Shown: piece by piece, positions 1 to 64,000 of the stretch
Numbering within the stretch: position 1 is the first letter of the stretch
How the letters are laid out: each line of letters begins with the position of its first letter
Assembly: GCF_046119375.1 (NCBI RefSeq)
Contig: NW_027362771.1
Coordinates: forward strand, 24,862,001 to 24,926,000
Direction of reading: 5' to 3'
Origin: Phyllobates terribilis
Taxonomy: Eukaryota
DNA length: 64,000 nt
Program-made: the position numbers and the translations under genes
Notes under the pieces: model-generated
Database searches by the model: none
What the model was told of the DNA's origin: nothing
What the model saw: the letters and a program-made list of their open reading frames with translations, nothing else

Positions 1-990
1 CACCTAATTTTTGGCAGCTGTTGCTTCACTGCATAGGCTAACAGTATGGGAGACCCACTTCCTAATAATGGAAACATTGTTTTCAGGAGGAATTCTGACC
101 TCTACATCTCTTGCAAGGGGCATTGGAGTTCTTCAAAATTTTTGACATCCGTTGCTTCACTGGATAGGCAAACAGTATTCGAGACCCACTTCCTAATAAT
201 GGGAGCATTTATTTCAGGAGGCCCTCCAACCTCTACGTCTCTTGCAAGGGACAATGGAGTTCCTCCAAATTTTTGACAGCCGTATCTTCACTGCATAGGC
301 AAACAGTATGGGAGACACACTTCCTAATAATGGGAACATTGTTTTCTTGACGCCCTCCTATACATCTCTTGCAAAGGGCATTGGAGTGCCTCCAAATTTT
401 TGGCAGTCGTTGCATTCACTGCATATGCAAACAGTATAGGAGACACACTTCCTAATAATGGGAACATTGTTTTCAGGAGGCGCTCTGACTTTTACGTCTC
501 TTGGAAAAGGCATTGGCATTCCTCCAAATTTTTGACAGCCATTGAATTCACTGCATAGGCAAACAGTATGGGAGACCCTCTCCTTTCTAATGGTAATATG
601 TCATTACCGAGGCCCACATCTATGTGTCTTTAAAATGTTATTGGGGGTTGTCCTAAATTTTGGCAGCCGTTGGACTCACTGCATACCCTATAATTGTATA
701 GCAGACCCGCTTCTTTCTAATGGGAACATGTCATAACTGTGGTCCTGCTCTATGTGTCTTTAAATTGTTAGTGGTGTTTTTCCCAAATTTTGGCAGACTT
801 TGCAGTCACAGCATGGGCATTACCACTATAGGAGACCCGCTCCTTTATAATGGGAACATTTTTTTTACTGAGACCCTCCTCTATGTCTCTTCAAAGGGGT
901 ATTGGGTTGCGTCCAAATTTTTGGCAGCCCTTGCAGTCACTGCTTACGCAATAACAGTATAGGTGACCCACTCATTAATAATGGGAGCAA
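1..990. repeat. ~130-bp tandem repeat, about 8 diverged copies
   Basis: The motif (c)caaatttttg(g/a)ca...cactgcatagg...gggagacccacttcctaataatggg recurs at about 1, 131, 261, 391, 521, 651, 781 and 911. Confidence 0.9.
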
Positions 991-1592
991 CAAAGCATAG
1001 CCGGCTGATTGCTCTCTAACAATAGAAAGGGCCGCCTTACGGCCCTATAAAAATAGGCTTTGTGACTTTCAGAGTCCCTCCATCATAAATGAAACAGGAT
1101 GTGTCTGATGATGTGTTACACACCACATGGCCAGATAAGGTTGTAAAATTATAAAATGAATGCATTTGTCACGGTTGAAAGCAATACAAAAGTCTGTATA
1201 AGCATTTTTGGTTTTGGTTATTTATTTTGCCTTATATACAAGTCATTACCCTGGAAAGGATGTTCCTTAACATATTTCCAAGGAAAATCCATTTTGGTTT
1301 CGTTTTTGTATGTTTTATTGTGAGTCTGTAAAAGTGGTGTAATACCTCTGACAACATTGTTGACAGCAGTGACCTGGGAGTCAGAAATGCTTCCAGGGGT
1401 CTTCCCCATGCTGTTCCCATGTCATTTAAACATTATTCCCATCGATTTGGGCAATTTTTAGGCCCTCTGCAGACCACCGGAAAAATGCTCGAGTTTCCCA
1501 TAGAATTTCATTGGTCTTGTTACTCGGACTGAGCACTTGAGCATTCCAATTTGCTCGACTTGAACAAGCATTGTAGTGCTCGCTCATCACTA
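1..1592. mobile_element. Terminal part of a hAT-type DNA transposon (a different family from the one at 27933), cut off by the window start
   Basis: Ends in ...gtgctcgctcatcacta, whose reverse complement TAGTGATGAGC resembles the TSD-confirmed hAT termini elsewhere in the window. It has CTCGAG/GCTCG-type subterminal motifs and a subterminal tandem array. The other end and the TSD are not visible. Confidence 0.6.
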
Positions 1593-1593
1593 C

Positions 1594-1830
1594 ACACTAG
1601 GTCTCTCTGTAGAATAATATTAGTAAATTACAGGCCTGCTATTTAAAACCGTGGTTCTCTGTCAGACATATCACCTATAAGACTGTTACAAAATCAGACA
1701 TTTCTTCCATTTCCATCCTGTTGCAGTGTGTCGGTCAAACTATTCACACTAGGTCTTTGTGTAGAATAATATTAGTAAATTACAGGTCTGCTATTTAAAA
1801 CCATGGTTCTTTGTCAGACGTATTACAAAT
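1594..1830. repeat. Short direct duplication (~85-bp core, ~152-bp period)
   Basis: cactaggtct(c/t)t(c/g)tgtagaataatattagtaaattacagg(c/t)ctgctatttaaaacc(g/a)tggttct occurs at about 1594 and about 1746. Confidence 0.8.
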
Positions 1831-1894
1831 AACTGCGGTTCAAATCCAGCCATTTGTAGTGAACGTGGAAAATATTGTCCTCCATTTATAGATT

Positions 1895-3091
1895 TTGGTA
1901 TCATATAGTTCGGCCCACATAAAATCTAAAATATGATTAGAGACCAAACTCATTCAGCAAACTTAAGAATAACAAAACTTTATTAATGTTGGGTACACAT
2001 ACAAACATAAAAAATGATAAAAAAGGACCTCCAAACTGTGAGGGACACTGGATTACATCTGACCTGAGGAGTATGTTCACATAAAGTGTGCTACTACTCT
2101 TAGGTATGCTGGAATATAAATACTCTCCCATACATTAGTCATTAAGCAAGTGCTAAAGTGGTAAACGGGTGATATATAGTGATGACATACCGTAGCAAAG
2201 CCTCAATAATGGTACCAGTGTAATGCAAGGTTCCTCTTCCCCAACGTACATTTCATCGTCTGACTTCCTCAGGGGACGTGGTGTTAACCGGGAAGTGTGC
2301 TAGTTTTATGTGTAGCATCGACCAATGTGGGGAAAAGGATGGTATCATATGACCCGGATGACATCTGACAGTATCGGCACATGACCACCCCGCCTACACC
2401 TCCTTATAACGTGACTTCCGGTTTCCTGGCCTTGGAAAGCACACCAGCAGCATCCCCAAGGTAAAAGGAGACGCACCGCACGTGCGCTCCCACTATGGCC
2501 GGATTCCGCAAAGTCAGGAGTGTAGACGTAAGGCGCATGCGCACTGACAGATGAGAACATATGCGGTGTGCTAGGAAAAAGAATGAGGTATATAGTGCCG
2601 TGTGTGGAAGAGGTCATATGGGAATAAAGGCTGCTGAGAACGTGTGACAGTATAATTATGTGTCCAAATAGTGTGAGAGTGAAAACTAATAGTGAGACAC
2701 TACAATAAAGATATATATTAAAGGTGACCACAGATTGAGATGTGAAAAACTGTTGCTCAGTTCTACAAAATATAAATAAAGTATAGTGACTTAGAGTATA
2801 TAATGTGTATTGCACTTAATTGTGTATAATGTTAGACACAGACTAGCAAGTGTGCATTAACATGATAATAATAGAAAAAACACATTTTCGACCATCATAA
2901 GAATTACAGTGAATTAAAGTGCTAAGTGCAATAGTCATATATATATGATTTATGAAGTGAACAAATATATATAACATAATAAAACAAGTATGAAATTGCA
3001 GCACTAATAAAAGCCATATACCACATAAAAAAGCCTGCACTATACGTACAGTCAAAGAAGAAATATCTCTCAAGGTAAGTATAAAAATAAA

Positions 3092-3120
<29 letters not shown>
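1895..3120 (-). repeat. PLE 3' pseudo-LTR, distal part (continues at 12183-12460 beyond two Tc1 insertions)
   Basis: Co-linear with 20875-22030 and with the reverse complement of 38423-40345. The six-frame ORFs at 2345..2815, 21318..21788 and 39463..39849 are near-identical. Confidence 0.9.
2239..2275 (-). ncRNA. Minimal type I hammerhead ribozyme motif (3' pLTR copy)
   Basis: Minus strand reads CCC-CUGAGGA-A-GUC(AGAC)GAU-GAAAU-GUAC-GUU-GGGG. The core is intact and stem III has one C>U change that gives a U-G wobble. Confidence 0.7.
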
Positions 3121-3141
<21 letters not shown>

Positions 3142-3166
3142 ATATATATATACATATACATATATA
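3097..3166. repeat. (TA)n microsatellite of the pLTR; it continues at 10621-10688 and 12182
   Basis: Direct reading. The tract is split by two Tc1 insertions. Confidence 0.95.
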
Positions 3167-3430
3167 CAGTGCCTACAAGTAATATTCAACCCCCTGCAGA
3201 TTTAGCTGGTTTGATAAGATGCAAATAAGTTAGAGCCTTCAAACTGCAAACGAGAGTAGGTTTTATGAACAGAAGCATAAATCTTACAAACCAAAAAGTT
3301 ATGTTGCTCAGTTGAATTTTATTAAATTTTAAACATAAAAGTGTGGATCAATTATTATTCAACCCCTATGTTTAATATTTTGTGGAATAACCCTTGTTTG
3401 CAATTACAGCTAATAATCGTCTTTTATAAG

Positions 3431-6400
3431 TAGTGTTGAGCCACCCCCGTAGTGTTCGGGTTCGGTTCGGTTCGTCGAACACCGGGATGTTCGAGGAACT
3501 GTTCGTCGAACTGTTCGTCGAACACCTTAGAACACCGTCGAACACCGTTAAAACCAATGGCAGGCAAACAAAAACACATAGAAAACACCTGCAAAGGTGT
3601 CCAAAAGCTGACAAACTGCTCAGAAGACACTCTCTTTAAAAAAGCCGGCCGGCAAATTCAGCTGCGGCATACACCGGTACCCGACAATTTAGACAAGAAG
3701 GAATAGAGCATCACACATAGATTAGATAGATAGAAACATGTCAGTCACACATATAAGAAGCACAGTGACAGTGTTGGATACTGCACTTGTCATTTAGTGT
3801 AAAGGATTTATTAAAAAAAATATTAGTGTTTTCATGCACCGTCTCTTTAAAAAAGCCGGCCGGCAATTCAGCATCTGTACCCGACAATTTAGAACAGAAA
3901 GAATAGAGCTTCACACATAGATTAGATAGAAACATGTCAGTCACATATATAATAAGTACAGTGATAGTGTTGCTTACTGTACTTGTCATTTAGTGTAAAG
4001 GATTTATTTAAAAAAAATAATAGTGTTTTCATGCACTGTCTCTTTAAAAAAGCCGGCCGGCAATTCAGCAGCGGTACCCGACAATTTAGAACAGAAAGAT
4101 AGAGCATCACACATAGATTAGATAGATAGAAACATGTCAGTCACATATATATGAAGTACAGTGATAGTGTTGGTTACTGTACTTGTCATTTAGTATTAAA
4201 ATAAAGGATTTATTATTAAAAAAATTGGCGTGGGGTTCCCCTTAATTTTAGGCTCTAGCGGAGGTTAAGCAGACGGCTGGGGCAGATGTTTGAAGCCTGG
4301 GAAGGGGGTAATACCCACGGAGCTTCCCAGGCTACTAATATCAGCCCCCAGCTGAATACATAGCCTTTACTAGCTATTAAAATGGGGGACCCCCCAAAAA
4401 AAATGACGTGGGGTCCCCCCTAATTTAATAGCTAGCAAAGGCTAGGCAGACAGCTGGGGGCTGATATTAATAGCCCAGGAAGGGAGCCATGAATATTGGC
4501 CCCCTCCCAGGCTAGAAACACCAGCCGTCAGCTGCCCCAGAAATGGCGCATTCATAGGATGCGCCAATTCTGGCACTTAGCCTCGCTCTTCCACGCTGCC
4601 CTGGTGCGGTGGCAGGGGGTAATAGGGTTGGGGTTGATGTCAGCTTATAATGCCAGCTGACATCAAGCCCAGGTTAGTAATGGAGAGGCGTCTATAAGAC
4701 ACCCCCATTACTAACCCCATAGTCAAAGTTAAAAAAAACACAAACACCCAGAATAAAGTCCTTTAATTGAAATAAAGACACATTCCTTTATTGTTCTAAA
4801 TTAAACCATACTTACCATCACGCCCATTCCAGCTGAAGCCAATGATCTCCTGCAATAAAAGAAAAATAATAAAGCAACCTCATCCTTACCTTTCCATGGT
4901 TCCCACGACAGCTTCAGCTCTGCTACATCGAGATGACAGGCTGGACCGCAGCAGAACGCTGCCATCCAGCCTGTCATCCCGCAGACACTGAGAAGCGCAG
5001 GCTTGCTTGCGCTGCTCAGCGTCTCTCTGTGACGACATCCAGATGAGCCGAGTTCATGTCCAATGAACTCGGCTCACCTCATGCACGTCACTGACAGCGT
5101 GGGAAAATTCTCACGCTGAAGCGCTGATTGCAGGAGAATTTTCCCACGCTGTCAGTGACGTGCAGGAGGTGAGCTGAGTTCATTGGACATGAGCTCACCT
5201 CATGCACATCACTGACAGCGTGGGAGAATTCTCCTGCACTCAGCACTTCAGCGTGAGAATTTTCCCACGCTGTCAGTGACGTGCATGAGGTGAGCCGAGT
5301 TCATTGGACATGACCTCGGCTCATCTGGATGCCGTCACAGCGAGACAGTGAGGAGCGCAAGCATGCCTGCGCTTCTCAGTGTCTGCGGGATGACAGACTG
5401 GATGGCAGCGTTCTGCTGCGGTCCAGCCAGTCATCTCGATGTAGCAGAGCTGAAGCTGTCGTGGGAACCATGGAAAGGTAAGGATGAGGTTGGTTTATTA
5501 TTTTTCTTTTATTGCAGGAGATCGTTGGCTTCAGCTGGAATGGGTGTCATGGTAAGTATGGTTTAATTTAGAACAATAAAGAATTGTGTCTTTATTTCAA
5601 TTAAAGGACTTTATTCTGGGTGTTGTGTTTTTTTTAAATACTTTACTAGAAATTCATGGCGGTCATGTCTAATACTGGCGTGACCCCATGAATTTTGGGC
5701 TTGGGGCCAGCTGATAATACCAAGCTGGCCCTAACCCCTTTATTACCCAGTGAGCCACCGCACCAGGGCCCTGGATGAGTTGGGTACAGCGCCAGAAGAT
5801 GGCGCTTCTATGAACGCGCCATTTTCCGGGGTGGCTGCGGACTGCAATTTGTAGCGGGGGGGGCCCAGAAAGCTTGGGCCTCCCTGCGCTGCAGATTCCA
5901 GCCCCCAGCTGCCTAGTTGTACCTGGCTGGACACAAAAATAGGGCGAAGCCCCACGTACTTTTTTTTTAATTATTTCATGAAATTCATGAAATAATTAAG
6001 AAAAAAAGGGCTTCCCTATATTGTTGTGTCCGGCCAGGTACAAATAGGCAGCTGGTGGTTGGGGGCAACCCGTTCCTGCCTGCTGTACCTGGCTGGACAC
6101 AAATATAGTGCGAAGCCCCACTTCAATTTTTTTTAATTATTTCATGAAATTCATGAAATAATTAAGAAAAAAAGGGCTTCCCTATATTGTTGTGTCCGGC
6201 CAAGTACAAATAGGCAGCTGGTGGATGGGGGCAGCCCGTTCCTGCCTGCTGTACCTGGCTGGACACAAATATAGTGCGAAGCCCCACTTCAATTTTTTTA
6301 AATTATTTCAGGAAATTCATGAAATAATTTAAAAAAAATTGACGTGGGGCTTCGCACTATATTTGTGTCCAGCCAGGTACAGCAGGCAGGAACGGGCTGC

Positions 6401-9293
6401 CCTCAACCACCAGCTGCCTATTTGTACCTGGCCGGACACAACAATATAGGGAAGCCCTTTTTTTCTTAATTATTTCATGAAATAATTTAAAGAAAATTGA
6501 CGTGGGGCTTCGCCCTGTTTTTGTGTCCAGCCAGGTACAACTAGGCAGCTGGGGGCTGGAATCCGCAGCGCAGGGAGGCCCAAGCTTTCTGGGCCACCCC
6601 CGCTGCAAATTGCAGTCCGCAGCCACCCCGGAAAATGGCGCGTTCATAGAAGCGCCATCTTCTGGCGCTGTACCCAACTCATCCAGGGCCCTGATGCGGT
6701 GGCTCACTGGGTAATAAAGGGGTTAGGGCCAGCTTGGCATTATCAGCTGGCCCTAAGCCCGAAATTCATGGGGTCACGCCAATATTAGACATGACCACCA
6801 TGAATTTCTAGTAAAGTATTTAAAAAAAACACAACACCCAGAAAAAAGTCCTTTAATTGAAATAAACACACAATTCTTTATTGTTCTAAATTAAACCATA
6901 CTTACCATCACGCCCATTCCAGCTGAAGCCAACGATCTCCTGAAATAAAAGAAAAATAATAAAGCAACATCATCCTTACCTTTCCATGGTTCCCATGACA
7001 GCTTCAGCTCTGCTACATCGAGATGACAGGCTGGACCGCAGCAGAACGCTGCCATCCAGCCTGTCATCCCGCAGACACTGAGAAGCGCAGGCTTGCTTGC
7101 GCTCCACAGTGTCTCTCTGTGAGGGCATCCAGATGAGCCGAGTTAATGTCCAATGAACTCGGCTCACCTCATGCACGTCACTGACAGCGTGGGAAAATTC
7201 TCCTGCACTCAGCGCTTCAGCGTGGGAGAATTCTCACACTGAAGCGCTGAGTGCAGGAGAATTCTCCCACGCTGTCAGTGACGTGCAGGAGGTGAGCAGA
7301 GTTCATTGGACATGAGCTCACCTTATGCACGTCACTGACAGCGTGGGAAAATTCTCCTGCACTCAGCGCTTCAGCGTGGGAGAATTCTCACGCTGAAGCA
7401 CTGAGTGCAGGAGAATTCTCCCACGCTGTCAGTGACGTGCAGGAGGTGAGCTGAGTTCATTGGACATGAGCTCACCTTATGCACGTCACTGACAGCGTGG
7501 GAGAATTCTCCTGCACTCACCGCTTCAGCGTGAGAATTCTCCCACGCTGTCAGTGACGTGCATGAGGTGAGCCGAGTTCATTGGACATGAACTCGGCTCA
7601 TCTGGATGTCGTCACAGAGAGACGCTGAGCAGCGCAAGCAAGCCTGCGCTTCTCAGTGTCTGCGGGATGAGAGGCTGGATGGCAGCGTTCTGCTGCGGTC
7701 CAGCCTGTCATCTCGATGTAGCAGAGCTGAAGCTGTCGTGGGAACCATGGAAAGGTAAGGATGAGGTTGCTTTATTATTTTTCTTTTATTTCAGGAGATC
7801 GTTGGCTTCAGCTGGAATGGGCGTGACGGTAAGTATGGTTTAATTTAGAACAATAAAGGATTGTGTCTTTATTTCAATTAAAGGACTTTATTCTGGGTGT
7901 TTGTGTTTTTTTTAACTTTGACTATGGGGTTAGTAATGGGGGTGTCTTATAGACGCCTCTCCATTACTAACCTGGGCTTGATGTCAGCTGGCATTATAAG
8001 CTGACATCAACCCCAACCATATTACCCCCTGCCACCGCACCAGGGCAGCGTGGAAGAGCGAGGCTAAGTGCCAGAATTGGCGCATCCTATGAATGCGCCA
8101 TTTCTGGGGCGGCTGACGGCTGGTGTTTCTAGCCTGGGAGGGGGCCAATATTCATGGCTCCCTTCCTGGACTATTAATATCAGCCCCCAGCTGTCTGCCT
8201 AGCCTTTGCTAGCTATTAAATTAGGGGGGACCCCACGTCATTTTTTTGGGGGGGTCCCCCATTTTAATAGCTAGTAAAGGCTATGTATTCAGCTGGGGGC
8301 TGATATTAGTAGCCTGGGAAGCTCCGTGGGTATTACCCCCTTCCCAGGCTTCAAACATCTGCCCCAGCCGTCTGCTTAACCTCCGCTAGAGCCTAAAATT
8401 AAGGGGAACCCCACGCCAATTTTTTTAATAATAAATCCTTTATTTTAATACTAAATGACAAGTACAGTAACCAACACTATCACTGTACTTCATATATATG
8501 TGACTGACATGTTTCTATCTATCTAATCTATGTGTGAAGCTCTATTCTGTCTGTTATAAATTGTCGGGTACAGATGCTGAATTGCCGGCCGGCTTTTTTA
8601 AAGAGACGGTGCATGAAAACACTATTATTTTTTTTGATAAATCCTTTACGCTAAATGACAAGTACAGTAAGCAGCACTGTCACTGTACTTCATATATATG
8701 TGACTGACATGTTTCTATCTATCTAATCTATGTGTGATTCTCTATTCTTTCTATTCTAAATTGTCGGGTACCGCTGCTGAATTGCCGGCCGGCTTTTTTA
8801 AAGAGACAGTGCATGAAAACACTATTATTTTTTTTGATAAATCCTTTACGCTAAATGACAAGTACAGTAAGCAGCACTTTCACTGTACTTCGTATATATG
8901 TGGCTGACATGTTTATATCTATCTAATCTATGTGTGAAGCTCTATTCTTTCGTTTCTAAATTGTCGGGTACAGATGTATGCCGCTGCTGAATTGCCGGCT
9001 TTTCATGTTTCACTGTTGGCACTGTTCCCATCGATTTGGGCAATCACTGTAATGCCACAACCACCATGGCTGTGGCATTACAGTGAGTGGCAGACAATCC
9101 CTGCATGATTGGTGCTCTAAATAGCGCCAGACATGCAGGACACGCTTTTGGTGCACGAACAGTTATCGAACATAACCTCGAACAGCCGAATTTTTTGCAA
9201 ATCGTTCGGGTTCGTCGAACAACTCGAACACCGCCCAAAACAGCTCGAATTTGAGATTGGCGAACAGTTCTAGTCGAACACCGCTCATCTCTA
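3431..9293. mobile_element. Non-autonomous hAT element (copy 1, 5.86 kb) with a giant nested-palindrome interior
   Basis: Termini TAGTGTTGAGC... and ...GCTCATCTCTA; perfect 8-bp TSD TTTATAAG (3423-3430 and 9294-9301). The ends match the ends of the transposase-bearing copy at 27933-37533. Confidence 0.95.
3630..8990. repeat. ~5.3-kb inverted repeat centred near 6320, with sub-palindromes (~4800-5600 and ~6900-7840) and ~200-bp tandem units (3630-4200, mirrored at 8460-8990)
   Basis: For example, 4201-4300 is the reverse complement of about 8350-8450, and 5640-5960 is the reverse complement of about 6500-6820. Confidence 0.92.
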
Positions 9294-10274
9294 TTTATAA
9301 GACCTGATCAGGCCGGCACAGGTCTGTGGAGTTATCTTGGCCCACTGCTCCATGCAGATTTTCTCCAAGTTATCTAGGTTCTTTGGGTGTCTCATGTGGA
9401 CTTTATTCTTGAGCTCCTTCCACAAGTTTTCAATTGGGTTAAGGTCAGGAGACTGACTAGGCCACTCCAACGCCTTGACTTTTTCCCTCTTGAACCAGGC
9501 CTTGGTTTTCTTGGCTGTGTGCTTTGGGTCGTTGTCTTGTTGGAAGATGAAATTACGACCCATGTTAAGATCCTTGATGGAGGAGCGGAGGTTCTTGGCC
9601 AAAATCTCCAGGTAGGCCGTGCTATCCATCTTCCCATGGATGCGGACCAGATGGCCAGGCCCCTTGGCTGAGAAACAGCCCCACAGCATGATGCTGCCAC
9701 TACCATGCTTGACTGTAGGGATGGTATTCTTGGGGTCGTATGCAGTGCCATCCAGTCTCCAAACGTCACGTGTGTGGTTGGCACCAAAGATCTCGATCTT
9801 GGTCTCATCAGACCATAGAACCTTGAACCAGTCTGTCTCAGAGTCCTCCAAGTGATCATGAGCAAACTGTAGACGAGCCTTGACATGACGCTTTGATAGT
9901 AAAGGTACCTTACGGGCTCGTCTGGAATGGAGACCATTGCGGTGGAGTACGTTACTTATGGTATTGACTGAAACCAATGTCCCCACTGCCATGAGATCTT
10001 CCCGGAGCTCCTTCCTTGTTGTCCTTGGTTTAGCCTTGACTCTTCGGACAAGCCTGACCTCGGCACGGGAGGACACTTTCAAAGGCTGTCCAGGCCGTGG
10101 AAGGCTAACAGTAGTTCCATAAGCCTTCCACTTACGGATGATGCTCCCAACAGTGGAGACAGGTAGGCCCAACTCCTTGGAAAGGGTTTTGTACCCCTTG
10201 CCAGCCTTGTGACCCTCCACGATCTTGTCTCTGATGGCCTTGGAATGCTCCTTTGTCTTTCCCATGTTGACCAT
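9291..10274 (-). CDS. Tc1 DD34E transposase; the last 16 codons lie at 3372-3422, beyond the hAT insertion
   Basis: Motifs WSDETK, FQQDNDPKH and SPDLNPIENLW are intact. Removing 3431-9293 plus one TSD joins ...LIRSYK to RRLLAVIANKGYSTKY-stop. Confidence 0.93.
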   Translation of the reverse strand: MVNMGKTKEHSKAIRDKIVEGHKAGKGYKTLSKELGLPVSTVGSIIRKWKAYGTTVSLPRPGQPLKVSSRAEVRLVRRVKAKPRTTRKELREDLMAVGTLVSVNTISNVLHRNGLHSRRARKVPLLSKRHVKARLQFAHDHLEDSETDWFKVLWSDETKIEIFGANHTRDVWRLDGTAYDPKNTIPTVKHGSGSIMLWGCFSAKGPGHLVRIHGKMDSTAYLEILAKNLRSSIKDLNMGRNFIFQQDNDPKHTAKKTKAWFKREKVKALEWPSQSPDLNPIENLWKELKNKVHMRHPKNLDNLEKICMEQWAKITPQTCAGLIRSYK

Positions 10275-10617
10275 GTCTGAGTGCTGATCACAAGTTTGGG
10301 GAGGGTCTTAAATAGTCAGAAAAGGCTGGCAAAAGAGATCTTTAATCCACACATGTGAAGCTCATTATTCTTGGTGCCTGAACTACTTCTTAATACTTTA
10401 GGGGGACCAAACAGAATTCTTGTGGTTTGAGGGGTTGAATAATAAATGACACTCTGAATTAACTTTTAACGTTTTTAAAAAAAAAAAAAAAAAAAAATTT
10501 GCTGCAGAGCATTTCCCACTTCCAGGCTGATCTACAGTACAAATGTCACAATGCCAAGTTAATTCCGCATGTGTCAACCAGCTAAATCTGCAGGGGGTTG
10601 AATACTACTTGTAGGCA

Positions 10618-10688
<71 letters not shown>

Positions 10689-10691
<3 letters not shown>

Positions 10692-12181
10692 TACAGACCA
10701 AAAGTTTGGACACACCTTCTCATTTAAACATTTTTCTGTATTTTCATGACTATGAAAATTGTACATTCACACTGAAACCATCAAAACTATGAATTAACAC
10801 AAGTGGAATTATATACTTAACAAAAAAGTGTGAAACAACTGAAAATATGTCTTATATTCTAGGTTCTTCAAAGTAGCCACCTTTTGCTTTGATGACTTAT
10901 TTGCACACTCTTGGCATTCTCTTGCTGAGCTTCAAGAGGTAGTCACCGGAAATGGTCTTACAACAATCTTGAAGGAGTTCCCAGAGATGCTTAGCACTTG
11001 TTGGCCCTTTTGCCTTCACTCTGCCGTCCAGCTCACCCCAAATCATCTTGATTGGGTTCATGTCTGTTGACTGTGGAGGCCAGGTCATCTGGCTTAGCAC
11101 CCCATCACTCTCCTTCTTGGTCAAATAGCCCTTACACAGCCTGGAGGTGTGTTTGGGGTCATTGTCCTATTGAAAAATAAATGATGGTCCAACTAAACGC
11201 AAACCGGATGGAATAGCATGCCGCTGCAAGATGCTGTGGTAGCCATGCTGGTTCAGTATGCCTTCAATTTTGAATAAATCCCCAACAGTGTCAGCAGCAA
11301 AACACCCCCACACCATGACACCTCCTCCTCCATGCTTCACGGTGGGAACCAGGCATGTAGAGTTCATCAGTTCACCTTTTCTGCGTCGCACAAAGACACG
11401 ATGGTTGGAACCAAAGATCTCAAATTTGGACTCATCAGACCAAAGCACAGATTTCCACTGGTCTAATGTCCATTCCTTGTGTTCTTTAGCCCAAACAAGT
11501 CTCTTCTGCTTGTTGCCTGTCCTTAGCAGTGGTTTCCTGCAGCTATTTTACCATGAATGCCTTATCCTCAGAAGCAGATGTGACTCTTGGTCTTCCTTTC
11601 CTGGGGCGTTCCTCATGTGAGCCAGTTTCTTTGCAGCACTTGATGGTTTTTGCAACTGCACTTCGGGACACTTTCAAAGTTTGCCCAATTTTTCGGACTG
11701 ACTGACCTTTATTTCTTAAAGTAATGATGGCCACTCGTTTTTCTTTACTTAGAATTTGTATTATGGCAAGACAAAAGCAGCTAACAGTCTATTCAGTAGG
11801 ACTATCAGCTGTGTATCCACCAGACTTCTGCACAACACAACTGATGGTCCCAACCCCATTTCTAAGGCAAGAAATCCCACTTATTTAATCTGACAGGGCA
11901 CACCTGTGAAGTGAAAACCATTTCCGGTGACTACCTCTTGAAGATCATCAAGAGGATGCCAAGAGTGCGCAAAGCAGTCATTAAAGCATAAGGTGGCTAC
12001 TTTGAAGAACCTAGAATATAAGACATATTTTCAGTTGTTTCACACTTTTTTGTTAAGTATATAATTCCACATGTGTTAATTCATAGTTTTGATGCCTTAA
12101 GTGTGAATGTACAATTTTCAAAGTCATGAAAATACAGAAAAATCTTTAAATAAGGAGTATCCAAACTTTTGGTCTGTACTG
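10689..12181 (-). mobile_element. Tc1 family B, long-TIR type, degenerate and internally deleted
   Basis: TIR CAGTACAGACCAAAAGTTTGGA..., TA flanks, and transposase fragments at 10897-11734 (WSDESKF, TDMNPIKMIW). Confidence 0.92.
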
Positions 12182-12493
12182 TATATATTATAAATACAAA
12201 TACAGATACGTACCAAGACCTTGAGGCTACAGAAGAGCATATCATGGAATCAGAAAGTCCCTGTTAGCAATGTGGAAATCTACTATATTTGTCCATGATT
12301 TATTTGTAGTGCAATGTTAATTAACATCACACAGCGCTAACCACAGATACCGACCAGATGCCATCCATATATAGAAAAAGAAAAAGTCCCACAGGTAAGT
12401 GACCACTGTAGAAATCTCTTCACCTCGAAAATCCAGGACAGCTGAATAGCCCATCGATAGCACGAGTGGTGTATGAAGCGTCAAGAGGAAGGT

Positions 12494-14239
12494 TGTTGTG
12501 ATCTGCTACAAGCACTAAGGAAAGACAGGAGATCTGTCCCTACAATAGAACTAAGCTAGATCCCTACGATGTAACGGGGAACCTGATCCTGCGATCAGAC
12601 CCGCTAAAGTCCTCAGCTAGTCTGAACGAAGACCTATAGATGTGAGGGAGGGATACCTACAAGAACTAGGGACTGGGAGAAAGATGGACACCTCCTAGCA
12701 GAAATTGTAGCAGTAAAAATACAAACAAACAACATAGAACATAGAGGTCAAAAGACCTAGCTAAACTGACTGAAAAAGGTTACAAAGCACCTGGCTAGCT
12801 TAAGAGTAGAAATTACAATGAAGTCCAGCATGGCCAGAAGGGCGGAGCAGGATTAAATAGGCAAAAAAGGTCATGTGACCAGCAAAATAGAAAAAACCTA
12901 ACAGGAGAGTTCTAACAGTACCCCCTCTTCTATGAGGATCATCCGGATCCCCTAGGCCCAGACTTATCAGGAAACCTCTTGTGAAACGCTCTGACAAGTC
13001 TGGAAGCAGAAACATCATCTGCCCTCACCCATGAGTTATCCTCGGGACCGAAATCCTTCCAAGCGACGAGATACTGCAAACTCCCCCTATACCGTCTAGA
13101 ATTAAGGATGCGGGAAATTTCATATTCCCCGTCCTCCACCACCGGAGGAACAGTGGCAGTGGCGTCTCTATCTGATACATCAGCTTTTTTCAATAGAGAA
13201 ACATGAAACACCGGATTAATCTTCCAGGAGGTAGGAACCTCCAACCTAACAGCAGATTGGTTAACCCTTTCACCTAGCCCAGCAAGAAACAAACTTTTCA
13301 GAGCTGAATCATTCCACCCCACCTGAGCAGACCACCGACGGAAGTGAGTACAATAATTTTCCACATTACCTGATCCCTGCCTCAAAAGTCTCAATTCCAT
13401 CTCAGCTGATGAGACACGATCAGGATCATCATACAACAACCCCAAAGCAGAAAAAAAACTATCCACTGATCTAAAGCTTGGATCACTAGGTTGGAGAGAA
13501 AAGGCCCATCCCTGAGGTTCTTTGCGCAAAAGTGACATTATGAACCCTATGCGCTGTGATTCATCACCAGAGGATCTGGGTCTCAAACAAAAATACAATA
13601 AACAAGCATATTTAAAGGAAAAAAAATCTTGTTGTTCACCAAAAAATAAATCAGGCAATCGTACCTTTGGCTCCACAAAATGCGCTCCAGAACAGCTACT
13701 CACGTGTTGTTAGAGCTTGGCCACCTCCAGAGAGAGTCCCTGCAGGCGTTGAGCCAAATCCTGAACCGACACCATGATGGAAACTGGAGGTCTTTCCTTA
13801 GAGATATTTTTTGGCTGGACTTACTGTTACAAGCACTAAGGAAAGACAGGAGATCCGTCCCTACAATATAACTAAGCTAGATCCCTACGATGTAACGGGG
13901 AACCTGATCCTGCGATCAGACCCGCTAAAGTCCTCAGCTAGTCTGAACGAAGACCTATAGATGTGAGGGAGGGATCCCTACAAGAACTAGGGACTGGGAG
14001 AAAGATGGACACATCCTAGCAGAAATTGTAGCAGTAAAAAGACAAACAAACAACATAGAACATAGAGGTCAAAAGACCTAGCTAAACTGACTGCGAAAGG
14101 TTACAAAGCACCTGGCTAGCTTAAGAGTAGAAATTACAATGAAGTCCAGCATGGCCAGAAGGGCGGAGCAGGATTAAATAGGCAAAAAAGGTCATGTGAC
14201 CAGCAAAATAGAAAAAAACCTAACAGGAGAGTTCTAACA
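12494..14239 (-). mobile_element. Internally deleted chromovirus (Tf1/sushi-type Gypsy) with two near-identical ~420-bp LTRs (12494-12917 and 13825-14239)
   Basis: TG...CA LTR termini, PPT agaagagggggtac next to the 3' LTR, and remnants of gag and of the integrase C-terminus with a chromodomain. Confidence 0.9.
12939..13703 (-). CDS. In-frame fusion of Gag N-terminus with integrase tail and chromodomain (254-aa open frame)
   Basis: EPKVRLPDLFFG...SLFLAGLGERV joins NQSAVRLEVPTSWKINPVFHVSLLK...YEISRILNSR..LQYLVAWKDFGPEDNSW. The natural gag ATG (about 13775) is separated from this frame by a TAA. Confidence 0.7.
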   Translation of the reverse strand: MSSCSGAHFVEPKVRLPDLFFGEQQDFFSFKYACLLYFCLRPRSSGDESQRIGFIMSLLRKEPQGWAFSLQPSDPSFRSVDSFFSALGLLYDDPDRVSSAEMELRLLRQGSGNVENYCTHFRRWSAQVGWNDSALKSLFLAGLGERVNQSAVRLEVPTSWKINPVFHVSLLKKADVSDRDATATVPPVVEDGEYEISRILNSRRYRGSLQYLVAWKDFGPEDNSWVRADDVSASRLVRAFHKRFPDKSGPRGSG

Positions 14240-14265
14240 GTTTTAGCCACACATAGAATACACGA

Positions 14266-15525
14266 TCTATAATATAACCGGCCAAGCGTCCCTCTGTCTG
14301 AAGCCCCTATAGACTGCACATATGTGACGCGCAGTCTTGCTCCAGACAGAAGCACGCATGGAGCCGTTACAGGTAAGAGGAGTGTATGGCGCCGGAGATC
14401 GTGGTATAAGTAGACACTGAACGCATGCCGCGATCTTCGGCGCCATACTTACATACTTACCTGACCGGGAGGAGCGTAGCCGCGGCGCCTCTCTTTTTGC
14501 CCCAGACCAGGGGCGGAGGGAAGGCGTTGGAATCAGCACATGAGCATACCGCTATCCGGCACCATTTTTCTGAACACAGATTTGCAGTGTGTATTCAGCA
14601 TAATGGCGCCGGACAGCGCGGTGCTCTGACGACGCACTACTCCCCCGGCCTCCGGTAGAACAGGCACAGCAGCGCTGGAGCACAGGGATGAAAGGTGAGT
14701 ATAAGTGTTTATTTTTTTGTATGTGTGCAGAGGAGTACCATCCATACCAGGATTGGGCAGTAAGGGGGCCACACATTCCAGGATTGGGGGATGAGGGGTA
14801 CCATGTATACCAGGATTGGGAAAAGAAGGGTGCCATGCATACCAGGATTGAGGGATGAGGAGTACCATGCATACCAGGATTGAGGTGTGAGGGGTACCAT
14901 GTATACCAGGATTGAGGTGTGATGGGTACCATGCATTCCAGGATTGAGGGGTGAGGAGTACCATGCATAACAGGATTGAGGGGTGAGGGGTACCACGCAT
15001 ACCAGGATTGAGGGGTGAGGGGTACCATGTATACCAGGATTGAGGTGTGATGGGTACCGTGCATTCCAGGATTGGAGGATGAGGGGCGCCATGCATACCA
15101 GGATTGTGGGTGAGGGGTGCCATGAATACAGGATTGGGGGTGAGGGGTACCATGCATTCCAGGATAGGGATGAGGCATGCCATGCATACCAGGATAGGGA
15201 TGAGGGGTGCCATGCATACCAGGATTAGTGGTGAGGGGTGCCATTCATACCAGGATTGAGGGTGAGGGGTGCCATACGTACCAGGATTGAGGGTGAGGGG
15301 TGCCATGCATACCAGGATTGGGGGTAAGGGGTGCCATGCATACCAGGATAGGGATGGGCGTGCCATGCATTCCAGGATAGGCATGACAGCAGCAAATAAC
15401 AGGATGGGGAAACAGGATTGGGGAGCACAAATACAAGGATGGGGGGCAGCACAAATACCTGCATGGGAGACCATATACCAATAAAAATGCTCGCCACCCG
15501 GGCGTAGAACGGGCTCAATAGCTAG
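14266..15525 (+). mobile_element. Non-autonomous Helitron
   Basis: 5' end TCTATAATATAA after an A; 3' hairpin CCCG...CGGG followed by CTAG and then a T. Inserted at A|T with no TSD. Confidence 0.8.
14745..15400. repeat. ~31-bp G-rich minisatellite inside the Helitron
   Basis: Unit accaggattgagg(g)gtgaggggt(a/g)ccatgcat, roughly 20 copies. Confidence 0.93.
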
Positions 15526-17613
15526 TCTAATATAAAGCAAAATACTAGTTAAAAACAATAAAAGACACAAATGACAATAAAAGCATCTCCCCATCCACCC
15601 ACAAAACCACAACTAGCCAAATCCAGAAAACAACTTACAAGAAAGCACTGAAACCAAAATTTTCATTAAGACCAATAGGTGCCACTGTTTTAAGTCTAAA
15701 GATCCATTTGCTCTCGGTCTGAGATAGCATCCTACCAAGATTCCCACCCCTAAGGCCCATGGACACTTGGTCTATGGCTTTAACTTTCAGCAAGTTGGCG
15801 TCACTTTGATGACATAGGTAAAAGTGTTTAGGTAGAGTCTTAAGTTGAGTCACATCTTCAGTGGTTTTGCTTTTTTCGATGTCCCTTACATGGTCCCTTA
15901 CATGATCCTGAGTTCTTACTCTTACTTCTCTGGTGGTTATTGACTACGAACGAGAAGGCCTTTCAAATTTTTAGATCTGCATGCCGTAATAGATGGGCAT
16001 TCTGACAGACATTTTTTGAGAATGGGGTCAACCCGGAGAACATTCCAATGTTTCTGAATGATTCTCCTCAGACCCATCCACTGGTCATTAAAAGTTGTTA
16101 TCAGCCGAATTGGATTTGTATTGTCACTGGAATCACTTGATTTGGTTTTATACAAGACATCATTACGAGATGTCTGCTTTGCCCTAAAGTTTCCTCCCTA
16201 AATCTGATGGCGGTTATTTCCCCTTTCTTTAAAGAGCCATTTGAGATCCTCTGCCTGTCTCTCAAAGGAGAGGTCATTTGAACAAATACGCCTTAGTCTA
16301 AAAAATTGCCCCACTGAAATACCCTTGATAGTTGATGCTGGATGTGAAGAACTCACATGCAATAGAGAGTTTGTTGATGTGGGCTTCCTAAAGACATCCG
16401 TATGCAGGTCACCATTGGGTAATGTGGTGATATTAATGTCCAAAAAGTCCAAGTTTCTTCCTGCTCTGTAGGAAACTTGACATTGATGTTATTCAAGTTT
16501 AATCTGTTCATCAGGCACTCAAGTTCTAAATTAGTGCCCTCCCAGATAAACCAAACGTCATCTATTAACCTCCATCCATTGTTAGATCTTCACAATGCCA
16601 GGTATTGTGTCCACCATGAAAATATCTCTTTCCCACGCTCCAAGAAATAAATTTGCGTAGCTGGGTGCACATGCTGCACCCATTGCAGTACCTTGAGTTT
16701 GAAGAAAGATCTGTTTGTCAAATATTAAATAATTATGTGTATGGATGAATGCTAACAATATTAGTAAAAGTTCAGTCAGAGCGGGCTTTATGTTGCTGGA
16801 TTAAAGAAAGAAACTGCCCTCAAGCCATCCTCATGCCTTATCGAAGTATATAGCGATTCTACATCGGCAACTACCATAGTCATATTTGGTGCCAGATTTA
16901 TGCTATCGAGACGATGTATGGCGGCAGTTGTGTCTTTGACATATGATGGTAAAGTCAATACAAGTGGCTTGAGGTAAAGATCGATGGTAACACATATGAG
17001 TTCAAATAAGCTCCCGATGCTCGCTACTATCGGTCTCCCAGGGGGATCAAGTAAGTTTTTATGAACTTTGGGGATGATATAGAAGGTCGATATGCGAGGG
17101 TGCAGTTCCTTAACACTATCCACCATTTTCTTCAAAATTATCCCTTGCTCAAATCCTTTTTCTAGGATTTCAACCAATTCCAGCTGGAAGGAGATAGTAG
17201 GGTTACTAGACAGTTTACAGTAACAACGTGTATCATTAAGTCATTTTTGAGCCTGTTTTTCATAGGCCTCCTTGGGCCAGTTAACAACATTGCCGCCTTT
17301 ATCGGCTGGTTTATACACAACATCCTGCCAGCTCTGTAATTCCTTTAGGGCCAGTTGTTCTGTCCTATTAAGGTTCTTTTTTGATTTATCGGACTCAAAA
17401 GCCAGATTTTCAATGTCAGCGGAGACAAGTTTCGTAAAGATATCTACCGCAGGACATAAACTGATGGGTGGAAATTTCTTAGATTTACAATACAAATGTG
17501 TGGGGAAACTACTCACCTCATTAGGGGTAGAATTTTCTTCACTTAGAGATTCTTAGATGGCCAATGCCTCCTGTTCGTCCTTGGTGGTAAACACATCATT
17601 TGTTTGTTTAGAG

Positions 17614-18993
17614 CAGACTTGGGCAAAGTGCGGCCCGCGGGCCACATTCGGCCCTCTGGCTGTTCCAGTCCGGCCCGTGGACCAAGACTGCCAAGGGGCT
17701 GATAACAGTGGCCCACGGGCCGCACTATGCCCTTCCCAGCTCACACACATGCCGTCACTGCCCGCCCACACGCCGTCACCGCTGTCTCAATCCGCTGTGA
17801 ATGCATTGGTGGAGGAGGGGCCGCTACCTCGCTCTTCCATCAATCAGCATTAGAAACAGCTGACGCGATGGCGTCAGCCTGTGCACTGCGGAGAGTCAGT
17901 GCTTCTCAGACAGGAGCGCCAGGGGAACAGGGTGTGAGGTAAGTATATGCTGGACATACGGGGGGCTTTAATGATGGACACAGGGGGGGCACTCTCATGC
18001 TGGACGAAGGGGGGGCTTTAATGCTGGACACAGGGGGGGTACTCTCAGGCTGAACACAGGGGGGCTCTCATGCTGGACACAGGGAGGCTCTCATGCTGGA
18101 CACGGGGGGGCTCTCATGCTGTACACAGGGGGACTCTCTCATGCTGGACACAGAGGGGCTCTCATGCTGGACACAGGAGGGGCTGTCATGCTGGACACAG
18201 GGGGGGCTGTCAGGCTGGACACTGGGGAGGGCTGTCAGGCTGGACACTGGGGAGGGCTGTCATGCTGGAGACACTGGGGGGCTCTCATGCTGGACAATAA
18301 GGAGGGCTGTCATGCTGGACACAGGGGTGCTCTCATACTGGAAACTGGGGGGCTTTAATGCTGGGCACTGGGAGGCTTTAATGCTGGGCACTAAGGAGGG
18401 CTGTCATACTGGAAACTAGGGAGGGCTGTCATGCTGGACACTGGGGAGGGCTGTCATGCTGGACACTGGGGAGGGCTGTCATGCTGGACACTGGGGAGGG
18501 CTGTCATGCTGGACACTGGGGAGGCTCTTGGGCTCTCATACTGGACATGAGGGGGCTGTGTGAGGCTCATGCTGGACATGAGGGGGCTGTGTGGGGCTCA
18601 TGCTGGACACGGGAGGGATGTGTGGGGCTCATGCTGGCCACGGGGGGGCTGTGTGGGGCTCATGCTGAACATGGGGGGGCTGTGTGGGGCTCATGCTGGC
18701 CTTGTGGGGCTGTGTGGGACTCATAATGGACATGGGGGGCTGTGTAGGGCTCATGCTGTATATAGAGAGGCTGTGTGGGGGCTCAAGCTGTATATAGGGG
18801 GATGTCAGCACACTTAATTCTGCTCAATATTAAGTTACACAATTCATATTTATGTAATCATTAATAATAATAATTAGAATTAATATGTTAATATTAATAT
18901 TGAGCAGAATTAATTTCAGCCTATTGGTTCGGCCCTCCCCAACAGTCACAGTCTCTCATGTGGCCCCTCGGGAAAATTAATTGCCCACCCCTG
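17614..18993. mobile_element. hAT (Charlie/Buster-type) MITE
   Basis: Termini CAGACTTGGGCAA... and ...TTGCCCACCCCTG; perfect 8-bp TSD GTTTAGAG with a central TA; GGCCCGCGGGCC subterminal motif. Confidence 0.92.
17955..18790. repeat. ~20-21-bp minisatellite inside the MITE
   Basis: Unit gggggct(c/g)tcatgctggacac, grading into ggggctgtgtggggctcatgctg. Confidence 0.92.
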
Positions 18994-19069
18994 GTTTAGA
19001 GTGTAGTTTCCTCCTGCGAGCAAACAAATGGACATCTTTTATAGCTACAAAGGGATCTAAAGACCAAGA

Positions 19070-19973
19070 GGCTTAGTGCCCACGGTGCAGAAATGCTGCA
19101 TATTTTTTCCGCTTCTCCCTGGCAGAAAAATGCATGCAGATTTTACATGCGTTTCTCCTGCCAGTTAAAAGCGTTTGTCAATCGTTTTTACATGCATTTT
19201 GTGCATGTGGGTTATCAAGCGCTTTTCCAAGCGATTTTAGCATCTCTTGGAAAAGTGCTTGACAACTTGGTCACACTATATAAATCCTTGCAACCGGAAT
19301 GGATTTATATAGTGTGACCAAGTAATAGTTAAAAAAAAGATAAGGAATGGTAATAAATAAAAAATAAAGATTATACTTACCTTCCGATGGCCCCCGGTGT
19401 TTTTTCCGCTACGTCCGGTCTGTTGTATGGCTCGCGGTGGTGTGAAATGACCTGCCATGACGTCATTTAGTCATGTGACAGGTCACGCGACAGCCGATGT
19501 CAGCAGTCACGTGACCTGTCACATGACTAAATTACGTCATGGCAGGTCCTTTCAAACCACCGCGACACATACAACAGACCGGACGCATCGCTGAGGAGAC
19601 CGGGGGCCATCGAAAGGTAAGTACAATCTTTATTTTTTATTTTACTTTTTTTTTTTTTAACAGGTTCTATGGTACCCGAGTCTGGAGGAGAGTCTCCTCT
19701 TCTCCAAACCCGGGTACCATCCGCACATTGAATCGCATAATATCCGCTTGTGCTCATGTACTCATACGGATGTTATGTGTCCGCAAAATAATGACATGAG
19801 GCGTATTTTGCCGCAATGATAATCTGCAGCGGAAATTTCCGCAACATGTGCAGAGCACATGCGGATTATCATTGGGGACCATGGGGCACATATTACCAAG
19901 CATTTTTTAAGTGTTTTCACTGCGGAAATTCCGCGGCAAAAACACTTGAAAAACAAACAGTGGGCACGCAGCC
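19070..19973. mobile_element. PIF/Harbinger-type MITE (same family as 41970-44463)
   Basis: TIR GGCT..GTGCCCAC / GTGGGCAC..AGCC and a 3-bp TSD AGA. Removing it restores the PLE sequence seen at 61815-61835. Confidence 0.85.
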
Positions 19974-21211
19974 AGAAGGTGAAAATGATAAGCCTTTCTC
20001 CAGGACCTGTATTTGAATATTGGTCAAAACATGTGTAGAGAGGTTAATTACCTTATTACAAAATCTTCTCTGTTCCCTATTTCTGTGTGGTCTTACAGGG
20101 GAAACTTGATATCCACGCTTTCCCGCATATCTTGTACGGGGACCGTCATTACCTGAGCTGTTCGATTCCTTATTAGAGATATCCGACGTAGATGGCAACG
20201 AGATCATAGAATTACTCCGTAATAATGATTTTTTTCGTTTATTTGTGGAATCACGATATTGCCACAGAAAGATCTTCTGATTCTCATAGTCTGTTACATC
20301 ACTGGAGAATTTTTTCATTTTCCCTGAACTGATTTCCTGCTCCCATTTTTCTAAATCCTTATCACACTCGTTGGAGTGTTTCTCAAGGGCTTCTGTTGAT
20401 AATTCTTGTTTCATAATTTTTTGAAATTGTTCAATTTCATCATCAACAGACTTCAATGATAGTGTATTTTTTCAATGATGATCTCTATGAATGAGACAGA
20501 ACAGCTTGTGGCTGCTTCTATCCATCTCTTCACCAGATCCTCATTGTCCAAATAAAACGTAGGGAAAAGTTGAACCATAAGACCCCTAGCGATAATTTTG
20601 CATTTGAGATAGTTCTCTAATGTGGCTCTTGTCCACCATATTTTTATATTTACATATTGTTTCTTTATGACTAGATGTGGTTTCATTAAAAACAGTGGAG
20701 GTACTTGACTTTAACAAATCAGAGGTCTTAGTGAGCCATGAGAGTTCTCTGGCTTTCAAATCCATAGGTACTACACTTGGGACTATCTGTTTAAACAGAG
20801 AAAAGATACAATTATAATCAAACAACCATAATCGTCCTACAAACTCCAATAGAGTTGCTGACAAAATATAGACATTGGTATCATATAGTTCGGCCCACAA
20901 AAAATATGATTAGAGACCAAACTGATTCAGCAAACTTAAGAGTAACAAAACAATAATAATGTTGTGTACACATACAAACATAAAAAATGATAAAAAAGCA
21001 CCTCCAAACTGTGAGGGACACTGGAGTACATCTGACCTGAGGTGTATGTTCACATAAAGTGTGCTACTACTCTTAGGTATTCTGGAATATAAATACTATC
21101 CCATACATTAGTCATTAAGCAAGTGCTAAAGTGGTAAACGGGTGATATATATTGATGACATATCGTAGCAAAGCCTCAATAGTTGTACCAGTGTAATGCA
21201 AGGTCCCTCTT

Positions 21212-21249
21212 CCCCTTTGTACGTTTCATCATCCGACTTCCTCAGGGGG
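21212..21249 (-). ncRNA. Degenerate hammerhead motif (5' pLTR copy)
   Basis: CCCC-CUGAGGA-A-GUC(GGAU)GAU-GAAAC-GUAC-AAA-GGGG. The core and stem II are retained, but the GUU cleavage triplet is replaced by AAA. Confidence 0.55.
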
Positions 21250-22072
21250 CGTGGTGTTAACCGGGAAGTGTGCTAGTTTTATGTGTAGCATCGACCAATG
21301 TGGGGCAGAGGATGGTATCATATGACCCAGATGACATCTGACAATATCGGTGCATGACCACCCCACCTACAGCTCCTGATCATGTGACTTCTGGTTTCCG
21401 GCCCGTGGAACACACGCCAGCAGCGTCCCCAAGGTAACAGGAGACGCGCCGCACATGCGCTCCCACTATGGCCGGATTCCCCGAAGTCAGGAGTGCAGAC
21501 GTAAGGCGCATGCGCACTGACAGATGAGAACATATGCGGTGCGCTAGGAAAAAGAATGAGGTATATAGTGTCGTGTGTAGAAGAGATCATATGGGAGAAA
21601 AGGCTGCTGAGAACGTGTGACAGTATAATTATGTGTCCAAATAGTGTGAGAGTGAAAACTAATAGTGAGACACTGCAATAAAGATATATATTAAAGGTGA
21701 TCACAGATTGAGATGTGAAAAACTGTTGCTCAGTTCTACAAAATCTCAATAAAGTATAGTGACTTAGGGTATATAATGTGTATTGCACTTAATTGTGTTT
21801 AATGTTAGACTAGCAAGTGTGCATTAACATGATAATAATACAAAAAACACATTTTAGACCAACATAAGAATTACCGTGAATTAAAGTGCTAAGTGCAATA
21901 TGAAGTGAACAAATATATATATCATAATAAAACAAGTAGGAAATTGCAGCACTAATAAAAGCCATATAGCACATAAAAAAGCCTGCATTATATGTACAGT
22001 CAAAGAAGAAATATCTCTCAAGGTAATTATAAATATAAATATATATATAGATATATATATATATATATACAT

Positions 22073-24806
22073 TGTGAGGCAGTGACCGGGTTCGTATACG
22101 AGGGACATTATTTATCCCCCAGAATGTGTACAGAGGCCTATTAAATCCATTGGAGTGCATTGCAGTCACAGACACAGCTGCGGCTGCAATGCAGGAATGA
22201 AGGTGAGCAATGACCTGGTCAGACTACCTGGCTAAGGCAGATTAAGTAAAACCCTGCAGGGCCTTCATTTCTTGTACCTTTCAAAAGGTACTGCAAATCA
22301 TGCCCCGAATGTCAGTTGACCTCACCCACCGCATGTTTCTGTAGCCCATTGGTATCCCTGCCAGTGATAGAGGTACCTTTTGAACAGATTGCAATGGATT
22401 TGGTTGGGCCCATTGTAAAATCCGCCCGTGGCCACCAACATATACTGGTGGTCGTCGACTATGCCACCCGGTACCCGGAGGCTATACCACTACGCCACAC
22501 CTCAGCAAAACTGATTGCATGGGAGCTGTTTGCCATGTTCTGTCGCCTTGGACTACCTAAGGAGATCCTAACGGATCAGGGGACCCCTTTTATGTCCAAA
22601 GTGACAAGGGAACTGTGCAAATTGCTAAAAATTAAACAATTGCGCACCTCGGTGTACCACCCTCAAACCGACGGGCTGCTTTACCATGTAAACCTGCTAA
22701 AGCCTTGGAAAGATAGAGAGTGTTTAGGTACAGATGTCACCCCGGGCATATCACCAGAGAGTTCTCTACCTTCAGCCAGGGAAGCTTCCGAGGGGGAGGT
22801 CAGGATAAGTGATGCCCTCACTAACAGCAGCGACGGGAGGCTCGCTCGCTGGTGCAGCACAATACCGACGTGTTCTCAGAGCTACCAGGTAGGACTACGG
22901 TTATCCAACATGACATTGTCACTGAACCTGGGGTAAGGGTGCGAATAAGACCGTACCGGGTACCCGAAGCCCGGAGGCAAGCCATCACGGCTGAGGTAAA
23001 ACAAATGCTTCAGTTAGGCGTCATAGAGGAATCACGGAGTGAGTGGGCTAGCCCCATCGTACTGATTCCGAAACCAGACGGATCGTTACGCTTCTGTAAC
23101 GATTTCCGGAAATTTAATGAAGTGTCAAAGTTTGACCTTTATCCAATGCCCAGGGTGGACGAGCTGATTGAGAGACTGGGGCAGGCCAGGTACTTTACCA
23201 CGCTCAATCTCACCAAGGGTTACTGGCAGGTACCTCTCACAGATTCGGCGAAGGAAAAGACCGCCTTCGTAACTCCGGAGGGTCTATACCACTATGTGGT
23301 CTTACCTTTCGGGTTACATGGGGCCCTGGCTACATTCCAGAGGTTGATGGAAATAGTGCTCAAGCCTCATCAGGAGTACGCGTCCGCGTATCTAGATGAT
23401 ATTATCATCTTTAGCACTGACTGGCATACGCACCTATCACAGGTACAAGCGGTGCTGGATTCTCTCAGACGAACCCCAAAAAATGTGCGATAGGGCTAGA
23501 GGAAGCCCGATATTTGGGGTATGTGATAGGCCGAGGAGCTATCAAGCCCCAAATCAATAAAGTTGAAGCCATAAAAAACTGGCCTAAACCGTCAAGTACA
23601 AAACAGGTGAGGGCGTTCCTTGGCATCCTTGGGTATTACCGCCGGTTCATACCTAATTTTGCTGGGCGAATGCGGCCCTGATCGATCTCTTGAAAGGAAA
23701 AAAATCGGTAATGGTTCGGTGGAACCCTCAGGCAGAAGAAGCTTTTCAGTCCATGAAGTTGGCTCTGTGTGGACAGCCGGTCCTCATCAGCCCCAACTTC
23801 AAGGAAACCTTCATTGTACAGACTGATGCCTCGGAGGTAGGCCTAGGGGCGGTATTGTCACAAAAAGTGAATGGTGAAGAGCACCCGGTCACCTACTTGA
23901 GTAGAAAACTTGTCCCGGCAGAGAAAAACTATAGCGTGGTAGAGAAGGAGTGTTTGGCTATTAAGTGAGCCTTGGAATCACTACGTTATTATTTACTCGG
24001 GCGTCAGTTCCGCTTGGTGACCGACCACTCACCCTTGGTATGGATGAGGAATGCCAAGGAGAGGAATGCGTGAGTCACCAGGTGGTTCCTGTCACTGCAA
24101 AATTTCAGTTTTTCTGTAGAACATCGCCCTGGGAAGTTACAAGCAAACGCGGATGCCCTGTCCCGGGCACCCTATATGGTGGCAAATGTTCAACCCCACA
24201 AGTTTGAACAGAGGGTGGGGGATATGTGAGACAGTGACCGGGATCGTATACGAGGGACGTTATATATCCCCCAGAATGTGTACAGAGACCTATTAAATCC
24301 GTTGGAGTGCATTGCAGTCACAGACACAGCTGCGGCTGCAATGCAGGAATGAAGGTGAGCAATGACTTGGTCAGACTAACCGGCTAAGGCAGATTAAGTA
24401 AAACCCTGCAGGGCCTTCATTTCTTGGAGGAGGTCACAGGAGGCAGTGGGGCGGCCTCCTCCCTCCAACCCGGGTTTTCCGGTGGCTCTTGCCACAGGTC
24501 CTTTAAAATCCCTGCACTAAGGATTAGTGGTGTTCTATGTTGGAACCTGCTAGGAGCACAGCAGGGAAGCTCAGCAGGATTGAGTGTGGCTGAACCACTG
24601 CCTGGGAAGGCCCTGTACCTGTCAGGCTCTGAGCGGCCCGGCGCGGCCGTTGTCCTCGGCAACCGTTGTTTATGGACTCATGTTAACCCGGCTAAGAACC
24701 GGAGGACTTTCTGCTTACCCGTGAGTTTCTGAATCAAGCTGTTTATGTTGGACTTGCTTGGGTCACTGCCTCAGTTACTGCACGGTGTGAACACCGCTGC
24801 CTTACA
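22073..24806 (+). mobile_element. Gmr1-like Gypsy LTR retrotransposon (integrase before RT), with gag and protease deleted
   Basis: 5' LTR remnant at 22073-~22270 and 3' LTR at 24225-24806 (TG...CA); PPT gagggtggggga; 4-bp TSD ACAT/ATAT with one mismatch. Order is INT (22316-22720), RT (22852-23493, YLDD), RNase H (23690-24170). Confidence 0.88.
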
Positions 24807-25240
24807 ATATATATTATAAATGCAAATACAGATCCCTACCAAGACCTTGAGGCTACAAAAGAGCATATCAAGGAATCAGAAAGTCCCTGTTAGCAATGTG
24901 GAAATCTATTATCTTTGTCCATGATTTATTTGTATTGCAATGTTCATCAACATCACACAGTGCTAACCACAGCTACCGACCAGATGCCATCCATATATAG
25001 AAAAAGAAAAAGTCCCACAGGTAAGTGACCACTGTAGAAATCTCTTCCCCTCGAAGATCCAAGACAGCTGAATAGCCCATCAATGTTGATTTCGATGTTG
25101 ATGAACATTGCACTACAAATAAATCACGGACAAAGATAATAGATTTCCACATTGCCAACAGGGACTTTCTGATTCCTTGATATGCTATTTTGTAGCCTCA
25201 AGGTCTTGGTAGGGATCTGTATTTGTATTTATAATATATA
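24807..25240. repeat. Head-to-head junction of the two PLE copies (visible arms 24807-24954 and 25094-25240)
   Basis: The arms are reverse complements and are separated by a ~140-bp spacer that belongs to the left copy. Confidence 0.88.
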
Positions 25241-25250
25241 TATATATGTA

Positions 25251-27071
25251 CACTGCTCAAAAAAATGAAGGGAACACTTAAACAACAGAATATAACTCCA
25301 AGTAAATCAAACTACTGTGAAATCAAACTGTAAACTTAGGAAGCAACACTGATTGACAATCAATTTCACATGCTGTTGTGCAAATGGAATAGACAATAGA
25401 TGGAAATTATTGGCAATTATCAAGACACCCTCAATAAAGCAGTGGTTCTGCAGATGGGGACCACAGACCACATTTCAGTACCAATACTTTCTGGCTGATG
25501 TTTTGGTCACTTTTGAATGTTGGTTGTGCTTTCATACTTGTGGTAGCATGAGACGAACTCTACAACCCACAGGAGTTGCTCAGGTAGTGCAGCTCATCCA
25601 GGATGGCACATCAATGTGAGCTGTGGCAAGAAGGTTTGCTGTGTCTGTCAGCGTAGTGTCTAGAGGCTGGAGACGCTATCAGGAGACAGGCCAGTACACC
25701 AGGAGACGTGGAGGGGGCCGTAGGAGGGCAACAACCCAGCAGCAGGACCGCTACCTCCACCTTTGTGCAAGGAAGAATGGGAGGAGTACTTCCAGAGCCC
25801 TGCAAAATGAACTCCAGCAGGCCATAATTGTGCATGTGTCTGCACAAACGGTTAGAAACCGACTCCATGAGGGTGGTGTGAGGGCCCGATGTCCACAGAT
25901 GGGGGTTGTGCTCACAGCCCAACACCATGCAGGATGCTTGGCATTTGCCACAGAACACCAGGATTGGCGCCACTGGTGCCCTGTGCTCTTCACAGATGAA
26001 AGCAGGTTTACACTGAGAACATGTGAGAGACGTAACAGAGTCTGGAGATGCCGTGGAGAGCGATCTGCTGCCTGCAGCAACATCCTTCAGCATGACCGGT
26101 TTGGCAGTGGGTCAGTAATGGTGTGGGGTGGCATTTCTTTGGAGGGCCGCACAGCCCTCCATGTGCTCGCCAGAGGTAGCCTGACTGCCGTTAGGTACCG
26201 ATGTGAGATCCTCAGAACCCTTGTGAGACCATATGCTGGTGCGGTTGGCCCTGGGTTCCTCTAATACAGGACAATGCCAGAACTCATGTGGCTGGAGTGT
26301 GTCAGCAGTTCCTGCAAGATGAAGGCATTGAAGCTATGGACTGGCCCGCCCGTTCCCAGACCTGAATCCGATTGAGCACATCTGGGACATCATGTCTCGT
26401 TCCATCCACCAACGTCACGTTGCACCACAGACTGTCCAGGAGTTGGCGGCTGCTTTAGTCCAGGTCTGGGAGGAGATCCCACAGGAGACGATCCGCAACC
26501 TCATCAGGAGCATGCCCAGGCATGGTAGGGAGGTCATACAGGCACGTGGAGGCCACACACAATACTGACCCTCATTTTGACTTGTTTTAAGGACATTACA
26601 TCAAAGTTGGATTAGCCTGTAGTGTGTTTTTCCACTTTAATTTTGGGGGTGACTCCAAATCCATTCCTCCATTGGTTAATAAATTTGATTTCCATTGATG
26701 ATTTTTGTGTGATTTTGTTGTCAGCACATTCAAGTTTTTTCAAAATTGAAGACCATGTTTCAGCAAATAAACCTTCACTATTTTTTGTGGGGCCATTTGT
26801 GCTGGGGGCTTGAGTTACCCCTTTTTTTCAATCTTGTACATGAACATTTGTGTGCTGTACTCCGTATGTAACTTTATTGATCTTTCATCGACCTATAACT
26901 AATAAAGATTGTATTTTTTACTCTTTGAAATACATTGTGGGCCTTTATGTTGCATATTTTCTCTTGTATTTCTACAATCAATTTTGTGCAGAGCAAAGTA
27001 TTCAATGAGAATAATTCATTCATTCAGATCTAGGATGTGTGATTTGAGTGTTCCCATTATTTTTTTGAGCA

Positions 27072-27074
<3 letters not shown>
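25251..27074 (+). mobile_element. Tc1 family C, degenerate
   Basis: TIR CACTGCTCAAAAAAAT, TA flanks, and transposase remnant at 25615-26570 (FTDESRF, QDNA, PDLNPIEHIW) with stops and frameshifts. Confidence 0.9.
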
Positions 27075-27119
<45 letters not shown>

Positions 27120-28139
27120 TATATACAGTACAGACCAAAAGTTTTGGACACACCTCATTTAAAGATTTTAATGACTATGAAAATTGTACACTCACACTGA
27201 AGGCATCAAAACTATGAATTAACACATGTGGAATAATATACTTAACAAAAAAGTGTGAAACAACTGAAAATATGTCTTATATTCTAGGTTCTTCAAAGTA
27301 GCCACCTTTTGCTTTGATGACTGCTTTGCACACTCTTGGCATTCTCTTGATGAGCTTCAAGAGGTAGTCACTGGAAATGGTCTTCCAACAATTTGAAGGA
27401 GTTCCCAGAGATGCTTAGCACTTGTTGGCCCTTTTGCCTTCACTCTGCGGTCCAGCTCACCCCAAGCCATCTCGATCGGGTTCAGGTCTGGTGACTGTGG
27501 AGGCTAGGTCATCTGGCGTAGCACCCCATCACTCTCCTTCTTGGTCAAATAGCCCTTACACAACCTGGAGGTGTGTTATGGGTCATTGTCCTGTTGAAAA
27601 ATAAATGATGGTCCAACTAAACGCAAACCGGATGGAATAGCATGCCGCTGCAAGATGCTGTGGTAGCCATGCTGGTTCAGTATGCCTTCAATTTTGAATA
27701 AATCCCCAACAGTGTCACCAGCAAAGCACCCCCACACCATCACACCTCCTCCTCCATGCTTCACGGTGGGAACCAGGCATGTAGAGTCCATCCGTTCACC
27801 TTTTCTGTGTCGCACAAAGACACGGTGGTTGGAACCAAAGATCTCAAATTTAGATTCATCAGACCGAAGCACAGATTTCCACTGGTCTAATGTCCATTCC
27901 TTGTGTTCTTTAGTCAAATTTGGACTCATCAGTAGAGATGAGCATTGTTCGACTCGAACTGTTCGCCAATCTCAAATTCGAGCTGTTTTGGGCGGTGTTC
28001 GAGCCGTTCGGCGAACACGAATGATTTGAAAAAAATTCGGCTGTTCGAGGTTATGTTCGATAACTGTTCGTGCACCAAAATCATAACTGGATTTTTTCTC
28101 AGTAATGATGAAAATTAATGTTAATACACAGTTTGAGTG

Positions 28140-28420
28140 TACAGCGGGGCGGGGGGAGGGGCAGGGGATGGATCTCTGCAGGAATAATGAAGATCTCCAT
28201 TTTTTTTTTCTCTTTCCCGCATTTACAGTGGGGAGGTGCAATCTGTCAGCCTATCAGCAGCGCACACACGGAGCGAAGTGCTTTTTTTCACACAAGCAAG
28301 GGCATGTGTCATTGGCAGTGTATGTCACATGTCCTTGCCCTATAAGATCCAGCCATTTTCCCCGTCGCCACCATTTTCTCACTGCTGCAGCTGCGTGTTA
28401 GGCGGCACCGCTGTTGCTGT
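28140..28420 (+). promoter_or_regulatory. Possible transposase promoter
   Basis: A GC-box-like G tract at 28145-28165, cctataag at about 28339, and two GCCATTTT/CCATTTT (YY1-like) motifs downstream. Motif-based only. Confidence 0.3.
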
Positions 28421-28829
28421 GTGCGCTATACCTTGTTAAGTTCAAGCCAATTTTCGCACAAATCTACAGATAGCTTGGGAGTATGGAACAGTTGTGATTG
28501 CAGTCCTTTTAAGGACTAGGTTACAGCATTTCCTACGACTTTTATCAGGCAGGTCTGTGCTCTTAAATAGATAGGTTGAGGGAGTAAAGACTAATTGTAG
28601 TTGCAGTCCTTTTCAGGACTAAGTTACATCAGTTCCTATCAGTTTGAGCCAGGCAGGTCTGTGCCAGTGCTGTGCAAGTTTTTTCACAGCATTTGGCTGA
28701 ATCTAGCAAAGCTAATCCTTTTTGGCCTATTGCAGAGTGTGTTAGTCAGTGGAGTAGCCTATCTGTGCTGCAAGCTATACCACCTGTGTATAGAATACCA
28801 ATTTTTTTACTGCACCTAGAGAAGTAAAA

Positions 28830-29180
28830 CCTTTTGGGCATAGCATCATTCTATTAGTCCATCTATACTGACCTCCATAAGGTTGCCAACTGAATATAAT
28901 TTTTTTTCTGCATTTACCTCTGAAAAAATATTTGGGCTTCTAGCTGTGTGTGGGAATTGTTCTATTAATCCATCTATACTGACCTCCATCAGGTTGCAAA
29001 TAGAATATAATATTTTTCTGCATCTAGCTCTGAAAAAAATATTTGGCCTTCTTGCAGTGTGTGGGACTTGTTCTATTAGTCCATCTATACTGACCTCCAT
29101 CAGGTTGCAAACTGAATATAATTTTTTTCTGCATCTAGCTCTGAAAAAATATTTGGCCTTCTAGTAGTGTGTGGGACTAA
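28830..29180. repeat. ~112-bp tandem array (about 3 copies) upstream of the transposase; a related array lies at 33020-33290
   Basis: tctattag(t/g)ccatctatact(g/a)a(c/g)ctccat/cca recurs at about 28850, 28962, 29073, 33097 and 33207. Confidence 0.85.
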
Positions 29181-29295
29181 CCCAGACAATAGTTTTGGCC
29201 TAATACCACAGTTTGGCCACTCAGCTCTGCTCGGTTCCCATCCATTGTTTTTTTGTGCAAACAACTCCAGAGTTGTGAATTAGTTAACCACCAAA

Positions 29296-32200
29296 ATGAG
29301 TGGAAAAAGGCCTGCTGCTGGTGGAAAGGGGAATAGGCATGTTGGGAAGTGGAAAAAGGGTTGTGTCCGTGGAGTAGGTGTTAAAGCAACAGTAACATCT
29401 GCAGAAGAAAGACCATCTTCCAGCAAAACTAAAATGTCTGCTTCTTTTAGCGGACAATGTGATAAGATCCCTTTCTTACGGCCACGCCAATCGCTACAAA
29501 TTCCAGATTTTCAACGGATATCAATTGCTCCTTTAAGTGGGCTCAACTCCACATCAACTTCAACATCACAAATACTCCAGTCCTCAGAGGTGTCACCCCA
29601 ATCGCACTTGCTTCCTCACAGCTCCCAAATCTCCAGCTGCCTGTCTGAGTATGAGGTAGAACAGATGGTTGAGTCTGCAGAGCTGTTTACTCATACTATA
29701 GCCTGGGAATCAGAGGTCGGCTCCAGCGCTTCTGTGAATCCAGACGAGGAAATGATCTGCACTGATGCCCAGAATCTTTATGAGTCGGATCCAGGACCAG
29801 ACGCAGAAGGTTCTGACCATAATGTAGACCCTCATTCCCAAACTGTAACTCCTGTTGGTGGAGACAAAGAGGAAGACGATGATGAGACTCAAATACCTGA
29901 TTGGAGCGACAACTTTAGTTTTTTGTCAGGGCAGGAACAGGTTGGCTCTGAGGACGACGGGTGTGATAACGCACAGGGTGATGATGATGAGGTTGGAGAT
30001 CCCACTTACTGTCAACCCACAGTCAGCCAAGAGATGAGGTCAGCAGAGGAGGTGGAGGAGGATGCTAGTGACGACGAGTTCAGGTTGCGCCTTCCTGGAC
30101 AGAGACGTAGTACTGGAAGCACGTCAACAACTGCATCCTCAAACACAACTCTGCCTCTGACCACAAGTCGTGGTGGCTCTTCAGGTCGCATGGGTGCTAA
30201 GCCTTGCATGGCCTGGGCATTTTTTCAGATCGATAAAGATGACCCAACTCGTGTTATCTGTAACATTTGTCAACAAAAGCTAAGTAGAGGCCAAAAAATA
30301 CATAGTTTGAGTACTTCATGCATGAACCGGCACATGGACATGAAGCATAAGTTGCAGTGGGAAGCTCACTGTGCTACAATGCGGCCTAGCCGGCCGGGCC
30401 AACCACCGTCTGCCCCACCTTGTGCATCTGCGGCCTCTTCATCCTCTGTGACTGGGGGGACAGCAGTCACACCTGTTTTGGGGCGCAGACCTGCCACCTC
30501 TTTACCCGCAACAGCCAGCGTGATTGGCAGGTCATCATTTTCTTTGGAGGTGGTAACACCTGCTGGTGTTGAGCGCTGTCCGACATCGATAGCACCACCT
30601 TTGGATCAAGGCAACCTAACATGTCCGCCTGCATCTTCCTCACAGACCGGCAGTTTGCCGGGGACACCCTTATCAACCCCGTCTAAGCACAACAGCCAGC
30701 CCTCAGTCCCTCAGATGTGGACAAGTAAAAGACCATTTCCTCCTAGCCATGAGAAAGCTAAGAGGTTGAATTTCACCATCTGGAAGCTCTTGGCTACAGA
30801 AATGATGCCTTTCCGCCTGGTGGACACAGAGGATTTTCGAGACCTTATGTCCGTCGCAGTGCCCCAGTATCAGATACCCAGTCGGCACTACTTCTCAAAG
30901 AAACGTGTGCCTGTGCTCCACCAGCATGTCGCACACAACAACACCGCTTCTTTGAGAAACTCTGTGTGTGACAGGGTGCATTTCACCACATACACTTGGA
31001 CGAGTAGGCATGGACAGGGGCGTTACATGTCGCTGACTGGGCACTGGGTAACTATGGTGACAGCAGGACAAGGGGCTGCTGTCCAAGTCTTGCCGTCCCC
31101 ACGAGTTGTGCATCAATCCTCTTTATATAGAAGTTCCTCCCCTGCTTCTGCCTCCTCAACCTCCTCTCGGTCCTCCACCTGCACCCAAAGCCTGTCTGGT
31201 CATGCCACAAGCTTTCTAACTGCGCACAAGGGATCCTGCACACCTCCTTACTATGCTCGCAGTAGGGCTCAACGTCATCAGGCAGTTTTTACTTTGAAAT
31301 GTCTGGGAAATGTGAGTCACACAGCTGAGGAGTTGTGGTCAGCTCTGGAGAACCAATTTCATGAATGGTTGTCTCCACTGGACCTGAAACCAGGGAAGGC
31401 CGTGTGCGACAATGCTGCAAACCTGGGTGTGGCCCTTCGCCGGGGCAATGTCACACACGTGCCTTGTATGGCTCACGTGTTAAACCTGGTTGTCCAGCAA
31501 TTTTTAGCCCCATATCCCGGACTAGATGGCCTTCTGCAGAGTGTATGGTCGCTGTGTGTTCACTTCCGCTGTTCGCATCCCGCAGCTCAGCGACTTACAT
31601 CTCTACAGAAGTCGTTGGGCCTGCCACTTCACCGGCTAAAATGCGATGTGCCTACCCGGTGGAAGTCAACTCTGCACATGTTCCAGCGACTGTGGCAGCA
31701 CCGACAAGCCCTGGTGCAATACGTTCTGACGTATAGCCTGGGCCAACGGGATCCAGAGGTGGGGCAAATCACGCTGGAGGAGTGGTCTCAGATCAGGGAC
31801 CTATGCGCCCTTCTGCACAGTTTTGAAATGGCGACGAAGATGTTTAGTGCTGACGATGCCATTATCAGCATGACTATTCCGGTGATTTACATGCTGGAGC
31901 ACATGTTAAACAGAATTCGGAGTCAGGTGGTGGCACAAGAGGAGGTGGAGGAAGTAGAGGAGGAGGAGTTGTATGCGGAAGGGCTAACATCTGCAAGGTC
32001 CAGACGGTCGGCAGCACCAAGGCGGCAGGCATGTGAGGGTGGGGGAGATGGTTTTACCAGGGCGCATGGTAGCAGCCAAACTAGTGAGGAAGGTGCAGGA
32101 GCCCAGGAAGCAGTGGAGGACAAACTGATGGAAGACTCATCAGATGAGGGAGACCATGATCACATTTCTGTTGTGCGAGGTTGGGGGGAGAGGACAGAGG

Positions 32201-32976
32201 AAGGAAGCATGATTGTTACCTCGCCACCAACACAACAGGGACTTGGTGCTCCTGGATGCGCAAGACACATGAGTGCCTTCTTGCTGCACTACCTGCAACA
32301 TGACCCTCGAATTGGAAGAATTAGAAATAATCCTGACTACTGGGTTGCCACACTGTTAGATCCCCGGTACAAAAGTAAATTTGCAGAAATAATTCCTGCC
32401 ATAGAAAGGGATGCACGCATGCAGGAGTATCAGCAGAGACTGTTGCAGAATCTTACATGTGCTCTTCCACAAAACACCAGTGGTGCACGTAGTGAATCTC
32501 ACAGTTCCAACTTGCCAACCGTGGGACCGTTGAGTGTTCAGCACTCAAACCGTAACAGAAACGCAGTGTCTGCTGGTAACATCAATTTTGCGGAATCATT
32601 TCACCACTTTTTTAGCTCATCCTTTGCAAGGCCACAGGAGACAAGAAGTCTGACACATAGTCAACGCCTAGAGACGATGGTACAGGAGTATCTCCAAGTA
32701 AACATTGAAGCCATGACTGTGTCACTGGACCATTGCTCTTTTTGGGCTTCCAATCTGGATAAATGGCCGGAGCTCGCCACTTACGCCTTGGAGATCTTGT
32801 CATGCCCCGCAGCCAGCATTCTGTCTGAACGTGTGTTCAGCGCTGCTGGTGGTGTGCTGACAGATAAGCGCACGCGACTCTCCACTGATAATGTAGACAG
32901 ACTCACGTTCATAAAGATGAACAAATCATGGATCCGAAATGACTTTTCTACCCCTGTGTCATCCTGGGGACAGTAA
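29296..32976 (+). CDS. hAT (Ac/ZBED-like) transposase, 1226 aa, intronless; the first catalytic Asp reads as Tyr
   Basis: BED finger (WAFF...CNIC...RHMDMKH), HFTT[Y]TWTS at the usual TTDxWTS position, VCDNAAN, CMAHVLNL (CxxH), DVPTRWKST, SILSERVFSAAG and a C-terminal dimerisation region. Confidence 0.93.
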   Translation: MSGKRPAAGGKGNRHVGKWKKGCVRGVGVKATVTSAEERPSSSKTKMSASFSGQCDKIPFLRPRQSLQIPDFQRISIAPLSGLNSTSTSTSQILQSSEVSPQSHLLPHSSQISSCLSEYEVEQMVESAELFTHTIAWESEVGSSASVNPDEEMICTDAQNLYESDPGPDAEGSDHNVDPHSQTVTPVGGDKEEDDDETQIPDWSDNFSFLSGQEQVGSEDDGCDNAQGDDDEVGDPTYCQPTVSQEMRSAEEVEEDASDDEFRLRLPGQRRSTGSTSTTASSNTTLPLTTSRGGSSGRMGAKPCMAWAFFQIDKDDPTRVICNICQQKLSRGQKIHSLSTSCMNRHMDMKHKLQWEAHCATMRPSRPGQPPSAPPCASAASSSSVTGGTAVTPVLGRRPATSLPATASVIGRSSFSLEVVTPAGVERCPTSIAPPLDQGNLTCPPASSSQTGSLPGTPLSTPSKHNSQPSVPQMWTSKRPFPPSHEKAKRLNFTIWKLLATEMMPFRLVDTEDFRDLMSVAVPQYQIPSRHYFSKKRVPVLHQHVAHNNTASLRNSVCDRVHFTTYTWTSRHGQGRYMSLTGHWVTMVTAGQGAAVQVLPSPRVVHQSSLYRSSSPASASSTSSRSSTCTQSLSGHATSFLTAHKGSCTPPYYARSRAQRHQAVFTLKCLGNVSHTAEELWSALENQFHEWLSPLDLKPGKAVCDNAANLGVALRRGNVTHVPCMAHVLNLVVQQFLAPYPGLDGLLQSVWSLCVHFRCSHPAAQRLTSLQKSLGLPLHRLKCDVPTRWKSTLHMFQRLWQHRQALVQYVLTYSLGQRDPEVGQITLEEWSQIRDLCALLHSFEMATKMFSADDAIISMTIPVIYMLEHMLNRIRSQVVAQEEVEEVEEEELYAEGLTSARSRRSAAPRRQACEGGGDGFTRAHGSSQTSEEGAGAQEAVEDKLMEDSSDEGDHDHISVVRGWGERTEEGSMIVTSPPTQQGLGAPGCARHMSAFLLHYLQHDPRIGRIRNNPDYWVATLLDPRYKSKFAEIIPAIERDARMQEYQQRLLQNLTCALPQNTSGARSESHSSNLPTVGPLSVQHSNRNRNAVSAGNINFAESFHHFFSSSFARPQETRSLTHSQRLETMVQEYLQVNIEAMTVSLDHCSFWASNLDKWPELATYALEILSCPAASILSERVFSAAGGVLTDKRTRLSTDNVDRLTFIKMNKSWIRNDFSTPVSSWGQ

Positions 32977-33299
32977 AAGCTTGATGATTGGTTAAAATCA
33001 CCTCACCAACCGTTTTAAGCTTTCAAATTACTAATCATGTTTATCTGTATCTTGGCTGGAAAATAATTTGGGCTTTTTAGCAGTGTGCAGTACTGAGTCT
33101 ATTAGGCCATCTATACTAAGCTCCACCAGATTAAAAATTACTAATCATGTTTATCTGTATCTTGGCTGGAAAATAGTTTGGGCTTTGTAGCAGTGTGCAG
33201 TACTGTTTCTATTAGGCCATCTATACTAAGCTCCACCAGATTTAAAATTAATAATAATTTTTAGCTGCATCTAGCCCGGAAAATAATTTTGGGGCTCCG

Positions 33300-34850
33300 A
33301 GATGCGCAAGACACATAAGTGCCTTCTTGCTGCACTACCTGCAACATGACCCTCAGATTGTCAGAATTCGAAGTAATCCTGACTACTGAGTTGCCACACT
33401 CTTAGATCCCCCACACTCTTCGATCAACCTTTTCTTTTTAATAAAGACCAAAAAAATGGTCATTTTTGAAATTGTAAGCATTAGCAGGTTATTAGAAACT
33501 GAAATCAAACAGTTTTCAACTCAAAACTTTATTCTAGGTGATGTTACATTTGCACATAGGATCCCTTGTTCGAAAGGAGCTTCTGAACTCTCTCGTCCAT
33601 TGAATTTGTCAGGTTTTGGATGGTTTCTGCTTTAATTGTTTTGCATGAGGACAGAATACCCTCCCAGAGCTGTTGCTTAGATGTGAACTGCCTCCCGCCA
33701 TCATAGACACTCCTTTTGATGATACTCCAGAGGTTCTGAATGGGGTAGAGGTCAGGGGAGCATGGGGGTAACACCATAAGTTTGTCCCTTTTATGCCCAT
33801 ATCAGACAGAGATGCAGATGTGTTATGTGCAGCATGAGACGGTGCATTATCATGCATGAAAATGATCTTGCTGTGGAATACACGGTTCTTTTTCTTGAAA
33901 CATGGCAGGAAGTGCTGTTTGAGAAACTCCACATACATTATGGAGTTCATCTTTACCCCTTCAGGGATCCTAAAGGGGCTGACAATCTCTCTCCCCATGA
34001 TTCCAGCCCAAAACATTACTCCACCTACTCCTTGTTGGCGCTGTAGCCGTGTTTGCGTGAGGTGTCCATCAACCAGCCATCCTCCACTCCATCCATCTGG
34101 ACCATCGAGCGCTGCACGGCACTCATCCGTGAACAAAACAGTTTTGAAATTAGTCTTCATGTAATGTTTGGCCCACTGGAGCCGTTTCTGCTTGTGTGCA
34201 GTGGATAGAGGAGGTCGACAGGATGGCGTACGCACAGCTGCAAACCTCTGAAGGACCCTGCATCTTGTTGTTCGGGGGACGTTGGAGGCACCAGCAGCTT
34301 CAAAAACTTGTCTGCTGCTATGACAAGGCGTTTTTGCCGCTGCTCTTTTAACCTGACGTAATTGCCTGTAGGAAAGAGTCCTCAATTTGCCCTTATCAGC
34401 ACGCAGTGTACTGTGAATCAGCTACATACTTCTTGATTGCCAATACACTTCATCCTGATCATCGCACAATGTTGATTGTAGTCATGCCTTGACCTAAACA
34501 CTCCACAATTTGTTGCTTCTCAGCAGCCGACACATCCTTTTTCTTTCCCATTTTGGCAGAAAATGTAGGCTGCTTAATAATGTGGGACAGCCTTCTTAAG
34601 TAGTCTTGCCGTTCATTGGACACACCTGCCAAACTAATTAGCACAGGTGTCTGCAAATGCTTACAGTGATATAAAGCGCCCTGACACACATCACCATCAA
34701 TGAGTTTAACTGACAAACAAACAAATTCTTCCCTTATCACTCCTAAACACTTTTTGCATAATAATTTGGAACACAGTGTACATGTGCTTTTCCACAAAAC
34801 ACCAGTGGTTCACGTAGTGAATCTTACAGTTCTAACTTGCCAACCGTGGT
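33300..34850 (+). pseudogene. Partial duplicate of the hAT transposase 3' coding region (33300-33410 is similar to 32254-32365; 34779-34850 is similar to 32456-32525), split by a Tc1-like insertion
   Basis: Direct similarity, e.g. gatgcgcaagacacat(a/g)agtgccttcttgctgcactacctgcaacatgaccctc. Confidence 0.8.
33421..34778 (-). mobile_element. Tc1-like element of DD37E (TRT) type, missing one TIR
   Basis: TIR CACTGTGTTCCAAATTATTATGCA at 34778 next to TA; motifs FTDECR and FMHDNAPSH. After correcting one frameshift there are 37 residues from the second D to the E position, which now reads Q (PDLYPIQNLW). Confidence 0.8.
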
Positions 34851-34854
34851 CTGT

Positions 34855-36590
34855 ATGGAGTTGTTCAATAAAGGGCCCAAAATTAAGATAACATAGATGG
34901 GAGAGGTCTCTATGAATAGGAATTCCTAAGAATTTGATACCCTGTGAGGGCCAGGCAAAGGGAAAGTTGAATTGGATGGAATACTGTATGGATTTGGGGA
35001 GGGAGACATCGAGGGCCTCAGACTTCGCTGTATTGATTTTAAAATTTGACCATGTAACAAAGTGATCTATTTCAGCCCTAACAGCCTGCTGATGGATATA
35101 TGTGATTGACATCATCAGCAAATGCAGAGCACTTGTACTCGGTGCCTCCCACCTCAATCCACATAATATTGGGGTTATGGCGAATTGATGAGAGCAGGTG
35201 CTCTGTCACTAGGATGTATAAGAGAGGGGACAGAGGACATCCCTGCCTTGTCCCATTGGTGATTATGAAAGGTGATGAAAATGTTCTGACGCGCCCCCTG
35301 GGCCTTGGGACATCCGGAGCCAGACCCTTTTTGGTGGATGCTGGTGGGTGTAGTCTCTGTGGTGGCGACCCGGTTCCGTGGCTCAGGGCGGTCAAACCAG
35401 TGGCGGAACTATTTATGTGGTTTTGATGTTTAAATGTCCGACTACGCCACCCGTGGATTGCGGTCAGAGTGAACCTCCGCTGCAAGGCAGACCGCTGAGG
35501 CTGGTGTTGTGGGTGCAGCAGATCGTAGCATAACTACCCACGGGAGGAGTATAGCCTCAGGGCAGTGTATGCGGAGGATAGGTTTTATGGTGCAGGGCAG
35601 CAGCAGTAACGATACGGAGTCAGTGATGCAGTCCAGGGCCTTTACTCACAGTTCTTATTATCCAGACCACTTCTGCAGGTAACGGCTGCCCACGTCGTAC
35701 TGTGCTCACCAGGTGAGGGGCTCAGACAACTCCCAGATAACTTTGGAGCGCTTCACAGGACCCCCTTTGTGTGTCCTTTGTCTGGCCTTTCTTACCAACC
35801 CTTCTGTCCGGCTGCCTCGGGCCTCCTCTTGGTAAACTTGGCGCCAGTTTCCCTGACCCTATGTGCTGCCCTCCTAGCGGGTGTAGCGAGGGGCTGCGCC
35901 ACATAAAATGTCACAGCCTCCGGTTTCTAGCTGAGGGTCGTTTCCCGCCTCCGCTAGTTTCGGGGACCGGTCTCCCCCTTTGGCCTGACCCCTCCATGCT
36001 GGTGGATTCGGGCGTGCGGTGGCAACTCGCCCATCCAAACCCCTGGGATCCCTTCGTTCCTCGTTCCTGGAGCCTTCTCCGCTCCTCTTCCTTCCTTCTC
36101 CCTCTTCCAGGCCTGGGCCTCTGTTACTAGGCCCGCCTCTGGAGCATAGCTCATGCAGAGCCCCTGCTCCCTGTCACTTCTGCTCAGACTTCTCTGCACT
36201 GAACTAAGATGGTTCCCACCTTTTATACTCCCTTCTCAATGCACCCAGGAACTGCTTCCTCCCTGCTCCTGCACTGCAGGGTTCCCCTTCCTCAGTGTTC
36301 CCTCCCCCCACTCCAGCCAGGGACAGGGACTGTCGTGCCCATCTCAGGGGCATATTGGTCGCCCTGCCCCACGGCAATGTGGTGTAATGCATGCAGGTGT
36401 CGGGGTCCTGATCCACACTCCATCCTTACCTAAGAGTGAGATATCACACCTCTGGGTGAGGTGCAATACCTTTGCAGCAACCGAGCCCTCGGGGTGCTAC
36501 AGTTCCATTTATCTTCAGACTAGGTGACGTAATGCGATACAGGGCCGTGATTTTGGCTACAAAAGGGTCCCCTAGACCCCTACCCCAAGC
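34855..36590 (-). pseudogene. L1-clade LINE reverse transcriptase fragment, interrupted by a solo LTR
   Basis: Removing 35287-36501 gives ...[28 protein letters not shown]...SAFADD, followed by SNFKINTAKSEAL and IKFLGI. Confidence 0.85.
35287..36501. mobile_element. Solo LTR (1215 bp), Gypsy-type
   Basis: TG...CA termini and a perfect 4-bp TSD GTTC. Excision restores the L1 reading frame. Confidence 0.88.
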
Positions 36591-38595
36591 TTTTTAAGAG
36601 AATAATATATGGCGTGCAAGGAGACTCTATGGAATGCTTTCTCAGCATCCAACGAGAGTATCTAATTACAAATTTTTAACTGCATCTAGCCCAGGAAATA
36701 CTTTGTGCCTAGTAGCAGTGTCTGCTAGTCAGCGGATTATCCCGGCTGTTAAGCAAGCTACACCACCTGTAGTTTGGACACTTAATTTTTTCAAAGGAAA
36801 TGCTTCGGGACCACGGGATACTCAGTGAAGAGCATCAGGAGGCACCCCAAGGCATAGGGGCTGGGACTGGCGGTAGGATGCCTTGCGGTGGACAGCCGAG
36901 CTCGATCGTTATAAAAGCTTTTTAACTGCAGCAGCTTTAGTGGACGCTACTGGAGCTGGAATTGCGCGGCTGCTGGCATGAGACTTGCCCTTCAATAGAT
37001 CCTTGTAAAAGGATTTAAAGTGTATTCATTCAAATTGGAGAGACAATTTAAATTAAAAAGCTTAGAGCTGCCTCCACCACAGGGGGGCTCGCTCGATCCA
37101 ACAGCGGACAGGCACCAGTATTGGGAGAGGGGGGCTGGCCGTCAGGGTCCACCGCGGCTCTGGCACAAACGGAGGTGGCACGGGCAGGAACGGACTGGCC
37201 GTGTCGGCTTCTCACTTTTTGGATTTTAGAAGGGCATGACATGCCTATATCTGTGTCTCCCCCTCCTTTTACTCCTCCACCTCTTTTCTTTTCGCATGAC
37301 TATATGTACTTGTCACTTTTCCATGTGTTAGTTATGTCTTCAGAGCAGTTTGTCAGCTTTTGGACACCTTTGAAGGTGTTTTCTATGTGTTTCTATGTGT
37401 TTTTGTTTGCCTGCCATTGGTTTTAATGGTGTTCGAAGGTGTTCGACGAACAGTTCGACGAACAGTTCGGCGAACACAAGGGTGTTCGATGAACCGAACC
37501 GAACTCGAACACTACGGGGGTGGCTCAACACTACTCATCAGACCAAAGCACAGATTTCCACTGGTCTAATGTCCATTCCTCGTGTTCTTTAGCCCAAACA
37601 AGTCTCTTCTGCTTGTTGCCTGTCCTTAGGAGTGGTTTCCTAGCAGCTATTTTACCATGAAGGCCTGCTGCACAAAGTCTCCTCTTAACAGTTGTTGAAG
37701 AGATGTGTCTGCTGCTAGAACTCTGTGTGGCATTGACCTGGTCTCTAATCTGAGCTGTTGTTAACCTGCGATTTCTGAGGCTGGTGACTCGGATAAACTT
37801 ATCCTCAGAAGCAGATGTGACTCTTTGTCTTCCTTTCCTGGGGCGGTCCTCATGTGAGCCAGTTTCTTTATAGCGCTTGATGGTTTTTGCAACTGCACTT
37901 GGGGACACTTTCAAAGTTTTCCCAATTTTTCGGACTGACTGACCTTCATTTCTTAAAGTAATGATAGCCACTCGTTTTTCTTTACTTAGCTGCTTTTTTC
38001 TTGCCATAATACAAATTCTAACAGTCTATTCAGTAGGACTATCAGCTGTGTATCCACCAGACATCTGCACAACACAATTGATGGTCCCAACCCCATTTAT
38101 AAGGCAAGAAATCCCACTTATTAAACCTGACAGGGCACACCTGTGAAGTGAAAACCATTTCCGGTGACTACCTCTTGAAGCTCATCAAGAGAATGCCAAA
38201 AGTGTGCAAAGCAGTCATCAAAGCAAAAGGTGGCTACTTTGAAGAACCTAGAATATAAGACATATTTTCAGTTGTTTCACACTTTTTTGTTAAGTATATA
38301 ATTCCACAGGTGTTAATTCATAGTTTTGACGCCTTCAGTGTGAATGTACAATTTTCATAGTCATGAAAATACAGAAAAATCTTTAAATGAGAAGGTGTGT
38401 CCAAACTTTTTGGTCTGTACTGTATATGCAATATTTTTATATTTATACTTACCTTGAGAGATATTTATTCTTTGACTGTATGTATAGTGTAGGCTTTTTT
38501 ATGTGGTATATGGCTTTTATCAGTGCTGGATTTTCCTACTTGTTTTATTATGTTATATAAATTTGTTCACTTCATAAATCATATTTATGACTATT

Positions 38596-39262
38596 CAGGG
38601 GCGGACACAGACTGTAGTGGGCCCCTGTGCAAGAAATCCCCCCCCCTCCTTTATACTGCCACAGGCCTCCATACAATAAAAAAAAAAATCAAATACTCAC
38701 CTCACATCTCACCTGCTGCCACTGCTCCAGACTCCTTACGCGCCCCAGCGTCTTCCCGCTCTGCGCTGTGACTGCTCAGGAGAGAGCGCGGTGTAAAGAT
38801 GTCACCGTACCCTCTGACCTGAGACGTCACAGTGCTGCAGCCGCAGAGGATGCAGGAGTTGCTGCGGAGGCACGGGGAGGGTTAAGTATTGTGCCGGGTG
38901 CAGGGGTCCTGAGCAAGCGGGGGGGAGGAGGTGCTGACACCGCTCTCCTCCACTCACGGGTCCCATAGCGCGCGGGGTGCCCGACAATGAGGCCCCCCCT
39001 GCCTGCTCAGGGCCCCGGCATTTGCCCGGGTGCACCGGGTGCTGACGCCGGCCCCGCGGGAGGCCCCATGAGGAGACGCACAAGAGAGGGGCCCCAATGG
39101 GGCTCTGAGGGGGCCCCGACCGGCCGGGCCCCATACTGGAGTCAGGACAGTCATGCCCTGATGGCAGCCCTGATGGCAGCCCTGCTGGAGGCTGGAGGGG
39201 CCCCCTCTCCCTCGGGGCCCCCGTTCAATGAACGGGTTGCACGGGCGGTAGGTCCGCCCCTG
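38596..39262. mobile_element. GC-rich hAT MITE
   Basis: TIR CAGGGGCGGAC / GTCCGCCCCTG and a perfect 8-bp TSD TGACTATT. Confidence 0.92.
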
Positions 39263-39917
39263 TGACTATTGCACTTAGCATTTTAATTCACTGTAATTCT
39301 TATGATGTCGAAAATGTGTTTTTTCTATTATTATCATGTTAATGCACACTTGCTAGTCTGTGTCTAACATTATGCACAATTAAGTGTAATACACATCATA
39401 TACTCTCAGTCACTATATTTATATTTGGTAGAACTGAGCAACAGTTTTTCACATCTCAATCTGTGGTCACCTTTAATATATATCTTTATTGTAGTGTCTC
39501 ACTATTAGTTTTCACTCACACACTATTTGGACACATAATTATACTGTCACACATTCTCAGCAGCCTTTATTCCCATATGACCTCTTCCGCACATGACACT
39601 ATATACCTCATTCTTTTTCCTAGCGCACCGCATATGTTCTCATCTGTCAGTGCGCATGTGCCTTACATCTGCACTCCTGACTTCGGGGAATCCAACCATA
39701 GTGGGAGCGCACGTGCGGCGCGTCTCCTGTTACCTTGGGGATGCTGCTGGCATGCATTTCATGGGCCGGAAACCGTAAGTCACGTTATCAGGAGGTGTAG
39801 GAGGGGTGGTCATGCACCGATATTGTCAGATGTCATCCGGGTCATATGATACCATCCTGTTCCCCACATTGGTCGATGCTACACATAAAACTAGCACACT
39901 TCCCGGTTAACACCACG

Positions 39918-39955
39918 CCCCCTGAGGAAGTCAGACGATGAAACGTACGTTGGGG
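39918..39955 (+). ncRNA. Minimal type I hammerhead ribozyme (best-preserved pLTR copy)
   Basis: CCCC-CUGAGGA-A-GUC(AGAC)GAU-GAAAC-GUAC-GUU-GGGG: 4-bp stem I, 3-bp stem II, palindromic stem III ACGUACGU. It lies about 500 nt upstream of the ORF ATG. Confidence 0.78.
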
Positions 39956-40453
39956 AAGAAGGACCTTGCATTACACCGGTACCACTATTAAGGCTTTGCT
40001 ACGGTATGTCATCACTATATATCACCCGTTTACCACTTTAACACTTGCTTAATGACTAATGTATGGGAGAGTATTTATATTCCAGCATACCTAAGAGTAG
40101 AAGCACACTTTATGTGAAGATGTGTGTCCCAACTTGCAATAGTCTGCATTCTGATTGAAATACCGTACACCTCAGGTCAGATGTATTCCAATGTCCCTCA
40201 CAGTGTGGAGGTGCTTTTTTTATCATTTTTTATGTTTGTATGTGTACACAACATTAATAAAGTTTTGTTATTCTTAAGTTTACTGAATCAGTTTGGCTCT
40301 AATCATATTTTAGATTTTATGTGGACCGAACTATATGATACCAATGTCTATATTTTGTCAGCAACTCTATTGGAGTTTGTAGGACGATTATGGTTGTTTG
40401 ATTTTAATTGTATCTTTTCTCTGTTTAAACAGATAGTTCCAAGTGTAGTGCCT

Positions 40454-41181
40454 ATGGATTTCAAAGCCAGAGAACTCTCATGGCTCACTAAGACCTCCGA
40501 TTTGTTTAAGTCAAGTACCTCCACTGTTTTGAACGAAACCACATCTAGTCATAAAGAAACCATACGTAAATATGGAAATGCATTGCATAGAAAGACCAGA
40601 AAGACAAGAGCCACATCAGAGAACTATCTCAAATGCAAAATTATCCCTAGGGGTCTTAGGGTTCAACTTTTCCCTACATTTGATTTGGACAATGAGGATC
40701 TGGGAAGAGATGGATAGAAGCAGCCGCACGCTGTTCCGTCTCATTCATGGAGATCATCATTGAAAAAAATACACTGTCATTGAAGTCTGTTGATGATGAA
40801 ATTGAACAATTTCAACAAATTATGAAACAAGAATTATCAACAGAAGCCCTTGAGAAACACTCTAACGAGTTTGATAAGGATTTAGAAAAATGGGAACAGG
40901 AAATCAGTGCAGGGAAAATGAAAAAATTCTCCAGGGATGTAACGGACTATGAGAATCAGAAGATCTTTCGGTGGCAATATCGTGATTCCACCAATAAACG
41001 AAAAAAATCATTATTACGGAGTAATTCTATGATCTCGTTGCCATCTACGTCAGATATCTCTAATAAGGAATCTAACAGCATAGCTAATGACGGTCCCCGT
41101 ACAAGATATGCGGGAAAACATGGATATCAAGTTTCACCTGTAAGATCACACAGAAACAGGGAACAGAGAAGGGATCGTAAT
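40454..41181 (+). pseudogene. PLE polyprotein N-terminal extension (helical, charged), with frameshifts; continues after 61738
   Basis: MDFKARELSW...KIIPRGLRVQLFPTF...EKWEQEIS...RNREQRRDRN, which joins KVINLSTHV. Confidence 0.85.
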
Positions 41182-42192
41182 TGTTAGAGCCCTCCTGTTT
41201 GTTTTTTCCATCTTGTGTTTTGCGGTCACGTGACTATCTGCCTTTATATTCCAGCTCCGCCCTTTTTGCTGTGCTGGACTTCAGTTTTGTTTGACTGTTT
41301 CTCTAGCCAGGTGCTTTGGTGCCTATCTCTGTCAGTTCGCTTGGTCCTTCTGGGACCTCTAGTACCTTTTTGTCAGTTTGTCTTTTTGTGTTCTGCAACA
41401 ACTTCTCTGTTTAGGAGGTGTCCCATTTTTGTTCCAGTCCTTAGTTCTTTTAGGGACCCCTCCCCTAATGCTATAGGTCTTCGTTCAGACTAGCCGAGGA
41501 CTAAGGAGGGTCTGTTCGCTATGAACAGGCAGCCCGCTACATCGTAGGGATTCAGCTTAGTCTTACTGTAGGGACAGCTTTCCCCTTTCTTTCCTTAGTA
41601 CATGTTGCTGATCATAACAGTTTTTCCAGCCCAAAAAACTAAAAGGAAAGAAATTTGGGGATCAGTATGGTTTCCGTCCAGGATTTAGCTCAACACTTGC
41701 AGGGATTGTCTCTGGCGGTGGCTGAGCTCCAGTTACACGTGAGATGCTGTTCTGGAGCGCATTTTGTGGTACCCAAGGTAGGACTGCCTGATGTTTTTTA
41801 TGGTAAACAGCAAGATTTTTTTTCCGTTAATAATACTTGTTTGTTATATTTTTGTTTGAGACCAAGGTCCTCTGGGAATGAATCACAGGGCATTGATTTT
41901 ATTATGTCACTTTTGCGCAATGAACCACAGGGGTGGGCCTTTTCTCTCCAACCTAATGATTCATGCTTAGGCTATGTGCCCACGATGCAGAAATGCTCCG
42001 GATTTTTCCTGAGCGTTTCTGCATCTCCCTGGCAGAAAAAAACGCATGCGGATTGTACATGCGTTTTTCCTGCCAGGGACATGCGGATGTGAAGCGTTCT
42101 TCACATGCATTTCCGCATGCGGGTTGACAAGCACTTTCCAAGCGATTTTAGCATCACTTGGAAAGTGCTTGTCAACTTGGTCACACTATATA

Positions 42193-43822
42193 CAGTACAG
42201 ACCAAAACTTTGGACACACCTTCTCATTTAAAGATTTTTCTGTATTTTCATGACTATGAAAATTGTACATTCACACTGAAGGCATCAAATCTATGAATTT
42301 ACACATGTGGAGTTATATACTTAACAAAAAAGTGTGAAACAACTGAAAATATGTCTTATATTCTAGGTTCTTCAAAGTAGCCACATTTTGCTTTGATGAC
42401 TGCTTTGCACACTCTTGGCATTCTCTTGATGAGCTTCAAGAGGTAGTCACCGGAAATGGTTTTCACTTCACAGGTGTGCCCTGTCAGGTTTAATAAGTGG
42501 GATTTCTTGCCTTATAAATGGGGTTGGGACCATCAGTTGTGTTTTGCAGAATTCAGGTGGATACACAGCTGATAGTCCTAATGAATAGACTGTTAGAATT
42601 TGTATTATGGCAAGAAAAAAGCAGCTAAGTAAAGAAAAATGAGTGGCCATCATTACTTTAAGAAATGAAGGTCAGTCAGTCCGAAAAATTGAGCAAACTT
42701 TGAAAGTGTCCCCAAGTGCAGTTGCAAAAACCATCAAGCGCTACAAAGAAACTGGCTCACATGAGGACCGCCCCAGGAAAGGAAGACCAAGAGTTACCTC
42801 TGCTTCTGAGGATAAGTTTATCCGAGTCACCAGCCTCACAAATCGCAGGTTAACAGCAGCTCACATTAGAGACCAGGTCAATGCCGCACAGAGTTCTAGC
42901 AGCAGACACATCTCTACAACAACTATTAAGAGGAGACTTTGTGCAGCAGGCCTTCATTGTAAAATAGCTGCTAGGAAACCACTGCTAACGACAGGCAACA
43001 AGCAGAAGAGACTTGTTTGGGCTAAAGAACACAAGGAATGGACATTAGACCAGTGGAAATCTGTGCTTTGGTGTGATGAGTCCAAATTTAAGATCTTTGG
43101 TTCCAACCACTGTGTCTTTGTGCGACACAGAAAAGGTGAACGGATGGACTCTACATGCCTGGTTCCCACCGTGAAGCATGGAGGAGGAGGTGTGATGGTG
43201 TGGGGGTGCTTAGCTTATGACACTGTTGGGGATTTATTAAAAATTGAAGGCATACTGAACCAGCATGGCTACCATAGCATCTTGCAGCGACATGCTATTC
43301 CATCCGGTTTGCGTTTAGTTGGACCATCATTTATTTTTCAACAGGACAATGACCCCAAACACACCTCCAGGTTGTGTAAGGGCTATTTTACCAAGAGAGA
43401 GAGTGATGGGGTGCTACGCCAGATGACCTGGCCTCCACAGTCACCAGACCTGAACCCAATCGAGATGGTTTGGGGTGAGCTGGACCGCAGAGTGAAGGCA
43501 AAAGGGCCAACAAGTGCTAAGCATCCCTGGGAACTACTTCAAGATTGTTGGAAGACCATTTTCGGTGACTACCTCTTGAAGCTCATCAAGAGAATGCCAA
43601 GAGTGTGCAAAGCAGTCATCAAAGCAAAAGGTGGCTACTTTGAAGAACCTAGAATATAAAACATATTTTCAGTTGTTTCACACTTTTTTGTTAAGTATAT
43701 AAATCCACATGTGTAAATTCATAGTTTTGATGCCTTCAGTGTGAATGTACAATTTTCATAGTCATGAAAATACAGAAAAATCTTTAAATGAGAAGATGTG
43801 TCCAAACTTTTGTTCGGTACTG
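42193..43822 (+). mobile_element. Tc1 family B, full length (1630 bp, ~220-bp TIRs)
   Basis: CAGTAC... TIRs and TA flanks. The empty site is visible in the sister MITE at about 19279. Confidence 0.95.
42607..43659 (+). pseudogene. Tc1 DD34E transposase with a single premature stop at codon 12
   Basis: MARKKQLSKEK-TGA (CGA, Arg, in the 37531-38007 copy), then 338 open codons with WCDESKF, FQQDNDPKH and SPDLNPIEMVW. Confidence 0.9.
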
Positions 43823-46800
43823 TAAATCCATGCAAACGGCATGTATTTATATAGTGTGACCTTAAACAATGGTTAAAAATAAAAAAATAAATCTATACTT
43901 ACCTTCCGATGGCCCCCGCAGTCTTGCTTCGTTCCGTTCTCCCTTGTCGGCAGCTCGCGGTGTACTACATTGAAGGACCTGCCGTCACATGACTATGATG
44001 TCAGTGCAGTTCCTTCAGTCTGTCTCGATCTGCCGGCAAGGGAGGACGAGCACAGCGGGGGCCGTCAGAAGATAAATATAACATTTATTTTTTATTTTAT
44101 TCTTTTTTTCACAGTTTCTATGGTACCTGGGTCCGGAGGAGAGTCTCCTGTCCTCTAGACCTGGGTACCATCCATACATTGAAACGCGTGGAATGCTCAT
44201 CTACATATGCAGTGATGCGTAATCCATGCGTTTCAATGCAAGCCAATGGTGGCGAAAACACAGCACTTCCGCAAAATAATTGGTAGTGCTGCATTTTTTT
44301 CCGCAATGATAATCCTCAGCGGAAATTTCCGCAGCATGTGCACAGCACATGCGGATTATCATTGGGGACCATGGCAGGCCTTCAACTATGCATTTTTTAA
44401 TTGTTTCTGCAGCGTTTTTACTGCTGCGGAAACACTTAAAAAACGCATCGTGGGCACACAGCCTTAAGGTCAGTAGAAGAATTTTTTTCTGCTATGGGGC
44501 TATTATATGACGATCCTGATCAAATCTCATCTGCTGAGGCAGAACTCAGGCATTTGAATCAGGGGTCAGGTGACGTTGAAAATTATTGCACACACTTCAG
44601 AAGATGGGCTTCAGAAGTCAAATGGAATGATCCTGCTCTGAATTGTTTATTTCTTGCTGGTCGGAGTGAAAGGGTTAAGGATTTGCTAATTGCATTCGCT
44701 GTTCATGTGGACAGGAGGCTGAGGTCCAGGCTGAATGAGGTAAAAACTCCTATAATGTCAGGTCCTAGTCCCCAGAAAATCTGCTCAGACGGTAGAGAAC
44801 CGATGGAGGTTGGGGCGATGTCACTCCGCTCTCAGGAAAGAGACCGGAGGTTCGCTGAGGGATTGTGTTTTTATTGTGGTAAAGCTGACCATTTGATTAA
44901 GTATTTTGAGCTTCGTTTAAGTAAAGAAAAAATAAAGAGGTCAGTTACACCCGTATTGCTTTTTTACGCTCTGCAGGAGTATTTCTTTCTGGGAGTACTA
45001 CTTTGCATGGAGATTTGATTGAATTTCAGGCATTTGTGGATTGTGGTTCAACACTTAATGTGATTGATAAAGAGTTTTTGGAAAAACTTAAATTGAAATC
45101 CAAACCTTTGTCATCACCTATTTCTGTAATTGCAATTGATAACACTCCCTTGAATTGTATTACTCACAAAGTTGCTGCATTTCCCCTCACTATCAATGGA
45201 GTTCACCAAGAAATTTTGGACTTGGTTGCATTGGATAATTTTCCCATCTCCAGTTGTTCTAGGTTTGCCTTGGTTAAAACTGCACAATCCTTTACTGGAC
45301 TGGTCTACTAATGTGATTAAGTCTTGGAGTCTGAAGTGCTATGATAAATGTTGTAATGGTCGCATTGCGGCTGTGGAAAAAGGGGAATTGCCAGTACCTA
45401 TTCAAGATTTTTGGAGGGTTTTTTCGGAGGAGGAGTCGCAAGTTTTACCTCCTCATAGGGATTATGATTGCGCCATTGAGTTTGTTCCCGGAGCTACTCT
45501 TCCCAAGAGTCGCTTGTTTAATCTGACTATCCCTGAAAGAAAGGCCTCGGAGGAATACATACAGACTAGCCTGGTTGCTGGTCACATTAGACCTTCTAAG
45601 TCGCCTGTGGCAGTTGGATTTTTCTTTGTTAGAAAAAGGACGGGGATTTACGTCCATGTCTGGATTTTTGTGAAATTAATAAGATTACCGTACGCAATTC
45701 CTACCCATTGCCATTAATTCCTGACTTGTTTTACCAGTTAGTGGGGGCCAAGTGGTTCTCTAAAATTGATCTCCGGGGGGCATACAATTTGTTACGTGTG
45801 AAGGAGGGTGATGAATGGAAAACTGCTTTTAACACTCCGGTACGTCATTTTGAGAATCTGGTGATGCCTTTTGGTCTTACCAATGCACCTGCATTTTTTC
45901 AGAACCTTATTAATGACATCCTGAGATCTTTGATTGGTAAGAATGTGGCTGTGTATTTGGATGACATTTTGATTTATTCACCAGATCTAGAGTCCCATTG
46001 GCAGAGTGTACGTCAAGTTTTGCAGTTATTGAGTGATAATTCACTTTTTGCTAAGCTGGAGAAATGTGAGCTTGCTGTGAAGAAAATTTTTGGGCTACAT
46101 TGTCTCCAGCGAGGGCTTTGAGATGGACCCTGTGAAGGTTCAGGCTGTGCAGGAATGGCCTAGGCCTATTGGTTTGAAATCTATACAGAGATTTTTGGGT
46201 TTTGCCAATTATTACAGGAAATTCATTAAGAATTTTTCAGTAATTGTTAAGCCTCTAACCGATCTCACCAGGAAAGGTGTGAATACGGTCCAGTGGACTA
46301 CTGAGGCCATTGAAGCATTAAGGTATCTCAAAGAGAGGTTCAGTTCTGCCCCTATCCTTATGCAGCCTGATGAGGCCAAGCCTTTTTTGGTTGAGGTCGA
46401 TGCTTCATCGGTGGGGGTCGGAGCAGTGTTGTGTCAGGAGAGCAGGGATGGAGTACATTCTTGTGCCTTCTTTTCGAAAAAAATTTCAGAAACCGAACTG
46501 AATTATGATGTTGGAAATCGGGAGTTGCTGACGATTAAACTCGCGTTTGAAAGTTGGCATCATTTTTTGGAAGGCGCTAGATTTCCTATTCAGATTTTCA
46601 CAGATCATAAGCATTTGATCTATCTGGATGCTGCCAAGCGCTTGAATGCCCGTCAAGCTAGGTGGGCACTTTTTTTTTCTCGGTTTCATTTTTCTGTTAC
46701 CTATATCCCTGGTACTAAAAATGTTAAAGCCGATGCTTTATCTCGCAGCTTCTCTCCTACGGTCGGTGCCGAGGAGGAGAGCATTTTATAGAAAGGAGTT

Positions 46801-48455
46801 GTGGTGGCGGCATTGGGCTCCGTTTTGGAGAATGGGATTCTGAAAGCTCAAGATGATGTCCAATCTAACACTCCCCATGGGAGGTTGTTCGTGCCTAGAA
46901 CCTTTAGGAGAGATTTGTTTGTGGAGTGTCATGAGTCTCGGTTGGCAGGTCATCCAGGAATTTCTGAGACTAAGAGACTTATCAGTCGCAGTTTTTGGTG
47001 CCCTGGATGGCAGAAAGAAGTCATCAAATGAGTGCGTCAATGTACTGTGTGTGCTAGGTCAAAGGCTTCACATACTCCTGCCGCGGGGTTGCTTTGCCCT
47101 CTTGAGGTTCCTAGTGCACTTCGGACGCATCTCACAATTGATTTTATTACTGATCTTCCTGTGTCTGAGGGTTTTACTGTCATCTGGGTGGTCGTGGACC
47201 GTTTTAGTAAGATGTGTATTTTGGTTCCATTCATTAAGTTGCCCTGCTCCAATACACTTGCTAAGGCGTTTGTTAAGCAGATTGTCAAGCTTCATGGTGT
47301 TCCTACGGATATTGTTTCTGATAGAGGACCTCAGTTTGTGGCTCGCTTTTGGCGTTCTTTTTGTGACAAGTTGGGAGTCCACTTGTCATTTTCGTCTGGG
47401 TATCATCCTGAGTCTAATGGACAGACTGAAAGAAAGAACCAGGATGTAGAACAGTTTTTGCGTTGTTTTATGGCGGACAATCAAGAGGTGTGGTCTGAGT
47501 TTCTGCCTCTCGCGGAATTTGCTCTTAACAATCATACATCCTCCTCTGCTGGGTGTTCTCCTTTTTTTTGTTGCACTGGGAGACATCCGTCTTTTGGTTC
47601 GTTCTCCAAATTGGGGTCGGCGGTGCTGGAGGAGGAGAATTTTTCCGGTGATTTGGAGAGAGTTTGGACTAATGTACATTGTAACCTGCAAGAGGCTAAC
47701 GAGAAGTCCAAGAATTATTTTGACAGGAAACGTAAAGAGGTTTTGTTTATTGTGGGTGACATGGTTTGGTTGTCCTCAAAGAACTTGTGTTTGAGGATTC
47801 CCTCTAAAAAACTGGGTCCTAAGTTTGTGGGTCCATTTAAAGTGCTTCAGGTTGTTAACTCATCTGCTGTCAGGTTGGATGTCCCTACTTCCTGGAAGAT
47901 TAATCCTGTGTTTCATGCTTCCTTGTTGAAAAAGGCTGATGTATCAGATAGGGATTCCACTGTCACAGTTCCTCCTGTGGTGGAAGACGGCGAATATGAA
48001 ATTTCTCATATCTTGAATTCTAGATGGCATTAAGGGAGATTACAGTATCTTGTCTCCTGGAAGGGTTTCGGTCTCGAAAATAACTCCTGGGTAAGGACGG
48101 ATGATGTCTCTTCTCCTAGGCTTGTTAAAGCTTTCCACAAGAGGTTTCCGGATAGGCCCGAGCCTGGAGGATCCGGAGGATCCTCATAAAAGAGGGGGTA
48201 CTGTTACAATCCTCCTGTTTGTTTTTTCCATCTTGTGTTTTGCGGTCACGTGACCATCTGCCTTTATATTCCAGCTCCGCCCTTTTTGCTGTGCTGGAAT
48301 TCAGTGTTGTTTGACTGTTTCTCTAGCCAGGTGCTTCGGTGCCTATCTCTGTCAGTTCGCTTGGTCCTTCTGGGTCCTCTAGTACCTTTTTGTCAGTTTG
48401 TCTTTTTGTGTTCTGCAACAACTTCTCTGTTTAGGATGTGTCCCATTTTTGCTCC

Positions 48456-48714
48456 AAGAAAGAAGGAATTGTGCGATGTTAGTGAAGCGCTAGAACAACT
48501 AGACAGGGGATTAGGTTATAACACACAAACCTTTTATTGTTTCGTAGGCTCTCTAACGCCACTACGCGTTTCGATAGCAGAAGCTATCTTCCTCAGGTAT
48601 CTTCCTTGTGGCGTTAGAGAGCATACTAAACAATAAAAGGTTTGTGTTTTATAAACTAATCCCCTGTCTAGTTGTTCTAGCGCTTCACTAACACCGCACA
48701 ATTCCTTCTTTCTT
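48456..48714. repeat. 259-bp hairpin: 107-bp arms (48456-48562 and 48608-48714) and a 45-nt loop
   Basis: The arms are near-perfect reverse complements, and each contains AATAAA on one strand. Confidence 0.95.
48560..48600 (-). ncRNA. Hammerhead ribozyme in the hairpin loop
   Basis: UAC-CUGAGGA-A-GAUAGC(UUCU)GCUAUC-GAAAC-GC-GUA-GUG: perfect core, 6-bp stem II, palindromic stem III ACGCGU, GUA cleavage triplet. Confidence 0.88.
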
Positions 48715-48730
48715 GATTGCTAATCTCCCC

Positions 48731-51700
48731 TGTGGAGAGCGGTGGAAGTGACATGCCCAGGGGAATGGGGACGACTCGTCGCCCGGGCCTTGTTGTTACC
48801 TGACCTTGGGGGATGTCGCGGTGGTCGGCTCCCTGGCCCGTACCCTGGGGTCACTCTTAAAAGAAAGGGGGGAAGTTATATGGGATAGGGAATATTCGTG
48901 ATGCCACCCGTGGGGTCTGGTGAGGATCACCAGCCCTGCAACAGTCCTCTCAGGCCGGTGTTCAGGCAGCTTAGTTGGTGCGGCTCCCCGCAGGTGGAGC
49001 GGGGCCTCAGGGCAGAGTAGGAGAAGGGATGCAGGACAGAGGGGACCCAGCCGGGTCAGAGGAAGAATGGTCACACACACAACAGTTCACTTCAGTACCT
49101 TTACTGTTGGTGTTTCTTGCACAGTCCAGGGTACTTCAGGGTGAAGGGTGCATATCAGGACTCTCCCCAGTGAGTGGGTGTGGGGCCTCCTGTTCCTTGC
49201 CTTTCCTTGATAAGTTTCTGACCTGCCAGGAGCTAGGCCTAACTTGGTCTCTGTCTTGCACCTGCTGACCTGGTGGTAGGGCTTTCTGTTGGAGGTCACA
49301 CTCCCTGGTCTCTGGGGCCTCCGTGACTCCTGACCCTGCTATGTAATCAGCTTTTGGTGTTCCTGGGACATATAATTCACCAGGGGTTCCGGTTGTTTCT
49401 GCTGGGTGTAAGGAATCCCTGCAGACGCGGACCTGGTGTCTGGTATATGTTCTTGGGGTGAGAGGGTAAAGCTCCTCTGCCCCCTTTTGTTACTCTCTTT
49501 CCACTCGCCTTCGGCCACGCTCGGGGCCTCACTAGGCTTCACACGGGCAGTAGGCCTCGCTACTCTTCACCGCTCTTTTGGCGTCGGCACTAGTGTTGAG
49601 CCACCCCCGTAGTGTTCGGGTTCGGTTCGGTTCGTCGAACACCAGGATGTTCGAGGAACTGTTCGTTGAACTGTTCGTCGAACACCTTAGAACACCGTCG
49701 AACACCGTTAAAACCAATGGCAGGCAAACAAAAACACATAGAAACACATAGAAAACACCTGCAAAGGTGTCCAAAAGCTGACAAACTGCTCAGAAGACGC
49801 TTTCTTTAAAAAAGCCGGTCGGCAATTCAGCAGCGGCATACACCGGTACCCGACAATTTAGACAAGAAGGAATAGAGCTTCACACATAGATTAGATAGAT
49901 AGAAACATGTCAGTCACATATATATGAAGTACAGTGACAGTGTTGCTTACTGTACTTGTCATTTAGTGTAAAGGATTTATTAAAAAATATAATAGTGTTT
50001 TCATGCACCGTCTCTTTAAAAAAGCCGGCAGGCAATTCAGCAGCGGTACCCAACAATTTATAACAGACAGAATAGAGAATCACACATAGATTAGATAGAT
50101 AGAAACATGTCAGTCACATATATATGAAGTACAGTGACAATGTTGTTTACTGTACTTGTCATTTAGTGTAAAGGATTTATTAAAAAAAATAATAGTGTTT
50201 TCATGCACCGTCTCTTTAAAAAAGCCGGCCGGCAATTCAGCATCTGTACCCGACAATTTATAACAGACAGAATAGAGCTTCACACATAGATTAGATAGAT
50301 AGAAACATGTCAGTCACATATATAATAAGTACAGTGATAGTGTTGGTTACTGTACTTGTCATTTAGTATTAAAATAAAGGATTTATTATTAAAAAAAATT
50401 GGCGTGGTGTTCCCCGTAACTTTAGTCTCTAGCGGAGGTTAAGCAGACGGCTGGGGCAAATGTTTGAAGTCTGGGAAGGGGGTAATACCCACGGAGCTTC
50501 CCAGGCTACTAATATGAGCCCCCAGCTGAATACATAGCCTTTACTAGCTATTAAAATGGGGGACCCCCCCAAAAAATGACGTGGGGTCCCCCCTAATTTA
50601 ATAGCTAGCAAAGGCTAGGCAGACAGCTGGGGGCTGATATTAATAGCCCAGGAAGGGAGCCATGAATATTGGCCCCCTCCCAGGCTAGAAACACCAGCCG
50701 TCAGCCGCCCCAGAAATGGCGCATTCATAGGATGCGCCAATTCTGGCACTTAGCCTCGCTCTTCCACGCTGCCCTGGTGCGGTGGCAGTGGGGTAATAGG
50801 GCTGGGGTTGATGTCAGCTTATAATGCCAGCTGACATCAAGCCCAGGTTAGTAATGGAGAGGCGTCTATAAGACACCCCCATTACTAACCCCATAGTCAA
50901 AGTTAAAAGAAAACACAAACACCCAGAATAAATTCCTTTAATTGAAATAAACACACAATCCTTTATTGTTCTAAATTAAACCATACTTACCGTCACGCCC
51001 ATTCCAGCTGAAGCCAACGATCTCCTGCAATAAAAGAAAAATAATAAAGCAACATCATCCTTACCTTTCCATGGTTCCCAGGACAGCTTCAGCTCTGCTA
51101 CATCGAGATGACAGGCTGGACCGCAGCAGAACGCTGCCATCCAGCCTATCATCCCGCAGACACTGAGAAGCGCAGGCTTGCTTGCGCTCTGCAGTGTCTG
51201 GCTGTGACGTCATAAAGATGAGACGAGTTCATGTCCAATGAACTCGGCGCACCTCATGCACGTCACTGACAGCGTGGGAAAATTCTCACGCTGAAGCGCT
51301 GAGTGCAGGAGAATTCTCCCACGCTGTCAGTGACGTGCATAAGGTGAGCTCATGTCCAATGAACTCAGCTCACCTCCTGCACGTCACTTACAGCGTGGGA
51401 GAATTCTCCTGCACTCAGCGCTTCAGCGTGAGAATTCTCCCACGCTGAAGCGCTGAGTGCAGGAGAATTTTCCCACGCTGTCAGTGACGTGCATGAGGTG
51501 AGCCGAGTTCATTGGACATTAACTCGGCTCATCTGGATGCCCTCACAGAGAGACACTGTGGAGCGCAAGCAAGCCTGCGCTTCTCAGTGTCTGCGGGATG
51601 ACAGGCTGGATGGCAGCGTTCTGCTGCGGTCCAGCCTGTCATCTCGATGTAGCAGAGCTGAAGCTGTCATGGGAACCATGGAAAGGTAAGGATGATGTTG

Positions 51701-54700
51701 CTTTATTATTTTTCTTTTATTTCAGGAGATCGTTGGCTTTAGCAGGAATGGGCGTGACGGTAAGTATGGTTTAATTTAGAACAATAAAGAATTGTGTGTT
51801 TATTTCAATTAAAGGACTTTTTTCTGGGTGTTGTGTTTTTTTTAAATACTTTACTAGAAATTCATGGTGGTCATGTCTAATATTGGCGTGACCCCATGAA
51901 TTTTGGGCTTAGGGCCAGCTGATAATGCCAAGCTGGCCCTAACCCCTTTATTACCCAGTGAGCCACCGCATCAGGGCCCTGGATGAGTTGGGTACAGCGC
52001 CAGAAGATGGCGCTTCTATGAACGCGCCATTTTCCGGGGTGGCTGCGGACTGCAATTTGCAGCGGGGGTGGCCCAGAAAGCTTGGGCCTCCCTGCGCTGC
52101 GGATTCCAGCCCCCAGCTGTCTAGTTGTACCTGGCTGGACACAAAAACAGGGCGAAGCCCCACGTCAATTTTCTTTAAATTATTTCATGAAATAATTAAG
52201 AAAAAAAGGGCTTCCCTATATTGATGTGTCCGGCCAGGTACAAATAGGCAGCTGGTGGTTGGGGGCAGCCCGCTCCTGCCTGCTGCACCTGACTGGACAC
52301 AAATATAGTGCGAAGCCCCACGTCAATTTTTTTTTAATTATTTCATGAATTTCCTGAAATAATTTAAAAAAATTGAAGTGGGGCTTCGCACTATATTTGT
52401 GTCCAGCCAGGTACAGCAGGCAGGAACGGGCTGCCCCCAACCACCAGCTGACTATTTGTACCTGGCCGGACACAACAATATAGGGAAGGCCTTTTTTTCT
52501 TAATTATTTCATGAATTTCATGAAATAATTAAAAAAAAAATACGTGGGGCTTCGCACTATATTTGTGTCCAGCCAGGTACAACTAGGCAGCTGGGGGCTG
52601 GAATCTGCAGCGCAGGGAGGCCCAAGCTTTCTGGGCCCCCCCCGCTGCAAATTGCAGTCCGCAGCCACCCCGGAAAATGGCGCGTTCATAGAAGCGCCAT
52701 CTTCTGGCGCTGTACCCAACTCATCCAGGGCCCTGGTGCGGTGGCTCACTGGGTAATAAAGGGGTTAGGGCCAGCTTGGTATTATCAGCTGGCCCCAAGC
52801 CCAAAATTCATGGGGTCACGCCAGTATTAGACATGACCGCCATGAATTTCTAGTAAAGTATTTAAAAAAAACACAACACCCAGAATAAAGTCCTTTAATT
52901 GAAATAAACACACAATTCTTTATTGTTCTAAATTAAACTATACTTACCATCACGCCCATTCCAGCTGAAGCCAACGATCTCCTGCAATAAAAGAAAAATA
53001 ATAAACCAACCTCATCCTTACCTTTCCATGGTTCCCACGACAGCTTCAGCTCTGCTACATCGAGATGACAGGCTGGACCGCAGCAGAACGCCGCCATCCA
53101 GCCTGTCATCCCGCAGACACTGAGAAGAGCAGGCTTGCTTGCGCTCCACAGTGTCTCTCTGTGACGGCATCCAGATGAGCCGAGGTCATGTCCAATGAAC
53201 TCGGCTCACCTCATGCACGTCACTGACAGCGTGGGAAAATTCTCACGCTGAAGTGCTGAGTACAGGAGAATTCTCCCACGCTGTCAGTGACGTGCATGAG
53301 GTGAGCTCATGTCCAATGAACTCAGCTCACCTCATGCACCTCACTGACAGCGTGGGAAAATTCTCCTGCACTCAGCGCTTCAGCGTGAGAATTCTCCCAC
53401 GCTGTAAGTGACGTGCATGAGGTGAGCCGAGTTCGTTGGACATGACCTCGGCTCATCTTTATGCCGTCACAGAGAGACAATGTGGAGCGCAAGCATGCCT
53501 GCTCTTCTCAGTGTCTGCGGGATGACAGGCTGGATGGCGGCGTTCTGCTGCGGTCCAGCCTGTCATCTTGATGTAGCAGAGCTGAAGCTGTCGTGGGAAC
53601 CATGGAAAGGTAAGGATGAGGTTGCTTTATTATTTTATTTTTATTACAGGAGATCGTTGGCTTCAGCTAGAATGGGCATGACGGTAAGTATGGTTTAATT
53701 TAGAACAATAAAGGAATGTGTCTTTATTTCAATTAAAGGACTTTATTCTGGGTGTTTGTGTTTTTTTTAACTTTGACTATGGGGTTAGTAATGGGGGTGT
53801 CTTATAGACGCCTCTCCATTACTAACCTGGGCTTGATGTCAGCTGGCATTATAAGCTGACATCAACCCCAACCCTATTACCCCACTGCCACCGCTACAGG
53901 GCAGTGGGAAGAGCGAGGCTAAGTGCCAGAATTGGCGCATCCTATGAATGCGCCATTTCTGGGGCGGCTGACGGCTGGTGTTTCTAGCCTGGGAGGGGGC
54001 CAATATTCATGGCTCCCTTCCTGGGCTATTAATATCAGCCCCCAGCTGTCTGCCTAGCCTTTGCTAGCTATTAAATTAGGGGGGACCCCACGTCATTTTT
54101 TTGTTGGAGTCCCCCATTTTAATAGCTAGTAAAGGCTATGTATTCAGCTGGGGGCTGATATTAGTAGCCTGGGAAGCTCCGTGGGTATTACCCCCTTCCC
54201 AGGCTTCAAACATCTGCCCCAGCTGTCTGCTTAACCTCCGCTAGAGCCTAAAATTAAGAGGAACCCCACGCCAATTTTTTTAATAATAAATCCTTTATTT
54301 TAATACTAAATGACAAGTACAGTAACCAACACTATCACTGTACTTCATATATATGTGACTGACATGTTTCTATCTATCTAATCTATGTGTGAAGCTCTAT
54401 TCTGTCTGTTATAAATTGTCGGGTACAGATGCTGAATTGCCGGCCGGCTTTCTTAAAGAGACGGTGCATGAAAACACTATTATTTTTTTTAATAAATCCT
54501 TTACACTAAATGACAAGTACAGTAAGCAACACTGTCACTGTACTTCATATATATGTGACTGACATGTTTCTATCTATCTAATCTATGTGTGATTCTCTAT
54601 TCCTTCTATTCTAAATTGTTGGGTACAGATGCTGAATTGCCGGCCGGCTTTTTTAAAGAGACGGTGCATGAAAACACTATTATTTTTTTTGATAAATCCT

Positions 54701-57700
54701 TTACGCTAAATGACAAGTACAGTAAGCAGCACTTTCACTGTACTTCGTATATATGTGGCTGACATGTTTATATCTATCTAATCTATGTGTGAAGCTCTAT
54801 TCTTTCGGTTCTAAATTGTCGGGTACCGGTGAATGCCGCTGCTGAATTGCCGGCTTTTCATGTTTCACTGTTGGCACTGTTCCCATCGATTTGGGCAATC
54901 ACTGTAATGCCACAACCACCATGGCTGTGGCATTACAGTGAGTGGCAGACAATCCCTGCATGATTGGTGCTCTAAATAGCGCCAGACATGCAGGACACGC
55001 TTTTGGTGCACGAACAGTTATCGAACATAACCTCGAACAGCCGAATTTTTTGCAAATCGTTCGGGTTCGTCGAACAACTCGAACACCGCCCAAAACAGCT
55101 CGAATTTGAGATTGGCGAACAGTTCTAGTCGAACACCGCTCATCTCTAGTCGGCACGCCCTAGGCTCACTAACTCCAGCTCTCTGAGTCTGGACTGAACT
55201 GACTGAGCTCCACTGCAGGCTAGCTTCTGCAGGAGCTCCTCTCAACAGGCTGACCTTCTCACAGACTGTAGACTCCAGACTGACTGCCTAACTCCACCCT
55301 CCAGTATATATATCCCTATCCAATCTCCCTCTGGTGGTCTGAGGAGGTAGGGTGGAGGTGTGTGAATGGTATGAGGGCCTCTTGTGGAGAAGTCCGTCCA
55401 TGCACCCCTCTTGGATCTGTGGCACCAATGCGCAGCAGGGCGCCACATTCCCCCCTAGCAAAGCTCAGTACTCCCGGACTGAAGTAATTTTTACAACAGG
55501 TAACAACAATAACTGTTCCCTTTATGGGAGGCACTTTGCTTGAACGTTGCATAATAAAACATTATAAATAATAAATATATACATACATACAATAAGCAAC
55601 CTCAGAATTTAAATCTGTTCCGGTGAGGTCCCCTGACAGAGTGTCCATCTCACGGGTAAAGTACAAGGTAGCTTGAGGGACCTGTCCAAAGCAAACCCTC
55701 AACGTAGGCCCTGGGGTGGCTGCAGGGCATGGCGATCCTGAGTTGGACCTCCACTTCGGCCACGCCACACAGGTTTTTGTTCTGAGGTCACATAAAGGGG
55801 CACTCCAGGGAGTGAAATTATTTACAGCAAACAGATTTTGGGCTGCACACAGTCCTCAGCCACAAAGTTCTTTATGTACCCTTACGGTTAACTAGAGATA
55901 ACAAGGGAAGTGTCCATATCACTTAAATTGTCCATTAGTAAGGCAAAGCACATATCAAGATATACATACATGAAAAATACACAAGACAATACCCCAGGAG
56001 CAACTATCTACACTGTCAGAGTTTCCTTCTCTATTCTCTGTATCTGACAGGGGTCTGACCTCGTGTGCTACGTGTCAACCTGCGTGGTACTGGGATTCGT
56101 GAGGCACTAGTGTTTGCACTACCTCCCATTCTGTCAGTTCTAAGTGTTGGGGAACTGCAGGGTTGCCTTAACCTCTCTACAGGACTGGCAAGTATACCAT
56201 TGGCTGGGCCTTCTTGCTCTGCTCCAACCGGGATCCTTCTTCCGGGTATTCTTCTTGAGCCGGCTCTTCTGAAGCACTTACAGGTTCTACTTGCTGTGGA
56301 GGGTCTTCTAGCTGTTCAAAGAAGTGGATCACAGGTATTATTACTGCTCCTCCTAGTTGAGGCCAATCTGCCGGGAAATCTCCTAAGTCAGTATGGAGTA
56401 CTGCTTCTTTAGGCTCCTCTGGTACGGTGAGAGGCACTTCTTCTTGGGGCTTTAGCATGTCTGGACACAACTTCAGATGGTCTCTAGATACCGTTGCAGT
56501 CGTTATTCCTCCGTCTTTGCTAATCAAACAGGTCTTCTTGTTATCAAATCTTGAATTTAACACAGTGTAGGGTTCTCTCTTCCACTGGTCATCAAGTTTG
56601 TGGTTTCTCCTTTTCCTCTTTAACACCACTTCTCCTGGTGTGAAGGGTTCTGCGGGCGCACATTTATTGTAGTGGGCTTCCTGCTTGTCCCTTACCCGAG
56701 TGAGACTGTCTTCGACACAGGCCTGTACTCTTCTGTACTGCTCCTGTCTGCTCCTGTCTGGTCGTGTCCCAGTCCTCAGTGGACATATCTGCTTCTGGTT
56801 CTACTACACCAAGCTCCAGGTCTATGGGCAACTTCCCGGTTCTTGCTCGCATGAGATATGCTGGAGTACATTGGTGGAACTCACAGGTATGTAGTTGTAC
56901 AAATCTACCAGGTCAGGTAGTAGGTCTGGCCACTGATTTCCATCCTCTAGTGGTAAGGTCTTCAGCAGATCGATGACGATGTTATTCATCTTTTCACAGA
57001 TACCGTTAGTTTGGGGATGGTACGGTGTAGTCCGGATCTTTTTACACCCGAAAAGATGGCAGAACTCTTTGAACAGTTCGGCTCCAAAGGCTGGGCCTTG
57101 ATCCATCAGCACCTGCTCCGGGTATCCATGGGTCCTGCAGAAGTACGCCTGAAACGTCCTCGCTGCTGTCTCTGCCGTCAGATCCTTGACGGGGGCGACC
57201 ACGAGGAACCGGGAGTAGTGATCCACCATGGTCAGGGCATAGGAATATCCTGACCTGCTGGGTGACAGCTTGACATGATCCAGGGCCACGATCTCCAAGG
57301 GACAAGTCGTCTTGATGGGTTGCAGGGGTGCCTTCTGGCTGCTGTAGTCTTTTCTTCTGAGACTACAGGGTCCACAATTCAGGCACCACCTCTCAATGGA
57401 ACTGCGCATTCCTACCCAATAAAACCGACACTTCAGCAGGGTTTCTAGCTTCTTTCAGCCAAAGTGCCCCGCCTGATCGTGGTAGGCATCCAACACCATC
57501 TGGATGTCTGTCTTGGGCACCACTATCTGCCATACCATCTCATGGGTTTTGGGGTTGACTTACCTCCGGCACAGCTTCTCTCTATAGATGAACAGCCGCA
57601 TCTTCTCATTCCACAGCTGCTTGGCTTGTAGAGACGCGTTCTTCTCCAGGGAGGAACCTTCTTGAGTTATCAGCTCTTTGATACGGCTGACAACCGGGTC

Positions 57701-60700
57701 GCTGTCCTGGGTCTCCTTCCAGCTGTGGTGAGGCAGGGGGTTTAACGTCATACCGTGATGCCTCCTGGAGGCTCGTTGCTCGTGGACCATTCCATTCCGA
57801 TGAAAGGCAGGTAGTTCAATCTCCTCCAGGTCATCCACTTTTTCTTCAGTGTCCAACTGGTGAGGCATCCTGGACAGGGCATCGGCAGTAGCGTTCTTGC
57901 GGCTCGCCCGGTACTTAATAATGAATTAGTATTTTGACAGCCGAGCCATCCATCGTTGTTCCATGGCTCCTAGTTTGGCTGTTTCCAGATGAGTCAAGGG
58001 GTTATTATCAGTGAAGGCAGTGAACTTACTGGAGGCTAGATAGTGTTTGAACCGCTCGGTGATGGCCCAGACCAGGGCCAGGAACTCCGACTTGAAGCTG
58101 CTATAGTTCTCTGGGTTCCTTTCGGTCGGATGGAGCTTCCTGTTTGCATAGGCGATCACCTTCTTTCGGCCATCCTGAGTCTGACTCAGTACAGCTCCCA
58201 ATCCTTTGTTGCTGGCATCAGTGTACAGCAGGAACGGTTATCTGTAGTCAGGGTAGGCTAGGATCTCTTCGCCGGTCAGGATCTCCTTATCACCTTAAAG
58301 GATTCAGCTTGCTCCTTACCCCACTGGAACGGGGGATTCCTGCCTCTGGTGGACTGTCCTACCAGGAGGTCTTGCAGAGGCGCTGCTTTCTTGGTATAGT
58401 CCTTCACAAACCTCCAGTAATACCTGACTAGTCCCAGGAACTGACGTACTTCCTTGAGGCTCTTTGACTCCGGCCATTTCTGGATGGCAGTGACCTTCTC
58501 TGGGTCTGGTGCTACTCCCTCTGGACTAACGATGTGCCCCAGGTACTGTACCTTTCGCTTGAGCAAGTGGCACTTTGAGGGCTTCAGCTTCATCCCATAC
58601 CGGGACAGCGACTCAAATACCTCCGCCAGGTGCTTCAAGTGGTCCTCATACGTTTTGGAGTACACTATAACGTCGTCCAGGTATAGTAGTACAGTCTCAA
58701 AGTTGCGGTATCCCAGGCAGCACTCCATCAATCTCTGGAACGTTCCAGCGGCGTTGCAGAGTCCAAACGGCATACTGTTGATCAAGCAGAGTCCCATCGG
58801 GGTAATGAAGGCCGTCTTCTCCTGATCCTCCTCAGCAACAGCTACTTGCCAGTACCCACTAGTGAGGTCAAGGGTGGAGAAGTAATTTGCAGACTTTAAG
58901 GCAGCCAGGGATTCCTCTATATGTGGTAAAGTGTATGCATCTTTATGTGTAATATGATTTACTTGTCTGTAATCTACACACATTCTCATGCTTCCATCCT
59001 TTTTCCTGACTAGAACTAGGGGAGCTGCCCAGGGACTACAACTATCCCTTACTACCCCTGCCTTCTTCATGTCGTGCAACATCTCCTTCGACTTCTTGTA
59101 GTGTGCTGGTGGTATAGGCCTGTAACGTTCTTTGATGGGTGGATGGTCACCTGTGGGGATATGGTGTTGTACCCCTTTAATCCTCCCAAAGTCAAGTGGG
59201 TGCTTACTGAATACCTGCGCTTATTCCTGAACCACCCGGTGTACCCCCTGTTTTTGATGGACAGCGGTGGTGTCTGTCCCAACATGGAGCTGTTGACACC
59301 AATCCTCCACCTGGGTTCCCGGGTCATTATCCTCCACTTCGTCTGGTGAGGTTAAGGACTCCGCTGTGTGTATGGAGTTGTTATTTACCATGTACAATTT
59401 GGCAACAGTGGCATAGCATGGTAATCTCACCTCGTCCTCCCCATAGTTTAGGAGGCGTACGGGCACCCTCGCATTACGTACATCCACTACCCCTCTGGCA
59501 GTTAAGAGTGTAGGTCTATGCTCTGAGCTAAGGGGCTCTACTACCGCCTGGTAGCTCCGTTCTTTGAGACCTATTGCTGCTCTACACCAAATCAGCATTT
59601 CACTCATTGGGGGAATCACAATGGGTACCGGGTCTGTCACCCGTACATTACCAATTTCACCGCCTGTTAGCTTTACCTGTTGCTAGTACATAAGGGCTCG
59701 GATCTCTTTCTGGAGCGCCCTTCCCTGCCCTGGTCTGGCAGTGTCAGCTATCTGTTGGAGCAAGAACAACACTTCTCCCAAACAGTTACTAACAATATTT
59801 GTGCCAAGTACCATATACAAATCTGTATCATCAGGATTAGTCTCTACTACAATTAGTCCTTGGTCCTTCAGTTCAACTCTTCCCACCTTTACTGCCACAT
59901 CCTTAACCCCGACTAGGTTAAGGGGGAGGCCGTTTGAGGCATACACGGAAAGATTTGGATCAGGTGGGTGAAGTTCGTCTATGGACCAGAACCTTTTGTA
60001 GAGGACATCAGGCATGATGGTTACCTGAGATCCTGTGTCCAGCAGAGCAGGTGTTGTGATGCCGTCCAGCACGATGGACAGGAAAGGTCTTCCTCCCACG
60101 AACCTGTGGTACCATTTTGATGGGCCTGAGGGGTTTACTCCTGGGTGTCGGCCCTCGGCCCCAAGGTTTGCTCATTTAAAGGACAGCTCTGGACGGCGTG
60201 ACCTGTCTTGTGGCAGCGGTGGCAGACAAGGTCCTTCGGTAGGCGGCGTTGGTCGCTTGTCCTCCCAGGGGTTGGCGTTCTCCTCCTCCTCCTTCTCATC
60301 CCGGGGACATCGTCAGCGCTGCAACAGTGCTGCATCCAGCGCTGCATCAGTCCTCTGAGGCCGGTGTTCAGGCAGCTTAGTTGGTGTGGTTCCCCACAGG
60401 TGGAGCGGGGCCTCAGGGCAGTGTAGGAGAAGGGAGGCAGGACAGAGGGGACCCAGCCGGGTCAGAGGAAGAATAGGCACACACACAACAGTTCACTTCA
60501 GTACCTTTACTGGTGGTGTTTCTGGCACGATCCAGGGTACTTCAGGGTGAAGGGTGCATATCAGGACTCTCCCCAGTGAGTGGGTGTGGGGCCTCCTGTT
60601 CCTTGCCTTTCCTTGATAAGTTTCTGACCTGCCTGGAGCTAGGCCTACCTTGGTCTCTGTCTTGCACCTGCTGACCTGGTGGTAGGGCCTTCTGTTGGAG

Positions 60701-61288
60701 TTCACACTCCCTGGTCTCTGGGGCCTCCGGGACTCCTGACCCTGCTAAGTAATCAGCTTTTGGTGTTCCTGGGACATATAGTTCGCCAGGGGTTCCGGTT
60801 GTTTCTGCTGGGTGTAAGGAATCCCTGCAGACGCGGACCCGGTGTCCGGTATATGTTCTTGGGGTGAGCGGGGAAAGCTCCTCTGCTCCCTTTTGTTACT
60901 CTCTTTCCACTCGCCTTTGGCCACGCTTGGGGCCCTCACTAGGCTTCACACGGCCAGTAGGCCTTGCTACTCTTCACCCCCCTTTTGGCATCAGCACGCC
61001 CTAGGCTCACTAACTCGAGCTCTCTGAGTCTGGACTGAACTGACTGAGCTCCACTGCAGGCTAGCTTCTGCAGGAGCTCCTCTCAACAGGCTGACCTTCT
61101 CACAGACTGTAGACTCCCGACTGACTGCCTAACTCCACCCTCCAGTATATATATTCCTATCCGGGCTCCCTCTGGTGGTCTGAGGTGGTAGGGTGGAGGT
61201 GTGTGAATGCGATGAGGGTCTCTTGTGGAGAAGTCTGTCCATGCACCATACTGGGATCTGTGGTACCAGTGCGCAGCAGGGCGCCACA
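48731..61288 (-). mobile_element. Gypsy LTR retrotransposon (PR-RT-RH-INT) with most of gag deleted; 3' LTR ~48731-49590 plus 55157-55447, truncated 5' LTR ~60347-61288
   Basis: LTR start TGTGGCGCCC on the minus strand at 55447 and 61288, and PPT taggggggaa. CCHC knuckle CHRCHKTGHAVQSC, PR LLDTGSQV, RT YLDD (58276-59082), RNase H, and INT (56822-57409). No TSD found, so the left boundary is less certain. Confidence 0.88.
49591..55148. mobile_element. Non-autonomous hAT element (copy 2, 5.56 kb) with a giant nested-palindrome interior
   Basis: Same termini as 3431-9293; perfect 8-bp TSD GTCGGCAC. The empty site is visible in the sister LTR at about 60990. Confidence 0.95.
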
Positions 61289-61743
61289 GAGGCTGCTCTG
61301 TTTAAAACTAGCCTACTACAGGACCTGACATGATGTCATTGTGGAATGCCCAATTTGGTCACACAGTCCAGTTCCTGCTAAGCTGCGGTCATCTAAAAGA
61401 CTCCCACCTGGAAGTGTTTTCCCTTGTTGTGCGGGGCTCCTTTGCACAACAGGACCAGGTGAGTGGTCACAACATCCTCCCCCTTCATTCGCCCCCAAAA
61501 CCTCAGGCTCTTCACCATTGGCGCTCCAACTGCTTTTGTTTTCCATTTTTGTTCCAATCCTTAGTTCTTTTAGGGACCCCTCCCCTTATGCTATAGGTCT
61601 TCGTTCTGACTAGCCGAGGACTAAGGCTGTACTGTTTGCTAGGAACAGGCAGCCCGCTACATCGTAGGGATTCAGCTTAGTCTTACTGTAGGGACAGCTT
61701 TCCCCTTTCTTTCCTTAGTACATGTTCAGATCATAACAATAGT

Positions 61744-64000
61744 AAGGTAATTAACCTCTCTACACATGTTTTGACCAATATTCAGCAACAGGTCCTAGAA
61801 AAAGGCTTATTATTTTCACGTTCTCGGTCTTTAGATCCCTTTGTAGCCATAAAAGATGTCCATTTGTTTGCTCGCAAAATGATACTGAGGAAATTACACT
61901 CTAAACAAACAAATGAGGATGTTTTTATCACCAAGGACGAACAGGAGGCATTGGCCATCTTAGAATCTCTAAGTGAAGAAAATTCTACCTCTAATGAGGT
62001 GAGTAGTTTCCCCACACATTTGTATTGTAAATCTAAGAAATTTCCACCCATCAGTTTATGTCCTGCGGTAGATATCTTTGCGAAACTTGTCTCCGCTGAC
62101 ATTGAAAATCTGGCTTTTGAGTCCGATAAATCAAAAAAGAACCTTAATAGGACAGAACAGCTGGCCCTAAAGGAATTGCAGAGCTGGCAGGATGTCGTGT
62201 ATAAACCAGCCGATAAAGGCGGCAATGTTGTTATCTGGCCCAAGGAGGCCTATGAAAAACAGGCTCATAAATTATTTAATGATACACGCTGTTACTGTAA
62301 ACTATCTAGTAACCCTACTATCTCCTTCCAGCTGGAATTGGTTGAAATCCTAGAAAAAGGATTTGAGCAAGGGATAATTTTGAAGAAAATGGTGGATAGT
62401 GTTAAGGAACTGCACCCTCGCATATCGACCTTCTATATCATTCCCAAAGGTCATAAAAACGTACTTGATCCACCTGAGAGACCGATAGTAGCGAGCATCG
62501 GGAGCTTATATGAACTCATATATGTTACCATCAATTTTTACCTCAAGCCACTTGTATTGACTTTACCATCATATGTCAAAGACACAACTGCCGCCCTACA
62601 TGGTTTCGATAACGTACATCTGACACCAAATATGACTATGGTAGTTGCCGATGTAGAATCGCTTTATACTTCGATAAGGCATGTGGATGGCTTGAGGGCA
62701 GTTTCTTTCTTTCTTAAATCCAGCAACATAAAGCCCGCTCTGACTGAACTTTTACTAATATTGTTAGAGTTCATCCTTACGCACAATTATTTCATATTTG
62801 AAAAACAGATCTTTCTTCAAACTCAAGGAACTGCAATGGGTGCAGCATGTGCCCCCAACTGCGCAAATTTATTTCTTGGAACATGGGAAAGAGATATTTT
62901 CATGGTGGACACAATACCTGGCATTTAGAAGATCCAACAATGGATGAGGTTTATAGATGACGTTTAGTTTATCTGGGAGGGCACTAATTTAGAACTTGAG
63001 TGCCTGATGAACAGATTAAACTTGAATAACATCAACTTCAGGTTTCCTACAGAGCAGGAAGAAACTTGGACTTTTTGGACATTAATATCACCACATTACC
63101 CAATGGTGACCTGCATACGGATGTCTTTAGGAAGCCAACATTAACAAACGCTCTATTGCATGCAAGTTCTTCACATCCAGCATCAACTATCAAGGGTATT
63201 CCAGTGGGGCAATTTCTGAGACTGAGGCGCATTTGTTCAAATGACCTCTCCTTTGAGAGACAGGCAGAGGATCTCAAAGAGCGCTTTAAAGAAAGGGGAA
63301 ATAACTGACATCAGATTTAGGGAGGATACTTTAGGGCAAAGCAGACATCTCGTAATGATGTTTTGTATAAAACCAAATCAAGTGATTCCATTGACAATAC
63401 AAATCCAATTCGGCTGATAACAACTTTTAATGACCAGTGGATGGGTCTGAGGAGAATCATTCAGAAACATTGGAATGTTCTCCGGGTTGACCCCATTCTC
63501 ATAAAATGTCTGCCAGAATGCCCATCTATTACGGCACGCAGGTCTAAAAATTTGAAAGATCTTCTCGTTCGTAGTCATTAAGAAGGGAGAAATCAGAACA
63601 AAAATACTTTGCTTAGCACAATTGGATTCTATCCCTGCAATCATTGCAATGCATGTGCAAATATGGTAAAAGCAAAGTACTTTAGAAATTCGGCTAATAC
63701 AAGGACCTATGTGATTAGACATCACCTTACATGGTCTTCTAAAGGGGTAATTTACTTTGCTTAATGCCCTTGCAAAAAAATATACATTGGACTAACCACC
63801 AGAGAACTAAGAGTAAGAACTCGGGAGCATGTAAGGGACATCGAAAAAAGCAAAACCACCGAAGATGTGACTCAACTTAAGACTCTACCTAAACACTTCT
63901 ACCTATGTCATCAAAGTGACGCCAACTTGCTGAAAGTTAAAGCCATAGACCAAGTGTCTATGGGCCCTAGGGGTGAGAATCTTGGTAGGATGCTAGCTCA
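61744..64000 (+). pseudogene. PLE RT, Cys-rich linker and GIY-YIG endonuclease (Neptune-like), with stops and a frameshift
   Basis: KPADKGG, RPIVAS, DVESLYTSI, QTQGTAMGA, RFIDD, YPCNHCNAC, and GVIYFA*CPCKKIYIGLTTRELRVRTREH (~63745-63830). Confidence 0.92.

Follow-up and report, generated by a model that had tools for sequence, protein, structure and literature searches.

The hairpin at positions 48456-48714 of the 64,000-nt stretch of Phyllobates terribilis DNA analyzed here (the window) is best explained, with a probability of roughly three in four, as part of a short insertion with two arms, left by an autonomous Penelope-like retroelement (PLE) of the Neptune type; in this scheme, both nicked target strands would have primed reverse transcription, at about +110 and about +435 of the element RNA, and the copies would have been joined head to head. 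Throughout, element positions are counted from the predicted hammerhead cut, +1 being the first base 3' of the cut (window position 48562, minus strand). The lone copy in the window is ordinary debris, and the value of the analysis lies in the family-wide junction map, in which exact positions can be named: a putative start near -41, the predicted cut at +1, and candidate priming sites at +110 and +435. The family counts bear on two questions about PLEs, namely the cause of head-to-head insertion and the role of the hammerheads.

The hairpin unit and its hammerhead

As reported in the preliminary description, inverted arms of 107 bp (48456-48562 and 48608-48714; 102 of 107 positions identical) enclose a 45-nt loop with a complete hammerhead on the minus strand, and the predicted cut falls between 48563 and 48562. 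Alignment to a natural copy (L100) places the short arm at 48455-48599 on the minus strand, corresponding to element positions -37 to +108. It is followed by 8 nt of junction filler (48600-48607), which does not represent native stem I; the filler is re-copied hammerhead sequence that may have originated by slippage. The long arm, on the plus strand, consists of a first part at 48608-48748 (+1, possibly -2, to +141) and a second part at 61293-61545 (+142 to about +437), the latter with a 41-nt deletion relative to the natural copy and, near +349, a putative splice donor; these boundaries replace the earlier ones of 48608-48730 and 61289-61542. The two parts are separated by a nested LTR retrotransposon (48749-61288; TG...CA ends, 4-bp duplication with one mismatch), which does not belong to the unit and was inserted later, the arm restarting at 61293. 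The ORFs within this nested element are presumably RT and integrase-like.

The unit was received by a host LTR on the plus strand (48202-48456, resuming at 61543-61738). The direct repeat of 13 bp noted earlier is indeed present and represents a target-site duplication, with a length of 14 bp and one mismatch: the left copy lies at 48443-48456 on the plus strand, its final 2 bases also belonging to the short arm, and the right copy at 61543-61556 on the same strand, its initial 3 bases also belonging to the end of the long arm. The sister LTR (41182-41619) contains the empty target site as a single copy at 41423-41436. The long arm was said to start exactly at the cut, which holds to within 2 nt; in the alignment, its start can be placed anywhere from -2 to +1, since the preceding dinucleotide equals -2/-1 of a common family variant (13 of 91 arms). 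The divergence between the arms, 4.7%, is above the median of the family; with its interruption and its partial deletion, the copy is dead.

The core of the hammerhead (48563-48596, minus strand) comprises CUGAGGA, an extra unpaired A, a 6-bp stem II, GAAAC-GC-GUA and a palindromic stem III. The features of a minimal type I hammerhead (a core with CUGANGA and GAAA, an NUH triplet, stems I and II, and a palindromic stem III) are present, in agreement with the earlier assignment to the Penelope type. Both core boxes are undamaged in 62 of 91 family arms, and the cut triplet is GUC in 69 of the 91, in contrast to the GUA of the window copy. A strict motif scan yielded 2 such cores in the 64-kb window; the second is located at 39922-39951 on the plus strand, within the terminal part of another PLE-like repeat, which has copies at 2073-2782, 21046-21755 and 39412-40121. 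An Rfam search of the window at E<=5 yielded 78 matches, none of them to a hammerhead family, and the assignment of the hammerhead fold therefore rests on the motif and on comparison across the family. In full copies, the bases 5' of the core pair with +1 to +15 and form a native stem I of about 13 bp (4 bp, an internal loop and 9 bp), of which the window copy retains a 3-bp remnant that is predicted not to form. The idea that the 107-bp stem could act as a switch of the ribozyme found no support: the cut site is sequestered in the predicted fold, yet native stem I is absent and, among short pairs of arms in the family, 49 of 54 junctions (breakpoint pairs) are distinct, and therefore the hairpin has not been multiplied as a fixed structure.

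The parent element and its genomic copies

Judged from its sequence, the window unit is a two-armed stub derived from the terminal repeat of an autonomous 5.5-kb PLE encoding RT and GIY-YIG with a Neptune-type linker. Because the stub sequence is the end of an element with RT and endonuclease, it does not represent an independent, undescribed non-autonomous element, as had been envisaged. In the 10.6-Gb genome, two 26-nt probes gave 222 and 346 exact matches, and the reversed controls gave 0. A near-complete copy of 5.55 kb (L161) has the hammerhead repeat at either end, with a spacing of 5,388 nt, and is organized as the repeat from -55, the leader, an intron-like region, a broken long frame, the 3' region, promoter-like motifs, the hammerhead, and the end at +109. 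Its frames match Pfam RVT_1 (E=1.3e-4) and then GIY-YIG (E=3.3e-4), both below the Pfam curated cut-offs. In another copy (L030), the same hammerhead is located immediately 3' of the RT-end and GIY-YIG frames, and in both L161 and L030 a CX4CxxC linker precedes GIY-YIG; according to the available text of PMC8557442, a CX2-5CxxC linker motif is common to the Neptune and Nematis clades. A search with sequence past +435 gave 18 matches, 10 of which (L182, L184, L185 and L187-L193) have the promoter region 5' of the leader, six of these 10 being copies of one locus. Pseudo-LTRs with the hammerhead and partial tandems are also present in the family.

The unit was correctly described as unrelated to the large PLE of the window (61681 onward): no DNA similarity was found between the two, though the protein of the parent element is related, the translated identity between L161 and the PLE-like RT of the window being 31-42%. 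This other PLE-like element is present in two copies (61681-63959 and 15665-17597), with a protein that is, by segment, about 24-60% identical to that of the parent of the stub.

The donor-like site at about +349 is still present in genomic copies, which have kept the putative intron. Contigs from two studies end at this putative donor (L161 6375-6377), one of them with unrelated loose sequence, and no spliced joint was seen in them; these contig ends give a weak hint that stubs splice into adjacent sequence. An ATG at about +437 was provisionally rejected as the start codon, as its frame does not simply join the downstream exon. L161 is flanked by a duplication of about 300 bp of a Tc1-like target (1100-1230 and 6780-7090), not of 16 bp, and has no inverted partner. 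One insertion was recovered at at least 10 places (L015-L023, L026), mostly on unplaced contigs, with flanks that are 99.6-99.9% identical, that is, a recent large segmental repeat. At L129 (3991-7212), three tandem 1,382-bp units, each consisting of a stub from -24 to +435 with a truncated core plus flank, adjoin an inverted short arm, possibly an early step towards a satellite.

For the junction map, 94 of the 100 listed matches of the first probe (222 matches) were analyzed, two tandem copies and the last four being left out. These 94 loci comprise 89 plus five that also belong to the first 30 loci; the latter, picked by likeness to the window, were otherwise kept out of the tally, the five being also on the unbiased 222-match list. 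The second probe (346 matches) added 41 loci. Fourteen loci (duplicate entries or copies of one insertion) and one tandem copy were removed, and the histogram omits three arms in which an overlap of 17 nt is ambiguous, resulting in a final set of 119 insertions and 178 arms. Arms were placed by eye at L061 and L028 and approximately at L010, and palindromes within the hammerhead blur the junction calls. An arm was counted as long by script if it extends past +135.

Arm ends and candidate RNA templates

The outer ends follow a strict pattern. One short and one long arm are arranged head to head in all 62 two-armed insertions sampled, most loci having been chosen with a long-arm probe, so that two-long pairs were detectable throughout and two-short pairs only in the 41 second-probe loci. 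Short arms end at +106 to +112 in 69 of 74 cases and long arms, where mapped, at about +431 to +436, which leaves a one-sided tail (long minus short arm) of about 325 nt. A target duplication of 14-19 bp was scored in 44 of 45 scorable two-armed loci by a script with lenient offsets. Following the T run of the long arm, the letters are C (84 of 87), C (83), A (69) and T (55) before the background is reached; the same letters follow in full-length copies, which suggests pairing of 2-4 nt between the target and the RNA at the +435 end.

We infer the start site, cleavage and two-strand priming discussed below from these genomic copies. A staggered target cut would yield two 3' ends about 16 nt apart, each of which would prime cDNA on the sense RNA, at +110 or at +435; synthesis would reach the 5' end of the RNA or halt early, and the cDNA ends would be united via microhomology or filler. 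Each arm would be antisense cDNA extending from the 3' end at one edge of the duplication, as expected of priming from both strands of a staggered cut, and this geometry would require no antisense template. In LINE-1 twin priming, both target strands likewise serve as primers on the RNA, and microhomology joins the resulting cDNAs; there, however, the two cDNAs represent separate stretches of the RNA and the position of the second site varies, whereas here this position is constant and the overlap of the arms results in a palindrome.

The 5' ends of the 178 arms are bimodally distributed: 34 lie beyond -60, 1 at -55, 85 at -44 to -31, 17 at -30 to -4, 19 at -3 to +10, and 22 at +11 to +90, with the main peak at -41/-40 (31 arms) and a smaller class at the predicted cut. 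Thus, the expectation that inversion points would lie at the cut throughout the genome was borne out for a minority class, most ends being at -44 to -31. A TATA box starts at -72, and the peak at -41 lies 31 nt below it; a Pol II start is expected at -41 for a TATA box at -72. The peak is likely to mark the transcription start, which would then fall within the 5' strand of native stem I. A splice acceptor behind the -40 peak was rejected, as there is no AG at this position. Exactly at +1, there are 4 certain arms (5 with the ambiguous one), compared to 0.33-0.6 per position elsewhere (Poisson P of about 4e-5 to 2e-3). When each of the 54 short pairs is represented by its more 5' arm end, 45 lie at -44 to -26, none at -25 to -4, 8 at -3 to +7, and 1 at +24. 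The start class tends to be common to both arms of a pair (Fisher p=0.009-0.012), but 13-14 of the 54 pairs are of mixed class, and 4 of 45 uncut-class pairs have, like the window copy, one arm at -3 to +4; the cut and uncut classes are not cleanly separated.

Genome-wide break probes gave 131 matches for -41/-40, some of them palindrome artefacts, versus 11 for the cut; of the sampled arms, 39 of 82 and 49 of 115, respectively, match these probes exactly. Nine of the 11 are true breaks at -1/+1, and 8 of these 9 are two-armed. All 8 partners of the cut-start arms begin at +1 to +14 and are devoid of the ribozyme; one locus was already in the sample, and the chance of ribozyme-less partners in the 7 new loci is about 2e-4. 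Among 27 arms at 21 further loci, there were two more that start at +1, both again with ribozyme-less partners. A position-matched search at +21 gave 196 matches, but is uninformative as a control because it matched a family polymorphism (98 of the 100 matches listed are a C/T variant); restricted to non-T bases, it gave 1 among the 100 matches listed, a point change. Among the listed holders of the sequence, none is recorded as RNA, and four runs of contigs aligned to the leader revealed no joints, no start sites and no usable ends. Because an arm that starts at the cut usually has a ribozyme-less partner, some copies were likely made from ribozyme-cut RNA; for self-cleavage of the family's putative hammerhead, the junction record is indirect evidence.

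Three templates can be envisaged. RNA initiated at the promoter, from about -41, would have a crippled stem I, remain uncut and give the commonest stubs; RNA from +1, the 3' hammerhead cleavage product, would account for 8-9 of the 54 short pairs; and uncut read-through RNA would give the long copies. In predicted folds, read-through RNA (z=-3.6) forms native stem I with a pair probability of about 0.7, compared to 0.00 in RNA beginning at -41, in which a 5-bp hairpin of -8 to -4 with +4 to +8 is predicted. As stem I is predicted in the read-through RNA but not in RNA from -41, the cut class would most likely stem from read-through terminal repeats with full stem I, the 3' cleavage product of which would retain both priming sites. 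Concerning the window copy, its short arm reaches -37 and keeps the ribozyme, and therefore was copied from uncut RNA. The previous view of a fossil of reverse transcription of a ribozyme-cleaved RNA is thus right about the reverse transcription and wrong about the template of the short arm. The window copy would fall into the first class, its long arm having halted at -2 to +1 by chance or via a second, cut RNA; chance is the probable explanation, since the 4 matches among 45 comparable pairs are about the background truncation over seven positions.

Alternatively, two-strand priming might be correct while the +1 class reflects pausing of the polymerase at a small hairpin or later loss of palindrome centres. 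This is unlikely, even though the 5-bp hairpin just described is predicted in RNA from -41, 10 arms start at +2 to +10, and long palindromes are unstable. A pause would be expected where the polymerase first meets the hairpin, at its 3' foot (+8), and not as far as +1, and no pair has its furthest end within -25 to -4. Deletion of palindromes is at odds with three loci that start at -1/+1 or +1 without a partner seen: L092 and L169 begin at +1 and have no partner within 1.5 kb, and L201 is one-armed, extends from -1/+1 to +435 and has its own duplication, and therefore cannot be explained by such a deletion.

The two arms of one insertion appear to have a common source. Two non-CpG variants are common to both arms in 23/23 and 29/29 pairs, respectively, and a third in 30 of 31, and the median divergence is 2.3% between the arms of one insertion versus 4.7% between insertions. 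Both arms extend beyond -60 in 5 pairs, both are short in 49, and 3 pairs are mixed; the 10-kb surroundings of long arms mostly contain a long partner. The sharing of variants and the pairing of long with long arms would fit either a single RNA or two that stem from the same source locus. With one RNA, copying the same stretch twice would need strand displacement. Cleavage in dimeric form has been suggested for minimal hammerheads (PMC4209133, in the part available), in which case two RNAs cut together would also share a class, and half-cut pairs would give mixed copies like that in the window.

The correlation of arm lengths also bears on a rather improbable scheme in which all priming takes place within the 5' leader, long copies result from a retrovirus-like jump to a ribozyme-cut 3' end sharing a 40-nt repeat, and stubs are failed jumps. 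If an RNA extended from -41 as far as the downstream cut, it would have -40 to -1 at both ends, L161 continues to -55 beyond the full unit, and cleavage and circularisation were proposed by Cervera and De la Pena (PMC4209133, available part); yet independent jumps should yield many long-plus-short pairs, which is not what the distribution of 5, 3 and 49 pairs shows.

Self-priming on an antisense transcript, published for head-to-head PLE junctions together with intron retention in the model of Arkhipova et al. (2013; PMC3846280, as far as its accessible portion goes), would also give a head-to-head palindrome, and the genomic copies studied here retain the putative intron. We nevertheless regard it as very improbable for this family, because three observations would not follow from it: the clustering of 5' ends 31 nt below the TATA box of the sense strand, the existence of a class that terminates at the ribozyme cut of that strand, and the fixed positions of the two outer ends, each of which adjoins one copy of the duplication. 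Hardly credible is the originally proposed fold-back or template switch on a ribozyme-cut RNA of an independent non-autonomous retroelement: the window long arm does begin within 2 nt of the cut, the family does have a cut-site class, and non-autonomous PLE derivatives have been described (bioRxiv 10.64898/2026.07.22.740005, available part), but the sequence belongs to the terminal repeat of an element with RT and endonuclease, most arms include the ribozyme, the largely distinct junctions do not form one fixed recurring structure, and the second arm should never reach further 5', whereas either arm does so equally often (the long arm in 22, the short arm in 23, with 4 ties, of 49 pairs).

Priming from both target strands on the sense RNA thus remains the preferred reading. 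A more far-reaching proposal, to which we would give somewhat less than even odds, is that the stubs preserve an in vivo record of Penelope replication, with a dimeric enzyme that primes both strands on a single RNA at two fixed, asymmetric sites, and that, owing to a transcription start within stem I, the ribozyme is off near the promoter and on in read-through RNA. Cleavage in the read-through copy would sever both priming sites from the coding body, so that the hammerhead might act as a brake turning full-length insertions into ribozyme-less stubs.

Relation to known systems and other features of the window

Several aspects are already known: the inverted copy that has a tail on one side, the hammerhead of minimal type, the occurrence of paired motifs on the two strands, and, in vitro, two start sites with extension of both strands. 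Insertion units of endonuclease-bearing PLEs have been described, in the accessible parts of the respective papers, as a pseudo-LTR, an adjacent inverted 5'-truncated copy and a one-sided tail (Craig et al. 2021, PMC8557442; Arkhipova et al. 2013, PMC3846280). In the same parts, the shared features are the head-to-head inverted copy, a tail at one end only, the target duplication, partial tandems, a TATA box and an initiator-like motif in the terminal repeat, and sequence that may be a retained intron. The present family differs from these descriptions in its tail of about 325 nt, compared to 30-40 bp, in the strict use of one end of each kind (62/62 sampled), and, relative to the Adineta examples given there, in duplications of 14-19 bp instead of 8-10 bp.

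A biochemical parallel is Poseidon PAc of Anolis carolinensis, for which Frangieh et al. 2024 (PMC11167929) showed that purified PLE protein cuts and extends both target strands in vitro from two internal start sites, which agree with the tail. As proposed for our family, the two internal starts are 3' of the hammerhead and both strands are extended, and the main template is uncut RNA. However, Poseidon belongs to another clade (the linker here is Zn-finger-like), and the start sites of our family are 325 nt apart. No reads ending at the cut were seen for Poseidon, whereas genomic copies starting at the cut exist here, and neither a strand preference for the start site nor priming homology was found there, in contrast to the use of one site of each kind and the match of 2-4 nt to the target at +435 here.

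Minimal hammerheads of metazoan PLEs occur, according to the available part of Cervera and De la Pena 2014 (PMC4209133), as opposite-strand motif pairs 100-700 bp apart, with about 9,000 motifs in Xenopus tropicalis. The type I core, the unpaired base before stem II and the palindromic stem III suited to dimer cleavage are shared with the hammerheads described there; the longer native stem I (4 bp, internal loop, 9 bp), with the putative transcription start inside its 5' strand, differs from them. Similarly, animal non-LTR retrozymes (Li et al., bioRxiv 10.64898/2026.07.22.740005; Cervera 2020, PMC7229834; both in the portions available) are non-coding, have a type I hammerhead and are related to PLE terminal repeats, but form head-to-tail tandems with a ribozyme per unit, whereas the head-to-head stub is made anew at each insertion. 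The head-to-tail tandem units without a coding partner in cis that characterize non-LTR retrozymes are thus not what the stubs show, their arms being head to head and their sequence being the end of an autonomous element. Within the literature searched, which stopped short of older Penelope papers and supplements, no proposal of two-strand priming for PLE inversions was found, nor any report of a tail as long as about 325 nt, of pairing that strictly combines one arm of each kind, of a start inside stem I, or of copies beginning at the cut.

The window harbors further features. Two related 5-kb elements (3636-8997 and 49805-54852) contain nested inverted repeats and internal tandem units of 200 bp and 166 bp; no long ORF was seen in them, and they are a source of spurious microRNA matches. 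An open frame of 1,230 aa at 29284-32976 (plus strand) probably resembles, to judge from its C-terminal motif, a hAT-type transposase. A fragment of eukaryotic small-subunit rRNA at 36944-37063 (minus strand) scored above the Rfam threshold.

What the first reader, a model, noticed from the sequence alone, without database searches (positions are those of the whole stretch)
49591..55148. The two palindromic hAT copies are inversion isomers (flip-flop interior)
Seen: the termini have the same orientation in both copies, but arm-specific variants have swapped sides. The ALV-type arm is on the left in copy 1 (5743-5955) and on the right in copy 2 (52544-52756); the ALM-type arm shows the reverse. 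The segment at 6976-7176 (minus) reappears with an identical translation at 51489-51689 (plus). The gcaagcatgcc variant (~5358 and ~53489) needs a second, local flip or conversion. The central unit has 3 copies in copy 1 and 2 in copy 2. Inference: recombination between arms repeatedly inverts and homogenises the interior, as in organellar or herpesvirus inverted repeats.
Basis: partly seen in the sequence, partly recalled or inferred. Interest (0 to 1): 0.7.

Follow-up and report, generated by a model that had tools for sequence, protein, structure and literature searches.

The report
Palindromic frog hAT copies, interior inverted
Two separately inserted copies of a protein-less hAT transposon in a poison-frog genome have the same ends, but at least 2 kb of their palindromic inside points opposite ways; this is a clean example of the known way inverted repeats flip the DNA between them, not a new mechanism.

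Summary
Copy 1 (3431-9293, TSD TTTATAAG) and copy 2 (49591-55148, TSD GTCGGCAC) are independent 8-bp-TSD insertions with their ends in the same orientation.

A four-arm alignment gives three blocks:
- Unique termini plus the first ~250 nt of each arm keep their sides in both copies: 128 'direct' sites.
- A ~1-kb tract (copy 1: 4107-5104 and 7540-8540) has no informative sites. Copy 1's two arms differ by only 0.9% there; copy 2's differ by 4.8%.
- The interior (copy 1: 5141-7503; copy 2: 51316-53358) has 36 substitutions and 3 indels that swapped sides, against 0-1 that did not (Fisher p about 6e-7). Both hairpin loops are reverse-complemented.

One inversion, with the exchange inside the ~1-kb tract, explains everything. 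Arm-to-arm exchange is real, but 'repeatedly' is not shown: one event suffices. The inner arms are not homogenised: they are 4.8% apart, older than the split between the copies (1.2-2.5%). The 'second local flip' rests on a single base.

The isomer ratio could not be measured, because the only public data served were ~80-nt contigs. The process is the well-known flipping of DNA between inverted repeats. This scan had already met the transposon family elsewhere in this genome.

The parts
3431..9293 (+). Copy 1 of the non-autonomous palindromic hAT element (5863 bp), isomer with alpha-type inner arm on the left
   Evidence: TSD TTTATAAG at 3423-3430 and 9294-9301; termini TAGTGTTGAGC / GCTCATCTCTA; self-palindrome
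49591..55148 (+). Copy 2 of the same element (5558 bp), isomer with alpha-type inner arm on the right
   Evidence: TSD GTCGGCAC at 49583-49590 and 55149-55156; paralogous empty site
3431..3895 (+). Copy 1 left unique terminus (3431-3648) plus first part of the 200-bp subterminal repeats: keeps the same side in both copies (partners 8753-9293, 49591-50064, 54608-55148)
   Evidence: 118 + 10 'direct' informative sites versus 2 flip sites
4107..5104 (+). Copy 1 left half of the homogenised arm tract, the interval in which the exchange must lie
   Evidence: Only 9 L1-R1 mismatches (0.9%), against 9% just outside and 5% or more inside; copy 2 arms have 48 mismatches (4.8%) in the same stretch
7540..8540 (-). 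Copy 1 right half of the homogenised arm tract (mirror of 4107-5104)
   Evidence: Same alignment columns as above
5141..7503 (.). Minimal inverted block in copy 1 (s1 loop region, inner X', centre M with 166-nt units, inner X, expanded s2)
   Evidence: 36 flip substitutions + 3 flip indels; 97-98% identity to the reverse complement of 51316-53358
51316..53358 (.). Minimal inverted block in copy 2
   Evidence: As above; 51489-51689(+) is identical to 6976-7176(-)
5176..5191 (+). Asymmetric loop of the left sub-hairpin of copy 1. The same + strand sequence is at 7453-7468. Copy 2 has the reverse complement at 51351-51366 and 53308-53323.
5909..6338 (.). Central tandem 166-nt units: 2.6 copies in copy 1, one unit fewer in copy 2 (around 52107-52600)
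27933..37533 (-). Autonomous hAT partner with the same termini. TSD CTCATCAG. ORF 29296-32976(+) of 1226 aa with zf-BED and the hAT dimerisation domain.
60797..61197 (+). Paralogous empty site of the repeat that copy 2 inserted into

Best explanation
Both stretches are independent cut-and-paste insertions of one high-copy, protein-less hAT element. A BED-finger hAT transposase element with the same ends, also present in this window, would mobilise it in trans. The cargo is a 5.3-kb nested palindrome with the layout A - X s X' - M - X s X' - A'.

On the lineage joining the two copies, one reciprocal exchange took place between the left and right arms. It lay inside a ~1-kb outer-arm tract (copy 1: 4107-5104 and 7540-8540). 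It inverted everything between the exchange points: at least 2.36 kb and at most about 4.85 kb. The transposase-binding ends and the first ~250 nt of each arm were left untouched.

The most likely mechanism is homologous recombination between the inverted arms within one chromatid (intrachromatid NAHR). The near-identity of copy 1's two arms across exactly this tract would be the associated conversion tract. That would place the event in copy 1 or in its source element.

The inversion has no effect on mobility or coding, so both isomers persist as neutral variants.

Shown: the inversion, the block structure and the arm-to-arm homogenised tract. Inferred: NAHR as the mechanism, the link between the tract and the crossover, and which lineage carries the event.
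For: - Perfect, different 8-bp TSDs and identical end orientation, plus an empty paralogous site for copy 2.
- An autonomous partner with zf-BED and Dimer_Tnp_hAT that shares only the termini.
- Three successive tree shapes along the arm. They are ((L1,L2),(R1,R2)) up to 3895, ((L1,R1),L2,R2) in 4107-5104, and ((L1,R2),(R1,L2)) from 5141 to the centre.
- The count is 36 flip substitutions and 3 flip indels against 0-1 direct sites, p = 6e-7.
- Both sub-hairpin loops are reverse-complemented together.
- Module distances follow the flip pairing: X1c-X2b 3 differences and X1b-X2c 12. X1a-X1d differ at 6 sites and share derived bases.
- NAHR within one chromatid between palindrome arms is the established cause of spacer inversion. 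About 50% of primate X palindromes differ in spacer orientation between species (PMC8327919).
Against: - Only two copies were available. The direction, timing and number of events are therefore unknown, as is whether the event happened at this locus or in a source element.
- The homogenised tract necessarily hides the breakpoints, so its link to the crossover is parsimonious but not proven. An unrelated crossover would fall in it with a chance of about 0.4.
- Distances between the two copies differ between arm types (alpha1-alpha2 24/963 versus beta1-beta2 11/955) and between sides (the left outer arms are more diverged than the right). This hints at a more mosaic history than one event.
- No raw long reads were available to confirm the assembly at either locus.
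Confidence: 0.6

Rival explanations
1. Template switching made the isomer, not crossing-over. A nascent strand copying the outer arm dissociated and re-annealed to the other, nearly identical arm, so the interior was copied in reverse. This could happen during synthesis-dependent repair of the gap left by hAT excision, or at a stalled replication fork.
For: hAT elements excise and leave gaps that are repaired from a sister copy (general knowledge). The exchange interval is a 99%-identical stretch of the arms. The interior also shows copy-number changes of 154-nt and 166-nt units, which are typical of slippage. Earlier scan notes report that other copies of the family have interiors re-assembled from the same modules (untested).
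Against: It needs two coordinated switches, one in each arm. It does not by itself predict that copy 1's two arms became identical over 1 kb. No junction signature can be seen, because the exchange lies in identical sequence.
Confidence: 0.2
2. A break inside the palindrome was repaired from another family member paired in the inverted register. This is possible because each arm matches both arms of any other copy. The interior would then be imported, not flipped.
For: The family is present in very high copy number. Segments of the two copies have unequal divergence: left outer arms 2-6% versus right outer arms 0-2.3%, and alpha 2.5% versus beta 1.15%. That is what a mosaic of donors would give.
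Against: It needs a long tract of at least 2.4 kb that ends symmetrically in both arms. The homogenised tract in copy 1 is intra-copy. There is no direct evidence for a third donor.
Confidence: 0.1
3. Assembly or polishing artefact: the interior of one copy was mis-oriented, or arm variants were mis-assigned.
For: Long palindromes in very high-copy repeats are hard to assemble, and no raw reads could be laid to check this.
Against: The swap is a coherent block. It includes structural characters (loop orientation, 33-nt and 8-nt indels, and the expanded s2 side), with a 201-nt stretch identical in reverse complement. The element is short enough to be spanned by ordinary long reads. Polishing errors would pull the sequence towards the family consensus and would not mirror it.
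Confidence: 0.04
4. One reading: ongoing, frequent flip-flop with homogenisation, as in plastid or herpesvirus inverted repeats.
For: Arm-to-arm conversion patches occur at two nested levels. An earlier scan note reports a similar ~1-kb tract in three other copies (s1-217963).
Against: The inner arms stay 4.8% diverged, which is older than the split between the copies. There are only 5 copy-specific shared sites against 40 flip sites. A single event explains the data, and no evidence exists for two isomers at one locus.
Confidence: 0.06

Closest known systems
Spacer inversion in large sex-chromosome palindromes by intrachromatid NAHR (primate X/Y palindromes; PMC8327919)
   Same: Two long inverted arms, a reciprocal exchange inside the arms that inverts what lies between, arm-to-arm gene-conversion tracts, and rearrangements concentrated near the centre of symmetry.
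   Different: Here the palindrome is only 5.3 kb, nearly spacer-free, non-coding and carried inside a mobile element present in very many copies. The inner arms are about 5% diverged instead of more than 99% identical.
Flip-flop inversion isomers of plastid genomes (PMC7145664) and herpesvirus or yeast 2-micron inverted repeats
   Same: Geometry: inverted repeats with the intervening segment found in two orientations.
   Different: Those isomers coexist at about equal amounts inside one cell, and their repeats are kept identical. The 2-micron plasmid uses a dedicated recombinase. None of this is shown here, and no recombinase is encoded.
Foldback-like DNA transposons (Drosophila FB; Galileo of the P superfamily, PMC4168063, PMC2775673)
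   Same: DNA transposons dominated by long internal or terminal inverted repeats built of sub-repeats, structurally variable between copies and prone to recombination.
   Different: This element has short hAT ends (11-nt TIR, 8-bp TSD) with distinct unique left and right subterminal regions. The palindrome is cargo, not the TIR. The paper searches found no report of isomer pairs with fixed ends for those families.
Non-autonomous hAT elements (Ds-type deletion derivatives and MITE-like hAT-N families)
   Same: 8-bp TSD, ends that start TAG.G, subterminal GTTCGA/CGAAC motifs, no transposase, and termini shared with an autonomous BED-hAT element.
   Different: The cargo is unrelated to the autonomous interior and is a nested 5.3-kb palindrome.

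Membership tests
hAT superfamily, non-autonomous member | 8-bp target-site duplication | tested here: met
   TTTATAAG and GTCGGCAC flank the two copies; CTCATCAG flanks the autonomous relative. An empty paralogous site carries one copy of the target.
hAT superfamily, non-autonomous member | Short imperfect TIRs of the hAT type (5'-YARNG) | tested here: met
   The ends read TAGTGTTGAGC and TAGAGATGAGC. The pattern TAGNGNTGAGC has 7 matches in the window against 0.45 expected, and 6 of them lie at element ends.
hAT superfamily, non-autonomous member | Termini shared with an element that encodes a hAT transposase | tested here: met
   The element at 27933-37533 shares 148 nt (94%) and 209 nt (85%) of the two ends. 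Its 1226-aa ORF has zf-BED (E 3.8e-10) and Dimer_Tnp_hAT (E 2.8e-13). The catalytic core was not examined separately.
hAT superfamily, non-autonomous member | No transposase of its own | tested here: met
   Only chance ORFs of 116 aa or less, none with a Pfam match. No Rfam family matched.
Inversion isomers produced by recombination between inverted repeats | The same flanking or terminal sequences with the internal segment in opposite orientation, and breakpoints inside the inverted repeats | tested here: met
   Direct block up to 3895, flip block from 5141, and exchange interval inside the arms.
Flip-flop equilibrium systems (plastid IR, herpesvirus, 2-micron) | Both isomers coexist at one locus or molecule population within an individual | not testable with these tools
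   All 24 listed runs are kept as Logan contigs, and the four that were laid gave pieces of about 80 nt, which cannot phase 1.2 kb.
Flip-flop equilibrium systems (plastid IR, herpesvirus, 2-micron) | The inverted repeats are kept (near-)identical by continual conversion | tested here: not met
   Inner arms are 4.8% apart excluding the loop (5.8% with it) in both copies. Only a 1-kb tract in copy 1 is homogenised.
Flip-flop equilibrium systems (plastid IR, herpesvirus, 2-micron) | A dedicated site-specific recombinase (2-micron type only) | tested here: not met
   No coding capacity in the element.

The most novel reading that the evidence does not exclude
The family is in a true flip-flop regime. 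Inversion between the arms would recur so often, in the germline or even the soma, that interior orientation is close to 50:50 across the very many copies and largely uncoupled from copy phylogeny. The family would then be a genome-wide natural reporter of intrachromatid recombination, and of crossover versus conversion tract lengths, at long palindromes in a vertebrate.
Probability: 0.25. Interest if true: 0.55.

Novelty: new member of a known kind. Interest (0 to 1): 0.35.

Why it matters
The finding shows that a long palindrome carried by a transposon is recombinationally active in a vertebrate germline. The ends needed for mobility stay intact, so one family can exist as structural isomers.

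The family is very abundant and each copy has its own flanks. A census of orientation, crossover points and conversion tracts over all copies would measure how often inverted repeats a few kb long flip and convert in a frog genome. That rate is otherwise known mostly from a handful of sex-chromosome palindromes.

There is also a practical point. Repeat libraries and aligners that assume one consensus will mis-score half of such a family.

Tried and rejected
- Reads. The look-up of sequencing runs returned 24 runs, all kept as Logan contigs. Read laying on 49370-55369 with four runs gave only pieces of about 60-350 nt that fit both arms. It therefore gave no phasing of termini to interior, no test for isomers at one locus and no isomer ratio.
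- More copies. One metagenome scan with a 25-nt motif invariant in all eight X modules found 0 matches. Inside the window only the two copies and the termini of the autonomous element match. The second metagenome scan and the bacterial/archaeal genome collection were not tried, as frog DNA is not expected there.
- Coding or RNA content of the cargo. There are no Pfam hits for the five longest ORFs and no Rfam family. 'ALV' and 'ALM' are chance ORFs, useful only as markers.
- Second local flip (the GCAAGCATGCC variant). Rejected as unnecessary. It is one T>A site shared by X1b and X2d, and about 1.2 coincidences are expected by chance. A flip that includes the loop is excluded by the loop orientation. 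A short X2c-to-X2d conversion patch (shared derived bases at X alignment columns 232 and 268) plus one further change also fits.
- Scattered homoplasy. Rejected (p about 6e-7).
- Inversion of the 46-kb stretch between the two copies by inter-copy crossover. Rejected, because each copy keeps one left end, one right end and matched TSDs.
- Literature. Searches for transposon 'inversion isomers' or internal inversion between transposon repeats returned only haloarchaeal genome papers or nothing. The Galileo paper held none of the searched phrases about internal inversion or gene conversion.
Full report
**What is there**

The window is repeat-rich eukaryotic DNA (45.8% GC, no N). Earlier notes of this scan say it comes from a poison frog.

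Two stretches share one architecture: 3431-9293 and 49591-55148. Each is bounded by a perfect 8-bp target-site duplication:
- TTTATAAG at 3423-3430 and 9294-9301;
- GTCGGCAC at 49583-49590 and 55149-55156.

Both have the same left end (TAGTGTTGAGCC...) and the same right end (...CGCTCATCTCTA) in the same orientation.

For copy 2 the window also holds a paralogous empty site. Its two flanks, joined through a single copy of the target, align colinearly at 95% over 401 nt with 60797-61197.

A third element at 27933-37533 (TSD CTCATCAG) shares only the termini: 148 nt at 94% and 209 nt at 85%. It encodes a 1226-aa protein with a BED zinc finger and the hAT C-terminal dimerisation domain.

The two copies have only chance ORFs, without Pfam or Rfam matches. 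They are therefore independent insertions of a non-autonomous hAT element whose autonomous partner is a neighbour in the window.

Laid contigs show that the family is extremely abundant in three samples of the same organism from two studies, and faintly present in a second organism.

**Anatomy**

Copy 1 is laid out as follows:
- unique left terminus, 3431-3648;
- 2.6 units of a 200-bp repeat;
- outer arm A;
- module X, 4729-5112;
- loop region s1, 5113-5254;
- X', 5255-5637;
- centre M, 5638-6819, with 166-nt units;
- X, 6820-7202;
- s2, 7203-7531, expanded by 154-nt units;
- X', 7532-7915;
- A' and its 200-bp repeats;
- unique right terminus, 9000-9293.

Copy 2 has the same plan. Its centre of symmetry is at 52353/52354, and it has one 166-nt unit fewer.

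**Test of the claim**

I aligned the four arms: L1, the reverse complement of R1, L2 and the reverse complement of R2. Each parsimony-informative column was then classed by which arms share the variant:
- 'direct': L1=L2 and R1=R2;
- 'flip': L1=R2 and R1=L2;
- 'copy': L1=R1 and L2=R2.

The result is strictly block-wise.

1. Arm positions 3431-3895 hold 128 direct, 2 flip and 1 copy site. This block covers the unique termini and the first ~250 nt of the palindrome.
2. From 4107 to 5104, copy 1's two arms differ at only 9 positions (0.9%). They differ by 9% just outside this tract and by 5% or more just inside it. Copy 2's arms differ at 48 positions (4.8%) over the same stretch. The stretch holds almost no informative sites: 1 flip, 4 copy, and 1 direct site at 5105 on its border.
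3. From 5141 to the centre there are 36 flip substitutions and no direct site, apart from one at 6134 in the ambiguously aligned central units. Three indels are also flip-type: 33 nt shared by R1 and L2, 8 nt shared by L1 and R2, and 1 nt shared by R1 and L2.

Ten of the flip substitutions are a single character, the asymmetric loop of the sub-hairpins. On the + strand both loops of copy 1 read GAGCTGAGTTCATTGGACATGAGCTC, and both loops of copy 2 read its reverse complement.

With that cluster collapsed to one character, the contrast of outer (10 direct, 2 flip) against inner (1 direct, 28 flip) still gives Fisher p = 6e-7.

Independent pairwise comparisons agree:
- the interior matches at 97-98% in reverse complement and at 90-94% in direct orientation;
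- 6976-7176(-) is identical to 51489-51689(+) over 201 nt;
- among the eight X modules, the flip partners are nearest neighbours (X1c-X2b 3 differences, X1b-X2c 12).

Scattered homoplasy is excluded. The inverted block is at least 5141-7503 in copy 1 (51316-53358 in copy 2) and at most 3896-8752 (50065-54607 in copy 2).

**What the data say about the process**

The inner block has the tree ((L1,R2),(R1,L2)). Within-type distances are 2.5% and 1.15%. The between-type distance is 4.8%, or 5.8% with the loop. The two arm types are therefore older than the split of the two copies, and they have not been homogenised since.

Arm-to-arm exchange is nevertheless real:
- Copy 1 has a sharply bounded ~1-kb tract of near-identity between its arms.
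- Its outer X modules share derived bases absent from the six other X modules.
- Copy 2's outer X modules share a derived AA dinucleotide.
- X2c and X2d, the two arms of one sub-hairpin, share two derived bases.

The transition from direct to flip is hidden exactly within copy 1's homogenised tract. The simplest reading is a single intrachromatid crossover between the arms with an attached conversion tract, in copy 1 or in its source element. This is an inference. An unrelated crossover would fall in that tract with a chance of about 0.4.

An earlier follow-up in this scan (s1-217963) reported a similar ~1-kb tract of arm-matching variants in three other copies of the family. It also attributed the tract to arm-to-arm recombination in source lineages. 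My result agrees, and I tested it only on these two copies.

The eight X modules carry 53 minimum changes over 385 columns, so about 1.2 identical coincidences are expected by chance. A local flip that includes the loop is ruled out by the loop orientation.

Nothing in the two copies requires more than one inversion.

**Mechanism and rivals**

Recombination within one chromatid between palindrome arms is the textbook cause of spacer inversion. In primate X palindromes about half of the spacers differ in orientation between species (PMC8327919). Plastid genomes show the same geometry as coexisting isomers (PMC7145664).

The rivals are:
- Template switching during repair of the excision gap, or at a replication fork. 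The slippage-type changes of the 154-nt and 166-nt units make this plausible, but it needs two coordinated switches.
- Repair from another family member paired in the inverted register. The unequal divergence of different segments hints at a mosaic history.
- An assembly artefact. This is unlikely, because structural characters, indels and substitutions all flip coherently.

None of these could be separated with two copies.

**What could not be done**

All 24 listed public runs are kept as Logan contigs, and the four I laid gave pieces of about 80 nt that fit both arms. I could therefore test neither the isomer ratio nor the presence of both orientations at one locus. One metagenome scan for more copies found nothing.

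No N stretch was involved.

**Verdict**

The process is known. The setting adds modest novelty: a very high-copy mobile palindrome whose ends stay fixed while its inside can flip. The scan had already met the family itself elsewhere in this genome.

Noticed in passing
window 27933-37533: Apparently intact autonomous hAT (9.6 kb, TSD CTCATCAG) with a 1226-aa BED + hAT-dimerisation ORF at 29296-32976(+). It has the same termini as the palindromic elements. A 258-aa ORF with a Tc1/mariner look (not scanned against Pfam) lies at 33609-34385(-), so the element may hold a nested insertion.
   Followed up: partly
joint 55148 -> 49591 (table 5c): In two samples from different studies (runs X1 and X3), contigs join the right end of the element to the left end with exactly 8 letters (CTTATGAG) between. 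This suggests a head-to-tail pair of elements sharing one 8-bp target somewhere in the genome, or, less likely, joined ends of an excised element. An earlier scan note (s1-224807) describes a tail-to-tail double insertion into one target.
   Followed up: no
window 9291-10274 (-) and 37531-38007 (-): ORFs that look like Tc1/mariner-type transposase directly abut the right end of copy 1 and the end of the autonomous hAT. The hAT elements sit in a dense patchwork of older DNA transposons.
   Followed up: no
X modules, alignment columns 286-312 (e.g. 5014-5040, 51189-51215, 53459-53485): A ~30-nt hypervariable patch where nearly every X module differs by several bases, while the two outer X modules of each copy share copy-specific derived bases. 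It may be a mutation or short-tract conversion hotspot.
   Followed up: partly
window 1582-1592 (-): A further hAT-type end (TAGTGATGAGC) that matches the family's TIR pattern, probably from a related element. It was not examined.
   Followed up: no
window 3431-3648 vs 49591-49817 and 9000-9293 vs 54855-55148: The right unique termini of the two copies are identical (0 differences in 245 nt). The left termini differ at 4 of 218 positions plus a 10-nt indel, and the adjacent left repeats are 6% apart against 2.3% on the right. The two sides of the element have unequal histories.
   Followed up: partly
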